A stretch of DNA of 64,000 bases from Planctomycetota bacterium (GCA_038060895.1 JBBTCT010000036.1:39168-103167); one strand, 5' to 3'. Shown: positions 1 to 64,000, numbered from the stretch's first letter. A program made the numbers and translations. Notes: a model not told the origin generated them from the letters alone.

Positions 1-1007
1 AATTCCGGCCGAAGCGCAAACCTCAGTTTTCCTACGACATCGTCGCAGACCGGATCGAGGGAGGCCCGGGCTCCCTGGCTTCCAAGGGCAAGCCCGTCGT
101 GATCAACTTCTGGGCGCCCTGGTGCGCCGGTTGCGTCGAGGAACTCCCGGAACTGGCGAGAATCGCTTCCGCGAACGCCGGTGAATTCCAGTTCGTCGGC
201 GTCAGCGTCGAAACCGGAAAGAAGGAAGATGTCCTGAAGGCCATCGCGGATTTCGGGCTGAAATATCCCCAGTTCTACGCGAACGAAGCTCTTCTCCGGA
301 GTTTCTTCGGGGACGCGGGAGACGCTGCCCTGCCTTCGACTTTCGTGCTGGATGCGCAGGGAAAACTCCGCCGTGTCTTCCGCAGAGCGCTGGGTTCCGG
401 TGAACTGGACGGGGTTCTCGACTCGTTGAAGCAGGAAGGAACACGTAAGGCGCTCTATTTCCGCCTCGCGGGCGAGAAGGTCGACGCCGGCAGGCCGGAT
501 GAAGCGATTCCCTATCTCGACAAGGCCCTGGAGATTTCACCCGACGACGCGGAAGCGTGGTTCCACAAAGGCGGCTGCCTGTTCCAGACCGGCAAGGTCG
601 AAGAGAGCGTGGTGGCTCTTCAGAAAGCGATCCAGTACGACCCCAGGCATTCGAAGGCGCTCTACAATCTCGGGGTTGCCATGGTCCGGCAGAAGCGGAC
701 GCGGGAAGGGATCGACCTTTACGAGCAGGCGCTGAAGCTTGAGGGGGAGAATGCCGGGATGCTGATCGCGCTGTCGGTGGCAGCGGCGGAGCTTGAGTTG
801 TGGCCGAAATCGAACGATGCGGCGGACCGCGCACTGAAGTCGAATGCGGAGTACGCACCCGCGTGGCTGCAGAAGGGGAAGCTGCTGATCGTGAACAAGG
901 ACTACAAGGCTGCGCGGGAGCACCTGAACAAGGCGCTGGCTTTAGACTCCGGCCTGGCGGAGGCGCGTCAGTACCTGTTCGAACTGGACCGGATGGGCGC
1001 GAAGTAG
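1..1007 (+). CDS. 5'-truncated C-terminal part (TlpA-like thioredoxin + TPR) of an FG-GAP/ASPIC-UnbV-thioredoxin-TPR paralog
   Basis: Frame is open from the window start (RPKRKPQFSYD...KPVVINFWAPWCAGC...LPSTFVLDAQG, then TPRs). Colinear with the C-termini of the three downstream paralogs. Confidence 0.85.
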   Translation, partial: FRPKRKPQFSYDIVADRIEGGPGSLASKGKPVVINFWAPWCAGCVEELPELARIASANAGEFQFVGVSVETGKKEDVLKAIADFGLKYPQFYANEALLRSFFGDAGDAALPSTFVLDAQGKLRRVFRRALGSGELDGVLDSLKQEGTRKALYFRLAGEKVDAGRPDEAIPYLDKALEISPDDAEAWFHKGGCLFQTGKVEESVVALQKAIQYDPRHSKALYNLGVAMVRQKRTREGIDLYEQALKLEGENAGMLIALSVAAAELELWPKSNDAADRALKSNAEYAPAWLQKGKLLIVNKDYKAAREHLNKALALDSGLAEARQYLFELDRMGAK

Positions 1008-1098
1008 ACTACGGGTCGGCGGCGGGAGAATTCCCCCGGCGAATCCGGTTTCCCGGTCGTCTAAAGCGGATGGTCGCTTCAGTGAGGAGCAGGTATCG

Positions 1099-1734
1099 AT
1101 GAAACCGATGTCGGCGGTCGGGCTGGCTTTGTCGGTGGTGGCTTGCGTGGCGATGGGATGGGCCTCTTCGAAGCTGTCCGCGCTGAGCGGCTCGATCCGG
1201 GCGCTGGACACGCGCGTGGCAGCACTGGAGGGCGGGGGAGGGGGGGAGGACCCGGGTCCGGCCAACGACGATTCCGGGCGATTGCGTGACGAGATGGTGA
1301 GGCTCCAGTCCGAACTGGCGGACATCCGGGAGTTCCAGAAGAAGCTGGGAGTTTCCGGGACCGGGGACGGCCCCACGCTGGCGGATCTCCGGAAAGCGCT
1401 CGAGGAGATCCTCCAGGAAAAGGAGCTGGCCGCGCGACGCTCGAGAGCGGAGAAGGATCTGGTGAAGGCCAGGGCCCACAATGCGGGGCTCCACAAGACG
1501 ATCGTGGCGCAGATGAAGATGTCGGAGGCGCAGGCGGCCCATCTGAAGGACATCCTGGATGCTCAGGTGGAAGCCTACCGGTCCCTGCTCATTGAACGGG
1601 CCCAGGATTTCGAGATGAAGGCCCGGGAACTGAACAAGGCGACCTCCGGGAAGATCAAGGAGATCCTGGTCGAGGAGCAGAAGCCGTACTGGGATCCTTC
1701 CAAGGTAAAGTGGTTCATCGACACACCCGACTAA
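1099..1734 (+). CDS. Hypothetical membrane-anchored coiled-coil protein
   Basis: GAGGAG RBS. N-terminal hydrophobic helix, coiled coil, and C-terminal MSEAQ...ILVEEQ helical motifs. Confidence 0.7.
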   Translation: MKPMSAVGLALSVVACVAMGWASSKLSALSGSIRALDTRVAALEGGGGGEDPGPANDDSGRLRDEMVRLQSELADIREFQKKLGVSGTGDGPTLADLRKALEEILQEKELAARRSRAEKDLVKARAHNAGLHKTIVAQMKMSEAQAAHLKDILDAQVEAYRSLLIERAQDFEMKARELNKATSGKIKEILVEEQKPYWDPSKVKWFIDTPD

Positions 1735-1746
1735 ACCCGTTCGGAG

Positions 1747-2445
1747 ATGACAGACATGGAGGACCGTGCGGGAGTCGGAGCCGTGGCGCTTGCGATCCTG
1801 GGGACGCTGGGCGCTGCGATTCTGCTGGTGCAGGCAGGCCGGGCGTCCGCCAGCGTGGATGCGCTGAATGCGCGGCTGGACAAGGTGCGCCCGGCCGGGC
1901 GCGCTGGAAAGGACGGGGCGATCCAGAAGGCCGAGGCCGCGCGTCTCGACGGCGAGCTCGCCGCCCTCAAGGCCGCTGCAGAGCAGGCTCGCCGGGCCGC
2001 TGAGGGCGGCGTGAGGATCACCGGCCCGGACGGAAAGCCGATGATTGCCGGCGCCGACCTGAAGGCCCTTGCGGCGAAGACGCATGCGGACTGGGAAGCG
2101 GAAACCCATCGCGCCTGGGCGGATCGGCAGGTGTCGAAGATGAAATCAGTCGCGGCCATGACGACCAAGAACCGTGCTGAGCAGCTCAAATTGTCCGCCG
2201 AGCAGCAGGAGAAGATGGCAGCCGCACTTAACGACATCCTGGTGCAGTGCCAGCCGATACTGCGGCTTGAATCCGTGCCGGACGACATTCCCGCCTGGAT
2301 TGACGGGCAACTCGCGGGCTTTGAGCAGAAGATGCGGGAGGTCATGACACCCGAGCAGTACAAGGCCTACTCGCGCCATCCCGTGAACATCATCGGCGGG
2401 CTTCTGTACGACGCGAAGATCCCGCGCCACGACCAGGGCGAGTAA
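1747..2445 (+). CDS. Hypothetical membrane-anchored coiled-coil protein with Spy/CpxP-like LSAEQ/MTPEQ motifs
   Basis: GGAG RBS. TM helix, LKLSAEQQEK and VMTPEQYKAY motifs. Same layout as the upstream gene. Confidence 0.7.
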   Translation: MTDMEDRAGVGAVALAILGTLGAAILLVQAGRASASVDALNARLDKVRPAGRAGKDGAIQKAEAARLDGELAALKAAAEQARRAAEGGVRITGPDGKPMIAGADLKALAAKTHADWEAETHRAWADRQVSKMKSVAAMTTKNRAEQLKLSAEQQEKMAAALNDILVQCQPILRLESVPDDIPAWIDGQLAGFEQKMREVMTPEQYKAYSRHPVNIIGGLLYDAKIPRHDQGE

Positions 2446-2463
2446 GGGCTCGCGTTCGGCGCG

Positions 2464-2967
2464 TCAGCGCGACAGGGTCCGCGTCATGCTGCGCCAGCTC
2501 TCCCATTCCTTGTTCGCGGTGTTGCCCCACTCCTTGGCCTTCTGCCAGTGGGCGTCCGTCACCAGCACGCTGTTGATCTGCCACATCAGGAACACGTTCG
2601 GGATCTGGCTGCTGGCCTCAACGCTGGCCTCCAGGCGGGGAAGCGCCTCCCGCTCCGTGGCAGTCACCTTTTCGTCGGCTTTCGACTTATTGATGTGCTC
2701 CTTGACAGCGGCGAGAAGCGCCGTGAATCCGACGTTGATCTGGTTCAGGGCCTCCACATTCTTCTTGTCCGTGAATTCCTTCTCGTGCTTCTTCCATTCG
2801 GCCTGCAAGTCGGAGTATGCCTTCTCAAGTTCGATGCCCTTCACCGAAAGCTTACCTTCCTTCCCCGGCTCATCACCTACGGATCCGGACATGGAGTACA
2901 TGCCCACGACGGCGCCGAAGGCGAGCAGGCCAAGGCCGAGGATGACGACCAGCGCCTTGATGTTCAT
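2464..2967 (-). CDS. Hypothetical protein with N-terminal signal/TM anchor
   Basis: ATG at 2967 (MNIKALVVILGLGLLAFG). TACAAT lies 8 nt upstream. Lys/Glu-rich helical body. Confidence 0.7.
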   Translation of the reverse strand: MNIKALVVILGLGLLAFGAVVGMYSMSGSVGDEPGKEGKLSVKGIELEKAYSDLQAEWKKHEKEFTDKKNVEALNQINVGFTALLAAVKEHINKSKADEKVTATEREALPRLEASVEASSQIPNVFLMWQINSVLVTDAHWQKAKEWGNTANKEWESWRSMTRTLSR

Positions 2968-3098
2968 GGCCGGGCATTGTAAGCGCGAGTCGCGAGGACG
3001 CAAGGCGGCAGTGGCGCGATTACGAGGGGCGTTGTCCGGCCGCGCACCCACGGCTATCATGACGTCTTCTCGGGGACGGACCTTACCGGAGTGATCTC

Positions 3099-6000
3099 GT
3101 GGCGGACGGCGGGTCGAACGGCCGGCGCTTCCTGGCGTTCGGGGGAGGCCTGTTGATCCTGGTGCTGGGCGCGATCGCGCTCGTGGCGCTTCTCAAATCG
3201 CCGCCCGCCGGGCCCGGGGAATTCGTCCCCCGCCCGGCCTCGTTCATCTCGGACATCGTGAAGTCCGAGGACGCCTACGACATCGTCAACCCGACCATCA
3301 AGGGGACATTCGTCAAGGGGCTGAAGGGGCGCGACTGGGGGATGGTGGCCTCGTCGCTGGCGCCGGACTTCAAGGCGCGGTGGCCGAAACCCGGCGACGG
3401 CAGGGAACTGCCCGATGGGGCCATCGCGCTTCGCGAGTACCGCGAGACGCAGTGGCCCGACGCGGACGCGGCGGCGTTCGTCCAGATCCTCAAGGAGCAC
3501 GTCGACGGCTGGTCAGCGGTGGAACGCACGACCTGGCGTCCCTTCGAATTCCTCATGGACATCGGCGGCCTCGCGGCCTTCGCGAGCATCCATTTCCAGG
3601 TCGCCGGCGTGCGCCCGGACGGGACGCGCGCGGACCTCGCGGGGCTCGTGCAGGCGCAATTCGTGTCGAAGGACGGGAAGGCGTGGCAGGTGAGGAGGCT
3701 GGAATGGGTGGAGGGGTGCCGCGGCGAAGCGCGGCACAAGCCATGGCGGGATGTGACGGAGGCGTGCGGGCTGACGTTCAACGAAGGCGAGGAAGTTCGC
3801 AAGCTGCGCGCGCAGCTCATCGACGACCGCGGCGTCGTGACGCTGGGTGGGCTGTCGGTCTGCGACTGGAATGGGGACGGGTTCTACGACGTGCTCGCGA
3901 CGCGCGCGGGGACCGAGTCGGCGCTTTTCATGAACGACGGAAAGGGCGGTTTCGTGCGTGCGGCGTCGCCGATGAAAGAGGGGCGCGAAGCGGGATTCAG
4001 TCCGCTCCTCCTCGATCTCGACGGCGACGGGAAGGATGAACTGCTGACCGGGCAAGTGCTTTCCTACGAGAACCAGACGGCGTACATCGGCGTCTACGTG
4101 CAGGAGAACGGAGGGTGGACGCTGCGCCCGAGGGCGCTGGCGGCGCCGCTGGCGAAGGGCACGCGCGCCGTGCTGGTGCAGGGCGTCGAGCCGATGGACG
4201 CGGACGGCAATGGGCTCATAGACCTGTTCTTCTGCAACTATTCCAGCACGGATTCACTCGGCAGGGACTTCAACCGCGTCGCGGCCTACGACGGGATGGA
4301 CAACTGGCTTTTCATGAATTACGGGAAGCTGGATCTTCGCGAAGAATCCGACGGGCGCGGGATCGCCGGGACGCAGTACACGTACGTCGCCAAGGCGTGG
4401 GATTTCGACGCGGACGGCGATTCCGACATCTTCGAGGGGAACGACTTCGGCCCGAACCACCTCTGGCTGAACGACGGGAAGGCGAATTTCGCGGAAGCGA
4501 AGGACCATATTTTCGGCGCCGACTCGAACTACACGATGGGCGTGTCCATGGCGGACTTCGACAACACGGGCGACTGGACGATGTACATCTCGAACATGTA
4601 CTCGCACGCCGGGAACCGCATCGTGCCGCTGTCGAAGGGGATCAGCCCGGAAATGAAGCGGCTCGGGATGATCCTCGCGCAGGGGAACCAGATGTACGAG
4701 CGCAGGGGCGGCGTGTGGAGCGAGACTGCGGTCGCTCGCGGCACGAACTGGGCGGACTGGGCGTGGTCGTGCCTCTTCTTCGACGCGGACAACGACACCG
4801 ACAAAGATCTCTTTGTCGCGAACGGTTTCACGACGAACACGGACCCGAAGGCCCCGGACTACTGAACGCACTTCTGGCGCCAGGTGGTCGCCGACGCGAA
4901 GGCCGTGGAGACAGGGGGGCGGACGTCGCTCACCAACGCGAACATCCAGCGCGACTTCCGCGGGTCTTGGAGCGGCTACGAACGCGACTGCCTCTTCCAG
5001 AATCCGGACGGACTGGCGCCGCGGTTCGTGAACTGCGGGTACCTTTACGGGCTGGACTTCGACGACGACGGGCGGTCGGCCTGCCCGGTGGACATCGACG
5101 GCGACGGGGACCTCGACATGGTGTGCCTGTCGCTTCAGGGCCTGCGTCTCATGGAAAACACGTCCCCGAAACGGCACTTTGCGCGCATCCGGCTTTCGGC
5201 CGGGCCGTCGCACGTTCTTCCGCTCAACGCACTCGTGAGGGTGACGGCCGGCGGAGTGACCCAGCAGGACACGCTGCGCATCACCGACGGATTCCTCTCC
5301 CAGGTCCCCGCCGACCTGCATTTCGGGCTCGGCAGCGCGGACAAGATCGACGCAGTCGAGATCACCTGGCCCGGAAGCGGTACGCCGGCGCGATTTTCGG
5401 CTCTTCCCGCAAACCGCCTGCTCGAATTCGTGCCCGGGGAAGCGGCCCCTCGCGTTTCGGAGCTTCGGGCCTGGCCGGCCGAAACGCGGCCGCGGCTGGC
5501 GCCCGAGTTTTCGTTCGCGATTGCGGCGAAGGGGCTCGATGGGAGCGAAGGGCCGCTGGCGGAGAAGGGAAAGCCGGCAGTTGTGAACTTCTGGTCGCCG
5601 ACGTGCGCGCCGTGCAAGGAGGAGCTTCCGCTTCTCGCGGCTGCGGCGGACCGGCTCGCGGGACAGGTCCGGTTCGCCGGCGTGAGCACGGAGATCGCCG
5701 ACGTCGCTTCGGTGACTCAAGCGGCCGCCGCGTTCAAGCTCAATTACCCGCAGTTTCTCGCGAACGACGCCCTCGTGCGCAGTTTCTTCGGCGCCGGCGG
5801 CGCGGTCATTACGCCCTCCACGTTCGTCTTCGACGCAGGCGGCCGCCTGCGGCGTGTCTTCCAGCGGACGATCGCGGCAGGCGAGCTGGAAGCCCTGCTC
5901 TCGACCTTGAGGGACGAGGGACTCTCGGCCTACGACCTCGAGCGCCGTGGGATGCGCTTCATGGACGTCGAGAACTACGAGCAGGCCGCCGCGTTCCTCA

Positions 6001-6473
6001 AGCAGGCCTCCGACCTGCGCGGTGACGACGCCATGCTTCTCTATAATCTCGGCGTCGCGTTACAGCGCCTGGGCCGGAAGGGGGAGTCGCACGCCGCGTT
6101 CCTGCGTTCCTTCGAGCTCGATCCCGGCTATGCGCCGGTCCATCACAATCTTGCGGAAGCCCTCCGGCTGGATTCCCGTTTCGAGGAGGCCGCGGTCCAT
6201 TACCTCGAGGCGATCCGGATTCGCGGCGATGAGTACGAGACCTGCTGGGGGCTCGGCGATTGCTGGTCGCGCCTCGGTCGGTCCCAGGAGGCGCTTCTTG
6301 CCTTCGACCGAGCGATCGCGATGGATTCCCGGCAGACCCGGGCGCTGAAGTCAAAGGCGCTGGAGCTGTCCAAGCTGGGAAAGCCGGGCGAAGCGGCGGC
6401 CATCCTGAGAAAGGTGCTGAGCCTGGCGCCGGGCGACAAGGAAGCCGCCCAGTGGCTGGAGCAGCTCCGGTGA
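3099..6473 (+). CDS. Putative selenoprotein: TM anchor + FG-GAP/VCBS propeller + in-frame UGA (4863-4865) + ASPIC/UnbV + TlpA thioredoxin (CAPC) + TPR, ~1124 aa
   Basis: ORFs 3099-4865 and 4884-6473 are in the same frame, separated only by TGA. DxDGDGxxD repeats, SNMYSHAGNR, SWSGYERD, LHFGLG and NFWSPTCAPC motifs. Hairpin at 4876-4892. Confidence 0.8.
4863..4893 (+). promoter_or_regulatory. In-frame UGA plus putative bacterial SECIS element
   Basis: TGA, 10 nt, then GGCGCC-AGGT-GGTCGCC hairpin. Confidence 0.7.
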
Positions 6474-9400
6474 GCGCGCATCCGGCTGTGGGCAGAACAG
6501 GAATGCTGGCCGCGGGAATCGCCGCGTTTCTGGTCACGGTCGGGATCGTCATCGTGATGAAGAGCGGGCAGGGCGCGGCCGCGGCGGCCCCCCTGGCGCG
6601 GCCCTCGAAGTACATAGTGGATGTGGAGCTCTCCGAGAGGACGTACGAAGTCGCAAACGCGTCTCTGAAGGGACGATTCGTGAAGGGACTGAAGGAGATG
6701 GACTGGGAGAAGGCGCGGGCGGGTTTGGCGACGGGGTTCCGGGGCAGGTTTCCGGCGCCGCTCGAGGGACGGGAAGTTGCGGACGGCTGGGTGGGTGTGC
6801 GCGATTACGCCGCAGCAGGCCTTCCCGAACTCGACGCTGACGCCTTTCTCGGCGTGTTGCGCGACCACCTCGCCGGATGGGCTGTCGTGGAGCGCACGAC
6901 CTGGCGGCCGTTCGAGTTCCTGCTCGACCCGGGACTCAAGTCCGCCTACATCAGCCTGCATTTCCAGGTCGCCGGACAGAAACCGGACGGCCTTCGTGCG
7001 GACCTGAGCGGCATCCTGAGCGGCCGGATCGCAAGCGCCGACGGGAAGGACTGGCACATCGAGCGCCTCGAGTGGGTGGAGGGAACGCGCCTCGATTCCT
7101 CCCGGCCGCCCTGGGTGGACATCACGGACGAAACCGGGCTTCACTTCAATGAGTCCGAATCCAACCTCAAGCTCCGCCGCTCGATGATCGACGACCGCGG
7201 GCTGACGACCTCGGGGTCGCTGGTCGTTTCCGACTGGAACCGCGACGGTTTTCCCGACGTGCTGGCCAGCGTTCAGACAGGCATCCTCGCCCTTTTCCTC
7301 AACGATGGCCGGGGCGGCTTCGTCCGCGGAAAGGCGCCGGAAGTTGCTCCCGACCACGTGGCCACCGCCTACGTGGCGCTGGACCTGGATGGGGACGGCA
7401 CGGACGAGCTTGTGAGCGGCCTGGTCCAGGTCGATCCCGGAGGGAAGGCGCGATTCCCGGTCTACATCCGCCGCGGAGAAGGCTGGGAAACGCGCTGGAT
7501 CCGCTTCGACGTCCCGGTCGGGCTGCACGCCGTGAGCGTCCAGGGAATCGTCCCGGATGACTTCGACCGTGACGGGGACCTCGATCTGTTCTTCTGCTGC
7601 TACTCGAATGGCGACTCGAAACACGTGGAATTCAACCGGGTCGTCGCCTATGACGGCGCGGACAACTACCTGTTCGTCAACCAGGGCGGATTCGCGTTCA
7701 CGGAGGAGTCCGACACACGAGGCCTCACGGGGACGCAGTACACCTACGTGGCAAAGTGGTGGGACTTCGATTTCGACGGCGATCTAGACCTGTTCGAGGG
7801 GAACGACTTCGGCCCGAACCACCTGTGGCTGAACGACGGCAAGGGGCGGTTTACGGACGCGAAGACGCACATTTTCGACGCGGACACGAACTACACGATG
7901 GGCGTCACGATCGCGGACTGGGAAAACGACGGGACCTGGGGAATGTATATCTCGAACATGTACAGCCATGCCGGGAATCGCGTCTTCCTGCTCGCCGACA
8001 ACATGGGGCCCGAGATGCGCCGGCTGGGGCTGCTGCTCGCGCAGGGGAACCAGTTTTACGAATGCGACCCGAAGAGCCGCGAGTGGCGGGAGACGGCGGT
8101 TTCGCGCCGCGTGAACTGGGCCGACTGGGCATGGGGCACTTTCTTCTTCGACGCCGACAACGATGGCGACCGAGACCTCTGGGTCACCAACGGCTTCACC
8201 ACGAACACCGACCCGAACGCCCCCGACTACTGAACTCACTTCTGGCGGCAGGTCGCCGCCGATGCCCGCGCCCTGGAAACCCGGCGTCGTCCGGAGCAGG
8301 ATGCCAGGGCCGACCAGAAATTCCGCGGCTCCTGGAGCGGCTACGAGCGGGATTTCCTCTTCTATAACACCGACGGCCCGTCCGCCACCCTCCCCAACGC
8401 CGCCTACCTCTGCGGCCTCGATTTTGACGACGACGGACGCGCCGCGGCGCCCGTCGATATCGACGGGGACGGGGACCTCGACCTCGTCGTCCTCTCGCTT
8501 CAGGGCCTGCGCGTCGTCGAAAACACCGCTCCCGGCCGGCGCTTTCTTCGGCTCCGACTCGAAGGCGCGAAAGGACAGGCCGACGCGCTCGGCGCGTTGG
8601 TAAAGGTCGTGGCGGGTGGAGTAACGCAGCAGGACTACGCGCGCCTGACCGACGGATTCGCGACGCAGGTGCCGTTCGACCTGCACTTCGGGCTGGGGGA
8701 AGCGAAGCTCGCCGACCGGGTGGTGGTGACGTGGCCCGGGGGGGAGACCCAGACGGCGCTCGACGTGCCGGCAGACCGGCTGGTCACGATCCGCCGCGGA
8801 AAGGACGGATTCGAAGCCCGCGAACTCCCGGGCTGGCCGGCCGGGTCGCGGCACGGGGTGCGGCCCGCGTTTTCGTTCGTCGAGGCCGCGACGAAGCTGG
8901 AAGGTGGTGCGGGACCGCTGGCGGCGAAGGGGCGTCCGGCGGTGTTCAATTTCTGGTCGCCTTCCTGCGCTCCCTGCAAGGAAGAGTTGCCGCGCCTGGC
9001 CGCGCTTGCCGCGCAGTACCGCGACGTCGCGCAGTTCGCAGGCGTCTGCGTCGAAACCACGGACCTCGAGGCCGTTCGCGCCGCAGCGAAGTGTTTCGAA
9101 ATCCCTTACCCGCTCTTCCTCGCCGATGAAGCCCTGCTCAAGTCCTTCTTCGGTACCGGAGGCGACGTGCCTCTCCCTTCCACTTTCGTGTTCGACGGCA
9201 ACGGCGACCTCCGAAGGATCTTTCGCCGCGAGGTCGGGCAGGAAGAGCTGGGCCTGCTTCTCGCCTCCTTCAGCGACGAAGGAACCGGCGCAGCCGAGCT
9301 GGACCGGCGCGGCGCCCGGGCTCACCACCTGGGGAACGATCCCGAGGCCCTCGAGTGGCTGAAGAAAGCGCTGGCCGTGGATCCCGACTCCATGCTCGCG

Positions 9401-9856
9401 ACATACCACATGGGGCTCGTGCTTCTGGGACTGGGGCGCCCCGAAGAGGGGATCGCCCACCTGCGTCGCGCCGCCGAACTGGACCCGGAGTACTGGAACG
9501 CTTGGTACAACCTCGGCGCGGCACTTCACAACAGGCGCGACTTCAAGGGTGCCGCCGAAGCCTACCGGAACGCACACAAACTCCGCCCGACCGACATCGT
9601 CATCCTCCTGAGTTTCGGCAATTCGGCGGGAAAGTCCGGCCAGGCCGCGCTCGCCTTCGAGTGCTTCGACCGCGCCGTAGCTCTTCAGCCCGGGAACGCG
9701 ACGGCGTGGGGGATGAAGGGCGAGTACCATTTCGTCGTCGGGCAGATTCCCGCGGCGAAGGCGTGTTTTGCGAAAGCGCTCGCGATTGATCCGAATGAGC
9801 CGAATTCGCGTGCGTACGGCAAAGAGATCGAGAATATTGAAAGGGGAAGAAAGTGA
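6470..9856 (+). CDS. Putative selenoprotein paralog 2 (FG-GAP + UGA 8231-8233 + ASPIC/UnbV + thioredoxin + TPR), ~1128 aa
   Basis: GTG start overlaps the upstream stop (GTGA). Frame continues after TGA with THFWRQVAAD...SWSGYERD. No ATG/GTG/TTG for 121 codons after the TGA. NFWSPSCAPC motif. Confidence 0.8.
8231..8261 (+). promoter_or_regulatory. In-frame UGA plus putative SECIS
   Basis: TGA, 10 nt, then GGCGGC-AGGTC-GCCGCC perfect hairpin. Confidence 0.75.
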
Positions 9857-12800
9857 CCGTGAAACCGCCGGTGGCGCCCGCGAAGCGCGTGCAGATTCCG
9901 ATGATGATTCCCGCCTGTTTTCTTGCGCTGGCGGCGATCGTCGCGCTGATGATCTACCTGAAGAACCTACCGAAGTCGACGGGGCCCTTCCTGACGCGCC
10001 CGGAGACTTTCGTGACGGACTTCGCGAAGTCGGAAGGAGTGCACGACCTTGCCACGAGCGGCGGAACCGACAAGAAGACCGGCGCCGCCGTCAAGGGCGT
10101 GAAGGGGACGTTCCTGAAAGGGATGCGCGAGCGGGACTGGGGGATGATGGCCTCCGGAATGGCGCCGGGTTTCCGGGCCCGCTTCCCGCAAATTGCCGAT
10201 GGAAAAGAAGTTCCCGACGGCCTGCTCCGGATCCGGCAATACGAGGGCTCGGAGCTCAAGCGCGAGCTGGACAAGGACGCGTTCACGTCGGTGATGAAGG
10301 AGCAGGTCGGCCCGTGGGCGGCAGTGGAGCGCGCCGTGTGGCGCTCGTTCGAGTTCCTGCTCGACCCGGGTGAAAAGAGTGCGTTCCTCAGTGCCCATTT
10401 CCAGCTTGCCGGGATTCTCCCGGACGGCGGGCGCGTCGATTTCACGGGAGTCATCCAGGCCCGGGTGATCCGCGACGGCGACGTCTGGAAAGTGAAGCAG
10501 TTCGGGCTCGTCGAGGGGTGGCGGGCGGAATCGAGCTTCATGCCGTTCAACGACATCACCGATCAGGTCGGGCTGGCGTTCAACGAGTCCGAGGAGCGCC
10601 GCAAGGTCGCGCAGGGGCTGATCAACGACCGGGGCGTCGTCACGAGCGGGGGATTGACCGTCGCGGATTTCAATGACGACGGATTTCCCGACATCCTCGC
10701 CGCCTCGATCCACAACGACGCGATCCTCTTCGTCAACGACGGACAGGGAGGCTTCATCCGCGGACCCGTCGTCACCAATCCGGAGGAATGCGGCCCCTGC
10801 TGGCTGTCCGTCGATCTCGACGGCGACGGGGTCGAAGAGCTGGTCAGCTCCCAGGTCCTCTCGTACGAGGGCAACAAGGCGAAAGGCGCGATCTATCGCC
10901 GCAAGGGCGACGCCTGGGTGCTCGTTCCGGACGCGCTGGTTTTCCCGATTGGGCAGGGGGAGCGCGACCTTTCGATCCAGGGGATCGTTCCGCACGACGT
11001 CGACGGGAACGGACTCCTCGACCTGTTCTTCTGCGTCTACAGCAACCGCAACTCGAAGGGGCCGAACTACAACCGCGTCGTCGCCTACGACGGCGCCGAC
11101 AACCATCTCTTCATGAACAAGGGCCACCTCGCATTCTCCGAGGAGTCCGACGCCCGCGGCATCACGGGGACGCAGTACACCTACGTCGCAAAATTCTGGG
11201 ACTTCGATTTCGACGGGGATACGGACCTCTTCGAAGGGAATGACTACGGCCCGAATCACCTGTGGCTGAACGACGGGAAGGGAAAGTTCACCGACGCGAA
11301 GAGCCACATCTTCAACGCCGATTCGAACTACACGATGGGCGTCACGATTGCCGACTGGGACAACACGGGCGCCTGGTCGATGTACATCTCCAACATGTAC
11401 AGCCATGCGGGGAACCGGATCCTTCCTCTCATGACCGGAGTGAAGGACGACACGAAGCGGCTCGGGCTGGTTCTCGCCCAGGGAAACCAGATGTACGAGT
11501 ACGTCCCGGCAGGACGGCAGTGGACCGAGACCGGCGTCAAGCGGGGCGTGAACTGGGCGGACTGGGCCTGGGCCTGCCTCTTCTGGGATCCCGACAACGA
11601 CGGCGACCGCGACCTCTTCGTCGCGGACGGGTACACGACGAATTCCGACCCGAAGGCGCCCGATTACTGAACGTTTTTCTGGCGGCAGGTCGCCGCCGAC
11701 GCGTCCGCACTGGAGAAGAAGGAGCAGGCATCCCTCGCCCGCAGCGAGGAGGACGCGCGTTTTCGCGGCTCCTGGAGCGGCTACGAGCGCGATTTTCAGT
11801 TCCACAACGCCGACGGGCCGTGCCCGGTTTTCTTCAATACGGCGTACCTGTGCGGCCTCGACTTCGACGACGACGGTCGCGCGGCCGCTCCTGTCGATAT
11901 CGACGGGGACGGTGACCTCGACCTCGTCCTGCTCTCGCTGCAGGGCCTGCGCGTCATGGAAAACCGCATGCCGCGAAGGCGCTTCGCGCGCCTCCGCCTC
12001 ACCGCGACCACGACTGAGCCCCTCGCCCTCGGCGCCATCGTGTCTCTCACCGCCGGCGGCGTTACGCAGCAGGACTACGTCCGCATCACCGACGGGTTCA
12101 TGACACAGGTCCCGCGCGAACTTCATTTCGGCATCGGCAACGCCGATAAAATCGACCGCATCACCGTTCGCTGGCCGGGCGGGAACGCGAAGGTCTATTC
12201 GGACATCCCCGCCGACCGCCTGGTGGAAATCCGGGAGGACGAAGCGGCGCCGAAGGTGTCCGAGCTTCCGGCCTGGCCCGAGGCCACGCGCCCGAAGGCG
12301 CGCCCGTCATTCTCGTTCGAGACGGCCCTCGATCGGCTGGCGGGCGGAAAGGCGCCGCTCGCCACGACAGGAAAGCCCGCGGTCGTGAACTTCTGGTCCC
12401 CGACGTGCGCACCGTGCAAGGAGGAACTGCCGCGCCTGGCCGCGCTGGCGAGAGAATTCGGCGACCGCGTGCAGTTCGCGGGGGTCTCCGCCGAGTCGAA
12501 GGATCTTGAATCCGTTAGGAAGTCGGTCGCCGACTTCGGCGTCCCCTACCCGCAATTCCTGGCTAACGAGGCCTTCCTCAAGAGCTTCTTCGGCACCGGG
12601 GACGCCATTCTCCCCTCGACCTTTGTTTTCGACGGCGCCGGCCGCCTGCGGCAGTCCTTCCACCGCGCGATCTCACAGCCCGAGCTTGCTGCGCTCCTGG
12701 AATCCTTCCGCGAGGAATCCGTCGCCGCCGCCGATCTCGTCGCGCGAGGCTCCGCCCTCATCCAGAGCGGGGACTTCGAAGCGGCCGCCCGCTTCCTGCA

Positions 12801-13347
12801 TGACGCCGTCAAGGCCGACCCGGAGTCTTCCGCGGCACTTAATCAACTGGGCACGGCGCTGAGCGGGGTTGCGGGGTCCATTGAATCGGGAAAAACGCCC
12901 GCGGCCGACGCCGCCGAAGCAGAACGTCGCCGGCAGCAGGCCATTCCGAAGTGGGAGGAAGCCATTGTCTGGCTTCAGCGGGCCGTCGCTCTCGACGCCG
13001 ACTTCTCCGAGGCGCAGTACAACCTCGGCGTGGCTCTCCAGCGCACAGGCCGCTACGAGGCCGCGATCAAGGCACTGGAGGAGGCGCTTCGCGTCGTCCC
13101 GAATTCCTACGACTCCCTCTATTCTCTCGGGATGTCGGCGGGGGCGGCCAGGCAGAACGCCCTCGCGGGGGACGCCTTCGAGCGGGCGATCGTGCTCGCG
13201 CCCCGCCGCCCCGAGGCGTGGGTTGGAAAAGGGCTGTGGCTGCGCCAGATAGGGAAGATGGAGGAGGCGAAGAGCGCGCTTCAGAAGGCGGTTGAGCTCG
13301 ACCCCTCGAATGAGGAGGCCCGTGGCATCCTCCAGGGGATGCCATAG
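9853..13347 (+). CDS. Putative selenoprotein paralog 3 (FG-GAP + UGA 11668-11670 + ASPIC/UnbV + thioredoxin + TPR), ~1164 aa
   Basis: GTGA overlap start. In-frame continuation TFFWRQVAAD. First start codon is 95 codons after the TGA. NFWSPTCAPC motif and TPRs. Confidence 0.8.
11668..11698 (+). promoter_or_regulatory. In-frame UGA plus putative SECIS
   Basis: TGA, 10 nt, then GGCGGC-AGGTC-GCCGCC, identical to the paralog 2 hairpin. Confidence 0.75.
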
Positions 13348-13418
13348 TGGTTCGACACGCTTGATTCCGGGGGTCGCACCCTTCAGGTGCGACTCCCCGA
13401 ATCAAAGCTGACTCACCA
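13345..13418. repeat. Intergenic palindromic element (REP/MITE-like, possibly acting as terminator)
   Basis: Stem-loop TTGATTC-CGGGGGTCGCACC-cttca-GGTGCGACTCCCC-GAATCAA. Its first 24 nt match 21548-21571 at 22/24. Confidence 0.55.
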
Positions 13419-13474
13419 TCCGGGGGTTTGCCATTGACTCAACCCAAGGCGCATTCGTACCGTTACAGGCTCGA

Positions 13475-16177
13475 ATGAGTCCAATCCCACCCGCGAGAGG
13501 CGCCTTGAGAGCGCGGATTTCCCCCGCTTTCGCGGCCGCCCTGGCCGCAGCGTTGCTTCTGCCCGTCCTTGCCGGGTGCAAGCGCGGAGGGGGATCGTCC
13601 GGCTCCGGGTCTGGCAGTTACGCCCTGACGTCGTTCCCCGGCGCACCTGTCTCCGACGGTGACGTGGCATCGGACGGCAAGGGGCTGAGCCCGCCCGGGA
13701 TGAGCGTGATTGCGGGCTCCGTGCGCTGTACGCCAAATGGCGACCGGGGCACCCTGATGGTGACGTACGGAGTGCTGTCCGGGGACCCGCCGGTCACGAA
13801 CCTCATAGGCCAGTACTTTGACGGGGAAGCCTGGACTCCGCCGGTGACGCTGGGCGCCATCGATGCGAGCAGCGCGCCGGGCTCGATCACGTACTCGTCC
13901 GTGGCCCACGCGTGGGTCAACACCGGCGACCACCTGGCCGAGACGGCCAGCGACCGGGACGGCGACTGCATCATTTTCTGGCGATGCAACGACGCGGACG
14001 ACGACGGTATCCTCACCCCGGACGGCGCGAACGCCAACCTGTTCGCAACCTATTTCAACTCGCGCCAGAGCGGCGACATCGCCAGCCGGTACGGCTTTCA
14101 GGAATTCGCCAGCCGTCTGAGCGTGGAAGACGAGGCGGGGGAAGACGTCACTTCGTTCGGATTCGCGACCGACGGGCTGTGCGGCGAAGCGCGTTGGGAC
14201 AGCGGCGAGAACTCTTACCGTTACGGCGAGCAGACGACGGGGATCGTCGTCTTCTGGAACCAGCGCGAAAACAACGACGGTTTGGCGGGGTTCGACGACC
14301 GCTCGCTCTGCGCGTGCCATATCGCGCTCGATTTCGCGCTGGACGCAGCCCTGCCGCTCGAATCCGGGGCGGGGATCGGCGGCGCCACTCGGCTCCCGAT
14401 CGACGCCATGGGCGCCTCGGACGTGGGATCGTCGAGCGAGGAGACCCAGGTGGACTCGGGCTTCCTGTCCTACAACAACCTCCTCGTGTTCCGCGTCGCG
14501 GCCGACAACCTGACGGAAGCGGACGATGAGGCGGAGCACGTCTTCGACGGGGGGCCCACGTCCTACAACGGCCCGTCCGCACTCGGGGAAGACTCTTCTC
14601 TCGAGTACGTCTCGTTCGAACTCGCCCTCGGTACTTCCACGGCCGGCGCCGTTCTTCACGCGACCGTTCCCGTCTCCAGTTCCTCGGACGCGCTTCGCAA
14701 CGATGCCGACTTCCTGACCCCGGCGGACGGGGCCTCCGTTTTCGGCTCAACGGCGTTCGGCACGGACGAGGGGCTCGCCTGCTTCGTGCTCTTCTCGGCG
14801 GAATCCGACAGCGACACGAACGACTCCAAGGTCGACGCCGGTGACTCAGGCGGCGTTGCGATCTCCGAGATCGACCCTGTGACCGGCGGTCTCCTCTCCC
14901 ACTCGTTGCTCAGCGCGGCGGATCCGGTCATCTCCGACTTCATCAACTCGGGACAGGTCAGTGCGCGCATCAGCCGGAACGGCGACTACGTCATGCTCGC
15001 CTGGCTGCAGGCCGCCGCGGCCGGTCCAACCCCGGATGCTGCGCTCAGGGTGGCCCAGTACCTGACGACCCGTCCGGATGAAGACGGGCTCTTCGCCGTG
15101 CCCGCCATCTCCGCTTCGCTCAGCGCCCCCGTCACGGTGAGCGTGGATGTGGACGGCGTCGATGTCGCGAGCTTCGCCTGGCAGGAGGGACTGTCCTACA
15201 TCTGCGGAGCCCAGTCGGACCCGGATGTCATGAACGTCGCATTCGCTCACGCGGACGGCGTGGTGGACCGTCTGTTTTCCGGAAGAGTCGTCGCGAACTT
15301 CTCGGCGCCCCCTGTACCCTCGGCGCTTTCAGTTCTCCTTGCTGCGGGCGAGGCGACAATCTGGTCTCTCGCCCCCGCGCTCAACGACGCCGGCCACCAA
15401 TACCGCATCATCGACAGCGGGGAAGGCGGCAACGTCTTCGCCGTCTACAACATGGACGTGGACACGGGCGCCGGAACCGATTTCCGCGTGTTCGCCCAGC
15501 GCACCGGCCTGTCCTCCGGATTCGGCCCCATCGACAGCAACGTGGACTTCCGCGAGGCCGGACTGCAGCCCTTCACCCTGCTGGGTACCCCCGCCGGGAA
15601 CGACATCGGCCTTTTCGATCCCTCCACGGGCGAAGACAGCCCGGACCGCCCGCACGGCTACACCCGCCTCCACGTCTTCTTCCGCGAGCAGAAGACCTCC
15701 ACGGCGTCCGGCGCCGGGTTCGCCCTCCGGACCCGCGCGTTCGACACCTCAGACTCCGGATTGGCCTTCGGCGACTCCTTTACCCCGGGCGCCGGGTCCG
15801 CGTACGACCAGCCGTTCGACCTCGACCTGCCGTTCATCGACCCCTCCGTGTCCCTCGATGCCGAAGTCGTCGGCTTCACCTCGGACGGCGACGACGTGGG
15901 CGTCTACTTCACCGAGACCCTCCACATCTGGTACCAGGAATTCCACCCCGACGGCATGGCCCTCGGCTGGATCAATGACCTCGGCGTCTCCACACCGCTC
16001 CTGGTCGACGACGACGTCGCCGCCGAATCCGAATCGGACAAGCCCATCGAAACCTTCGAACTGTTCGTCACCCGCACCTGCACCTGCGCGACCCTCCACG
16101 GCGCCACCGTCTTCTTCACAAAGACCGCGGACGACCTCACCCTGGACAAGCGCCTTCGCGTGCGTATCCGCGAGTAG
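13475..16177 (+). CDS. Large acidic secreted lipoprotein of unknown function (possible beta-propeller)
   Basis: Lipobox VLAG-C and Gly/Ser linker. Asp-rich, with recurring beta-strand motifs (IIFWR, VVFWNQ, MLAWLQ, HVFFRE). Confidence 0.75.
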   Translation: MSPIPPARGALRARISPAFAAALAAALLLPVLAGCKRGGGSSGSGSGSYALTSFPGAPVSDGDVASDGKGLSPPGMSVIAGSVRCTPNGDRGTLMVTYGVLSGDPPVTNLIGQYFDGEAWTPPVTLGAIDASSAPGSITYSSVAHAWVNTGDHLAETASDRDGDCIIFWRCNDADDDGILTPDGANANLFATYFNSRQSGDIASRYGFQEFASRLSVEDEAGEDVTSFGFATDGLCGEARWDSGENSYRYGEQTTGIVVFWNQRENNDGLAGFDDRSLCACHIALDFALDAALPLESGAGIGGATRLPIDAMGASDVGSSSEETQVDSGFLSYNNLLVFRVAADNLTEADDEAEHVFDGGPTSYNGPSALGEDSSLEYVSFELALGTSTAGAVLHATVPVSSSSDALRNDADFLTPADGASVFGSTAFGTDEGLACFVLFSAESDSDTNDSKVDAGDSGGVAISEIDPVTGGLLSHSLLSAADPVISDFINSGQVSARISRNGDYVMLAWLQAAAAGPTPDAALRVAQYLTTRPDEDGLFAVPAISASLSAPVTVSVDVDGVDVASFAWQEGLSYICGAQSDPDVMNVAFAHADGVVDRLFSGRVVANFSAPPVPSALSVLLAAGEATIWSLAPALNDAGHQYRIIDSGEGGNVFAVYNMDVDTGAGTDFRVFAQRTGLSSGFGPIDSNVDFREAGLQPFTLLGTPAGNDIGLFDPSTGEDSPDRPHGYTRLHVFFREQKTSTASGAGFALRTRAFDTSDSGLAFGDSFTPGAGSAYDQPFDLDLPFIDPSVSLDAEVVGFTSDGDDVGVYFTETLHIWYQEFHPDGMALGWINDLGVSTPLLVDDDVAAESESDKPIETFELFVTRTCTCATLHGATVFFTKTADDLTLDKRLRVRIRE

Positions 16178-16187
16178 ACGCGCCTCC

Positions 16188-17519
16188 ATGAAGAAATTCT
16201 GGGTCGAAACCTTCGGTTGCCAGATGAACAAGCTCGACAGCGAGCAGTTCTCGGGCGAGCTCATGCTTCACGGATACTCGCAGGCGACAGGACAGGACGA
16301 CGCCGACGTCATCCTCTTCAATACGTGCAGCGTCCGCGAACACGCCGAGCAGCGGGTTTACTCGAGGGCGGGCATCCTGAAGCGCCGCAAGGCGACCGAC
16401 CCCGGCCTGGTCATCGGCATCCTGGGCTGCATGGCGCAGCAGGAGCGCGAGAAGATCCTCGACCGGCTGCCGCACGTCGACCTCGTCGCGGGCCCGGACC
16501 AGTACAAGAACCTGCCGGCGCTGATTGACGAAGCGCGGGAGTCCGGCGAAGCGATCCTGGCGACGCGCCACACGGCGTTCATTCCGAAATTCGACCGGCT
16601 CGCGGCGCCCCGCGAAAACCCGTGGCAGGCGTACATCCTTGCGATGAAGGGCTGCGACGAGATGTGCTCCTACTGCGTGGTGCCGCGCACGAGGGGGAGA
16701 GAGGTCTCGAAGCCGATTCCGGAGATCGTCGAGGAGGCGCACGTGCTCGCCGGGCAGGGGGTCGTCGAAATCACGCTGCTCGGGCAGAACATCACGGCGT
16801 ACGGCGAGAAGGAAGGCAAGGAGCTGGCTGACCTGGTGGAAGCTGTGGCCGCCGTCCCGGGAATCCGGCGCGTTCGTTTCGTCACGAGCCATCCGCACCA
16901 CGCGACGCGCCGGCTGTTCCGGACGATGCGCGACCTCCCCAACGTGATGCCGCAGATTCACATGCCCGCGCAGAGCGGGAGCGATCGGATTCTGGCGCTG
17001 ATGAAGCGCACTTACACGAACGCGGAGTACCTGGACATCATTGCGATGGCGCGCGAGGAGTGCCCGGAGATCGAACTCGCGAGCGACTTCATCGTGGGAT
17101 TCCCGACCGAGACGGAGGACGATTTCCAGGCGACGCTGAAACTCGCGGAACAGGTCCGCTTCGGCTACGCGTTCATCTTCCAGTACAGCCCGCGTCCGGG
17201 CACGACGGGGATGCGCGACCTCGTTGACGACGTCCCGGCGGAAGTGAAGCTGCGCCGCAACCACGAACTGCTCGCGCTTCAGGAGCGCATCCAGCTCGAG
17301 AAGAACGTCGCCCGCGTCGGCGCGACCGTCGAGGTGCTCGTCGAGGGGCGCAGCGAGCGCAACAAGGCGAAGTGGACGGGCCGCGGCCCCGACAACCGGA
17401 TTGTCGTGTTCGAGGGGGACGGCGAGCTTGCGGGCAAATTCGTGGAGACAAAGATCGCCCGCGCCACGGCTCTCACGCTCTACGGCGACCCGCTGCGGCA
17501 GCCCGCGGCCGTCGGGTAG
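16188..17519 (+). CDS. miaB: tRNA-2-methylthio-N6-dimethylallyladenosine synthase
   Basis: ETFGCQMN, NTCSVRE, radical SAM motif CDEMCSYC, DFIVGFPTET, YSPRPGT and C-terminal TRAM. True start is ATG 16188. Confidence 0.92.
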   Translation: MKKFWVETFGCQMNKLDSEQFSGELMLHGYSQATGQDDADVILFNTCSVREHAEQRVYSRAGILKRRKATDPGLVIGILGCMAQQEREKILDRLPHVDLVAGPDQYKNLPALIDEARESGEAILATRHTAFIPKFDRLAAPRENPWQAYILAMKGCDEMCSYCVVPRTRGREVSKPIPEIVEEAHVLAGQGVVEITLLGQNITAYGEKEGKELADLVEAVAAVPGIRRVRFVTSHPHHATRRLFRTMRDLPNVMPQIHMPAQSGSDRILALMKRTYTNAEYLDIIAMAREECPEIELASDFIVGFPTETEDDFQATLKLAEQVRFGYAFIFQYSPRPGTTGMRDLVDDVPAEVKLRRNHELLALQERIQLEKNVARVGATVEVLVEGRSERNKAKWTGRGPDNRIVVFEGDGELAGKFVETKIARATALTLYGDPLRQPAAVG

Positions 17520-17524
17520 GGCGC

Positions 17525-18667
17525 ATGCCCGTCTCCGCCGAGTTCTTCATGCGAAGGGCGCTGGAGCTGGCGCTTCAGGGGATTCCTGCCGCCTTTCCCA
17601 ACCCGGTCGTCGGTTGCGTCATCGAGAAAGACGGCGAAGTCTTCGGGGAAGGAGCGCACCTCCAGTTCGGCGGCCCGCACGCCGAGGTCATCGCGCTTGC
17701 GGCGGCCGGTGACCGTGCGAAGGGCGCCACCGCCTGGGTCACGCTCGAACCCTGTTCGCACCACGGCAAGACCCCGCCATGCACCGACGCCCTCATCAAG
17801 GCCGGCGTCCGCCAGGTGGTCTACTCTGCGACGGACCCCAATCCGCGTACTTCCGGCAAAGCCCGGGCGCTCCTGGAAGCCGCAGGCATCGCCGTCGACA
17901 ATGGCCTCCTCGAACTCCTCGCGAAGCGCCAGAACGCCCCGTTCTTCAAGGTCCATACCCTGGGCCTTCCCTGGGTCACCGCCAAGTGGGCCATGACCCT
18001 CGATGGCAAGATCGCTACTTCTTCCGGCCACTCCAAGTGGATTACCGGCGACTCCGCCCGTACGCGCGCCCGCCGTTTTCGCGGCGAGCACGGGTGCGTC
18101 CTCGTCGGCATCGGCACAGTCCTGGCGGACGATCCCTCGCTTGCCGGCCCCGACGGCGTCCGCCCTCCAAAGCGCGCCGTCGCCGACGCCAGCGCGCGCA
18201 TCCCGATGGAGTGCCAGATCGTGAAGGGCGCCCGCGAAATCGAGACATTCATCGGCGTGTCGAAGACCGCTCCCGAGGCCAACGTCAGGCGTCTCGAAGC
18301 GGCCGGGTGCCGGGTGATCCCGCTGGACGCGACCATCGACGGCATCGACCTCACGGCGTTCCTCCGCGCCATCGCCCCGCACGCCACCTCGGTCTTCGCC
18401 GAGGGCGGATCCCACATCCTCGGCTCGCTCTTCGACGCCGGCCTCGTCGACGAGGTCTGCGCCTTTATCGCCCCTTCTGTCCTCGGCGGCGCGCTAGCGC
18501 CGGCCCCGGTCGGTGGCCTCGGGAAAAAGGGTCCCGCCCTCGCGGAACGGCTTTTCGAAGTGAGAACCGAGCCGATCGGCGACGACCTGTTGATGCGGGG
18601 CCTGGTCAGGAACGGCTACGGCGGCGTCATTGCCGGGCTGACGAGGATCGCGCCATCTTCGGCGTAG
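17525..18667 (+). CDS. ribD: Bifunctional riboflavin biosynthesis deaminase/reductase
   Basis: PNPVVGCVI, HAE, TLEPCSHHGKTPPC, AMTLDGKIAT and EGG motifs. Confidence 0.95.
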   Translation: MPVSAEFFMRRALELALQGIPAAFPNPVVGCVIEKDGEVFGEGAHLQFGGPHAEVIALAAAGDRAKGATAWVTLEPCSHHGKTPPCTDALIKAGVRQVVYSATDPNPRTSGKARALLEAAGIAVDNGLLELLAKRQNAPFFKVHTLGLPWVTAKWAMTLDGKIATSSGHSKWITGDSARTRARRFRGEHGCVLVGIGTVLADDPSLAGPDGVRPPKRAVADASARIPMECQIVKGAREIETFIGVSKTAPEANVRRLEAAGCRVIPLDATIDGIDLTAFLRAIAPHATSVFAEGGSHILGSLFDAGLVDEVCAFIAPSVLGGALAPAPVGGLGKKGPALAERLFEVRTEPIGDDLLMRGLVRNGYGGVIAGLTRIAPSSA

Positions 18668-18691
18668 CCCCGGCCCGTCCGGGCATGCGAG

Positions 18692-19747
18692 ATGGTGATA
18701 GACTGCCGCCACACCATGATTGAACCCGCCTCGCCAGCCGACGAAGACCGCCGCCTCGCCGCACTTCGCGCTCTTCGAATCCTCGACACGCCCTCCGAGG
18801 AACGCTTCGACCGCATCACCCGCACCGCCCGGAGGATGTTCGGCGTGCCGATCGCCCTGATCACGCTCGTTGACGGCGACCGGCAGTGGTTCAAGTCGTG
18901 CCAGGGGCTGGGCGTCAACGAGACGGCGCGGTCGATTTCGTTCTGCGGGCACGCGATCCTCAATGACGCCCCGATGGTCGTCGCCGATGCCGCCGCGGAC
19001 CCCCGCTTCCACGACAATCCGCTCGTCACGGGCGACCCGAACATCCGGTTCTACGCCGGGTGCCCGCTGAAATCGCCCGACGGAGCGAAACTCGGGACCC
19101 TCTGCCTCATCGGCCGCGAGCCGCGGACCTTCTCGACGGAAGAAGTCGTCGCACTCCAGGATCTTGCCGCGTGGGCCGAAGGCGAGCTGAGCCAGGTCCG
19201 CCTCGGCGAAACGCAGCTGGCGCTGATCCAGGAGCGGGATGAGTTCAAGCGCCGCGCCATGATCGATGCGCTGACGCAGGTCTGGAACCGCGGGACCATC
19301 ATCGAGATCCTGAAGGCCGAAGTGGCGCGCGCCGCCCGTCAGTCCCATGCGCTCTCCGTCGCGATGGTGGACTGCGATCGCTTCAAGGAGATCAACGACA
19401 CGCAGGGCCACGCCGCAGGCGACGCCGTCCTCCGGGAGCTTGCCCAGCGATTTCGTGGCGCCATCCGGGCCTACGACGCGGTCGGGCGGTACGGTGGGGA
19501 GGAATTCCTCGTGGTTCTGCCCGATTGCACCTCGCCGCCCGCGAGGGCGCTCTCGGAGCGGCTGCGCGAAGGAGTGGCCGGCGCGGCTTTCGAAGCGGGG
19601 AAGGGGAAGCTCGCCGTGACGGTCTCGGTGGGGGTCGCGACGATGGATCGGGGCGCGGTGGCCACGGCGGAGGATCTCGTCGCAGCGGCGGATGACGCGC
19701 TCTATCGCGCGAAGGCGGCCGGACGGAACCGGGTCGAGACGGCTTAG
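18692..19747 (+). CDS. GAF-domain diguanylate cyclase
   Basis: GAF (ILDTPSEERFDRIT...IRFYAG) plus GGDEF domain (RYGGEEF) with RxxD I-site (RAYD). Confidence 0.92.
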   Translation: MVIDCRHTMIEPASPADEDRRLAALRALRILDTPSEERFDRITRTARRMFGVPIALITLVDGDRQWFKSCQGLGVNETARSISFCGHAILNDAPMVVADAAADPRFHDNPLVTGDPNIRFYAGCPLKSPDGAKLGTLCLIGREPRTFSTEEVVALQDLAAWAEGELSQVRLGETQLALIQERDEFKRRAMIDALTQVWNRGTIIEILKAEVARAARQSHALSVAMVDCDRFKEINDTQGHAAGDAVLRELAQRFRGAIRAYDAVGRYGGEEFLVVLPDCTSPPARALSERLREGVAGAAFEAGKGKLAVTVSVGVATMDRGAVATAEDLVAAADDALYRAKAAGRNRVETA

Positions 19748-20748
19748 CCCGCGCCGATGTTCCGCAGCGCCCGGCGAAGCGCAGCCGCCAGTTTCCGCCG
19801 GTCGTGCCGGATGAAGTGCGGCCACTGCCGCTTGAATTTCCCGGCGCGCGCGTACTTCTTGAGCTCCTCGGCTGTCGGCCCCTCCGTCAAGTCGCGCGCG
19901 ATCCAGTGCGACGGCCACGGCCGGGGCGCGGGGATGGGCGACGACCCTTGCCGGGCGTACAGGCGCCGCAGCGACGGCGGCGGAACTCCGGTGTTGAGCA
20001 GGACCGCGTCGGGCTCGCGGCCGATCATCCGCTTCACGGCCGTGACATGTGCAGCGACGTCCATGCCGTCGGTCTGGCCGGGCTGGGTCATGAGATTGGC
20101 GATGTAGATTACCGGCGTGCGCGCCAGCGCCGCCCGCACGCCGCGGGCCGCGAGGACGCTTCCGATCCCGGTCCACAGGCTCCCCGGGCAGATGATGGCC
20201 GCGGCCGATTGACGCAGTGCGGCAATGACCTCCTTCGTGGCGGGAAGCGCCGGCTCGTGGAACACCCTCTCGATCGGCGCAAGATTGCGCCGCCCGATGA
20301 TCGCCCACTCGCCCTTCACCGTCTTTCCATCCGCCAGCCGGGCACAGACTGCGGCCGAAGCATCGCTCACCGGCAGCACGCGGACCGGCACCCCTGCCGC
20401 GGCCCCGAGTTCAAGCGCGGCAACCGTCAGCGAGCCGCGAGCCGTGGCCAACGCGGCGAGCATGAGGTTCCCGGTTGATGTCCCCTCGAGCGGCCCCTGC
20501 GTGAAGCGGTGCCTCAGCAGCTCCGCCACCGGATTTCCGGCGGGGGCGATCGCCGAAAGGCAGTTCCTCAGGTCCCCCACCTGCGGGATCCCCAGCACGC
20601 GCCGCAGCATCCCCGAGTGCCCGCCGTCGTCCGTGACCCCCACGACCGCGGTCGCGCGCACGCCCCTCAGCGCGGACAGCACCGCAGCCTGCCCCGTCCC
20701 GCCACCCAGGGTGACGATCGAGCCCCGCGCGCTGTTCGCCCTTTTCAC
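19744..20748 (-). CDS. YvcK/UPF0052 (CofD-like) gluconeogenesis factor family protein
   Basis: LGGGTG, TDDGGHSG, GDLRNCL, PGSLWT and NLMTQPGQTDG motifs. Confidence 0.88.
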   Translation of the reverse strand: MKRANSARGSIVTLGGGTGQAAVLSALRGVRATAVVGVTDDGGHSGMLRRVLGIPQVGDLRNCLSAIAPAGNPVAELLRHRFTQGPLEGTSTGNLMLAALATARGSLTVAALELGAAAGVPVRVLPVSDASAAVCARLADGKTVKGEWAIIGRRNLAPIERVFHEPALPATKEVIAALRQSAAAIICPGSLWTGIGSVLAARGVRAALARTPVIYIANLMTQPGQTDGMDVAAHVTAVKRMIGREPDAVLLNTGVPPPSLRRLYARQGSSPIPAPRPWPSHWIARDLTEGPTAEELKKYARAGKFKRQWPHFIRHDRRKLAAALRRALRNIGAG

Positions 20749-20769
20749 TTTCGACCCCGAGGCCGGGAC

Positions 20770-21501
20770 TCAAGCAATCGACAGATCACCAAAGTGCGGA
20801 AGCGGGAACTCCAGCGCCTGCACGTCCCCGCACGCCCCGCACTTCACGTCCAGCTTGTCCACGTGCTCCCCCCCCGGCCCCGTCACCAGCGACTGCATCT
20901 TCACTTCGTATTTCGGCTGCCCGCATTTGCAGTGGAGCCGCGCCACCACCCAGTACTCACGCCGCAGGTCTCCGAAATGCCGCGCGATCGGCGTCGAGCG
21001 CGTCGAAACGTAGCCGTCGATCAGGATCGCCACCCGCTTGAGCAGCTCGTTCTCGTAAGGCTGCCGCGCCTCGTCCTCGTCGAGCCCCAGCCGCGTCAGC
21101 ACGTTGTCGAATCCCTCGAACATCTTCCGCGCCGCGAACAGCACCATGTACCCCACCGGGTGCTTCTCCAGCACCGGCAGCTTCTCGAACTCCTCCGCCA
21201 GCGCCGCTTCCGCCGCGTCGTCCACGTCCGCCGCCGGCCGCCGCTTGAGCACCTCCTGCGCCGCGCGCAGAAGCGCTTCGTCCAGGTGGTCCATGGCGAC
21301 GATCCCGTCGAAGCCGAAGACGGAGAAGTGCTCGCCGATCAGCGCGAAGTACCGCTGGCGCTGCGACAGGGAAGCGAGAAGCGCGCCGATGGCCTCGCGG
21401 GAGGCCGTGAAAGCGGGGGGAAGCGCGGCGACGCCGCGGGCGATTGCCGCGGACTCGCGTTCGACGAGTTTCGCAACTTCGGGGTTGTCGCCGGCGCGCA
21501 T
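20770..21501 (-). CDS. Hypothetical protein with C-terminal Zn-ribbon-like motif
   Basis: HCKCG...CGACG motif. TACACT lies 6 nt upstream of the ATG. Confidence 0.7.
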   Translation of the reverse strand: MRAGDNPEVAKLVERESAAIARGVAALPPAFTASREAIGALLASLSQRQRYFALIGEHFSVFGFDGIVAMDHLDEALLRAAQEVLKRRPAADVDDAAEAALAEEFEKLPVLEKHPVGYMVLFAARKMFEGFDNVLTRLGLDEDEARQPYENELLKRVAILIDGYVSTRSTPIARHFGDLRREYWVVARLHCKCGQPKYEVKMQSLVTGPGGEHVDKLDVKCGACGDVQALEFPLPHFGDLSIA

Positions 21502-21547
21502 GAAGTGAGTGTAGCGCGAGGGGTGATGGATGGGGAGAGACGAGGAC

Positions 21548-21716
21548 TAGCGGTTCGACACGTTTGATTCCACCGGTTGCGTCCTTCGGACCACACCGCT
21601 AAGCACTTCCACGTCGATTCTGTTCCATTCAGCCGCCGTGAATTGCGGCGGCCCGCACGGAGGTGACCGGAACTGGAGCGGAGCGGATGGATGGCACAGA
21701 ATCAACCTGGCGTTAC
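21548..21716. repeat. Intergenic element related to 13345-13418
   Basis: Begins TAGCGGTTCGACACGTTTGATTCC and ends GAATCAA. Contains an imperfect internal inverted repeat. Confidence 0.45.
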
Positions 21717-23702
21717 TCAGGGTTCGACCATTTTCAGAAACTCCTCCTCATCGATGATCTTGACCCCGAGGGTCTTCGCCTTGTCGAGTTTCGACCCGGC
21801 GTTGGGCCCGGCGACGACGTAGTCGGTGTTCTTCGACACGCTCGAGGCGGCCTTACCGCCCATTTCGGCGACCTTTGCCTCGGCTTCCCGCCGCGCAATC
21901 TTCACAAGCTCGCCCGTGAACACGAACTTCAATCCCTGGAACCTGCCGCCCTCCGTTTTCTTCGGCTTCGGCCACTTCAGGCCGGCGTCGACGAGCCGTT
22001 CCACGAGCCGGCGATTGCCCTTGGCATCGAAGTGCTCGCGGATGACTTTCGCGACGCGCTCGCCGACCTCGGGGACTTCCTGCAGCTGTTCGACGGTCGC
22101 GTCCATGAGCGGGGCGATGTCGCCGAAGTGATTCGCGAGGTCGCGGGCGGTGGATTCGCCGACGAGGCGGATGGCAAGGGCGCCGATGAATTTCTCGAGC
22201 GTCGTGTTTTTGGAGGTCTCCAACTCGTCGAGGAGGTTTTGTGCGGACTTCTCGCCCATGCGCTCCAATTCGGCGAGAGTCTTCAGGTCGAGGTGGTAGA
22301 GGTCGGCCGCGTCCTTCACGAGGCCCTTGTCGACGAGTTGTTCGACGATCTTGTCACCGAAGCCGTCCATGCCGAGGAAATGGGTGAAGTGAAACAGCGT
22401 TCCCTTGACCTGGGCGGGGCAGACCGAGTTCGGACAGCGGGGGATCGCCTCGCCTTCGGGCCACGACACGGGCGTCGAGCAGACTGGACATTTCTTCGGC
22501 ATTTCGAGGTCGCGTTCGCTGCCCGTGCGCCTCGAGACGATGGCGCCCACGATTTCGGGGATGACGTCGCCGGCGCGGCGAATCGTGACCCAGTCGCCGA
22601 TTTTCACCCCCTTTTTCACGACGAGGCCGGGGTTGTTGAGCGTCGCGCGGCTGACCATGACGCCGCCAAGAAGTACCGGCTTGAGCTCGGCGACCGGCGT
22701 CAGTGCTCCCGTGCGCCCGACCGATACCGTCATGTCGAGAATCTGCGTGACCTCCTCGCGCGGCGGGAATTTCCAGGCGATCGCCCAGCGCGGGCTGCGC
22801 GTGCGGAAGCCCATCTCCTCGCGCAGGCGGAAGTCATCCACCTTGACGACCGCGCCGTCGACCTCGAATTCCAGCTTGTCGCGCCGCTTCAGCCAGCCGG
22901 CGTGGATCGCCGCCAGCTCCTCGGCGGTCCGGCCGCGCTGGAGGTGGCGCGCGCAGGTCGGCAGCCCCATCTTCTCGAGCGCTTTCAGCGTCGCTTCGTG
23001 CGCGCTGAACTTCACGCCCTTTGCCTCGCCGAAGCCGTGGATCATGATCCGGAGCGGCCTGGCCGCGGTCATCTTCGGGTCGAGCTGCCGAAGCGATCCC
23101 GCCGCGGTGTTGCGAGGGTTCATGAACGTCTTTTCGCCCTTCGCAGCAAGCTCGCGGTTCATCTTCTCGAAGTCTTTCACCGGGAAGTACACCTCGCCGC
23201 GCAGTTCGAGGCGTTCGGGCGCGTCCCCGTTGAGCCGAAGCGGCAGCCCGCGGATCGTCTTGAGGTTGTCCGTGATGTCCTCGCCGACCTCGCCGTCGCC
23301 ACGCGTGGACCCCGAAACAAAGAGCCCCTTCTCGTAGACCGCCTCCACCGCCGTTCCGTCGACCTTCGGCTCCACCACGAACTCCGGCGCCGTCCCTCCC
23401 GCCGCTTCGACCGCACGCTTGTACCAGTCCGCGAATTCCTCGGCGGTCATCGCGTTTTCAAGCGAAAGCATCGGCACGGTGTGCTTCACCTGTCTGAACA
23501 CGTCGCGCGCCGGCGCCCCGACCTTCTGCGTGGGGGAATCCGGCGTCGCAAGTTCCGGGTGCGCGGCCTCGATCTCCTGCAGCTCCCGGAACAGCCGGTC
23601 GTATTCCGCATCCGACATCACCGGGTCATCGAGCACGTAGTAGCCGTGCGAGGCCTCGGTGAGCCGGGTTCGGAGGGCCGCCGCGCGCTGGCCGGGGGTC
23701 AT
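21717..23702 (-). CDS. ligA: NAD-dependent DNA ligase
   Basis: EPKVDG adenylation motif, TRGDG, Zn finger CPVC and C-terminal BRCT. Confidence 0.97.
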   Translation of the reverse strand: MTPGQRAAALRTRLTEASHGYYVLDDPVMSDAEYDRLFRELQEIEAAHPELATPDSPTQKVGAPARDVFRQVKHTVPMLSLENAMTAEEFADWYKRAVEAAGGTAPEFVVEPKVDGTAVEAVYEKGLFVSGSTRGDGEVGEDITDNLKTIRGLPLRLNGDAPERLELRGEVYFPVKDFEKMNRELAAKGEKTFMNPRNTAAGSLRQLDPKMTAARPLRIMIHGFGEAKGVKFSAHEATLKALEKMGLPTCARHLQRGRTAEELAAIHAGWLKRRDKLEFEVDGAVVKVDDFRLREEMGFRTRSPRWAIAWKFPPREEVTQILDMTVSVGRTGALTPVAELKPVLLGGVMVSRATLNNPGLVVKKGVKIGDWVTIRRAGDVIPEIVGAIVSRRTGSERDLEMPKKCPVCSTPVSWPEGEAIPRCPNSVCPAQVKGTLFHFTHFLGMDGFGDKIVEQLVDKGLVKDAADLYHLDLKTLAELERMGEKSAQNLLDELETSKNTTLEKFIGALAIRLVGESTARDLANHFGDIAPLMDATVEQLQEVPEVGERVAKVIREHFDAKGNRRLVERLVDAGLKWPKPKKTEGGRFQGLKFVFTGELVKIARREAEAKVAEMGGKAASSVSKNTDYVVAGPNAGSKLDKAKTLGVKIIDEEEFLKMVEP

Positions 23703-23803
23703 GGCTGGGCAGCCTCCGCGGAATCGGGTCGAATGTCGAAGGTTACGACCAGCTCCGGCGTTCTGGCGGCCTTGACCTTTGACCCTGGACGTTCAACCCG
23801 TCT

Positions 23804-24220
23804 TCAAAGTTTCTCGATCTCTTTCAGATAAACCTTCGTCGTGATCTCGATCTTCTCCAGCACCGAGTTGTCCAGCAGGATCTTCAACTGCACCTTGCTC
23901 GACTTGGCGATCGATTGGAACTCCACTCCCACGTGGTGCGCGTCGTGCTCCGTGGATTTCTGGCACCAGACGACTCTTCCGCCCGCATTGATTTTGTCCC
24001 CGATCTGAGGCGCCTCGATCTGGACGGCGATCGACATTCCCTCGGGCAGTGGAAGCCTGCTGATGAAGTGGCAGCCGGTTTCCGAGAGATTCAGGGCGAT
24101 CAGGCGCTCGCCGTAGAGCCCCAGGAATGACAGCAGGCCGCCCCGCTTGTGCCGAAGAGTGCATCCGCGCACGCCGAACCTCTTGCGCTTGCGCCGTTCC
24201 TGTCCATCCCAGGTGCTCAT
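23804..24220 (-). CDS. PilZ-domain protein
   Basis: ERRKRKRF (RxxxR), NLSETG (D/NxSxxG), GRVVWC and GVEF motifs. Confidence 0.8.
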   Translation of the reverse strand: MSTWDGQERRKRKRFGVRGCTLRHKRGGLLSFLGLYGERLIALNLSETGCHFISRLPLPEGMSIAVQIEAPQIGDKINAGGRVVWCQKSTEHDAHHVGVEFQSIAKSSKVQLKILLDNSVLEKIEITTKVYLKEIEKL

Positions 24221-24352
24221 GAGCCGATTTCAGCACGCTCGCAGAGAGCGGTCAAGGCCGCCTCCAGGCCGGCGAGTCGAACCGTTTTCCTTCAAAGGTC
24301 CTGCCTCCCGGAGTAGACTCGAAAGGTCCTGCCAAGTGACCGGAGAAACCGC

Positions 24353-24877
24353 ATGACCGTGCCGGCATCCATACATCAGCCCGCAGCCACGACCGAAGCG
24401 ATTTCCGCCCTTCCGGCGGAAGCGCGCGAGGTGTTGCTGCGTGAGCTCGGCGCGCTCTACACGGAACTGGACGCCGTCATCGCCGCCGCCAACCCCCTCT
24501 GCCGGACGAGTGGCGACTGCTGCCAGTTTGCGAAGTACGGACACCGCCTCTACGCCACAAAGGCCGAGGCGCTCTACTTCGCGCTCCGTCGGGGATGGCC
24601 GCAGGAGGTGTTCGAAAAGGACGCCTGCCCGTACCTCCACGACAACCGGTGCACGGCCAGGAATGCGCGTCCGCTCGGCTGCCGGGTCTTCTTCTGCGAC
24701 CCCGCCTGGCGCGGGAAGGGCGAAGACCTGACCGAGCGGTTTCTGAAGCGCATCGGGGCTCTCTCGGAGCGGCTCGGGATCGAACGCGATTACCGGCCCT
24801 TCCTCGAGCACCTGGACACCTTCCGCACGTCGCAAGTTCCGGCAGGGGACAACGGGGAGGCGTCTTGGCCAAGCTAG
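24353..24877 (+). CDS. YkgJ-like cysteine-cluster protein
   Basis: CRTSGDCC, CPYL, C..RNARPLGCRVFFC motifs. Confidence 0.8.
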   Translation: MTVPASIHQPAATTEAISALPAEAREVLLRELGALYTELDAVIAAANPLCRTSGDCCQFAKYGHRLYATKAEALYFALRRGWPQEVFEKDACPYLHDNRCTARNARPLGCRVFFCDPAWRGKGEDLTERFLKRIGALSERLGIERDYRPFLEHLDTFRTSQVPAGDNGEASWPS

Positions 24878-25368
24878 TCATCAAGGAAGGCGACTACACG
24901 CACGAACATCCTCTCGACGAGGTGGAAACGCTGATCGGGCGGTCGCAGAAGTGCCTCGTCAGGCTCACGGAGCCGGCGGCGTCGCGCAACCACTGCACGA
25001 TCCTGAAGACGCCGGAGGGGTGGCTGCTGATGGATCTTCAGAGCAGCAACGGGACGATCCTGAACGGTGTGAGGATCACGGAGAGCCCGCTGAAGACGGG
25101 AGACGTGATCCGGATCGGCAACGCCGAGATGGCGTTCAAGGGCGACCAGGACGATTCGAAGCACGTGGTGGACGTGCGCGAGAAATTCCGCGAGTTGTCG
25201 GACGAGAAGCAGGTCGTGCACTACGAGGTGGTGAAGAGCGAGGACGGGACGGAGGAATTGAAGGCGGAGTGGTCAGACCGGGCGGCGAAGCTCAAGAAGC
25301 AGGCAAAGGACCCGCACGAGCCTGAGACCAAGGACCCGATCAAGCCGGACGAAACGCACCACGCGTAG
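24865..25368 (+). CDS. FHA-domain protein
   Basis: TTG start after GGAGG. IGR, SRNH, DLQSSNGT and LKTGDVIRIG motifs. Confidence 0.85.
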   Translation: MAKLVIKEGDYTHEHPLDEVETLIGRSQKCLVRLTEPAASRNHCTILKTPEGWLLMDLQSSNGTILNGVRITESPLKTGDVIRIGNAEMAFKGDQDDSKHVVDVREKFRELSDEKQVVHYEVVKSEDGTEELKAEWSDRAAKLKKQAKDPHEPETKDPIKPDETHHA

Positions 25369-27261
<1,893 letters not shown>

Positions 27262-27361
27262 GTCCCGTTCCCCCATGAAGTCACCCTCGTGTGAGAGAAG
27301 AGGTAGGGGGAAGAGCTGGCCTTTGGTCAAAAGCGGGTGTCTCGGTCAATCGCACATCCAC

Positions 27362-27440
27362 GACAACTCCAAATCCCAACTCCAACCCCAAGCCGATGAA
27401 GGACTTGGGGTTGGGGTTGGAGTTGGGATTTGGAGTTGTC
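27362..27440. repeat. Perfect 30-bp inverted repeat built from CAACTC/CAACCC-like hexamers
   Basis: GACAACTCCAAATCCCAACTCCAACCCCAA (27362-27391) and its reverse complement (27411-27440). Confidence 0.85.
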
Positions 27441-27563
27441 CCTGGCATCGGGGACACGCCTGAGTTCGTCAAGATCTGGGGAATCGCAGGCCCTCGTGAA
27501 AAGCCGGCCGTTCGGCGCGAGCCGGCGAGTACGCAAGCCTGTGTTGGGAAAGAGGTTCGGATG

Positions 27564-28883
27564 CTATTCCTCCGGCGACAGGACGATTTCCATCGGGTTC
27601 TCCAGCGCGACTCGGATCCGCTTCCAGCCCGATTCCACAAGGCCCGTCTTTACCCAGACCAGCCGCCCCGGCCGCTCTTCCCAGTGACCTTCAGTTGTCT
27701 TGAAGCCTCCACCCGGGCCCACCGTCACGCGCGGCTGTCCTTTCACCCACTCCCGCCCGCTGGCCTCGAACACGAGCCGCGCTCCTTTGACCCGGAACGC
27801 GTGACCGTCCAGCACCAGGGCCCACTCGCTTGTTTCGAGCTTGCCCGCAGGAAGAGTCACCGTCTTGCGCAGCACCTGGCACATCTGCGGCGGCAACTCG
27901 AAGGTGACGCACGAATCCAGCGGGTCCACGACCGCGTTGCGGAAGTCCCCGCCGCGAAAGACGGGATCGTCCGAGAGGAGGATGACGCCCGCCGAATTGA
28001 ACAGGTGCCACTTCGTCCCGGGCGGGCCTTTCACCCGGTCCAGGGCGTCCGGGTTCGGGCGGCCCCCGTGCAAGGCCATGATTTCCGGCCTGGGAAATGC
28101 CTCGAGCTTCCCCTCGAACGACCGGCCGGGAAATGTCCCGAACCAGCGGATCCTTTCGCACGCTTCCCGGTCCAGCCCGTCGCCGGACGAGAAGCGGAGC
28201 AAAGAGGCGCCCGCGCGGTCGAGGACGTTGATCTCGATCCCCTTGATCCCGGACGCGGCCAGCCGCTTCTGCATGACCTTCGCCGCCGCCGCCGCTCCCT
28301 CGCAGGCAGTGCCCGGCGGCGGACGCATCAGGATTTCCTTCACGGCGACGTCCGTCGGTGACGAGGGAATCCAGGTTCCCGGCGCTTCCTCCGCGGGAGA
28401 AATCCTCGGGGGACCGGGCCGCTTCGCGACAGCTCCTCCCACCACGCCCGCGGCCGCCGTCACTTTCCGGATCTCCGCGATGCGGGGCCTCAGCTTCGCG
28501 CAGCCGGCGTGCTCACTCGTGTAGGTGCCCAGGAGTTTCTCGATCCTCGCCTCGCACCAGTCCAGCCGTGCGTCCACGAGCTTCACGTGGTCCGCGACAT
28601 TCGCCATCCCCGGCTCGATCCCCTCCGACAGCCTCCGTGCTTCTTCGATTTCAATGTCCAGCTCCCGCAACATCACTTCCGCCGATGGCAGGCGTTCGAC
28701 CACCGCGCTCTTGGGCACCAGGACGCCTTCCGGCTCCTGCGCCGTCTTGACCCGGTAGTAGTCGCCTTCCTCCGTGACCTCCCCGACAACGCAATCGCCC
28801 GCCCGGGTCCAGAGCGCATCGGGAAGCGCCGTGGAAGCGGAGGCGAGGAGGAGCAGGAACGCGATAAGGGGGTCTGGGCGCAT
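27564..28883 (-). CDS. Secreted hypothetical protein, C-terminal half weakly SecD periplasmic-domain-like
   Basis: Signal peptide MRPDPLIAFLLLLASASTA. AAKVMQKRLAASGI resembles the SecD P1 start (weak). Confidence 0.6.
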   Translation of the reverse strand: MRPDPLIAFLLLLASASTALPDALWTRAGDCVVGEVTEEGDYYRVKTAQEPEGVLVPKSAVVERLPSAEVMLRELDIEIEEARRLSEGIEPGMANVADHVKLVDARLDWCEARIEKLLGTYTSEHAGCAKLRPRIAEIRKVTAAAGVVGGAVAKRPGPPRISPAEEAPGTWIPSSPTDVAVKEILMRPPPGTACEGAAAAAKVMQKRLAASGIKGIEINVLDRAGASLLRFSSGDGLDREACERIRWFGTFPGRSFEGKLEAFPRPEIMALHGGRPNPDALDRVKGPPGTKWHLFNSAGVILLSDDPVFRGGDFRNAVVDPLDSCVTFELPPQMCQVLRKTVTLPAGKLETSEWALVLDGHAFRVKGARLVFEASGREWVKGQPRVTVGPGGGFKTTEGHWEERPGRLVWVKTGLVESGWKRIRVALENPMEIVLSPEE

Positions 28884-29000
28884 GGCTGGGTTGCCCGCCA
28901 TTCTATCGCCGGCGAGGACACTATTTGCACCCTTCGACTCGCTCAAGGTGAGCCGGGCCGAATGAAGTGATGACGTGGAAAAGCGGTGTTGCGGCCCGGC

Positions 29001-29687
29001 TCAGAAACTCTCGAAGAACTCCTTCAACTCCTCCTGCAGTTCTTCCTCCGTCTCCACCGTTTCGCGGATCTCCGCGATGATCTTTTCGCGCAGCCCTTTG
29101 CGCGCCCGGTGGAGCAGGTTCGTGACGTCGGTGACGCTGATCTTGAGCTCCGCGGCGGTGTCCTGGTAACTCGGACGGTCGCCGGGGACGAGGTGTTTGC
29201 GCACGCCGTTCCACTTCGCGCCGAGTTCCTTGCCGAGCCCGTCCATCGCGCGCTGCAGGATCGCCATGCACCAGGCGCGGCGGAAATGGCGCTCGGGAGA
29301 TTCTTCGGTCCGCATCTCGTCCTCGAGCAGCTCGACGTCGAGCGAGACCGGCGGCTTGCCGCGCTTGAGCGCGTGGGCCTTGCGATATTCGTTCGCGAGA
29401 AAGTGTTCGAGCGTCGCGAGGAGGTAGTTCTTGAAGCGCCCCCGCCCCTTCTGCACCCGGTCGAGCAGGTCGCTCTCGAAGAAATGAATGAAAAACCCCT
29501 GAGTCAGGTCCTTCGCGTCCTCCACGTTCTTGCCCTTGCGGCGGACGTAGAAGTAGATCGGCTTCCAGTAAATCGAAAAAAGCTGGTTCAGCGCTTCCTC
29601 GCGCTTGTCCTTCGCCTTGAGCACGAGGGACCACATCGTGCTCTGGAAGTCGTAGCCGCCGGTGCCGCCGAGGCTGGTGTCGCTCAC
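29001..29687 (-). CDS. ECF sigma factor (planctomycete/verrucomicrobial kinase-associated type)
   Basis: FQSTMWSLV, YWKPIYFYVRR, DAKDLTQGFF, GRFKNYL motifs and region-4 HTH. Confidence 0.88.
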   Translation of the reverse strand: MSDTSLGGTGGYDFQSTMWSLVLKAKDKREEALNQLFSIYWKPIYFYVRRKGKNVEDAKDLTQGFFIHFFESDLLDRVQKGRGRFKNYLLATLEHFLANEYRKAHALKRGKPPVSLDVELLEDEMRTEESPERHFRRAWCMAILQRAMDGLGKELGAKWNGVRKHLVPGDRPSYQDTAAELKISVTDVTNLLHRARKGLREKIIAEIRETVETEEELQEELKEFFESF

Positions 29688-30616
29688 TTCGAACCCTCAG
29701 TCTTCCGGAACATTTTGAAGGTGACGAGCCACTCGGTGTACGTCTCGCGGTCGGGGTTGAAGGCGTTCCGGATCGCCTCCCCGTAGGGGGCCATCGTACG
29801 GGAGAAGAAGGCGGCGTAGCCCTCCTTTTCCATGGCGTCGAGGGAGTTGCCGTAGGAGGCGAGGACCTTGTCCATGAAGAGCCCGCCGGCGGCGTTGGTG
29901 ACGGCGAGCGACGCGCCGGCCGCGCGGGCGGCGTTGACGGTCATGAGGCCGGCGACGGCCTCGAGCGAGAGGTGTTCCTTGATGGCGATCGAGGTCATGC
30001 GCTTCCAGAGCGAGTCGAAGCTCGGGATGAGGTTGGTGGACTTCGAAAACATCGTCGCGTAGGAAGAGGTCAGTTCCTGGCGGTACTTCTTGAAGTCGGC
30101 CTGCGACAGCGGCGGGAGGTCGAGGACTTTCGCGGACTGCGAGGTCGCCTGCTCGACGGCGCCGAGGACGTCGCCGAAATCGGACGTCTGCGCGTTGGGG
30201 TCGATCACGCCTTCCTTCTTAAGCTCGACCGTGAGCCGGTCCATGTACGCCTTGCTTCCCGAAACGACGTCCGCGCCGACGGCGAAGAGCCAGATCGGCG
30301 AGAAGTGGAACGACATGAGGCCCAGCGCTTCGACGGCGTTTCCGGCGAGCTTGCGCTGCACCATGTCCTGCGGAAGCTGCTCGCCGGTTTTCGAGTAGAC
30401 GTTTTCAACGGCGCCGACGCGCTCGATGACGAGGCGCTGCATGTTGCCGACGAGAACCTTGTAGGTCGTGGTGCCGCGAAGGGAATCCGGCAGGACGAGG
30501 TCGGTCAGGATTTTCGACACACCGCCGACGCCTGCAGCGAGCGCCTGCACGGTCCGCTCGGGGAGCGAGACGGTGTACTTGAGGAAGTTGCCGACGCCTT
30601 CGAGCCATCCGAGCAT
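29684..30616 (-). CDS. Hypothetical protein
   Basis: 310-aa ORF with typical codon usage. Stop overlaps the sigma factor start (GTGA). Confidence 0.75.
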   Translation of the reverse strand: MLGWLEGVGNFLKYTVSLPERTVQALAAGVGGVSKILTDLVLPDSLRGTTTYKVLVGNMQRLVIERVGAVENVYSKTGEQLPQDMVQRKLAGNAVEALGLMSFHFSPIWLFAVGADVVSGSKAYMDRLTVELKKEGVIDPNAQTSDFGDVLGAVEQATSQSAKVLDLPPLSQADFKKYRQELTSSYATMFSKSTNLIPSFDSLWKRMTSIAIKEHLSLEAVAGLMTVNAARAAGASLAVTNAAGGLFMDKVLASYGNSLDAMEKEGYAAFFSRTMAPYGEAIRNAFNPDRETYTEWLVTFKMFRKTEGSK

Positions 30617-30632
30617 GGTTGTCCCCTTCGGG

Positions 30633-30766
30633 GAAACTTCAACTTCAACATTTCAACTCTCAAGCAACCGGCAACTTCAAAAGGAGAACCTTAACTCCGT
30701 GGCGCCAAGGATTGCTGTTTGAAGTTGCCGGTTGCTTGAGAGTTGAAATGTTGAAGTTGAAGTTTC
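30633..30766. repeat. Perfect 49-bp inverted repeat with 36-nt spacer (CAACTT-rich)
   Basis: 30633-30681 is the exact reverse complement of 30718-30766. Confidence 0.9.
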
Positions 30767-30771
30767 TCCCT

Positions 30772-32013
30772 CTATGCCTTCAGGAAAACCCTCAATGCCT
30801 CCGCCATCACCGTGCGAAGCGGTACGCGCGCCTTCTCCGCTGCACGGCGGCAGTCCTCGAATTCCGGGGAAGCGGCGAGTGTTTTCCCGCCGCGCGAGCC
30901 GGTTTTGACGCGGATCGCCCCGTATTTCGTTTTGACCGCGACGGAGTCTCTCGCAAGTTTCGTGCGCGAAGCGAGATGGCGGCGGACGCCGAGCGTGCCG
31001 GTTTCGCGGAAGAGGGCATCTTCGACGGCGGCAAGCGCGGCCGGGGGGACCAGCGCGGTCACGAGCGTCGCGGGGCGGCCTTTCTTCATCTGGATGGACG
31101 ACGCGAACGCGTCGACGGCGCCCGCTTCGAAACACTTTTCGAGCGCGTACCCGACGACTTCCGGCGTGACGTTGTCGAGATTCGTTTCGACGACGAAGAC
31201 TTCGTCCGAATCACCGTCCGGTGTCGCTTCACCGATCACGAGCCGCAGCACGTTAGGGCGCTCGTGGAAGTCGCGGTCGCCCGCGCCGTATCCGATGGCG
31301 GTGACGCGCATCGAGGGCTGGGGCCCGTAGGACGAAGCGAGCGTGCGGATCAGCGCCGCGCCGGTGGGCGTCAGCGTTTCGCCGTCCACGTCCAGCGGCG
31401 CGGTCGGCGCGCCCTTGATGATCTCGAGCGTCGCGGGTCCGGGGACCGGGAGTACGCCGTGCGCGCAGTGAATATGTCCGTGTGAAATCGGGAACGGCGT
31501 GGCCGTGACGCGGGTGACGCCCAACATTTCGAGCGCGAGAATCCCGCCCGTCATGTCGACGATCGAGTCGATCGCGCCGACCTCGTGAAAGTGGACGGAT
31601 TTCAGCGTCTTCCGGTGGACCCGCGCTTCCGCCTTCCCGAGCGTCACGAATGCCTCGCTCGCCCGTTCGCGCACCGTCGCTGGAAGCTTCGCGCGTTTCA
31701 GGAGCGCCAGGATCGACGGAAGCGACATTCCGGGCCCGTGGTGGTGCGGATGTTCATGCCCGTGGTCGTGGCCGTGATCATGGCCGTGCTCGAACTCCGT
31801 GGTCGCCTGCTTTCCCTTTCCGATCACCACGTCCACTTTCGTCGCGCCGATCGGACCTTTCATCACGGCCCGCGATGTCAGCCTCCATCCGGGCAGCCGT
31901 AGCCCCTTCAACTCCCTCTCCAGCGCCTTCACGTCGAGCCCCGCATCGACACACCCGCCCAGCAGCATGTCCCCCGCCGCGCCGCAGAACGCGTCGATAT
32001 ACGCGATCGTCAT
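30772..32013 (-). CDS. larC: Nickel-pincer cofactor nickel insertase
   Basis: DAFCGAAGDMLLG, His-rich insert, HFHEVGAIDSIVD, TPTGAA and ETNLD...MKKGRP motifs. Confidence 0.92.
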   Translation of the reverse strand: MTIAYIDAFCGAAGDMLLGGCVDAGLDVKALERELKGLRLPGWRLTSRAVMKGPIGATKVDVVIGKGKQATTEFEHGHDHGHDHGHEHPHHHGPGMSLPSILALLKRAKLPATVRERASEAFVTLGKAEARVHRKTLKSVHFHEVGAIDSIVDMTGGILALEMLGVTRVTATPFPISHGHIHCAHGVLPVPGPATLEIIKGAPTAPLDVDGETLTPTGAALIRTLASSYGPQPSMRVTAIGYGAGDRDFHERPNVLRLVIGEATPDGDSDEVFVVETNLDNVTPEVVGYALEKCFEAGAVDAFASSIQMKKGRPATLVTALVPPAALAAVEDALFRETGTLGVRRHLASRTKLARDSVAVKTKYGAIRVKTGSRGGKTLAASPEFEDCRRAAEKARVPLRTVMAEALRVFLKA

Positions 32014-32783
32014 TTCGGATTCCGAACAAAGACCGTCGCATCTTTGCCGGCCCGCAGCTTCCGCGCGGCCGAACCGTTGCGGCACGCGATCTCGAGGAAT
32101 CCCGAGGAGCCGGGAAGAACGACAAGACAGTCGTCCTCGACGTCGGCGTAAGTGCGGCGGATCGGGCCGAGACGCGTGCTGTCGAGCGTGACGGTGGATC
32201 CCTCGGGAATCCCGGCCGACGCGATGTTCGTCTGGAGATTGCCGAAGCGGTCGACCGCGAGCACGACGCCCTTCACGCCGTCCGGCGCCGCCTTCGGCTG
32301 CTCCCACTCCACCTCGACCATGTCCTTCACGGCCGGACCGAGCTTCGAAGGCGCAAGTCCCCTGGCGAGATGGGCCGCCGCGGGCGCGAAGATGTCACGG
32401 CCGTGGAACACGGCGGACGGATTGGGAAGCGCGTACTCGGGATTCTCGATCGCGTGGACCGTGGCGCGCTTCTCCTTCGCGATGCACGAGAGCAGCCCGT
32501 TGTCCGGCCCGACCGCGATGACGCCGCCCGCGTCGACGCAGAGCGCGCGGCGCTTCGTGCCGACGCCGGGATCGACAACCGCGAGCAGGATGGAGCCGTC
32601 GGGCAGGTACGGCAGCGCCGCCTGGAGCTGCCAGACGCCGAGCCCGATATCCTGCGCCGGGATGTCGTGGGTTAGGTCGATGACCGCCGTTTCCGGCGAG
32701 ATGCCGGCGATGACGGCCTTGAGGACGCCGGCGTAGACGCCTGGGCCGAAGTCGGTCGCGAGGAAGATCGGGGATCTTTTCAT
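32010..32783 (-). CDS. SAM hydroxide adenosyltransferase (DUF62, chlorinase/fluorinase family)
   Basis: TDFG, DLTH, VVDPGVGT, GPDNG, FHGRDIFAP and DRFGN motifs. Confidence 0.9.
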   Translation of the reverse strand: MKRSPIFLATDFGPGVYAGVLKAVIAGISPETAVIDLTHDIPAQDIGLGVWQLQAALPYLPDGSILLAVVDPGVGTKRRALCVDAGGVIAVGPDNGLLSCIAKEKRATVHAIENPEYALPNPSAVFHGRDIFAPAAAHLARGLAPSKLGPAVKDMVEVEWEQPKAAPDGVKGVVLAVDRFGNLQTNIASAGIPEGSTVTLDSTRLGPIRRTYADVEDDCLVVLPGSSGFLEIACRNGSAARKLRAGKDATVFVRNPK

Positions 32784-32879
32784 GGGGCGCGGATTATAGC
32801 CTCTGGGCGCGAGAGAAGAGCCGGCGGGTCAGACTGCGCAATCTTCACCGCAGGCAACCTGTGCTGCATACTCAGGCGC

Positions 32880-34619
32880 ATGCCCCACGCCGACCTCGCC
32901 GTTCTCATGCAGGAATTCGCGACTCTCGACACGATTCTAGGCGCGAACGTCTTCCAGGTGCGGGCCTACGAGCGCGCTTCGCAGACGCTGGAGACCACAC
33001 CTGAGGACGTTGAGAAGCTCGCGAAGGAAGGCCGCATCCGGGAGTTGCCCGGGATCGGGGACGGGATAGCGAAGAAGATCGAAGAGTTCATCAAGACGGG
33101 GCGCATCGCGGCGCTCGAGGAGCTGAGGAAGAAGGTCGATCCGGCGATCCTGGCGCTCATCCGGATTCCGGGACTGGGGCCGAAGAAGGCGAAGATGCTC
33201 GTCGAGGAACTCGGGATCAAGTCGGTGGATGACCTCGAGAAGGCGTGCCGCGAGGAGAAGGTCCGGCCGCTCAAGGGCATGGGCGCCAAGAGCGAAGAGA
33301 AGATCCTCGCCGGCATCGCGAGCATGAAGGTCACGCGCGAGCGCGTGCCGCTCTGGGAGGCGCGCGAGATCGCGGCGAAGGTCGTCGAGCACTTACGGCT
33401 CTCGGGCGGGGCCACCATGGCTGTCGCGACCGGCTCCGTTCGACGCTGGAAGGAATCGGTGCGCGACCTGGACGTGGCGACTGTCGCGCCGGACCACGCG
33501 AAGCTCATGAAATCCGCGGCGACGATGCCGGGCGTCGTCGAGGTCATCGCCCACGGTGAGACGAAAACGAGCGTTTACTACGGACAGGACCGCTTCCAGG
33601 TCGACGTTCGCGTCGTCCCCGAGGAGTCGTACGGCGCGGCGCTTCAGTATTTCACGGGCTCCAAGGAGCACTCGGTCCGCCTGCGCGAAAAGGCCGTGAA
33701 GATGGGCCTGACCGTGAACGAGTACGGCGTTCACAAATTGAAGAAGAACGGTGAGAAGGGCGAGCGGATTGCGGGCGCTTCGGAGGAGGAGGTCTACGAG
33801 GCGCTCGGCTTCCAGTGGATCCCGCCGGAGCTGCGCGAGGACAAGGGGGAGCTGGACGCGTTCGCGAAGGGGAAGAAGGCGCCGCGGCTGATCGAGCGCG
33901 CCGACATCAAGGGCGATCTTCACTGCCACACGACCTGGAGCGACGGCACCGCGAGCGTCGAGGAAATGGCGAAAGCGGCCGAGCGCCGGCACTACGAGTA
34001 CGTCGCCATCACCGACCACTCGCCGAGCGCCGGGTACGCCGGCGGACTCAACGCCGACAAACTCAAGCGCCAGTGGGACGAGATCGCAGCCGTGCAGGAG
34101 AAGTTCCACATCAAAATCCTGCGCGGCTCCGAGGTCGACATCCTCGCCGAAGGCAAACTCGACTGGCCCGACAAGATCCTCGAGCAGATGGACTTCGTCG
34201 TCGCCAGCATCCACCAGCGCGGCAAGGATGACCGCGAGGCCAACACCAAACGCCTCGTCCGCGCCCTCGAACACCCCTGCGTCAAGGTCATCGGCCACCC
34301 CAGCACCCGCCGCCTCGGCCTCCGCCCGCCGCTCGACATCGACTGGGAAGCGGTCTACGAAACGGCGATCAAGCACGGCAAAGCGCTCGAGCTCAACTCA
34401 AGCCCGGAGCGGCTGGATCTGGATGAGATCAAGGTGGCGCGCGCTTCCTCGCTCGGAATCCCCATCTTCATCGACACCGACGCCCACTCCACCGGTATGT
34501 TCGACAACATCGAGTTTGGCGTCATGCAGGCGCGCAGGGCGTGGCTCAAGCCGGAGCAGGTGGTGAACACGAAGACTTGGAAGGAAATGGAGAAGTGGCT
34601 GATGGCAGGCCGGAAATAA
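32880..34619 (+). CDS. polX: Family X DNA polymerase / PHP 3'-5' exonuclease
   Basis: HhH motifs, GSVRR...RDLD and YFTGSKEH. PHP motifs DLHCHT, TDHS and TDAH. Confidence 0.93.
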   Translation: MPHADLAVLMQEFATLDTILGANVFQVRAYERASQTLETTPEDVEKLAKEGRIRELPGIGDGIAKKIEEFIKTGRIAALEELRKKVDPAILALIRIPGLGPKKAKMLVEELGIKSVDDLEKACREEKVRPLKGMGAKSEEKILAGIASMKVTRERVPLWEAREIAAKVVEHLRLSGGATMAVATGSVRRWKESVRDLDVATVAPDHAKLMKSAATMPGVVEVIAHGETKTSVYYGQDRFQVDVRVVPEESYGAALQYFTGSKEHSVRLREKAVKMGLTVNEYGVHKLKKNGEKGERIAGASEEEVYEALGFQWIPPELREDKGELDAFAKGKKAPRLIERADIKGDLHCHTTWSDGTASVEEMAKAAERRHYEYVAITDHSPSAGYAGGLNADKLKRQWDEIAAVQEKFHIKILRGSEVDILAEGKLDWPDKILEQMDFVVASIHQRGKDDREANTKRLVRALEHPCVKVIGHPSTRRLGLRPPLDIDWEAVYETAIKHGKALELNSSPERLDLDEIKVARASSLGIPIFIDTDAHSTGMFDNIEFGVMQARRAWLKPEQVVNTKTWKEMEKWLMAGRK

Positions 34620-34660
34620 CTCGGAGACAGTCTCGCGGACTCTGACGGCCGCAAAAACGT

Positions 34661-35011
34661 CTACTGTGCTCCTTGCGCGGCGCGAGCACGTTCCTCAAGG
34701 ATCGAGAAAACCCTGCGTAACTCTCTCGTTCTTCGACCAATTTCCTGCAATCGCAGCAGCTCAGCATCGGACTCGATTTCGTCAGCAGGCACCCAGACAA
34801 CTCTCCCGTCCCTCCATTCAGCGACCGGATGACCTGCGCGCTTGTGAGCTTGCCGGGCCTTGGAAATGCCGATTTGCATGGCTCTGTCAATGGCATCGCC
34901 GTCGGCGAAGACCTCTGCGATGTCAGGTTTCCAGGATGAATCCGGCGTTGTCAGCAACGGACCTCTTCCGGATTCAGGCAATTGCTTCTGGTGCGGCTCT
35001 TGCGACTTCAT
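34661..35011 (-). CDS. Small hypothetical protein (antitoxin-like; start uncertain)
   Basis: AIDRAMQIGISKARQAHKRAGHPVAEWRDGRVVWVPADEI resembles small proteins found beside zeta-toxin-like ATPases. Region is less GC-rich. Confidence 0.45.
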   Translation of the reverse strand: MKSQEPHQKQLPESGRGPLLTTPDSSWKPDIAEVFADGDAIDRAMQIGISKARQAHKRAGHPVAEWRDGRVVWVPADEIESDAELLRLQEIGRRTRELRRVFSILEERARAAQGAQ

Positions 35012-35166
35012 CGCTCGCTCCGGTTGTGGGAATCTGCACCGATCCTATCTTAGATCCCGGCAATAAGGAGTGCCGCATTCCGTTGGTCCCTCGGCGCTTC
35101 ACCGATTTCCGAATCGCGGGAAGGCCGCGGGATGTAGTAGTCTTCAGACCTCTCAGGAGCCCGCCC

Positions 35167-36651
35167 ATGAAAGCGCTTCTCGTCACCTCCTTCGCCCTCG
35201 CCCTCGCCGCCGCTGCCGCCTACGCTGACCCGCAGACGCCCGCCGAAATGGAAAAGCAGGCGTTGTCGCTTCGCGTCGACGACGTCGCGTGGCGCGGGAT
35301 TGCCTGGAAGTCGTGCCTGCTCGAAGGCCTGGCCGAGGCGAAGAAGTCGGGGAAGCCCGCGATCCTCTGGGTATTCATCGACCGCCCCGTGAACGACGAG
35401 CGATGCTGAGTCTTCGCCGGCGCCGCCCGTGAGGCGGTGTTCAGCGACGCGAAGGTGGTGGAGCGGGTGAAGAAAGAGTTCGTGCCGGTCGCGCTGAAAG
35501 CGGTGCTCGTGAACGGCCCGCCGAAAGGCGCCGAAGGGCGGCTCTACGCGGAAGTCGGGCGCTCCAAGGTGGCGCCGCAGGGGATCTGCGCGGTCAATGC
35601 GGATGGCCGCGTGCTGGCCTGGACGATGATGTTCGAAGGAAAGGACGCGCTTCAGAAATTCCTCGACCATGTCCTCGCCCTGAACGAAAAGCATCCCGCG
35701 GGAAGCGAAGCGTTCCCAGCGGAGCGGTACATGAAGTTCCCCGGCGACCGGCTGGACGACGTCGAGGGAGAAGAAACCGGCATTCCCCCGAAGGCGCACA
35801 AGGACGGTGAGCGTTGCCCCGCGGCGCTGGGAGTCGAGAAAGGAACGCTGGTCGGGACGATGTACGGCCGGACGTTCCAGGACTGCAAGCCGACGGGCGA
35901 TCCTGCGCGGCAGGAACGCTACCTTGAGTCCCGCGTCGAGATCCGGCCGGACGCGCAGCGAGCGCTGGCGGACGCGGCCGATGCGGCAGGCGGGGAGCAG
36001 TTTGACGTCCCGGCCTCCGCGGCTGCCGCACTCTGCGGACAGGCGTTTCTCGGCCAGCTGGACGTGAATCCCACCCTTAGCCCGGGCGCGGAGACCTCGT
36101 GGAAGCTGCGCGGGCAGGTCGAGGTGCTGGAAAAGGAAAGCTGGGTCCGCATCCAGGGAACGACTTCCGCCAAGTCCGACGAGTCGCGGAAATCCGACAG
36201 GGCGGTCTGGTCGAACGATGTGCGGCTGACGTGGAACGGTCTCGCCCGGCTGGAAGGGCGTTCGGTGACGAAGCTGATCTTGACGGCGGAAGGACGCCAG
36301 AAGCTGACGTGGAACCACGGCGACCGAGACCTCGACCCGGGTTCCGCGCTCGAGAATCTCCCGGGCGGCCGCCAGATCCGCCTCGACTCCGACGTGAAGT
36401 TCGGCGTCGTTGCGGAAGTTGCGAAGTCGGACGAAGTCGGACCGGGAATCTCGCCGCGCGGGTTCGGTCTGCCGAAGAGCCTGGTCGAGAAGATGGAGCG
36501 GCTCAAGGCGGCGATGGACGACGAACGGACGCCGACGATCAAGCGCCAGAGAGTGGCGCGGATGATGGAAGCGTTCGAGTCGTTGGCGAAGAACGAGGAG
36601 TTCGAGGCGGCGGAGGCGGTGATTGATGTCGCGCTGAAGGCGGTGAAGTAG
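35167..36651 (+). CDS. Putative secreted thioredoxin-fold selenoprotein with Cys-Sec (CU) motif, selenoprotein N-like
   Basis: CAGGAG RBS and signal peptide. Reads NDERC-TGA(35407-35409)-VFAGAAREAVFSDAKVVERVKKEFVPV in one frame. Hairpin at 35420-35440. Confidence 0.78.
35407..35440 (+). promoter_or_regulatory. In-frame UGA plus putative SECIS
   Basis: TGA, 10 nt, then GCGCCGCC-CGTGA-GGCGGTGT hairpin with GU in the apical loop. Confidence 0.65.
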
Positions 36652-36691
36652 AAGGGATCGTGGGATCCGGGTCCGGTGGGCAAGGGAAAGA

Positions 36692-38992
36692 CTACAGCAT
36701 GTCGTACGCATCCATGTCCCACGTCCAGCCGCACTTCTTCCACTTCTCTTTCAATTTCCCGCACGCGTTCACGACTTTCCAGAGCGTGTCCCAGCTCTTC
36801 GCGCGGAGTGCGGCGTGGGCTCTGTGCTGGCTGCGCAAGAACGCGATCGGCGCTGGCTCGGGACCCAGCAGCAGCTCCGCCTCCTTGCCCAGGATCGGCC
36901 GCGCGATCGCCACGGCCGCGGCGCAGGCGCCGAGAGCTTCGTCGGGCGTCGGGCCGGTGACGATGAGGCGAAGCAGCCGGCAGAAGGGCGGCCAGATCCA
37001 TTCGCGGCGGAAGGCCATTTCCTGCGCCGCGAAGGTCTCGAAGTCGTGCTTCGCGGCGAGAGTGATTGCCGGAACCGTCGGGTTGTACGTCTGGACGACG
37101 ACTCGCCCCGCGAGGGCGCCGCGGCCGGCGCGGCCGGCGACCTGGGCGATGAGCTGGAACGTGCGCTCGCCGGAGCGGAAGTCGTTGATCGAGTAGCCGA
37201 TGTCGCCGTTGATGACGCCGACGATCGTGACGTTCGGGACGTCGTGCCCTTTCGCCACCATCTGCGTGCCGATGAGAATGTCCGTCGTCCCGTCCGCGAC
37301 CGCCGCGAGGATCCGCGCGTGGCTGCCGCGGGCCCTCGTCGTATCGCGGTCGAGCCGCCCGACCGCGGCGTCTCCGAACGCCGCCTTGATCTCCTCCTCG
37401 ACGCGCTCCGTGCCGAGCCCGACAAACTTGATCCCCGGCACCTTGCACGCCGGGCACGTCACCGGCGGCTCGACTTCGGCGTGGCAGTGGTGGCAGATCG
37501 CGACATTCCGGCGCTTGTGAAACGTCATCGCCACGTCGCAATTCACGCACCGCAGCACGTACTTGCACGAAAGACAGAGCAGAACCGGCGAGAAGCCGCG
37601 CCGGTTCAGGAAGAGGATCGTCTGTTCGCCCTTCGCGACCGCGCCCGTCACCAGCGCCTCCAGCTTGCGCGACATCAGCGGGATCTTCCCCTTGATTCCG
37701 CGCTCCTGCGCCATGTCGACGACTTCGACCGGGGGAAGCGGCCGGTCGTTGACGCGCTGCGTCAATCGCAGGAGCTCGTACTTCTTTTCCTGCGCGTTCC
37801 GCCAGGACTCCAGCGCCGGCGTCGCGCTCCCCAGGATGATCACCGCCTTTTCCAGCTGCGCCCGCTTCACCGCCACGTCCCGCGCGTGGTACCGCGGCTC
37901 GTTCCCCGCCTTGTAGGACGTCTCGTGCTCCTCGTCGACGACGATAACCCCGAGATCCGGCAGCGGCGCGAACACCGCGGACCGGGCGCCGATCACGACG
38001 TCCGCCTCCCCCGCCTTGATTCGCTTCCACTGGTCCAGCCGCTGCGTGTCGGTCAGGCGGTGGTGCATGACGGCGATGCGCGAGAAGCGGGCGGAGAAGC
38101 GCGAAATGGTCTGTGGCGTGAGCGCGATTTCCGGGACGAGGACGAGGGCCTTTTTGCCCGCGGCCACCGCTTGCGCGATGACGCGCAGGTAGACCTCGGT
38201 TTTTCCGCTGCTGGTGACGCCGTAAAGGAGGTACGGCTTGAACCCGCCGAACCCGGCGATGATGGAAGCGATCGCAAACTCCTGCTCGGCGTTCGGCGCA
38301 GGCGGAGGCGTCGTAGAGGGCGGGTGGGCAAGAAGCGGGTCGGCCGAGTCGACCTGGCGGCGCTCGATCGACACGAGACCTTTCTTCACGAGGGTGGCGA
38401 TCGGCGAGGCGCTGATCGAAAGCCGCTCCTCCAGGTCCGCGACCGCGACCGGCTGCGCCGACTCCAGCAGCACTTCCAGCACCTGCGACCATTTCGAGTT
38501 CGTCGCACGCATCTCATCGATGTTTGTCTTTGCAACAGCCGGATCGACCGCCAGCCGCGCGATGTTCTCGAACCGCCGCGCCCCCGTCCTGCGCACCGGG
38601 GCCGGAAGCGCCGCCATCAGCGCTTCGCCCCACGAAGAGAAGTACCAGTCGGCGATCCATTTCGACAGCTCGATCAGCGCCGGCCCGAACGCGGGTTCGG
38701 CGTCGAGCACGGCCTTGACCGGCTTCACGTTCCCCTTGGGCCGCTCCTGCGTGTACCCCACGCAGGCGCCCACCAGCGTCCGCGGCCCGAAGGGCACGAC
38801 GACGCGGGAGCCGACCGGGACCGATACGCCGTCGGGGATGGCGTAACTGAACGGGTGGTTGAGCGGCACGGGGACGACGATCTGGGCGTAGGTGGTCAGG
38901 GGAAGTGTTGAGTGTGGAGCAGTGTGGAGGTTGGTGGAGAGGTGACGGGCGATCGGATGCTCTATCGGGGCGAGGAGGAAAGCAATGTCCAT
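36692..38992 (-). CDS. priA: Primosomal protein N' (start uncertain, 38899-38992)
   Basis: GVTSSGKTEVY, VPEIALTPQ, DEEHE, SATP, LNRRG, double Zn CxxC and QVAGRAGR motifs. Confidence 0.95.
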   Translation of the reverse strand: MDIAFLLAPIEHPIARHLSTNLHTAPHSTLPLTTYAQIVVPVPLNHPFSYAIPDGVSVPVGSRVVVPFGPRTLVGACVGYTQERPKGNVKPVKAVLDAEPAFGPALIELSKWIADWYFSSWGEALMAALPAPVRRTGARRFENIARLAVDPAVAKTNIDEMRATNSKWSQVLEVLLESAQPVAVADLEERLSISASPIATLVKKGLVSIERRQVDSADPLLAHPPSTTPPPAPNAEQEFAIASIIAGFGGFKPYLLYGVTSSGKTEVYLRVIAQAVAAGKKALVLVPEIALTPQTISRFSARFSRIAVMHHRLTDTQRLDQWKRIKAGEADVVIGARSAVFAPLPDLGVIVVDEEHETSYKAGNEPRYHARDVAVKRAQLEKAVIILGSATPALESWRNAQEKKYELLRLTQRVNDRPLPPVEVVDMAQERGIKGKIPLMSRKLEALVTGAVAKGEQTILFLNRRGFSPVLLCLSCKYVLRCVNCDVAMTFHKRRNVAICHHCHAEVEPPVTCPACKVPGIKFVGLGTERVEEEIKAAFGDAAVGRLDRDTTRARGSHARILAAVADGTTDILIGTQMVAKGHDVPNVTIVGVINGDIGYSINDFRSGERTFQLIAQVAGRAGRGALAGRVVVQTYNPTVPAITLAAKHDFETFAAQEMAFRREWIWPPFCRLLRLIVTGPTPDEALGACAAAVAIARPILGKEAELLLGPEPAPIAFLRSQHRAHAALRAKSWDTLWKVVNACGKLKEKWKKCGWTWDMDAYDML

Positions 38993-39141
38993 CCGAGCCG
39001 GGGCACTTGTAACCCCTTCCCCATCCCAATCCCCATCCCTATCCCCCCCCCATCCCGTCCCTCCCATCCTTTCCCCATCCCCCGCCGTCCCAACCCGGAT
39101 TTCTTCCAACACCCGCCGCCACAGGTCGTTAAATAGTTCCC

Positions 39142-40602
39142 ATGCCCCGCGCCTGCGGCCTTGAACTGACTCCCACCATCCTTCGCGCCGTCGTTGTTGA
39201 CGGGACGCCGAAGGGCTGGCGTGTCACCGCGTATGCGGAGAAGGAGATTCCGCCGCCGGCCGAAGGAGTCGATCCCAGGGAGGCATACGCGAAGGAAGTC
39301 GCGGCGTTCATCGCGGAAGCGAAGCTGCCGCGGGGCGCGCTCATCCCTTCGCTGCCGGCGTCTCACGCGACCATCCGCGAGGTTGCGCTTCCGTTCGGGT
39401 CCGACGAGCAGCTGCGCAAGACGGTGAAGTTCGAGCTGGAGAGTCACTCGCACGCGATCGACATTGACCAGGTGGTCGTTGATTTCGTGAGGGTGGACCA
39501 GAAGGAAAAGCAGACTTACCTGCTGGCGTTCGCCGTGGAAAAGAAGGACGTCCGGGCGCGCATTGACCAGATGGCGCTGGCGCGGATCGATCCGCCGGCG
39601 ATCGACCTGGACGTGACGGCCGCGCTGAACGCCCTTCTGAGTTCGGCCGGCGTCAACGGGACCGACGCGTTCGTTGCGCTCTATGCGACGCGCGCCGGCT
39701 GCTACCACTACTTCGTGAGCGGCGGCCTCAAGCTGCTTCGGGTGCTGCCGCTGGGATCGGCCGAAGACGGATTTGAAGGAAAGGCAGCCGCGGAAGTCGC
39801 CCGGACTCTCTTGCGCGTCTCGAGCGGGCAGGAACTGCCGGAGGTCCTGGTCTGCGGGGATGCGGACGACCTGCCGGCGCTGGCGGGTAGGATTGCGCGC
39901 GAGACGGGCGTGAAAGCGCGTGCGGTCGAACTCATGCCGGAAGGCCTGGAGTTCGAGGGATCCGAAAAGGCGCGCCGGGCCGGCGGCGCGGCGCTCGGAC
40001 TCGCGCTCAAGGGGATCGGAGTGGACCGCGTCGGGATCGATCTTCGCCGTGAAGAATTCACGTACGAGCGCAAGACCGACCAGCTCAAGCGGGCCGTCGC
40101 GATGCTGCTCCTGATGGTGAACATCTTCCTCGGGCTCTGGGGCTACAAGGCTTGGAGCGACCGGGCGTTCGTGCAGGGGCGCACCAGCGAACTTATGGCG
40201 ATGGAGCGCAAGATGTGGAAGGATCTCTTTCCCGAGGAGAAGGAACCCGCGAAACCCCTGGAAGCGTTCCGGAGCCGCAAGGCGGAGTGGCAGGAATCGC
40301 AGGGCGGCGGCGGGCACCCCGTGCCGGTCTCGGCGCTGAATTACTGGGCGATGCTCTTCAACAAAATCCAGGTCCAGAACAAGTTCTTCATCGGCGCTCT
40401 GACCGTGAGCGCTGCGCCCGGGCAGGCGTCCATCAAGCTGAGCGGGACCGCGGACCCGGCGCCTGAAGTCGAGCGCATCTGGACGTCGATCAAGTCCGAA
40501 AAGGCCTTCGCCAACGCGAAGGCCCCGGCGACGACCCAGGACAGGGGAATGTGGCGCTGGGACATGGACATCCCGATCGTGACGGAGGAGAGCGCGAAAT
40601 GA
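39142..40602 (+). CDS. PilM/GspL-like actin-fold pilus/T2SS assembly protein fused to TM + PilN-like domain
   Basis: CGLELTPTILRAV, IREVALPF...TVKFELE, ALGLAL and IDLRREEF motifs, then TM helix. Confidence 0.75.
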   Translation: MPRACGLELTPTILRAVVVDGTPKGWRVTAYAEKEIPPPAEGVDPREAYAKEVAAFIAEAKLPRGALIPSLPASHATIREVALPFGSDEQLRKTVKFELESHSHAIDIDQVVVDFVRVDQKEKQTYLLAFAVEKKDVRARIDQMALARIDPPAIDLDVTAALNALLSSAGVNGTDAFVALYATRAGCYHYFVSGGLKLLRVLPLGSAEDGFEGKAAAEVARTLLRVSSGQELPEVLVCGDADDLPALAGRIARETGVKARAVELMPEGLEFEGSEKARRAGGAALGLALKGIGVDRVGIDLRREEFTYERKTDQLKRAVAMLLLMVNIFLGLWGYKAWSDRAFVQGRTSELMAMERKMWKDLFPEEKEPAKPLEAFRSRKAEWQESQGGGGHPVPVSALNYWAMLFNKIQVQNKFFIGALTVSAAPGQASIKLSGTADPAPEVERIWTSIKSEKAFANAKAPATTQDRGMWRWDMDIPIVTEESAK

Positions 40603-41129
40603 GGATCCGCACGAATGAACTCTCGAGGCGCGCCGGCGCCGTGGACTTCATGCTGCTGGCGTGCTTCCTCCTGGTCGTCTCGGGAGCCGGCGCGGGCGGT
40701 TACGCCTGGGTCCTTCAGCAGGAAGCCGCATCCCTGGAACGGCAACTCGGCCAGGCAGAAAAGGACCTTAAGCTCGTCGTTGCCCTGCGCGACGACATCC
40801 GCGACATCAAGCTCGGCGGCGGGTCCCTGGCGGGAGCCGAGCTATCCACGATCCAGACGTTTTTCCATGAGACCGCCAAGGACCACCGTTTCACGATCAC
40901 CCGCATCGCGCCGTCGAATTCCATCTGGAAGTCACTCTGGACGGATCAGTCTTACCGCCTCGAGATCAAAAACGTCACGCGGCAGCAGCTCGGGAATTTC
41001 ATCGCTGATGTCGAGCTGAAGAAGCCCTTCCTGAAGTCGAAAGAAATCCGCGACGTGAAGTTCGACGAGAGCCACGCGATCCAGAACGTCGCGGTCATCT
41101 TTTCGCATTACCAGCGCATCCGTAAATGA
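40599..41129 (+). CDS. GspM/PilO-like membrane protein
   Basis: ATGA overlap start. TM, coiled coil and ferredoxin-like C-terminal pattern. Supported by gene context. Confidence 0.55.
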   Translation: MRIRTNELSRRAGAVDFMLLACFLLVVSGAGAGGYAWVLQQEAASLERQLGQAEKDLKLVVALRDDIRDIKLGGGSLAGAELSTIQTFFHETAKDHRFTITRIAPSNSIWKSLWTDQSYRLEIKNVTRQQLGNFIADVELKKPFLKSKEIRDVKFDESHAIQNVAVIFSHYQRIRK

Positions 41130-42991
41130 GCGTCTTGTCCCGGTTGAAAGGGATGAAGAAGCGCTGGTGGGTGCTGCTGGGGACGCCGGTGGCGCTGGGG
41201 CTGGTGGTCGGGCTGTGGCTGCTGGTGAAGTGGGTGCAGTACCGCGCGTACCAGAACGTGGACCTGGTCGCGATCCTGCCGGACGACGCGCAGGGAGCGG
41301 TGCGGGTGAAGGGTTTTGCGGCGCGGTGGCCGGAGATCGCGAAGGCGCCGGCGATCGTGGCCCTCGCCAAGACCAGGAAACCCGGGCGTGGAGACGGGCC
41401 GCTCTCGATGACGGAGATGGCGGAGCTTTTCGGCGCGTCGATGCCGGAGGACGAAGCGCGCGTCATGGAGGCCACCGGGCGCGACTTCGCGGTCGCATTC
41501 CTTTACGGCGGCGGCTCGCAGGAATTCGTTGCCGCGACGCGTGTTCCCTTCAGTTACTTTCTCTTCCAGTCCTTCATCCGCCGCGCGGCGCCTCCCGAGA
41601 TTGCGCTCGAGTTTCGCGGCGACATCCTGATTGCCGGGTCGCGGCCGGACTGGGTGGCGACGGCCGCCGAGCGCGTGGAATCCGGCGAGCGGGGAAGGGT
41701 CGCGATCGAGCTCGAGACCGCGGCGCCGGAAGGCGAGCCCGCGTTCTGGTTCGACGTCGCGGCGCTTCGGAAGGACCCGAAGTACGGCCCGCAACTCAAG
41801 GAGGCCTTCAATTCGGTCCCGGTGCGCGAATCGATGTTCATGCTGGACCTGGACGCGGCGCGTTCGATGAGCGGGAAGCTGGTGCTGGACGGCGCGCTGG
41901 CGCGGCTCGAGGGGACGATGATGCTCTCGCAGAAGCTCGACGCCCGGCTCACGCACATGTACGGGATGCCGGACGGCGACCCCGGGTTTGCGGCCATGCT
42001 GCCGTCGAATACGTGCTACGCGACGGGGGCGAAGGCGGAAGCGGAGACATCGTGGGACTTCCTGAGGGACCTGACCCGGCCGCAGAAGGGTTCGAACCGT
42101 CGAAAAACGGTGAGCGAGGCGTTCGGGGACTTCGTCTCGAACGTCTACCTGTACCTGCACGACGGAATCGAGTCGTCCGAGGAGCACGGGAGCGCGAAGG
42201 AGTTCCGCGCCATGTTTACGCGGGACGTGGCCTTCGCGCTGACGGCCGAGAAGGAAGAGCCGTTCGTGGGGCTGACGTTGTTTGCCCGCGTGAAGGATGG
42301 GAAAGCGGCGATGGAAAAGCTGTACCAGTACTTTCTCTGGCTGAACGAGGATCCCGACAAGAAGGGCAATCCGAATGCCGCACTGTTCAAGCTCCGCTCC
42401 GAGGCCTACCTTGGACTGGACGTCCGGGTGCTTGAAGGGCAGCACGACATTCTCGGAAAGGGCGCCGAGCCGGCGTTCACGGCGATCAACGACGTGCTGG
42501 TATTGACGTCGAGCCTGGCGACGCTGAAACAAATCGCCGACGTTTCCCTGGCCGGAGCCGCCGGGTTCGCCGGCGGCGCTTCCGGAAAAGAGCTTCGCGC
42601 TGCCGCGCCTTCGGACGGCCCCGCGTGGGCCTACGCGGACGTCCGCGCCCTGCGCCATTCGCTGGTCGCGATGAAAGACCTGGCCGCCAAAACGCAGGTT
42701 GAGCGGGACGTCGAGGCGACGGGTCCCGCCAAAGTGCGCCAGAAAGTGGCCGAAAAGTTCCGAATGTCCTGGGAAGCGTCGAATCCGGGACAGGCGTGGG
42801 TGGAAGCGGCGCATGTCACCGATGTGGACAAGGCCTACAACGCGCACATTGAGTCCGAGCGGGTGCGCGTGGCCGCCGACATGGCGACATTCGCCTCACG
42901 GCTGAATGGTATTGCAGGAATGGCGTTTGTCGTCAGGCAAGGGAAGGGTGACTCGCTGGAGTGGCGCGCGGTACTCGCTGCAGAGAAATAG
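41126..42991 (+). CDS. Membrane-anchored hypothetical protein (DUF3352-like)
   Basis: N-terminal TM. AILPDDA, AAMLPSNT and PAFTAINDVLVLTSS patterns. Confidence 0.65.
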   Translation: MSVLSRLKGMKKRWWVLLGTPVALGLVVGLWLLVKWVQYRAYQNVDLVAILPDDAQGAVRVKGFAARWPEIAKAPAIVALAKTRKPGRGDGPLSMTEMAELFGASMPEDEARVMEATGRDFAVAFLYGGGSQEFVAATRVPFSYFLFQSFIRRAAPPEIALEFRGDILIAGSRPDWVATAAERVESGERGRVAIELETAAPEGEPAFWFDVAALRKDPKYGPQLKEAFNSVPVRESMFMLDLDAARSMSGKLVLDGALARLEGTMMLSQKLDARLTHMYGMPDGDPGFAAMLPSNTCYATGAKAEAETSWDFLRDLTRPQKGSNRRKTVSEAFGDFVSNVYLYLHDGIESSEEHGSAKEFRAMFTRDVAFALTAEKEEPFVGLTLFARVKDGKAAMEKLYQYFLWLNEDPDKKGNPNAALFKLRSEAYLGLDVRVLEGQHDILGKGAEPAFTAINDVLVLTSSLATLKQIADVSLAGAAGFAGGASGKELRAAAPSDGPAWAYADVRALRHSLVAMKDLAAKTQVERDVEATGPAKVRQKVAEKFRMSWEASNPGQAWVEAAHVTDVDKAYNAHIESERVRVAADMATFASRLNGIAGMAFVVRQGKGDSLEWRAVLAAEK

Positions 42992-43099
42992 CTCAACCTC
43001 TGTCCTGGCAATGACTTCTGAATAAAGGCGGCCGCTTCAGTCAATTTTGCACGCGAAGGGTGTGCAGGAATGTCCGAATCCTGCTAGGATCCCCGTCTC

Positions 43100-44539
43100 A
43101 TGGCACCCCGCACTTTCGACATTCTGCTCGCCCACGACAAACCCGAGAAGCTTGAGCGCTACCGCAACATGCTTCTGGAGGCGGGTGGGGGCTGGGACGT
43201 GGAGACAGCGACCTGCGGCGAGGAGGCCATTGAAAAGGCCGCCAGCGGCACCTTTTTCGTCGTCATTCTCGACGTCCTCATGCCGAACACCCGCAAGGAT
43301 GCCAAGGCGGGCCTTGCGGACCAGCAGGGGGGCATCTGGGCGCTCGAACGCATCGCCCAGAACAAGCCGTACCTCCCGGTCATCATGTTCAGCCAGCGGG
43401 AACTCGATGACGACATCATCGACAAAGCGCGGCGGCTCCGGATCTTCGACTACCTGATCCGAGAGGAGTCGCACTTCCAGTTCAAGTTCACGACCCGGGT
43501 CAAGAACGCCGAGGAAGTCTTCCACAATCGCCTGGAGACGCTCGAGCAGAAGTCGGAAATCGTCTACAAGTCCGGGCTGATGCAGGGAGTGCTGCTGGAA
43601 GCGCGGCGGGCTGCGAGGAGCGAGGCGCCGGTGCTGGTGGTCGGCGAAACGGGAACCGGCAAGTCGTTGATAGCCAAGGAGATCCACCGCTGGTCGAGCC
43701 GCAAGGACCACACGTTCCTCGTCATGAATTGCGCCGCGCTTCCCGAGACGCTCGTCGAGAGCGAGATGTTCGGGCATGTGGAAGGCGCGTTCACCGGGGC
43801 CGTCAAGCGGCGCAAGGGAAAGCTGGAAGTCGCGGACAAGGGAACGCTCTTCCTGGACGAAATCGCCGACATGACGCTCCAGACGCAGGCCAAGCTGCTG
43901 AGGGCGATCGAAGACCAGGAGTTCACGCCGGTCGGAAGCGAAGAAGCCAAGAAGGTGGATGTGCGGATCGTCTGCGCGACGAACAAGAACCTCGAGCAGA
44001 TGATCAAAGAAAAGACCTTCAGGGAAGACCTCTACTACCGGATCTGCTACGAGAAGATCGAAGTCCCGCCGCTACGGGAACGGCCGGAAGACGTGGGCCC
44101 GCTGGTCCAGTTCTTCCTCGCGGCGCACTCGCAGCGCACGGGGCGCCAGTTGTCCACGGATCCGAAGGTCGTCCAGCGCCTGCAGACCCTGACCCTCCGC
44201 GGCAACGTCCGCGAACTGCAGGGGATCCTGCAGGCCGGGATCAGCCGGATGGAGAAGAGCGAATCGACGCTGACCGAGTACCACCTGGAGAGCGAGCTTT
44301 TCGAGGGTGGCCGGTCGACGTCGGCGACCCTGATCCCGGACAAGGAAACGGTGCTCAAGTCCGTGCGCGCCGGGATTGATTTCAACAAGTCGGTCGAGGA
44401 ATTCCGCACCTTGCTCATCGACGCGGCGATGCAGGACGCCAATGGCGTCGGCGAGCGCGCCGCGAAGGCGCTGAAGCTGAACGCGCACACGCTGCGGCGG
44501 TACGTCAGGCACCGCGGCGAGCCGGAGGCGGGGGAGTAG
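43100..44539 (+). CDS. Sigma-54-dependent response regulator (NtrC family)
   Basis: Receiver domain (ILDVLMP), GETGTGKS, GAFTGA, FLDEI, FREDLYYR, GNVREL and HTH. Confidence 0.92.
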   Translation: MAPRTFDILLAHDKPEKLERYRNMLLEAGGGWDVETATCGEEAIEKAASGTFFVVILDVLMPNTRKDAKAGLADQQGGIWALERIAQNKPYLPVIMFSQRELDDDIIDKARRLRIFDYLIREESHFQFKFTTRVKNAEEVFHNRLETLEQKSEIVYKSGLMQGVLLEARRAARSEAPVLVVGETGTGKSLIAKEIHRWSSRKDHTFLVMNCAALPETLVESEMFGHVEGAFTGAVKRRKGKLEVADKGTLFLDEIADMTLQTQAKLLRAIEDQEFTPVGSEEAKKVDVRIVCATNKNLEQMIKEKTFREDLYYRICYEKIEVPPLRERPEDVGPLVQFFLAAHSQRTGRQLSTDPKVVQRLQTLTLRGNVRELQGILQAGISRMEKSESTLTEYHLESELFEGGRSTSATLIPDKETVLKSVRAGIDFNKSVEEFRTLLIDAAMQDANGVGERAAKALKLNAHTLRRYVRHRGEPEAGE

Positions 44540-44625
44540 CGGCCGCCGGAGGCGTCGAATTTTCTTGCTCCTCGCATCGCCCCCTCGGAAACTCCCCGCA
44601 CAGGGTATTTCTGGGGAGGTTTTTC

Positions 44626-45543
44626 ATGCGTCTCGTGGTTCTCTCGTTCTGTCTCTGCATGGTGACCGGATGTGCTTCGACCGACGACGGTGCGGGCCCC
44701 GCGCGTCTGACCGGTGACCAGAAACTGAACCGGTGTTTCGCAGAAATGAAGGTCACCACTTGCACCGTGGGCGGACTGCCCTCCTCAAAGGCAGGCGCTT
44801 CCGTCCAGGCGCGTGCCTCGACGAAAGTCGCCGCGAAGGACGGTTCGGCCGACCCGCACCACGCGAAGATCAAGGTCTTCGACCCGGCAGCCGATGGACT
44901 GAAGGACCCCGACGCCGCCGGGAACCTGCTCGTACCCGCCGGGGGCGCGCTTGTGGCGCTTCTTGGAAGCGGCGGAGCCGCGGTGTGGTTCCTGCACGAC
45001 ACTTCGAAGGGCGGGGGTGACGTCGAAATCGCCGGAGGTGGCGACACCCCGGTTTCCGTGCCGACCCAGCGCCCGACCGACCCGTCGAACGTGAGAATCA
45101 CGGCGAACACCCCGCGGGGGACCTTCGACTGCACTCCGATTGCCAGTACAGGCGAGGCCGTCTGCGCGCTTGCGCCACTGACACCTGAGGATGCCGGAAG
45201 AGTGACCCTGACGGCGACCGAAGGAGATCAGGTGGTTGGCACAGAAGTCATCAGCGCGGTCTACAACTCGATCCAATTCGTTCCGGAATCGATCCAGCCG
45301 GGGCAAACCGGCCAGCTGGTGGGGCAGTTCAGCCCGGCCGGGCGCAACATCCGGGTCGTCATTACGCTTCAGGGCGCCCAGACCACCCCGGTGCTCCTGG
45401 TTCCGGGAAAGGTGGCGGGTGGCCCCGGGAACTACACGATCACCCTCACCGGGTTGTCGCACACGCTGTCCGTGCCGATTCTCACGGTCCAGGGCGTGGA
45501 CCAGCCGATCCAGGCTGCCGCCGACGTCCAGGAGGTCAAATGA
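44626..45543 (+). CDS. Hypothetical lipoprotein
   Basis: GGAGG RBS, lipobox VTG-C, beta-rich sequence. Confidence 0.7.
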   Translation: MRLVVLSFCLCMVTGCASTDDGAGPARLTGDQKLNRCFAEMKVTTCTVGGLPSSKAGASVQARASTKVAAKDGSADPHHAKIKVFDPAADGLKDPDAAGNLLVPAGGALVALLGSGGAAVWFLHDTSKGGGDVEIAGGGDTPVSVPTQRPTDPSNVRITANTPRGTFDCTPIASTGEAVCALAPLTPEDAGRVTLTATEGDQVVGTEVISAVYNSIQFVPESIQPGQTGQLVGQFSPAGRNIRVVITLQGAQTTPVLLVPGKVAGGPGNYTITLTGLSHTLSVPILTVQGVDQPIQAAADVQEVK

Positions 45544-46553
45544 GGACGGACGCGCGATTTCTCTGGGCCATCCTGGCGCTCGGGACGGTTTCGGGGGGAT
45601 GCAAGCAGTCTGAGCCGGCGGAAGAGCGTAAGGCCGGAGAAGCGCCGAAGCGGACGCCGAAATTGGCGACGATGTACGTCGAGTCCAAAGGGGAAGCGCT
45701 GAATACGGGCGGGAAGAAAGTCGAGAAGTCGGATGAGGCGGGAAGCGCAAAGGGCGGTTTTTCGCCCAAGGACCTGCTGATGCCGGGGATGTTTGTTCTG
45801 GTATCCGGCGCGACGGCGATGGGAGGACCCCTTCTGATCCGGGCCATGGACAAGAAGGATCGGCCCGGCGAGCCGGTTAAGATCGCCGGGGGCGGTGCCG
45901 ACGGAACATTTGTCCCGGTAGAGACTTCGGGTGGAGCGACGGCAGTCTCGGCGTCGGGCGAGACCGGAGGTCCGGCCTTGCCGGCGGCTCCGGATCCCGG
46001 ATCCGTAACTGGGGTCGCGAAAGCCGAGCCGACCCTTTCTTCGACGACGCTGGCCACAGGTCGCGGCGTGGCCAGCACGCCGACCTCCATTCTGATGTCC
46101 ATGGGCTACGCAAGTGACTTCTCAGGGCCAAGTTACATCACAGGAACGATGACTTCGACCGGCAAGGAGATGTTCAAGGGGGTAGAGAACCACATCTACA
46201 CCTGGAATCTCACCGTGGACAAGACGGCGGCCCCGCGCAGCGGCACTGTGGACGTTTACGCGACTTTTTCCGGGTTGAAATCGGGTGATCTCGTCACGGT
46301 CATTCTCAGCGTAACCAGCGAAGCTACATTCACTTGCGACCACGTACCAGTGGTGTCGACCCCTCCGATCAAGGGCTGGAAGGACGAATGGCTCTTCAAC
46401 GTGATTCCCTATGAAGGCGCACCGCCTCTCAACATGTATTCCCTTACCTTTCGCCTCCCCAGCCCGGACGTCCCCGTACGCCTCGGTTTCCTGAAAGTCG
46501 AAGGCGAAACCGACATCGTTGGAGAATCTACGGCAGAGGTAACAATTCACTAA
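45540..46553 (+). CDS. Hypothetical lipoprotein
   Basis: ATGA overlap start, SGG-C lipobox, beta-rich C-terminus. Confidence 0.65.
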   Translation: MRTDARFLWAILALGTVSGGCKQSEPAEERKAGEAPKRTPKLATMYVESKGEALNTGGKKVEKSDEAGSAKGGFSPKDLLMPGMFVLVSGATAMGGPLLIRAMDKKDRPGEPVKIAGGGADGTFVPVETSGGATAVSASGETGGPALPAAPDPGSVTGVAKAEPTLSSTTLATGRGVASTPTSILMSMGYASDFSGPSYITGTMTSTGKEMFKGVENHIYTWNLTVDKTAAPRSGTVDVYATFSGLKSGDLVTVILSVTSEATFTCDHVPVVSTPPIKGWKDEWLFNVIPYEGAPPLNMYSLTFRLPSPDVPVRLGFLKVEGETDIVGESTAEVTIH

Positions 46554-46653
46554 CATTGCGTCCACTTCCGCACAAAGCACTGGCAATTCCGCAGTCTCTC
46601 CCATAGAATCCCCGCTTCATCGTTTTCGCCAGACCCCGAGGAAATCCGAAGTA

Positions 46654-48336
46654 ATGAAGAAGAAGTCCGCCGCGAAATCGCGCGCGCCCAAGGAAACGAT
46701 CGACACACGCTGGGATCATCTTGCCCAGGACATCGTCAAGACCCTTTGCCGTCGGCGCCCGATCCTCGCAACCCACCTCGGCATCCACGACCACGATGGC
46801 GAACTCCCGGATCCCTCGCGTGAAGCGGTTCGCGAGGACATTCACCTCGCCCACGAGTGGCTCAAGAAGGTCGAGGCGTTTCCCACGCGCGGCCTGTCAC
46901 CCGACCGGGCGGTAGACCGCGCGATCGCGGCGCAGTGGTGCCGCCTCGAACTCTTCGAACTCGAGACATGCGAGACCTGGAAGCGCCGGCCGGACGCCGC
47001 CCAGACCGCCGCCTACTCGGTCCTCCCGCTGTTCATCAACGAATTCGCACCGCTCAACGAGCGGCTCGACAAGATCCGTTCCCGCCTTGAAAAAATCCCG
47101 CACTTCCTCGAGCGCGCCCGTTCCCGCCTCGAGGAAGGTGTCACGCTCTGGGTCCAGGTCGCCATCGAAACCTGCGCTGCGGTTCCCTCGCTCTTTGAGC
47201 AGATCCGTGCCGCCGCTGAACGCTCGCTCGACCACGAGCGGTACCAGCACTTCTATGGGGCCACCCTCCGTGCCCGCACCGCAGTGCAGGACTTCGCCGA
47301 CTGGCTTCGCCGAGAGGCGCTGCCGCGGTCGAAGTCCGACTTCGCGCTCGGGCCCGCGAGGTTCAAGGAACTGGTGAAGCTTCGCGAGCTGGGAGCTTCG
47401 CCGGAAGCGATCCGGAGTTACGGACGATCGCAGCTCAAGAACCTGAAGGAACGGCTCAAGAAGCTGGCGGGCAAGGTAAAGCCCGGGGCGAAGCTGACGG
47501 AGGTCTCGAAGGAGATCCGTGAGAACAGCCCGAAGACGTTCGAGGAGGCCCTGGCGGCGGTGCGCGAGCAGGTGCTGCGGAGCAGGCAATGGGTGATCGA
47601 CAACGAGTTCGCCACGGTTCCGGAAGGCGAGTCGCTGGAGGTCGTCCCCACGCCCGCATTCGCGCGGCACCTCATGCCTTTCGGCGGCTACATGTCGCCG
47701 GCGCACTTCGACAGCGTGCAGCGCGGTTTTTACTGGGTCACGCCGGGGGACGCGGAGCGTCTCAAGGAGCACAATTTCGCGAGCCTGATGAACATGTCGG
47801 TGCACGAGGGCTACCCCGGGCACCACCTCCAGTTCGTCAGCGCGCACGGAAACCCCAGCCTGATCCGCGCCGCGATGGCCGACGGGACGGAGTTCATCGA
47901 AGGATGGGCGCACTACTGCGAGGAAACGGTGAAGGCGCGCGGGCTTGACAACACACCCGCGTCCCTCTTCGTCCAGACGCAGGACATGATCTGGCGTGCC
48001 GTGAGGATCGTCATCGACGTCGAGCTGTCGAGCGGGCGGATGACGCCAGCCGATGCCGTCGAGATGCTCCGCAAGGAGACCGGGATGGACCGGCTCGCGG
48101 CGGACGCCGAGGTCAAGCGCTACACGATGTCCCCCGGCTACCAGCTGTCGTACCTGTACGGGAAAAAGATGGTCCTCGAGCTCAAGACCTGGGCTTCGCG
48201 GAAAATGGGCAAGAAATTCACGGATCGCTTCTTCCATGACGCCCTCCTGCGCGCGGGATCGCTGCCGCTGGGCCACATGCGGAAGGAGCTCGAGTGGCGG
48301 ATCAAGGAGGCCCGGTCGAACCCGGTCAGTAATTAG
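46654..48336 (+). CDS. DUF885 family protein (putative metallopeptidase-like)
   Basis: ATHLGIHDHD, HEGYPGHHLQ, FIEGWAHYCE, EVKRY and PGYQLSY motifs. Confidence 0.9.
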   Translation: MKKKSAAKSRAPKETIDTRWDHLAQDIVKTLCRRRPILATHLGIHDHDGELPDPSREAVREDIHLAHEWLKKVEAFPTRGLSPDRAVDRAIAAQWCRLELFELETCETWKRRPDAAQTAAYSVLPLFINEFAPLNERLDKIRSRLEKIPHFLERARSRLEEGVTLWVQVAIETCAAVPSLFEQIRAAAERSLDHERYQHFYGATLRARTAVQDFADWLRREALPRSKSDFALGPARFKELVKLRELGASPEAIRSYGRSQLKNLKERLKKLAGKVKPGAKLTEVSKEIRENSPKTFEEALAAVREQVLRSRQWVIDNEFATVPEGESLEVVPTPAFARHLMPFGGYMSPAHFDSVQRGFYWVTPGDAERLKEHNFASLMNMSVHEGYPGHHLQFVSAHGNPSLIRAAMADGTEFIEGWAHYCEETVKARGLDNTPASLFVQTQDMIWRAVRIVIDVELSSGRMTPADAVEMLRKETGMDRLAADAEVKRYTMSPGYQLSYLYGKKMVLELKTWASRKMGKKFTDRFFHDALLRAGSLPLGHMRKELEWRIKEARSNPVSN

Positions 48337-48475
48337 GGAAGTCTTCGCGTGAAGGCTGCGCCCCGACGGGGCGCTCCATTCACGGCGTCCCTTGCCCTCG
48401 CCCTTCCCCGCACTTCCGGCCCCTCATCCTGTCGGGCCGAACACGACTTAACCTAGCTTCATCGAAAGGACCTGA

Positions 48476-49822
48476 ATGTCAGACACAGGACAGAGCCTCG
48501 CCCTCTTCGTCGATTTTGAAAACCTCGCCCTCGGCTTCGCCGGGACCCGCAAGCGCTTCGAAATCGAGAAAGTTCTCGACCGGCTCGTCACCAAGGGAAA
48601 GATCCTCGTCAAGAAGGCCTACGCCGACTGGACGCGCTTCGGCGATTACCGCCGCGAACTGCACGAAAACTCGATCGAGCTGATCGAGATCCCGAAGAGG
48701 TCGCAGGTCGGGAAAAACAGCGCCGACATCCGGCTGTGCGTCGATGCGCTCGACCTCTGCTACTCGAAGGCGCACCTCGACACCTTCTGCATCCTTTCGG
48801 GCGACAGCGATTTCTCGCCCCTCGTCTCCAAGCTGCGCGAAAACGGCAAGAACGTGATCGGCTGCGGGATGAAATCCTCGACCTCGAACCTGCTCGTCGA
48901 GGGCTGCGACGAGTTCATCTATTACGAGGACATCGAGCGCAACGCCACGGCCTCCGCGGCGGCGCCCGTCGTCACCACGACCGGCTCGCTGGACAAGAAG
49001 GCAGAGGCGCTTCAACTCCTCATGGACACCGCCCAGGCGCTCAAGCGCGAGGGCAAGGACGTCCTCTGGGGAAGCCTCATCAAGGACACGATCCGGCGCC
49101 GGAAGCCGCAGTTCGACGAGTCGTACCACGGCTACAAGAGCTGGAGCGACCTGCTCGAGGATGCTCAGCGGCGCGGCCTGCTGACGCTTTCGATCGACAC
49201 GCGAAGCGGCACGTACGTGATTTCGAATTTCAACCCGACGGGCGGAATTCTCGTTCCCGGGGCCGGCAGGCCGGGCGCGCCGATCCACGCCCCCGTCCGG
49301 GAATTCCCGCGTGAAAACGGAGGCCGACGCGACCACGGCCGCGACGACCGGGGCAACCGCGACGCCGCCGACCGCGCGGCCCGCGAACAAGCCACCCGCG
49401 AATCCGCCGAACGCGCTTCCCGTGAACAGGCCGAGCGCGCCAACCGCGAACGGGCCGAACGTGAGGCCGCCGAGCGCGCGGCTGCCGCAAGGGCCGCCGC
49501 CGACCAGCAGCCCGCCGACCACGCCGCGGCCGTCTTCCTGTCGCTTCCCGCGGCAGAGAGGGCCGAAGCGGAAGCCGCGGCGAGCCGGGAAGCGGCTCCG
49601 GCGCCCGAAGCGCCGTCCGAGATGGGGGCGGAAACCCAGGAGGAGCCCGTCGGCACGGAAGCGACGGCTTCCGCGATCGAGGCAGGAACGGCGGAACCGA
49701 AGCCCGCTGCCGGCGGCAGTGTCGACGCAGTGAAGAAAGCGGGAGTGCGCAGGCGCGGGAGGGCCGGCGTACGAGGCCGGGCTCCGCGGGCACCGCGGAC
49801 GAAGCGGCGGGAGGGCGACTAG
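48476..49822 (+). CDS. NYN (LabA/DUF88) domain protein with OST-HTH/LOTUS domain and low-complexity tail
   Basis: FVDFENL, KNSADIRL, SGDSDFSPL, CDEFIYY and PQFDESYHGY motifs. Confidence 0.9.
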   Translation: MSDTGQSLALFVDFENLALGFAGTRKRFEIEKVLDRLVTKGKILVKKAYADWTRFGDYRRELHENSIELIEIPKRSQVGKNSADIRLCVDALDLCYSKAHLDTFCILSGDSDFSPLVSKLRENGKNVIGCGMKSSTSNLLVEGCDEFIYYEDIERNATASAAAPVVTTTGSLDKKAEALQLLMDTAQALKREGKDVLWGSLIKDTIRRRKPQFDESYHGYKSWSDLLEDAQRRGLLTLSIDTRSGTYVISNFNPTGGILVPGAGRPGAPIHAPVREFPRENGGRRDHGRDDRGNRDAADRAAREQATRESAERASREQAERANRERAEREAAERAAAARAAADQQPADHAAAVFLSLPAAERAEAEAAASREAAPAPEAPSEMGAETQEEPVGTEATASAIEAGTAEPKPAAGGSVDAVKKAGVRRRGRAGVRGRAPRAPRTKRREGD

Positions 49823-49967
49823 CCTGCCGTGTCCGTGATCAGCAGGGACACAGCGAGGGCCGGGGACAATGATCCCTGGCCTTCGTTCGTTTCGCGAAGC
49901 AGGGAATGGCTGCTGCTCGGCCTCCCGCGCGAACTTTCCGGTTGGACGGGCCGAGGTTCCCGATTTG

Positions 49968-50849
49968 TTACAACGCGCTCCCGGTCAGCACCTGGTACGC
50001 CTGCAGATACTTCTCGCGCACCTTCGCGATGACGTCGTCCGGTAGCGCGGGCGCGGGCGGCTCCTTGTTCCAGCCCGAAGCCGTGAGCCAGTCGCGGAGG
50101 TACTGCTTGTCGTAGCTCGGCGGGTTTTTCCCCGGGACCCAGGATTCCTTCGGCCAGTAGCGTGACGAATCCGGCGTCAGCGCCTCGTCCACGATCATCG
50201 GCGCGCCGTCGTGCCAGCCCCACTCGAACTTCGTGTCGGCGAGGATGATCCCCTTCGTCAGCGCGTAGGCGTGCGCTTCGTTGTAGAGCTTGATCGACAG
50301 GTCGCGAAGGGCCTCGGCGACCTTCTTTCCCACGATCGTGATCATCCGGTCGAAGGTGATGTTCTCGTCGTGGCCCTCGTCGGCCTTCGTCGCAGGCGTG
50401 AAGATCGGCTCGGGGAGCCGGTCGGCTTCCTTCAGCCCCGCCGGCAATTGCACACCGCACACCTGCCCGCCCTCTTTGTATTCCTTCCAGCCGCTTCCCG
50501 TGATGTACCCGCGGACGACGCATTCGACGGGGAAGACGGAGACTTTGCGCACGGTGATCGCGCGCCCCGCGAATTCCTCCCGGCGGTCCTTCGGCACCTG
50601 CGGGATCTTTTCGATTTCCGTCTCGACCAGGTGGTGCCTCGCGACGCCCGCGAGTTTCCGGAACCAGAAATTCGAAAGTCGCGTGAGGACCCGGCCCTTG
50701 TCGGGGATTCCGTTGGGCATCACGACGTCGTAGGCGGAAACGCGGTCGGTGGCGACGAAGAGCAGCCGGTCGTCGAGGTCGTAGACGTCGCGGACCTTGC
50801 CTTTGCGGAAGAGCTTGAGGGGGAGGTCCGAGGTGAGCATGGCTTTCAT
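49968..50849 (-). CDS. purC: SAICAR synthase
   Basis: GKVRDVY, DRVSAYD, ECVVRGY, ADTKFE, TPDSSRYW and SYDKQ motifs. Confidence 0.96.
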   Translation of the reverse strand: MKAMLTSDLPLKLFRKGKVRDVYDLDDRLLFVATDRVSAYDVVMPNGIPDKGRVLTRLSNFWFRKLAGVARHHLVETEIEKIPQVPKDRREEFAGRAITVRKVSVFPVECVVRGYITGSGWKEYKEGGQVCGVQLPAGLKEADRLPEPIFTPATKADEGHDENITFDRMITIVGKKVAEALRDLSIKLYNEAHAYALTKGIILADTKFEWGWHDGAPMIVDEALTPDSSRYWPKESWVPGKNPPSYDKQYLRDWLTASGWNKEPPAPALPDDVIAKVREKYLQAYQVLTGSAL

Positions 50850-50891
50850 GGAGAGTCCTCGCGGGGGGCGGAAAGACGACAACCACGAAAG

Positions 50892-50924
50892 GAAAAACGA
50901 AAAACGAAAAAGGAAAAACGAAAA
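50892..50924. repeat. Heptamer tandem repeat GAAAAAC/G
   Basis: GAAAAAC GAAAAAC GAAAAAG GAAAAAC GAAAA directly abutting the ruvC stop. Confidence 0.75.
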
Positions 50925-51509
50925 TCAGCTGCGGGAGGAGCGGCCGGCGGCGAGGACCTGCACATCCTGGAGTGTCCAGCCCTTGCGGCGGGACCGGGGA
51001 CGCGCCGCGGCGGCCGGCGCCGGGCCGCGCGTGCAGTGGCAGAGCGCGAGTGCGAGGGCGTCGGAGGCGTCGGAAGGGCGCGGGGGCTCGGCGAGCCTGA
51101 AGGCGGCGGTGACCATGCGGGCAACGGCTTCCTTGGAAGCGGCGCCGTTGCCGGCGACGGCGAGTTTCACGGTCGCGGGCGGGTATTCGGCGAGTTCCAT
51201 GCCGTGCTGCGCCGCGACGAGCTTCGCGATGGCGCGCCCTTCGCCGATCTTTTCCATGGCGCGGATGTCCTTGCCGAAGAACACGTCCTCGAGCGCGAGC
51301 AGGGTGGGCCGGTATTTTTCGGCCAGCACGGTGAGCTGTTCGAAGATGACCTTGAGCCGGCCCGGAAGCGGCCCGCTGGCGCGAATCACTCCGTACTCCA
51401 CCGCCGTGAACGAATTCCCCGCGCGATCGACGATCGCGAACCCGACACGCAGAGTGCCGGGGTCGATCCCCAGCACCCGGCCGTCCACGAGGTTTTGTCG
51501 TCTTTGCAT
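50925..51509 (-). CDS. ruvC: Holliday junction resolvase
   Basis: LGIDPG, LEDVFF, EYPPATVK, GAASKE and DASDALALALCH motifs. Confidence 0.95.
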   Translation of the reverse strand: MQRRQNLVDGRVLGIDPGTLRVGFAIVDRAGNSFTAVEYGVIRASGPLPGRLKVIFEQLTVLAEKYRPTLLALEDVFFGKDIRAMEKIGEGRAIAKLVAAQHGMELAEYPPATVKLAVAGNGAASKEAVARMVTAAFRLAEPPRPSDASDALALALCHCTRGPAPAAAARPRSRRKGWTLQDVQVLAAGRSSRS

Positions 51510-51548
51510 GGTCCTGGTCGTTTCTACCCCCTACCCACTACCCCCTGC

Positions 51549-53897
51549 CTACCTGGCAGGGAACTTCAGCGCCAGCGAGTTATCCAGCACCATGCCATAC
51601 GACACGTTCAACTCAAACGTCACGCGGCCGCTCAGCAACGTCTTGTCCGGGCCGCGCTTCACCATGACCAGCACGTCGTAGTCCCCCGGGTACACGCCGT
51701 AGTCCTTCCCGGTCGCCGTCGGCGTGGCGAGCGGGTTCATCTTGATGAGGCGAGCACACGATCCCTTGAGAAAGATGGTCACCTCCGCGGAGCTGGCATT
51801 CCCGACAACCAGCCGCGGCAGCCCCGGGACCTTCATCGCTTCGCCTGGAATCGTCCCGAGCGACACCGGGCTATCGGTCCCGACCGCTGCGTCCGCCTGC
51901 TTCGCGATCTCCAGCGCGACGCCCTTTGTCGGCGGCTGGTACTCGATGTTGTCGAAGTCGCGGATCACCCATTCCACGTCTTCCTTTTCGCGTTTGTCCT
52001 TCCCGCGTCCGACCGTCACGTAGAACGCCCGCCACGCGTCCTTGTAAGGGACGATCTGGTCGGTCTTTTCCGGGTAAATCTTCACGGCCTCCTTGAACGC
52101 CAGGAGGGCGCTCGGGATGTCCTTGCTTTCCTCGTGCGCCTTCGCGAGCGCCACGAATGCCGCCCGGTTCTTCGCGTCCTTCTTTGTCGCGTCCGTCAGG
52201 AAGAGCACGGCCTTGGCCGCCTGGCGTGTCTTCAGGAAGCAGTCACCCAGCACCGCAATGCAGTCGCTTCCCGCCCCGTCCTGAACCGCGTCCTCGAGAA
52301 GTGGAATCGCGAGATCGAACTTGCCGTTGGCCGCGAGCGCGCGGCCGAGGGGCTCGCGGAGCTCGAGAGACCCGGGGTGGGACTTCTGTGACTTCTCGAG
52401 GGAGGAGAGGGCCTGCTGTGCCTTTCCGACTTCGACCAGGAACGACCCGAGCGTGAAGTTCGCGTCATAGGACATGGAGGAATGCCCGACCGCTTTTTCC
52501 ATCGCGGTCTGCGCGGCCTTGTCGTCGCCGCGTTCGCGCGCGGCCCGCGCTTCGTCGAGTTTCTTCACCAGGTCCGCCACCGTTCCGGAGACCTTCCCCA
52601 GACGGCGCGACGTGATTTCGCGCGCGAGAAACGCCGTGTCCTGCGCGCCTTCCATCGGCACGGCAATTTTCCGGACCTCGTCGATCGTTTTCTGCGCGCC
52701 GTCGAGGTCGCCGGCGTCGATCGCGGCGGCCGCTTTGCCGTAGCTTTCGGAAGCGAGCGCCCGGTTCTGTTCCTGCGCCTCCTTCAGCCCCTTCGCGAAC
52801 GGCGCGTACAGCGGGTCGCCCACAAAGACGGCCATCCACGAGAGCTTGCGGTTCCCGAGCGCGCAGGCTTCGCCCCAGGTGTAGCCCTTGAAGAGCCGCT
52901 CCAGGACCAGACCCATCGTCGGGAAGCCGACCGTGAGGGGCTCGTAAACGGTCCCGGCGGTGCAGGTCGCGCCGTGCGCCAGCAGCGGACCGACCCACTG
53001 CCGCGCATCCTGCCGGATTGAGAAGGCGCTCTGGGAATGGAGGTGGGCCGCGACGGCGCCCGGCCGGAAGGTGTGAGGCGCGGTGCCCGTGTAGTCGGCC
53101 GCGTACCATCCCCAGTAGAAAACGCAGTCCTTGAACGCGGACAGATCCTGCGCTTCCGCCGTGTCCTCGTGGTGCACCACGATCCCCGCCGCTTCGAAAA
53201 CCGCCTTCGACTCCCGGATTTCCTCGTCGGTTTTGCCCAGCGGCGTCGCCTTGTCGAGCCCGCGCGTGTCCACGTAGGCTTCCCCGACGGGACCGTACGT
53301 CTCCGCGTAGATCGCCTTGTCCACGAGCGCCTTCGCGATCGCCGCCGAGGGTCCGTCGAGCCGCGAGACCAGGAAGAGCTGGTGCGCGGGCGTCACGCGC
53401 TCGTCCTTCCCGTACAGGTCGCTGTCGATCCAGCCCTCGAGCTCATGCCCCGGCCGCGGGATCAGCGCCAGCTCCGCATCAAGGCAGGCGTAGTCGCGGT
53501 TCGTGACGAATTTCGTCATCGTCCCGGGAGGCCCGTCCTTCGGCTCGTCGTTCTCGGGGCTCTCTTCGCTGATCTGCGTCGGGATGCCGTAGACCGGAAC
53601 GATGTACAGCGCTTCGGGGAATTTTTCGAGGAAACGCCCCAGCGGCTTCATGATCTGGCCGCGAAACTCGTCCCAGCTGAGCGTCTCCTTGTCCGTCGTC
53701 TTCACGCGGCACAGGTTCTCCTCGGGAATCCCGCGCCGCTTCGCGTAGTGCCGTCCCACGGCCAGCGAATCGGGAACCGACTCGTTCACGAGGATGATGA
53801 CCTTCTTCGCCGGTTCGGTGACAGGCTCAACGGTCCCGCCTTGCGCCAGCGCGAGGGCGGGAAGGAGCCATGCGGCCGCAATTGCAGGGAAGCGCAT
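51549..53897 (-). CDS. TIGR03790 family protein with C-terminal TPRs
   Basis: VNESVPDSLAVGRHYAKRRGIP, VSRLDGP, YWGWY, HLHS, GTVYEP and VGDPLYAPF motifs. Signal peptide. Confidence 0.85.
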   Translation of the reverse strand: MRFPAIAAAWLLPALALAQGGTVEPVTEPAKKVIILVNESVPDSLAVGRHYAKRRGIPEENLCRVKTTDKETLSWDEFRGQIMKPLGRFLEKFPEALYIVPVYGIPTQISEESPENDEPKDGPPGTMTKFVTNRDYACLDAELALIPRPGHELEGWIDSDLYGKDERVTPAHQLFLVSRLDGPSAAIAKALVDKAIYAETYGPVGEAYVDTRGLDKATPLGKTDEEIRESKAVFEAAGIVVHHEDTAEAQDLSAFKDCVFYWGWYAADYTGTAPHTFRPGAVAAHLHSQSAFSIRQDARQWVGPLLAHGATCTAGTVYEPLTVGFPTMGLVLERLFKGYTWGEACALGNRKLSWMAVFVGDPLYAPFAKGLKEAQEQNRALASESYGKAAAAIDAGDLDGAQKTIDEVRKIAVPMEGAQDTAFLAREITSRRLGKVSGTVADLVKKLDEARAARERGDDKAAQTAMEKAVGHSSMSYDANFTLGSFLVEVGKAQQALSSLEKSQKSHPGSLELREPLGRALAANGKFDLAIPLLEDAVQDGAGSDCIAVLGDCFLKTRQAAKAVLFLTDATKKDAKNRAAFVALAKAHEESKDIPSALLAFKEAVKIYPEKTDQIVPYKDAWRAFYVTVGRGKDKREKEDVEWVIRDFDNIEYQPPTKGVALEIAKQADAAVGTDSPVSLGTIPGEAMKVPGLPRLVVGNASSAEVTIFLKGSCARLIKMNPLATPTATGKDYGVYPGDYDVLVMVKRGPDKTLLSGRVTFELNVSYGMVLDNSLALKFPAR

Positions 53898-53962
53898 CGG
53901 CATAGTCTAGCGCATCGGCGAAGGGGGCGGAGTGGAACGGGACCTCGGGAAGGCGCGGCCGA

Positions 53963-54011
53963 TTGACATCTTAATTTATAATTATAAATTAGAAATTTGT
54001 AATTATAAATT
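53963..54011. promoter_or_regulatory. AT-rich palindromic repeat beside TTGACA in a divergent promoter region
   Basis: TTGACA at 53963. Perfect 20-bp palindrome TAATTTATAATTATAAATTA at 53972-53991. Near copy at 53994-54011. Confidence 0.55.
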
Positions 54012-54145
54012 GCCGGTGCCGCTTCGCTCGCCTTCGCGCCTCCACCTCACAACACCGCGTAACTTCCCGTACCTCTCTACGTCCTGTTTGCGGCCCCCGG
54101 TCCCCCCGGCTAGAATCGCCCTTCCCCCCGGAGATACTCCCGAGC

Positions 54146-57100
54146 ATGCCCGAGACCGCCGACCCTTCTGCCGAATCGATCCGCAGCCGCGGGTACTGCA
54201 CCGAAGAGCAGGTGCAGGAGGCGCTCGAGATCCAGCAGAAGATGCGGGACATGGGGATCAACCCCAAGCCGCTGGCGGAGATCCTGCTCGACAAGGGGCA
54301 CCTGTCGAAGGAGCAGTACCGGGAAGTTTCGGCGAAGCCGCTTCATGAAAAGGGCTCCCTCGAGAAGGACTCGATCCCCGGCTACGAGCTTCTGAAAAAG
54401 ATCGGGCAGGGCGGGATGGGCGCGGTGTTCCAGGCGCGGCAGGTGTCGATGGACCGCATCGTCGCGCTCAAGGTCCTGCCGCCCAAGCTCGCGAAAGACG
54501 CGCAGTTCCGCGAGAGGTTCATGCGGGAAGCGCGGGCCGTGGCGAAGCTGAACCACGAGAACATCATCCAGGGGATCGACGTCGGGACCGCCAACGGCCT
54601 CTACTTCTTCGTGATGGAGTTCGTGGACGGGCAGCCGATTTCGAAACGGCTCATCGACGGGAAGCCGCTTCCCGAGAAGGAAGCGCTGGGGATCTGCGGG
54701 CAGATTGCGCGGGCGCTGGAGCATGCGTGGCGGCACAAGCTGGTGCACCGGGACGTGAAGCCGGAAAACATCATGTCCACGGCGGAAGGGGTTGCGAAGC
54801 TGTGTGACCTCGGGCTGGCGAAGCAGGAGACGGGGGACGTGGGGCTGACGCAGGCGGGGTTGAGCGTCGGGACGCCGAACTACATCTCGCCGGAGCAGGC
54901 GCGGGGCGAAGAGGACGTGGACACGCGGAGCGACCTGTATTCGCTCGGGGCGAGCCTGTACCACATGATGACGGGGCAGGTTCCGTACGAAGGGACGGTG
55001 CCGTCTGTGGTGATGACGAAGCACATCACCGAGGAGCTCGTGCCGCCGCAGAAGATCCGGCCGGAGCTGTCGGCCGAGTCGAATGCGATCGTGCTGAAGG
55101 CGATGCAGAAGCGGCGCGAGGACCGCTATCCGGACCCGGCGCAGATGGCGGCGGACCTGGAAGCGGCGGCGGCGGGGAAGCCGCTGGTCTACGTGAAGGT
55201 GGCTTCGGCGGCGAAGAAGTCGCTCTCGCCGGGGCAGGTGGCGGCCGGGGCGCCGGTGATGCCGCTGCCGGGCGGGGAGACGGCACGGAAGGCGCATCAT
55301 TCGAGTCACGCGGGACCGCCGAAGACCTCGACGGTGATCGCCCCGATCGCGATCGCAACGATCGTGGCGCTGGCGATCATCGGCGGCGTCGTGATGGCGA
55401 CCAAGGGCAAAAAGGCGCCGGAAAATACGCCACCCCCCGTGAACACGACCGTGGCGGAAGTCCCCGAAAAGGTGGACAACCCGGGCGGCACCGGTCCCGT
55501 CATCGACGTCTCCGCAGAACGCGAGAAGAAGATCGAAGAGGAATACAAGGCGCTGGCCGGCTTCATCGAGGGAAACCAGGCCGATCCCGCGCGCCTGAAC
55601 GACATCGAGTCGCGCCTCGAGGAGTTCATCGCCACGCACCGCAAGACCGCCTGGGAAAACAAGGCGATCGCCGACCGCAAGAAGTTCCGCGACGGCCTCG
55701 ACGCCACGGCACAGACGCTTCTCGCCAGAATCCGCGCCGAGGCGGAACCCGCCCGGAAGGAAGGCCGCGCGTGGGAGGCTTACACTGCGGCGCAGGTCAA
55801 GTGGGTGAAGCATTTCGACTCGACGCCGACAGCGAAGAAATTTGCCGACCTGCTCGCCGAAATCGACGCGGAGATGCAGGCCGCGTGGGCGAAGGACCGC
55901 GATGCGGCAAAGTCCCTGCAGGAGAAAAAGGACTACGCGAAGGCCCAGGCGGCGCTGGACGGCGTCAAAAAGTACGCTTCTCCGCCCGTGCTGGCGCAGG
56001 CGGACACGCTTCGGGCCGAGATCAAAAAGGCCGGAGAGGAGTACGTGGCGAAGCTCGCGGAAATCGGGAAGAAGCGACACGACACGGAGTTCTGGCCGGC
56101 GCTCGAGAAGCTGCTGACGGAACGCAAGTACAAGGAAGCGCTGACGCACTGCGACAGATTCCTGAAGGACGCCGAGATGGTGGCGGTAAAGGACCGGATC
56201 ATGGCGATGATCGACGACGTCATGTCGCTGAATCTCGTCCTGGGAGATGCGGCCAGGGGCGCCGACGCGGCGATCCGTTCGAAGGAGATCGTGCTGATCA
56301 AGAAGTTCGACGTGAGGGTGACGTCGCGGGACGCGGACCGCGTTGGCTACGCGTTCCCGAAAGGCGGCTCGAGCGAGCTCCAGATATCGAGGGCGGCGGA
56401 AGAAGACATCGCCGTCCTGTGCCAGCTGGCGTTCAACACGCTGACGGCGGAGCAGAAGGCAGCCGACAAGGGGCCTTATTATTTCCGCATCGGCCTGCTG
56501 TTCTTCTTCAGCGCCGAGGAAAAGAACAAGAAGCGGGCCATCGACGAGCTGGAGCGGGCGTCGAAAGAGGGCGTCGCGCGGGCGAAGTGGTACCTCGATC
56601 GCCTCGGGGAGCGCGGGCTTGGCGACGCGGAGCTGGTCGCGAAGAAGCTTTTCGAAGAGGCGACGGACGCGTTCGACCGGAAGAAATTCCCGGAGGCGCG
56701 GCAGAAGTACCAGCGGCTCCTGTCCGAGCTGGCCGCGACGGACTGGGTAAAGGCGCGGAGGGCCGCGATCCAGCAGAAGATCGCGGAATGCGACGCGAAG
56801 GCCGGTGGAAGCGACACAACCGGGATCCAGTCCATCCTGAAAGGAACCGTGCTCAAGACCTACGCCCGCGGCGCCGTCGAGGTGATGTACGACTTCGCGA
56901 CGAGCGAGCAGCTGCAGGACTGGTCAACGAATGCGGGCACCTGGACCTGGGACAAGGACACGCAGTCGCTTCGAGGCGCGGCCCCCGAGGAAGCGACACG
57001 CGGATTCAACTGGAATGTCCCGCTCGTCGGCGACATGTCGATCGACATGAAACTCACTGCGCTGGCGGACCGCGGCATCGGCATCACCGTCCACAACGAC

Positions 57101-57478
57101 TCTGCCGGCCACTCCTACATGGCGCTCTTCGGCGGTTTCGCCCCCGCGACGGCCCAGTCGCTCGGCAACCCGGACCTCAAGTCCCTCGCTCTCACCAAGA
57201 TCAACCTCAACGGAAACCCGCCCTTCGCCGTCTTCCAGAGCGCCGCCGATCCCAAGGCGCAACGCGGAACGCCGCTGCGCGTCCGGCTCACCCGCGCGGT
57301 ACGCGCCCTCAGCCTCTACATCGACGACAAGAAAGTCCTGAGCGGCGAGGACGATGCCTGGACGCGGGGGCAGATTTCGCTCTTCCTCCAGGGAAGCGAG
57401 GCCCGCTTCGACGACATTCTCATCTATGGCACGCCCGACCAGGACTGGCTCAAGACGAAGTTGCCCGGGGGGAAGTAG
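54146..57478 (+). CDS. Membrane Ser/Thr protein kinase with MshEN-like N-terminus and large periplasmic helical + lectin-like domain
   Basis: GQGGMG, HRDVKPEN, DLG and GTPNYISPE motifs. One TM. C-terminal DUF1080/ConA-like pattern (GQISL...ARFDDI). Confidence 0.9.
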   Translation: MPETADPSAESIRSRGYCTEEQVQEALEIQQKMRDMGINPKPLAEILLDKGHLSKEQYREVSAKPLHEKGSLEKDSIPGYELLKKIGQGGMGAVFQARQVSMDRIVALKVLPPKLAKDAQFRERFMREARAVAKLNHENIIQGIDVGTANGLYFFVMEFVDGQPISKRLIDGKPLPEKEALGICGQIARALEHAWRHKLVHRDVKPENIMSTAEGVAKLCDLGLAKQETGDVGLTQAGLSVGTPNYISPEQARGEEDVDTRSDLYSLGASLYHMMTGQVPYEGTVPSVVMTKHITEELVPPQKIRPELSAESNAIVLKAMQKRREDRYPDPAQMAADLEAAAAGKPLVYVKVASAAKKSLSPGQVAAGAPVMPLPGGETARKAHHSSHAGPPKTSTVIAPIAIATIVALAIIGGVVMATKGKKAPENTPPPVNTTVAEVPEKVDNPGGTGPVIDVSAEREKKIEEEYKALAGFIEGNQADPARLNDIESRLEEFIATHRKTAWENKAIADRKKFRDGLDATAQTLLARIRAEAEPARKEGRAWEAYTAAQVKWVKHFDSTPTAKKFADLLAEIDAEMQAAWAKDRDAAKSLQEKKDYAKAQAALDGVKKYASPPVLAQADTLRAEIKKAGEEYVAKLAEIGKKRHDTEFWPALEKLLTERKYKEALTHCDRFLKDAEMVAVKDRIMAMIDDVMSLNLVLGDAARGADAAIRSKEIVLIKKFDVRVTSRDADRVGYAFPKGGSSELQISRAAEEDIAVLCQLAFNTLTAEQKAADKGPYYFRIGLLFFFSAEEKNKKRAIDELERASKEGVARAKWYLDRLGERGLGDAELVAKKLFEEATDAFDRKKFPEARQKYQRLLSELAATDWVKARRAAIQQKIAECDAKAGGSDTTGIQSILKGTVLKTYARGAVEVMYDFATSEQLQDWSTNAGTWTWDKDTQSLRGAAPEEATRGFNWNVPLVGDMSIDMKLTALADRGIGITVHNDSAGHSYMALFGGFAPATAQSLGNPDLKSLALTKINLNGNPPFAVFQSAADPKAQRGTPLRVRLTRAVRALSLYIDDKKVLSGEDDAWTRGQISLFLQGSEARFDDILIYGTPDQDWLKTKLPGGK

Positions 57479-57497
57479 CTTTCCAGGAGAGTTGCAG

Positions 57498-58142
57498 ATG
57501 AAGTGGACTCTGATCTTTGCGATGGCCACGGCCGCCGCATTCGCCATCGCAGGCTGCAGCGAGCCAGGCACGGACGACGAGGGGACGACGCCGATTCCAG
57601 TCGACAGCGGCGCCAACGACGCGCCCTGCACGGAGCCGTACGAGTTCGCGTTCTTCCAGTTTGCCCGAAAGGGCGACTTCCGTCCCACCGGCGACCGCAA
57701 GCCCCGCACGATGTACACGCTCCTCTATACGGCGGGCTGGATGAAGTCGCGCACCTTCGGAGGGCCTTTCGAGGCGCAGGTGAAGCGCGAGGGGATCGAG
57801 GTTTTCTGGAAGGAGATCAAGAAGCGGGCGACGCACGACCTGTATGCCTACATGTACGAGAAAGGCTTCTTCGATCTGCCGGGAAGCGACCTGGTGGATT
57901 GGACGCGCTTCAAGGAGCCGGGGTACACGACCAAGGCGATTGCGGTGACGCGCGACGACGTCCGGCACATCGTGTTTTTCGAGGACATCACGGGGGAGCG
58001 GGGCGACGACCCGCGATGGGGGACGTTCAACGACTGCGTGAACCAGATGTTGTCCACGTACTCCTCGATTGAGGACGTGCGGGCGCACGTGCAGAAGGGT
58101 GGGTTTGATTCGGCGCTCGAGGCGTACTTAAAGGGAAGATGA
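57498..58142 (+). CDS. Hypothetical lipoprotein
   Basis: AGGAG RBS and lipobox IAG-C. Confidence 0.75.
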   Translation: MKWTLIFAMATAAAFAIAGCSEPGTDDEGTTPIPVDSGANDAPCTEPYEFAFFQFARKGDFRPTGDRKPRTMYTLLYTAGWMKSRTFGGPFEAQVKREGIEVFWKEIKKRATHDLYAYMYEKGFFDLPGSDLVDWTRFKEPGYTTKAIAVTRDDVRHIVFFEDITGERGDDPRWGTFNDCVNQMLSTYSSIEDVRAHVQKGGFDSALEAYLKGR

Positions 58143-58214
58143 ACGCCGGCTGGCATTGGCTGGAGCTGGCCTGCCATCTTGACACCCCTTTCGGGGGGCG
58201 CGGCCCCTACGGGA

Positions 58215-58230
58215 TGGCACCCGGTTTGCT
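58215..58230 (+). promoter_or_regulatory. Sigma-54 (-24/-12) promoter of clpB
   Basis: TGGCAC-CCGGT-TTGCT with exact GG-N10-GC spacing. Confidence 0.75.
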
Positions 58231-58242
58231 TTTTGAACGGGT

Positions 58243-60831
<2,589 letters not shown>

Positions 60832-60899
60832 ATAGGGGGTGGTGGGTAGTTGGTAGGAAAGGAGAACCCCCAGATTCCGGCGAGCCCCAGGTCGCCCCT

Positions 60900-60935
60900 A
60901 AAAAAAAGGGGCGGCGAGGTCTGAACTCGCCGCCC
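60900..60935 (-). terminator. Rho-independent terminator between convergent genes
   Basis: Stem GGGCGGCGAG-loop-CTCGCCGCCC with A8 on the left, giving a U-tract on the minus strand. Confidence 0.75.
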
Positions 60936-60965
60936 TGAGTTTCGCCGTTCCTACCCCCTACCCAC

Positions 60966-61907
60966 TTACTTCTTCGGCTCCTTCAGCAACCACTCCTCAA
61001 CCTCCTTGCGGTCCGCCCAGTCCTTCGGCGCAACCTCAAGAGCTTTCTTGTAGTCCGGCACCGCGTCGTCGCCCATGCCGGCGGCGTACTTCGCGTAACC
61101 GCGCAGCTTCCAGGCGTCTGCATTCTTCGGCGAGAGACGGAGCGCCTCGTCGAGATCCGCGATCGCCTCCTTGTACTTCTTGAGCTCGCAGGAGATGAGC
61201 GCGCGATTGAAGCGGGCGTTGCGGTGGTCGGGATCGGCGGCGAGCGCCGCGCTGAAATCGTCGTTGGCCTTGGTGAAATCTTTCTTGGCGTACCAGGCGA
61301 GGCCGCGGGCGTTTAGGACTCCGGCGTGGCCGGGGTTGGCCTTGAGCCCCTCGTTGGCCGTCTCGAGGGCGGAGTCGATGGCATTCTTGCGGACGCGCAG
61401 CTCGGCGAGCGCGGCCCAGGCGTGCGCGCTTTGCGCGTTGAGGCCGGTGGCCGCCTTGAAGTCACCCTCCGCGCCTTCGTAGTCCTTCTGGGCCCAGCGC
61501 ACCATGCCGCGGCGGTAAACCGCGAGCTGGCTCTTCGGATCGAGCTTCACGGCTTCGTCCAGGTCCGCCCGGGCTTTCGTCAGGTCGCCCTTCTGCCGCC
61601 AGGTCCACCCGCGGTTCGTGCGCGGGCGAGCGTCGTCCGGCGCCAGCTCCACGGCCTTGTCGTAATCGGCGAGCGCCTTGTCCGCCAGCCCCAGCCGCAC
61701 GTACGCATTTCCGCGGTTGTTCCGCGGCGCCATCGCGCCCGGGTCTTCCTCGATGGCCTCCGTGTACGCCTTCACGGCTCCCTCGAGGTCGTCATTCTGC
61801 AGGCAGACGTCGCCGCGCTGCTTCGCCTCGCTGCCCCCGCCGTCCTTCTCCGAACCCGAACATGCCGCCAGCACTGCCACCAGCGCCACAGGCCACAGTC
61901 GCTTCAT
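60966..61907 (-). CDS. TPR-repeat lipoprotein
   Basis: Lipobox LAA-C and about 8 TPRs (NNRG...ALADYDKAVEL). Confidence 0.88.
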   Translation of the reverse strand: MKRLWPVALVAVLAACSGSEKDGGGSEAKQRGDVCLQNDDLEGAVKAYTEAIEEDPGAMAPRNNRGNAYVRLGLADKALADYDKAVELAPDDARPRTNRGWTWRQKGDLTKARADLDEAVKLDPKSQLAVYRRGMVRWAQKDYEGAEGDFKAATGLNAQSAHAWAALAELRVRKNAIDSALETANEGLKANPGHAGVLNARGLAWYAKKDFTKANDDFSAALAADPDHRNARFNRALISCELKKYKEAIADLDEALRLSPKNADAWKLRGYAKYAAGMGDDAVPDYKKALEVAPKDWADRKEVEEWLLKEPKK

Positions 61908-61995
61908 CCGTTCCCCCTCTCATGTTTCGTTTTTCGGGACGTCCCCCAAGGCCGCGTATAATCCCACGCCCCAGCCGCTTCTCGGAGAAAAACCC

Positions 61996-63246
61996 ATGCG
62001 CCGTCTGACCCTCCTGTTTCTGACCGGCCTCCTGGCCTTCGCCGGGGACAAAGGCCAGGGATCGAAGGACGTCGAGCTGAAGAAGGCCATTGCCGGCGGG
62101 CTGGCCGAACTGGCGGCGTGGGCGCAGCCGAAGAAGCTGAATACCGAAGCGCGGGCGCTGGCGGACGAGGCGCTGGTGCTGGACGCGGCGCATGCGAAGG
62201 CGAAGGAGATCAAGGAGAAGGCGGCGGGGGATTCGGCGGCGTCGGAGGCCGACCAGAAGGAGTGGGCAACCAGGAAGGCGGCGTTCGGGAAGAAGATCGC
62301 GCCTCTGTACATCGACCTGTCGAAGCAGAAGCACGCGGCGAAAGAGGATGCGGTGTTCGACGGGTATTTCGTGCGCGGGTTCGAGTGGGCGCCGAAGGAA
62401 GCGGGGCCGCTGCTGGACGGGGCGTGGCGCGACGCGGTGGGGAAGAAGGACTGGGGACGGGCGTACCGGCTGCTGTCGGGCGCGCAGCGGGTGGTGGACG
62501 ATCCGGCGCGGGCGAAGGCGCTGAAGGATGTCGAGCTGCGGGAAGGGGAGCGGACGCCGCTTCTGCGCAAGGCGTCGGCGCACGACATGCAGTACTACCT
62601 GGTGCTGCCGAAGGATTGGACGCCGGCGAAGAAGTGGCCAATTCTGGTTTACGTCGAGGGCGCGGGGGCGAATTTCAAAGGCGCGATCGAGAATCTGGCG
62701 GGGCAGCGCGGGGACTTCAACGCGATCCTGATCACGCCGCAGACGTTTTCGAGCACGAACAACCTGGTCGAGATGAAGGCGAAGTACACGTACGACCTTG
62801 CGACGCTGGAGAAGTGGGATGCGGGCGCGCGGATGAAGTTCGACGAAGAGGGGTTCCTGAACGTGCTCGCGGACGTGAAGAAGGACTTCAACGGCGAGGA
62901 CAAGATCTACATCACGGGGTTCAGCGGCGGCGGAAACCTGACGTGGCAGATGGTGTTCTGCCATCCGGAGATGCTGGTTGCGGCGGCGCCGGCCTGTCCG
63001 AACTTCTACGAGCACAATTTGAGCGTGATTTCGACCGACGCGGCCCGCGAGACGCTTCCCGTGAAGGTTTTCCAGGGGGATAAGGACGAGTACATCGACA
63101 AGCTCTTGAATCCGCAGTGGGACTCGGCGAAGAAGATTGCGGACGAGAAGGGGTGGAAGAACGTGAGCAGGGAGATGGTGCCGGGGGCGGGGCATGACAC
63201 TTGCTGGAAACTGGTGCTGGCGTTTTTCAAGGGGCAGAAGAAATAA
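61996..63246 (+). CDS. Secreted alpha/beta hydrolase (esterase/peptidase-like)
   Basis: GGAG RBS and signal peptide. YYLVLPKDW...WPILV, GFSGGG nucleophile elbow, GDKD and GAGH motifs. Confidence 0.85.
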   Translation: MRRLTLLFLTGLLAFAGDKGQGSKDVELKKAIAGGLAELAAWAQPKKLNTEARALADEALVLDAAHAKAKEIKEKAAGDSAASEADQKEWATRKAAFGKKIAPLYIDLSKQKHAAKEDAVFDGYFVRGFEWAPKEAGPLLDGAWRDAVGKKDWGRAYRLLSGAQRVVDDPARAKALKDVELREGERTPLLRKASAHDMQYYLVLPKDWTPAKKWPILVYVEGAGANFKGAIENLAGQRGDFNAILITPQTFSSTNNLVEMKAKYTYDLATLEKWDAGARMKFDEEGFLNVLADVKKDFNGEDKIYITGFSGGGNLTWQMVFCHPEMLVAAAPACPNFYEHNLSVISTDAARETLPVKVFQGDKDEYIDKLLNPQWDSAKKIADEKGWKNVSREMVPGAGHDTCWKLVLAFFKGQKK

Positions 63247-63281
63247 GTGAGGTGTGGCGGCGCCCTGCGGGCGCCGAAATT

Positions 63282-63372
63282 ACAACTACAAGACGACAAG
63301 TTTCAAGCAAAGGGAGAACTACAAGAGGACAACTTCAAGATGGGCCATTGAATTTGCGTCGTTGAACTTGCT
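63282..63372. repeat. CAACTACAA/CAACTTCAA-type repeat element (left copy)
   Basis: 63301-63337 matches the reverse complement of 63911-63947 at 35/37 and is a direct repeat of 63855-63887. Confidence 0.75.
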
Positions 63373-63382
63373 GATTCCAGCC

Positions 63383-63727
63383 TCACGGTCTGGGCGCCGG
63401 AGGAGGCGCGCTTCCGGCCGCCGGCGCGACCGGACCTCGCTCCAGCCTCTCCCGGCTCAGTCCCAGGTCGCGGTGCATATCGATGAGGGCGATGCACAGG
63501 TCCCCCGCCGCCAGCAGCATGATGGTCTGCGCTACCAGCCATGTCGCGTTCCCGCCGAGGGCGAACCAGTAGGCCTTGTCCACGAGTTCGGCCTTCGAAG
63601 CGACGTGGTAGGCGGTCCAGAGCCCGACGATCCCGAACGCCAGCCAGCAGGCGGCGCAGACCTTGAGGATGGGAGAAGCGAGCATGAGGAAGAGGAACGG
63701 GGAAGGGCGGCGCGGGGGTTCGGGCAT
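63383..63727 (-). CDS. Small two-TM membrane protein
   Basis: AAGGAG RBS before ATG 63727 and two hydrophobic helices. Confidence 0.65.
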   Translation of the reverse strand: MPEPPRRPSPFLFLMLASPILKVCAACWLAFGIVGLWTAYHVASKAELVDKAYWFALGGNATWLVAQTIMLLAAGDLCIALIDMHRDLGLSRERLERGPVAPAAGSAPPPAPRP

Positions 63728-63821
63728 TGGGGGGTCTCCTTGGGGGGAGCTGGTAGAAACGCCTGGGTGCGAATCGGGTTCGACCATTTGAACGCGGAGT
63801 GGCTGGAGTGCGAGGAAAAAC

Positions 63822-63955
63822 GGAGAACTTCAAATTTCAATTTTCAAGTTCCAGGCAAAGGGAGAACTACAAAGGGGCAACTTCAAGGATGCGCCATCAT
63901 CTCGGGAGCCTGAAATTGTCGTCTTGTAGTTCTCCCTTTGCTTGAAAATTGAAAG
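63822..63955. repeat. Inverted-repeat element (right copy)
   Basis: GCAAAGGGAGAACTACAA (from 63855) pairs with TTGTAGTTCTCCCTTTGC (to 63941). Confidence 0.8.
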
Positions 63956-64000
63956 ATGGGATGAGAAGGCCGACCTCCGTTCGCGAAGTACCCTCTCGGG

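Follow-up and report, generated by a model that had tools for sequence, protein, structure and literature searches.

Predicted selenoproteins with a CRTAC1-like propeller encoded by a tandem gene array in a planctomycete genome

A tandem array of genes with a shared in-frame TGA

The window analysed here, a 64,000-nucleotide stretch of DNA from a Planctomycetota bacterium, carries on its plus strand three tandem paralogous genes, each with a single in-frame TGA at the same codon that, judging from the sequence, is very probably read as selenocysteine (Sec, U). Each gene forms an open frame when TGA is translated as U (positions 3099–6473, about 6470–9856, and 9853–13347), and the TGA sits within the shared motif DP(K/N)APDY-TGA-T(H/F)FWRQV. 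The residues surrounding it read DPKAPDY-U-THFWRQVVAD in paralog 1, DPNAPDY-U-THFWRQVAAD in paralog 2 and DPKAPDY-U-TFFWRQVAAD in paralog 3, and the conserved peptides FRGSWSGYERD and DIDGDGDLD are found downstream of U in all three. Translation with TGA as U and the raw DNA, in which the TGAs of all three paralogs are visible, bear out an earlier sequence-only reading that had proposed a TGA at the same codon of three paralogs, with protein conservation continuing straight across it. That reading had also stated that no start codon follows the TGA of paralogs 2 and 3 for a long stretch (121 and 95 codons), which is correct: in paralogs 1, 2 and 3, respectively, the next in-frame ATG, GTG or TTG comes 6, 121 and 95 codons on, at 4884, 8597 and 11956. 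Altogether, the genome encodes seven members of the family, all of which have TGA at this column; the conserved TGA pattern is far beyond chance.

Paralog 1 (3099–6473, about 1124 amino acids) starts with the GTG at 3099, has its predicted Sec codon, codon 589, at 4863–4865 and ends at the TGA at 6471–6473. Paralog 2 (6470–9856, about 1117–1128 amino acids) has its predicted Sec codon at 8231–8233 and ends at the TGA at 9854–9856. Its frame is open over 6260–9856, but the gene most likely starts not at 6260 but at the GTG at 6470, in a GTGA overlap with the stop of paralog 1, or at the ATG at 6503. Likewise, the GTG at 9853 that starts paralog 3 (9853–13347, 1164 amino acids) forms a GTGA overlap with the stop of paralog 2; the predicted Sec codon of this gene is at 11668–11670 (U606) and its stop, TAG, at 13345–13347, so the genuine terminators of the three paralogs are TGA, TGA and TAG. 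The earlier count of three paralogs stands, and to these is added the C-terminal part of a fourth, upstream one, which ends at position 1007 of the window (3–1007, plus strand) and consists, according to Pfam, of a Redoxin/AhpC-TSA thioredoxin-like domain and TPR repeats. This fourth paralog (G000:C36:36824-39730) has one TGA followed by a hairpin, the TGA lying just outside the window.

Selenocysteine machinery and the genetic code

All four components of the Sec-decoding machinery that the sequence-only reading had proposed to look for are encoded in the genome. Profile searches recovered selA (541 bits), selB (310.7 bits, or 344.3 bits with its C-terminal piece) and a Sec-type selD (364 bits) that has an in-frame TGA of its own, all over the curated cut-offs; tRNA-Sec scored 71.7 bits, over its cut-off, and was identified by ARAGORN as tRNA-SeC with anticodon tca. 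A genome-wide change of the code was considered and rejected because RF2 is present and TGA is the commonest stop, accounting for 664 of the 1522 long-ORF stops. TGA is thus an ordinary stop in this genome, as had been supposed, and the code is standard.

SECIS-type hairpins

An adjacent 3' SECIS had been expected, and a 6-bp hairpin with an AGGU(C/G) loop, in which G-G-U occupies loop positions 2–4, indeed starts 10 nt after each UGA. The hairpin of paralog 1 (4876–4892) has 6 bp with one bulged U, the loop AGGU and a folding energy of -7.9 kcal/mol, and those of paralog 2 (8244–8260) and paralog 3 (11681–11697, with covariation) each have a 6-bp stem, the loop AGGUC and an energy of -11.6 kcal/mol. 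With a UGA-to-loop distance of 16 nt, all three hairpins satisfy every rule of the bSECIS consensus, namely a loop of 3–9 nt, a stem of 4–16 bp, a G in the first two loop positions, a UGA-to-loop distance of 16–37 nt and a minimum free energy of no more than -7.5 kcal/mol (PMC13188914). None of the Rfam SECIS families matched the hairpins.

The stem is maintained across the family and covaries in three sets of homologs. In 20 close homologs, 97.5% of the cells pair, pair 21-29 being GC in nine, AU in seven and GU in three of them. The corresponding value for 22 distant homologs from genomes is 92.4%, with three pairs changed on both sides, and for 62 metagenome homologs it is 96.5%, with four of the six pairs changed on both sides (25 cells); in neither of these two sets was the covariation score reached by any of 500 shuffles. 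The arginine codon within the stem is CGG in 12, CGA in seven and CGC in one of the 20 close homologs, as compared to a genome usage of 0.49 for CGC and 0.07 for CGA. At least five of the six pairs are kept in 105 of 111 TGA homologs but in only one of eight non-TGA homologs, and a strict hairpin test was passed by five of the seven family members in this genome, versus 16 of 659 other TGA stops and 743 of 20,000 random TGAs.

The genes resemble E. coli selenoprotein genes of the fdhF type in having an in-frame UGA, a stem-loop directly after it with the stem beginning at 10 nt, conformity to the bSECIS rules and the Sec machinery in the same genome. In fdhF itself, the minimal element spans about 17 nt; it is an upper stem-loop set off from the UGA by about 11 nt, and the GU of its loop is essential. 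The protein family described here is, however, unrelated to formate dehydrogenase, and, unlike that of fdhF, its hairpin, which has no Rfam SECIS counterpart, is formed by the codons for W-R-Q-V-(A/V)-A, a conserved peptide motif that is also kept in homologs without Sec. If the assignment is correct, the codons of a conserved peptide that was already there, WRQVAA, would have been recruited as the SECIS hairpin, and with such an origin repeated gain and loss of Sec would be possible.

Domain architecture and predicted fold

All three paralogs contain Pfam matches to FG-GAP_3 (PF13517, 81.6–90.2 bits) and UnbV_ASPIC (PF07593, 57.9–62.1 bits), all above the cut-offs, as well as to the AhpC-TSA/Redoxin/Thioredoxin group and TPR families. 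The structure model (pLDDT 93.0, pTM 0.90) is one compact full-length fold in which the propeller spans the Sec site. Numbered on paralog 3, the protein begins with a hydrophobic helix (residues 18–37, 9904–9963), seen both in the sequence and in the model, that is likely a membrane anchor. It is followed by an alpha+beta domain of unknown family (residues 57–234, 10021–10554), delineated by the secondary structure of the model and without a Pfam match. The FG-GAP beta-propeller that carries Sec (about residues 260–705, 10630–11967) is supported by Pfam, the model and Foldseek, and the adjoining ASPIC/UnbV beta-sandwich (about residues 710–803, 11980–12261) by the PF07593 match at 725–791 and by strands in the model. 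The C-terminal portion comprises a TlpA/ResA-like thioredoxin-fold domain (about residues 815–955, 12295–12717), assigned from Pfam (AhpC-TSA/Redoxin/Thioredoxin) and Foldseek, and a TPR domain (about residues 959–1162, 12727–13338), assigned from Pfam, the model and Foldseek.

In the model, U606 is the first residue of helix 606–621. The flanking residues D604 and W610 are nearly invariant among homologs, which defines the site as D604-x-U-x3-W610, and calcium-type DxDxDG motifs are visible in the FG-GAP propellers of all three paralogs. The C-A-P-C motif of the thioredoxin-fold domain (C852–C855, 12406–12417) lies just ahead of helix 853–869 and is part of a W-x3-C-x2-C pattern that recurs in homologs.

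The best Foldseek match is murine CRTAC1 (9etn_A; E 1.3e-21, TM-score 0.71 on target length, 16% identity), so the earlier label of a CRTAC1-like propeller is borne out. The same entry is the only propeller in the PDB matched by sequence, and CRTAC1 shares with the paralogs both Pfam families, FG-GAP_3 and UnbV_ASPIC, with FG-GAP repeats preceding PF07593. In contrast to the paralogs, CRTAC1 and most bacterial proteins annotated as CRTAC1 family have no UGA; the region around Sec does not align with CRTAC1 by sequence, and the paralogs add the N-terminal anchor, the alpha+beta domain, the thioredoxin-fold CxxC domain and the TPRs. We know of no function for the CRTAC1 family.

The thioredoxin-fold domain, in turn, shares with oxidoreductases of the TlpA/ResA type the W-x3-C-x2-C motif, the Pfam families and the ResA fold (1su9_B; TM-score 0.81 on target length, rmsd 2.1). 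The NCBIfam models for ResA, TlpA, StoA and DsbE, however, scored far below their cut-offs (34.5–40.1 bits versus 170 for ResA, 30 versus 230 for TlpA). The C-terminal CxxC domain belongs to the thioredoxin fold class and is not a ResA or TlpA equivalog.

Distribution and residues at the Sec column

The family was found in 109 of 401 sampled Planctomycetota genomes, with TGA in 127 of 150 among the matches listed, and in Myxococcota, where all ten matches have TGA; it is also present in marine metagenomes, which contributed 63 distinct TGA sites. In 41 related genomes, one TGA occurs in 66 of 76 matches, and four of the ten matches without it do not cover the site. Among 30 loci fetched from relatives, a stop is found at the aligned column in 26, and the other four do not align across the site. 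Paralogs number seven in the genome studied here and up to ten in a relative. Neither TAA nor TAG was seen at the Sec column in any homolog with a stop there, whether from the genomes of relatives or from metagenomes, in agreement with the earlier statement that the stop is always TGA; three distant matches in the 41 related genomes have an additional TAG elsewhere. Gene callers had been predicted to split each gene in two, and among the best 150 cluster representatives 37 indeed end exactly before the site and 46 begin after it.

At the Sec column, 43 database homologs aligned across the site have non-TGA residues that include glutamine (6), aspartate (6), glutamate (4), serine (4), cysteine (3), histidine (2) and asparagine (1). 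The 66 members of the best 150 cluster representatives that span the site give Q 13, S 8, D 7, E 7, C 7, N 6 and A 5, and G, L, V and W also occur. The pairing of Cys with TGA forms that had been proposed as a test does occur, Cys homologs being found at two loci, L128 and L129, with the codon TGC, and in P0139, with the same architecture; Cys is nevertheless a minority among the non-TGA residues, which are mostly Q, D, E, S, N or A. Such a distribution is unusual for a catalytic Sec.

TGA forms had also been expected to be confined to genomes with Sec genes. A selA gene is present in 102 of the 109 Planctomycetota genomes that bear the family, and selB in two more (G358 and G359). Three genomes without selA (G177, G257 and G328) have only Cys or other non-TGA forms, the codon in G177 (L129) being TGC, yet searches of G258, which is 90% complete and has a TGA form, recovered neither selA nor selB. 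Because selA is common in the phylum as a whole (290 of 401 genomes), its co-occurrence with the family has limited power.

Possible function of the Sec residue

Sec together with the fused TlpA/ResA-like CxxC domain suggests a periplasmic redox enzyme. Each gene would yield one membrane-anchored, probably periplasmic protein of about 1120–1165 amino acids, in which the single internal UGA would be decoded as Sec by SelB and tRNA-Sec, directed by the SECIS hairpin. The order of domains is anchor helix, alpha+beta domain, CRTAC1-like FG-GAP propeller with ASPIC/UnbV, TlpA/ResA-like CxxC domain and TPR repeats. Sec would be the redox-active catalytic residue of an extracytoplasmic oxidoreductase and, once oxidised, would be reduced by the CxxC domain of the same protein; this domain may draw its electrons from a membrane transporter of the DsbD/CcdA type (the genome has a DsbD_TM gene), and the TPR part may hold a partner or substrate protein. 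A comparable arrangement is known from PilB of Neisseria, a thioredoxin-MsrA-MsrB protein in which a thioredoxin-type domain is fused to the enzyme it recycles. The logic proposed here would be the same in that a thioredoxin-fold domain fused to the enzyme reduces its catalytic chalcogen residue, but the partner domain is a propeller and not an Msr domain, and the contact between the two is a proposal.

The W-x3-C-x2-C motif is found downstream of the site in 39 of 45 assessable TGA forms, versus nine of 78 forms in which neither U nor C occupies the site, an enrichment that is not significant once relatedness is corrected for (median p 0.25, with five independent pairs on supported branches). 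In those five pairs, CxxC went the same way in 2.7, the opposite way in 0.1 and showed no difference in 2.2. Among 38 long C-terminal fragments of TGA forms, 30 have the motif as well, and it is kept in only one of the 13 closest non-Sec homologs. Among the six assessable TGA forms that lack it is L044, a paralog from a congeneric genome. The figure for metagenomes, 55 of 56 with CxxC, is biased because the patterns used for retrieval contained the CxxC motif itself. No conserved partner Cys was found within 150 residues on either side of Sec. On this evidence we lean slightly towards Sec working as a redox relay with the protein's own CxxC domain, and for the explanation as a whole, comprising the predicted Sec insertion, the relay and the domain roles, we see a chance just above even.

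A possible but distinctly less probable reading is that the UGA does encode Sec and that the selenol serves at D604-x-U-x3-W610 as a ligand of a metal or cofactor, or in another non-redox role. Other subfamilies would then fill the position with oxygen or nitrogen ligands, and CxxC would only keep the selenol reduced or have another task. The residues at the column in non-TGA homologs, which are mostly possible metal ligands (Q, D, E, S, C, H and N), agree with this, as do the near-invariance of D604 and W610, the calcium-type motifs of the propellers and the TGA forms without CxxC; in the Mo/W bis-PGD enzymes, the metal ligand varies among Sec, Cys, Ser and Asp. However, the column also admits non-ligands such as A (five of 66), G, L, V and W, and the Sec forms show no specific conservation of a second soft ligand, Cys or His, over the 150 residues to either side. 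The location of Sec at a helix start and the raw enrichment of the fused CxxC fit thiol/selenol redox chemistry better.

The same tolerance of the column for many residues could be explained if the UGA were mainly regulatory, a stop that is leaky or depends on selenium and controls how much of an N-terminal product of about 590–600 amino acids is made relative to the full-length protein, the inserted residue mattering little. Because Sec insertion in bacteria is inefficient, some truncated product is probably made as well. As the main role of the UGA, this is improbable: UGA and hairpin keep the same column down to about 25–30% identity, in two phyla and in up to ten paralogs per genome, the N-terminal product would be an incomplete propeller according to the model, and the co-occurrence with the CxxC domain would be left unexplained.

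Readthrough of the UGA as a standard amino acid such as Trp, Cys or Arg, by near-cognate tRNAs and possibly aided by the hairpin, is very improbable. Nothing speaks for it directly, although W, C, S, G, L and R, each one base from TGA, occupy the column in some homologs; against it stand the full Sec machinery, a hairpin that satisfies the bSECIS rules, the presence of selA or selB in nearly all family-bearing Planctomycetota genomes and the restriction of G177, G257 and G328, which lack selA, to non-TGA forms. That the TGAs are true stops, giving two genes per locus or decaying pseudogenes, is scarcely credible: gene callers do output two proteins, as in the cluster representatives above, but paralogs 2 and 3 offer no start within the long stretch past the TGA, protein conservation extends across the site, homologs without the TGA have this architecture in a single protein, the full-length model folds compactly with its propeller across the site, and more than 100 copies share one stop at one column, unlike pseudogenes.

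Relation to catalogued selenoproteins

The sequence-only reading had not recognised a characterised selenoprotein family here, and the literature agrees with it as far as the main catalogue goes. Table 1 of PMC13188914 lists 119 prokaryotic selenoprotein families and subfamilies; it has no entry for FG-GAP, UnbV_ASPIC or CRTAC1, and these terms are absent from the text of that paper. None of the NF models named in the table was matched by the three proteins at E <= 1e-5. The family is a large and widespread one that seems to be missing from the current lists of bacterial selenoproteins consulted here. We give an even chance to the full description of it as an unrecognised, predicted selenoprotein family, maybe among the most paralog-rich in bacteria, that is distributed across Planctomycetota, extends to Myxococcota, is common in marine metagenomes and has Sec at a helix start in a CRTAC1-like propeller, serviced by a fused TlpA-like CxxC domain. 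If so, the ASPIC/UnbV/CRTAC1 superfamily would become open to enzymatic study for the first time, by way of redox chemistry, and planctomycete selenoproteomes would be substantially undercounted.

The catalogued selenoproteins with a TlpA-like fold (PMC13188914) are, like the proteins described here, predicted extracytoplasmic redox selenoproteins. Their Sec is located within the thioredoxin-fold motif itself (UGC or CxxU), whereas in the present family the thioredoxin-fold domain has an ordinary CxxC and Sec is in the propeller, about 246 residues closer to the N-terminus.

Tandem genes with an in-frame TGA

The three paralogs are arranged head-to-tail on the forward strand (paralog 1, 3099–6473; paralog 2, about 6470–9856; paralog 3, 9853–13347) and, when translated with TGA as a residue, carry internal TGA codons at positions 4863, 8231 and 11668, respectively. 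As claimed in the sequence-only reading, these codons share one context, DP(K/N)APDY-TGA-T(H/F)FWRQV(V/A)AD, and protein conservation continues past them; the TGA observation itself is real. The next potential start codon lies 6, 121 and 95 codons downstream in paralogs 1, 2 and 3. Each of the paralogs has Pfam matches to FG-GAP_3, UnbV_ASPIC, AhpC-TSA/Redoxin/Thioredoxin and many TPR families. The stop codon of one gene and the start codon of the next overlap by four bases (GTGA) at 6470–6473 (paralogs 1 and 2) and at 9853–9856 (paralogs 2 and 3), which suggests a single operon with translational coupling. A fourth paralog ends upstream, at position 1007, and the source genome encodes seven family members in all, each of them with the TGA.

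The flanking genes, which code for a MiaB-like radical-SAM enzyme, RibD and a GAF-GGDEF protein, give no hint of function. The stretch of about 2 kb between the fourth paralog and paralog 1 (1009–3098) contains only overlapping ORFs (1009–2109 and 2464–3060 on the reverse strand, 2486–3094 on the forward strand), for which the Pfam search was empty. A 900-aa ORF at 13475–16177, also without a Pfam match, overlaps the MiaB-like gene (15339–17519) and may be a spurious frame, given the 66% GC content of this DNA.

Decoding of UGA in the source genome

The genes for selenocysteine (Sec) decoding that would be needed for these proteins, selA, selB, selD and tRNA-Sec (anticodon tca), were all found in the source genome, an assembly of 47 contigs that is 86.5% complete. 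The selD gene, which lies outside the window (L010, G000:C2:48628–49548), has an in-frame TGA of its own (SCAG-U-ASK) followed about 11 nt downstream by a hairpin; the genome therefore encodes one or more selenoproteins of the classical kind in which the SECIS is laid out similarly. A genome-wide change of the code is rejected because RF2 is present and TGA, which had been described as an ordinary stop, is in fact the commonest one, terminating 664 of the 1522 long ORFs. The interpretation of the UGA in the paralogs as Sec is very probably right, and the mode of Sec insertion is the ordinary bacterial kind.

A SECIS-type hairpin and its covariation

A 17-nt hairpin is found 10 nt 3' of the UGA in each paralog. 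In paralogs 2 and 3 the stem has 6 bp and the loop is AGGUC (−11.6 kcal/mol); in paralog 1 the hairpin is bulged and its loop is AGGU (−7.9 kcal/mol). The bacterial SECIS model, as set out in section 5 of a published review, constrains loop size, stem length, the presence of G in the first two loop positions, the distance between UGA and loop, and energy (PMC13188914); the three hairpins, with a UGA-to-loop distance of 16 nt, agree with all four constraints of this model.

The peptide W-R-Q-V-(A/V)-A fixes three of the six hairpin pairs, the remaining ones depending on synonymous sites, and these sites behave like RNA. Among 20 close homologs, pair 21–29 follows the partner codon, being G-C with Ala GCC and A-U or G-U with Val GUC (GC in 9, AU in 7, GU in 3, unpaired in 1), and 97.5% of all cells are paired. 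In the same 20 sequences, the Arg codon of the stem is CGG in 12, CGA in 7 and CGC in 1, as opposed to a genomic usage of 0.49 for CGC and 0.07 for CGA. In a distant subfamily the helix is shifted by one base relative to the close homologs. Its 22 genome copies have 92.4% of cells paired and both-sided changes at three pairs, and its 62 metagenome copies have 96.5% paired and both-sided changes at four of the six pairs (25 cells). The covariation score of these metagenome copies was reached by none of 500 shuffles, and slid registers left only 14–66% of their cells paired.

Counting all distinct sites, at least five of the six pairs form in 105 of 111 TGA forms vs one of eight non-TGA homologs; the six TGA forms with fewer than five pairs have hairpins in other registers. 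The sole exception among the non-TGA homologs, a metagenome locus (L146) with five pairs, has Arg (CGC) at the Sec position and keeps the downstream CxxC motif, which would fit a recent loss of Sec in this sequence. A strict hairpin test was passed by 16 of the 659 other TGA stops of the source genome and by 743 of 20,000 random TGAs. The Rfam search of positions 3000–13400 at E ≤ 10 returned no SECIS families, only three chance-level matches to unrelated families, and minimum-free-energy folds computed over the full 63 nt that follow the UGA were no better than those of shuffled sequences (z of −1.30, −0.61 and +0.22). With a GC content this high, it is only from the local hairpin of 17 nt and its covariation that conclusions can be drawn.

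Distribution, gene calls and apparent novelty of the family

Family matches were found in 17 genomes of 41 relatives, with one TGA in 66 of the 76 matches; four of the ten matches without it stop short of the site. Of 401 evenly sampled Planctomycetota genomes, searched with a 301-aa segment, 109 have a match to the family at E ≤ 1e-12, with several copies per genome. Among the 150 matches listed, to which these counts apply (there were 90 further matches), 127 have one TGA and 23 have none. The selA gene is present in 290 of the 401 genomes, so Sec decoding is seemingly the rule in Planctomycetota and not the exception, and in 102 of the 109 genomes with the family. The seven remaining genomes are G358 and G359, which have selB; G177, G257 and G328, which have only non-TGA forms; G045; and G258, which is 90% complete and has a TGA form (G258:C36:100554–101420), yet neither selA nor selB was found in it. 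In this case the gene may be a pseudogene, or the assembly may have a gap.

Outside Planctomycetota, six of 201 sampled Myxococcota genomes have the family (L134–L141), with the TGA in all ten matches; one of these genomes has four copies that are up to 50% identical to the window's protein, which hints at transfer between phyla. The family recurs in marine metagenomes. A metagenome scan that started from a Cys form yielded 63 distinct sites with TGA and a single true homolog without it. Those relatives whose records carry names are MAGs of Planctomycetota or Planctomycetia.

In a search of 1.84 billion cluster representatives, 2176 proteins match at E ≤ 1e-10. Among the best 150 of these, 37 terminate exactly at the residue that precedes the site (...PD[YWF]), 46 start directly behind it, 66 extend across it and one is ambiguous, which bears out the expectation that gene callers would split these genes. 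Standard annotation splits every member; therefore, selenoproteome sizes, protein-family statistics and domain architectures of these organisms are currently wrong. A curated model together with the SECIS pattern described above would allow annotation pipelines to mend hundreds of gene calls.

The suggestion that this is an uncharacterised selenoprotein family agrees with what was found in the sources consulted. Table 1 of a May 2026 review, which covers 119 families and subfamilies (PMC13188914), has no entries for FG-GAP, ASPIC/UnbV or CRTAC1, and paralogs 1–3 gave no matches to the selenoprotein models of NCBIfam release 20. Searches of the literature linking selenoproteins or selenocysteine to FG-GAP, ASPIC, UnbV, CRTAC1, VCBS or propellers, and of that on selenoproteins of Planctomycetes, found no report of such a family, nor did the family terms occur in the accessible text of six selenoproteome papers (PMC13188914, PMC12013277, PMC13326102, PMC4807772, PMC2398784, PMC9312934). 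The family thus appears to be unrecognised so far, and supplementary lists (BSepDB Table S2, deep-Sep Table S2, Table S9 of PMC4807772) could contain it. It is large, its fold is unexpected for Sec, and its substitution pattern is unusual.

Structure and possible role of the selenocysteine

The AlphaFold2 model of paralog 3, built from a 43-sequence alignment (pLDDT 93.0, pTM 0.90), consists of a hydrophobic helix (residues 18–37), an α+β domain (57–234), a propeller, an ASPIC/UnbV β-sandwich, a thioredoxin fold with CAPC (852–855) at a helix start and, finally, TPR helices. The propeller had been called CRTAC1-like, and the top Foldseek match of the model is indeed murine CRTAC1 (9etn_A; TM-score of 0.71 on the target's length); the thioredoxin-fold domain resembles ResA (1su9_B; TM-score of 0.81 on the target's length). 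In the full model the N-terminal domain gives the impression of being NTF2-like; modelled alone without an alignment, it had a pLDDT of 45.6, too low for use. The family places Sec in a CRTAC1-like propeller, a fold for which we know of no assigned biochemical function. In the model, helix 606–621 begins with U606, and in thiol oxidoreductases a helix start is the typical place of a reactive Cys or Sec. Selenoproteins are uncommon, and they usually mark sites of redox catalysis; a new family therefore points to new chemistry.

The residues that replace Sec are diverse. Database homologs have Q (6), D (6), S (4), E (4), A (3), C (3), H (2), N (1) or W (1) in this column, distant CRTAC1-like database proteins have I, V or L, and the 66 spanning representatives among the best 150 of 2176 have Q (13), S (8), D (7), E (7), C (7), N (6), A (5), G (4), L (2), W (1) or V (1), with five gaps. 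The predicted pairing of Cys with TGA stood only in part: Sec/Cys pairs exist, with TGC codons at loci L128 and L129 and a Cys-form protein, P0139, of full architecture (FG-GAP, UnbV_ASPIC, AhpC-TSA, TPR), but Cys is in the minority among non-TGA homologs, which is unusual for a catalytic Sec. It is mainly because of this scarcity that we retain the alternative of Sec as a metal ligand or in some other non-redox role. Within 150 residues on either side of Sec, no partner Cys conserved in the Sec forms was found, and the only column that distinguishes these forms is that of S642 (11776–11778), the second Ser of GSW-S-GYERD, which is Ser in 94% of Sec forms vs 29% of other forms and Asn in most Cys forms.

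A more distant partner may be the CxxC of the thioredoxin-fold domain. Of 45 assessable TGA forms, 39 have the motif W-x3-C-x2-C downstream of the site (the CxxC being absent from the other six), as do two of three assessable Cys forms and nine of 78 other forms. The motif is also present in 30 of 38 long C-terminal fragments that come from TGA forms; among the 13 closest non-Sec homologs (Q, D, E, N or S), only a Ser form (P0005) retains it. With relatedness allowed for, the trend over the five independent contrasts that remain had the expected sign and was not significant (median p of 0.25); since independent pairs are so few, we treat the link as no more than a raw association. The metagenome sample is biased toward CxxC by the way it was fetched. 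Docking of the P0139 propeller with the thioredoxin-fold domain of the same protein scored 0.00 and was counted neither for nor against. The source genome also encodes a DsbD/CcdA-type transporter. Together, the position of U606 in the model, the CxxC association, the lack of a partner Cys near Sec and this transporter suggest a periplasmic selenol enzyme, whose Sec would be recycled by the protein's own TlpA-like domain. Such a redox relay is the mechanism we would favour, at slightly better than even chances. The pattern of Sec or Cys with a CxxC domain, as opposed to Q, D or E without one, offers a testable idea on the function of part of the CRTAC1-like superfamily. In a genome of the same genus, one paralog (L044, G007:C530) has retained the TGA and the hairpin and has lost the CxxC in its thioredoxin-like region.
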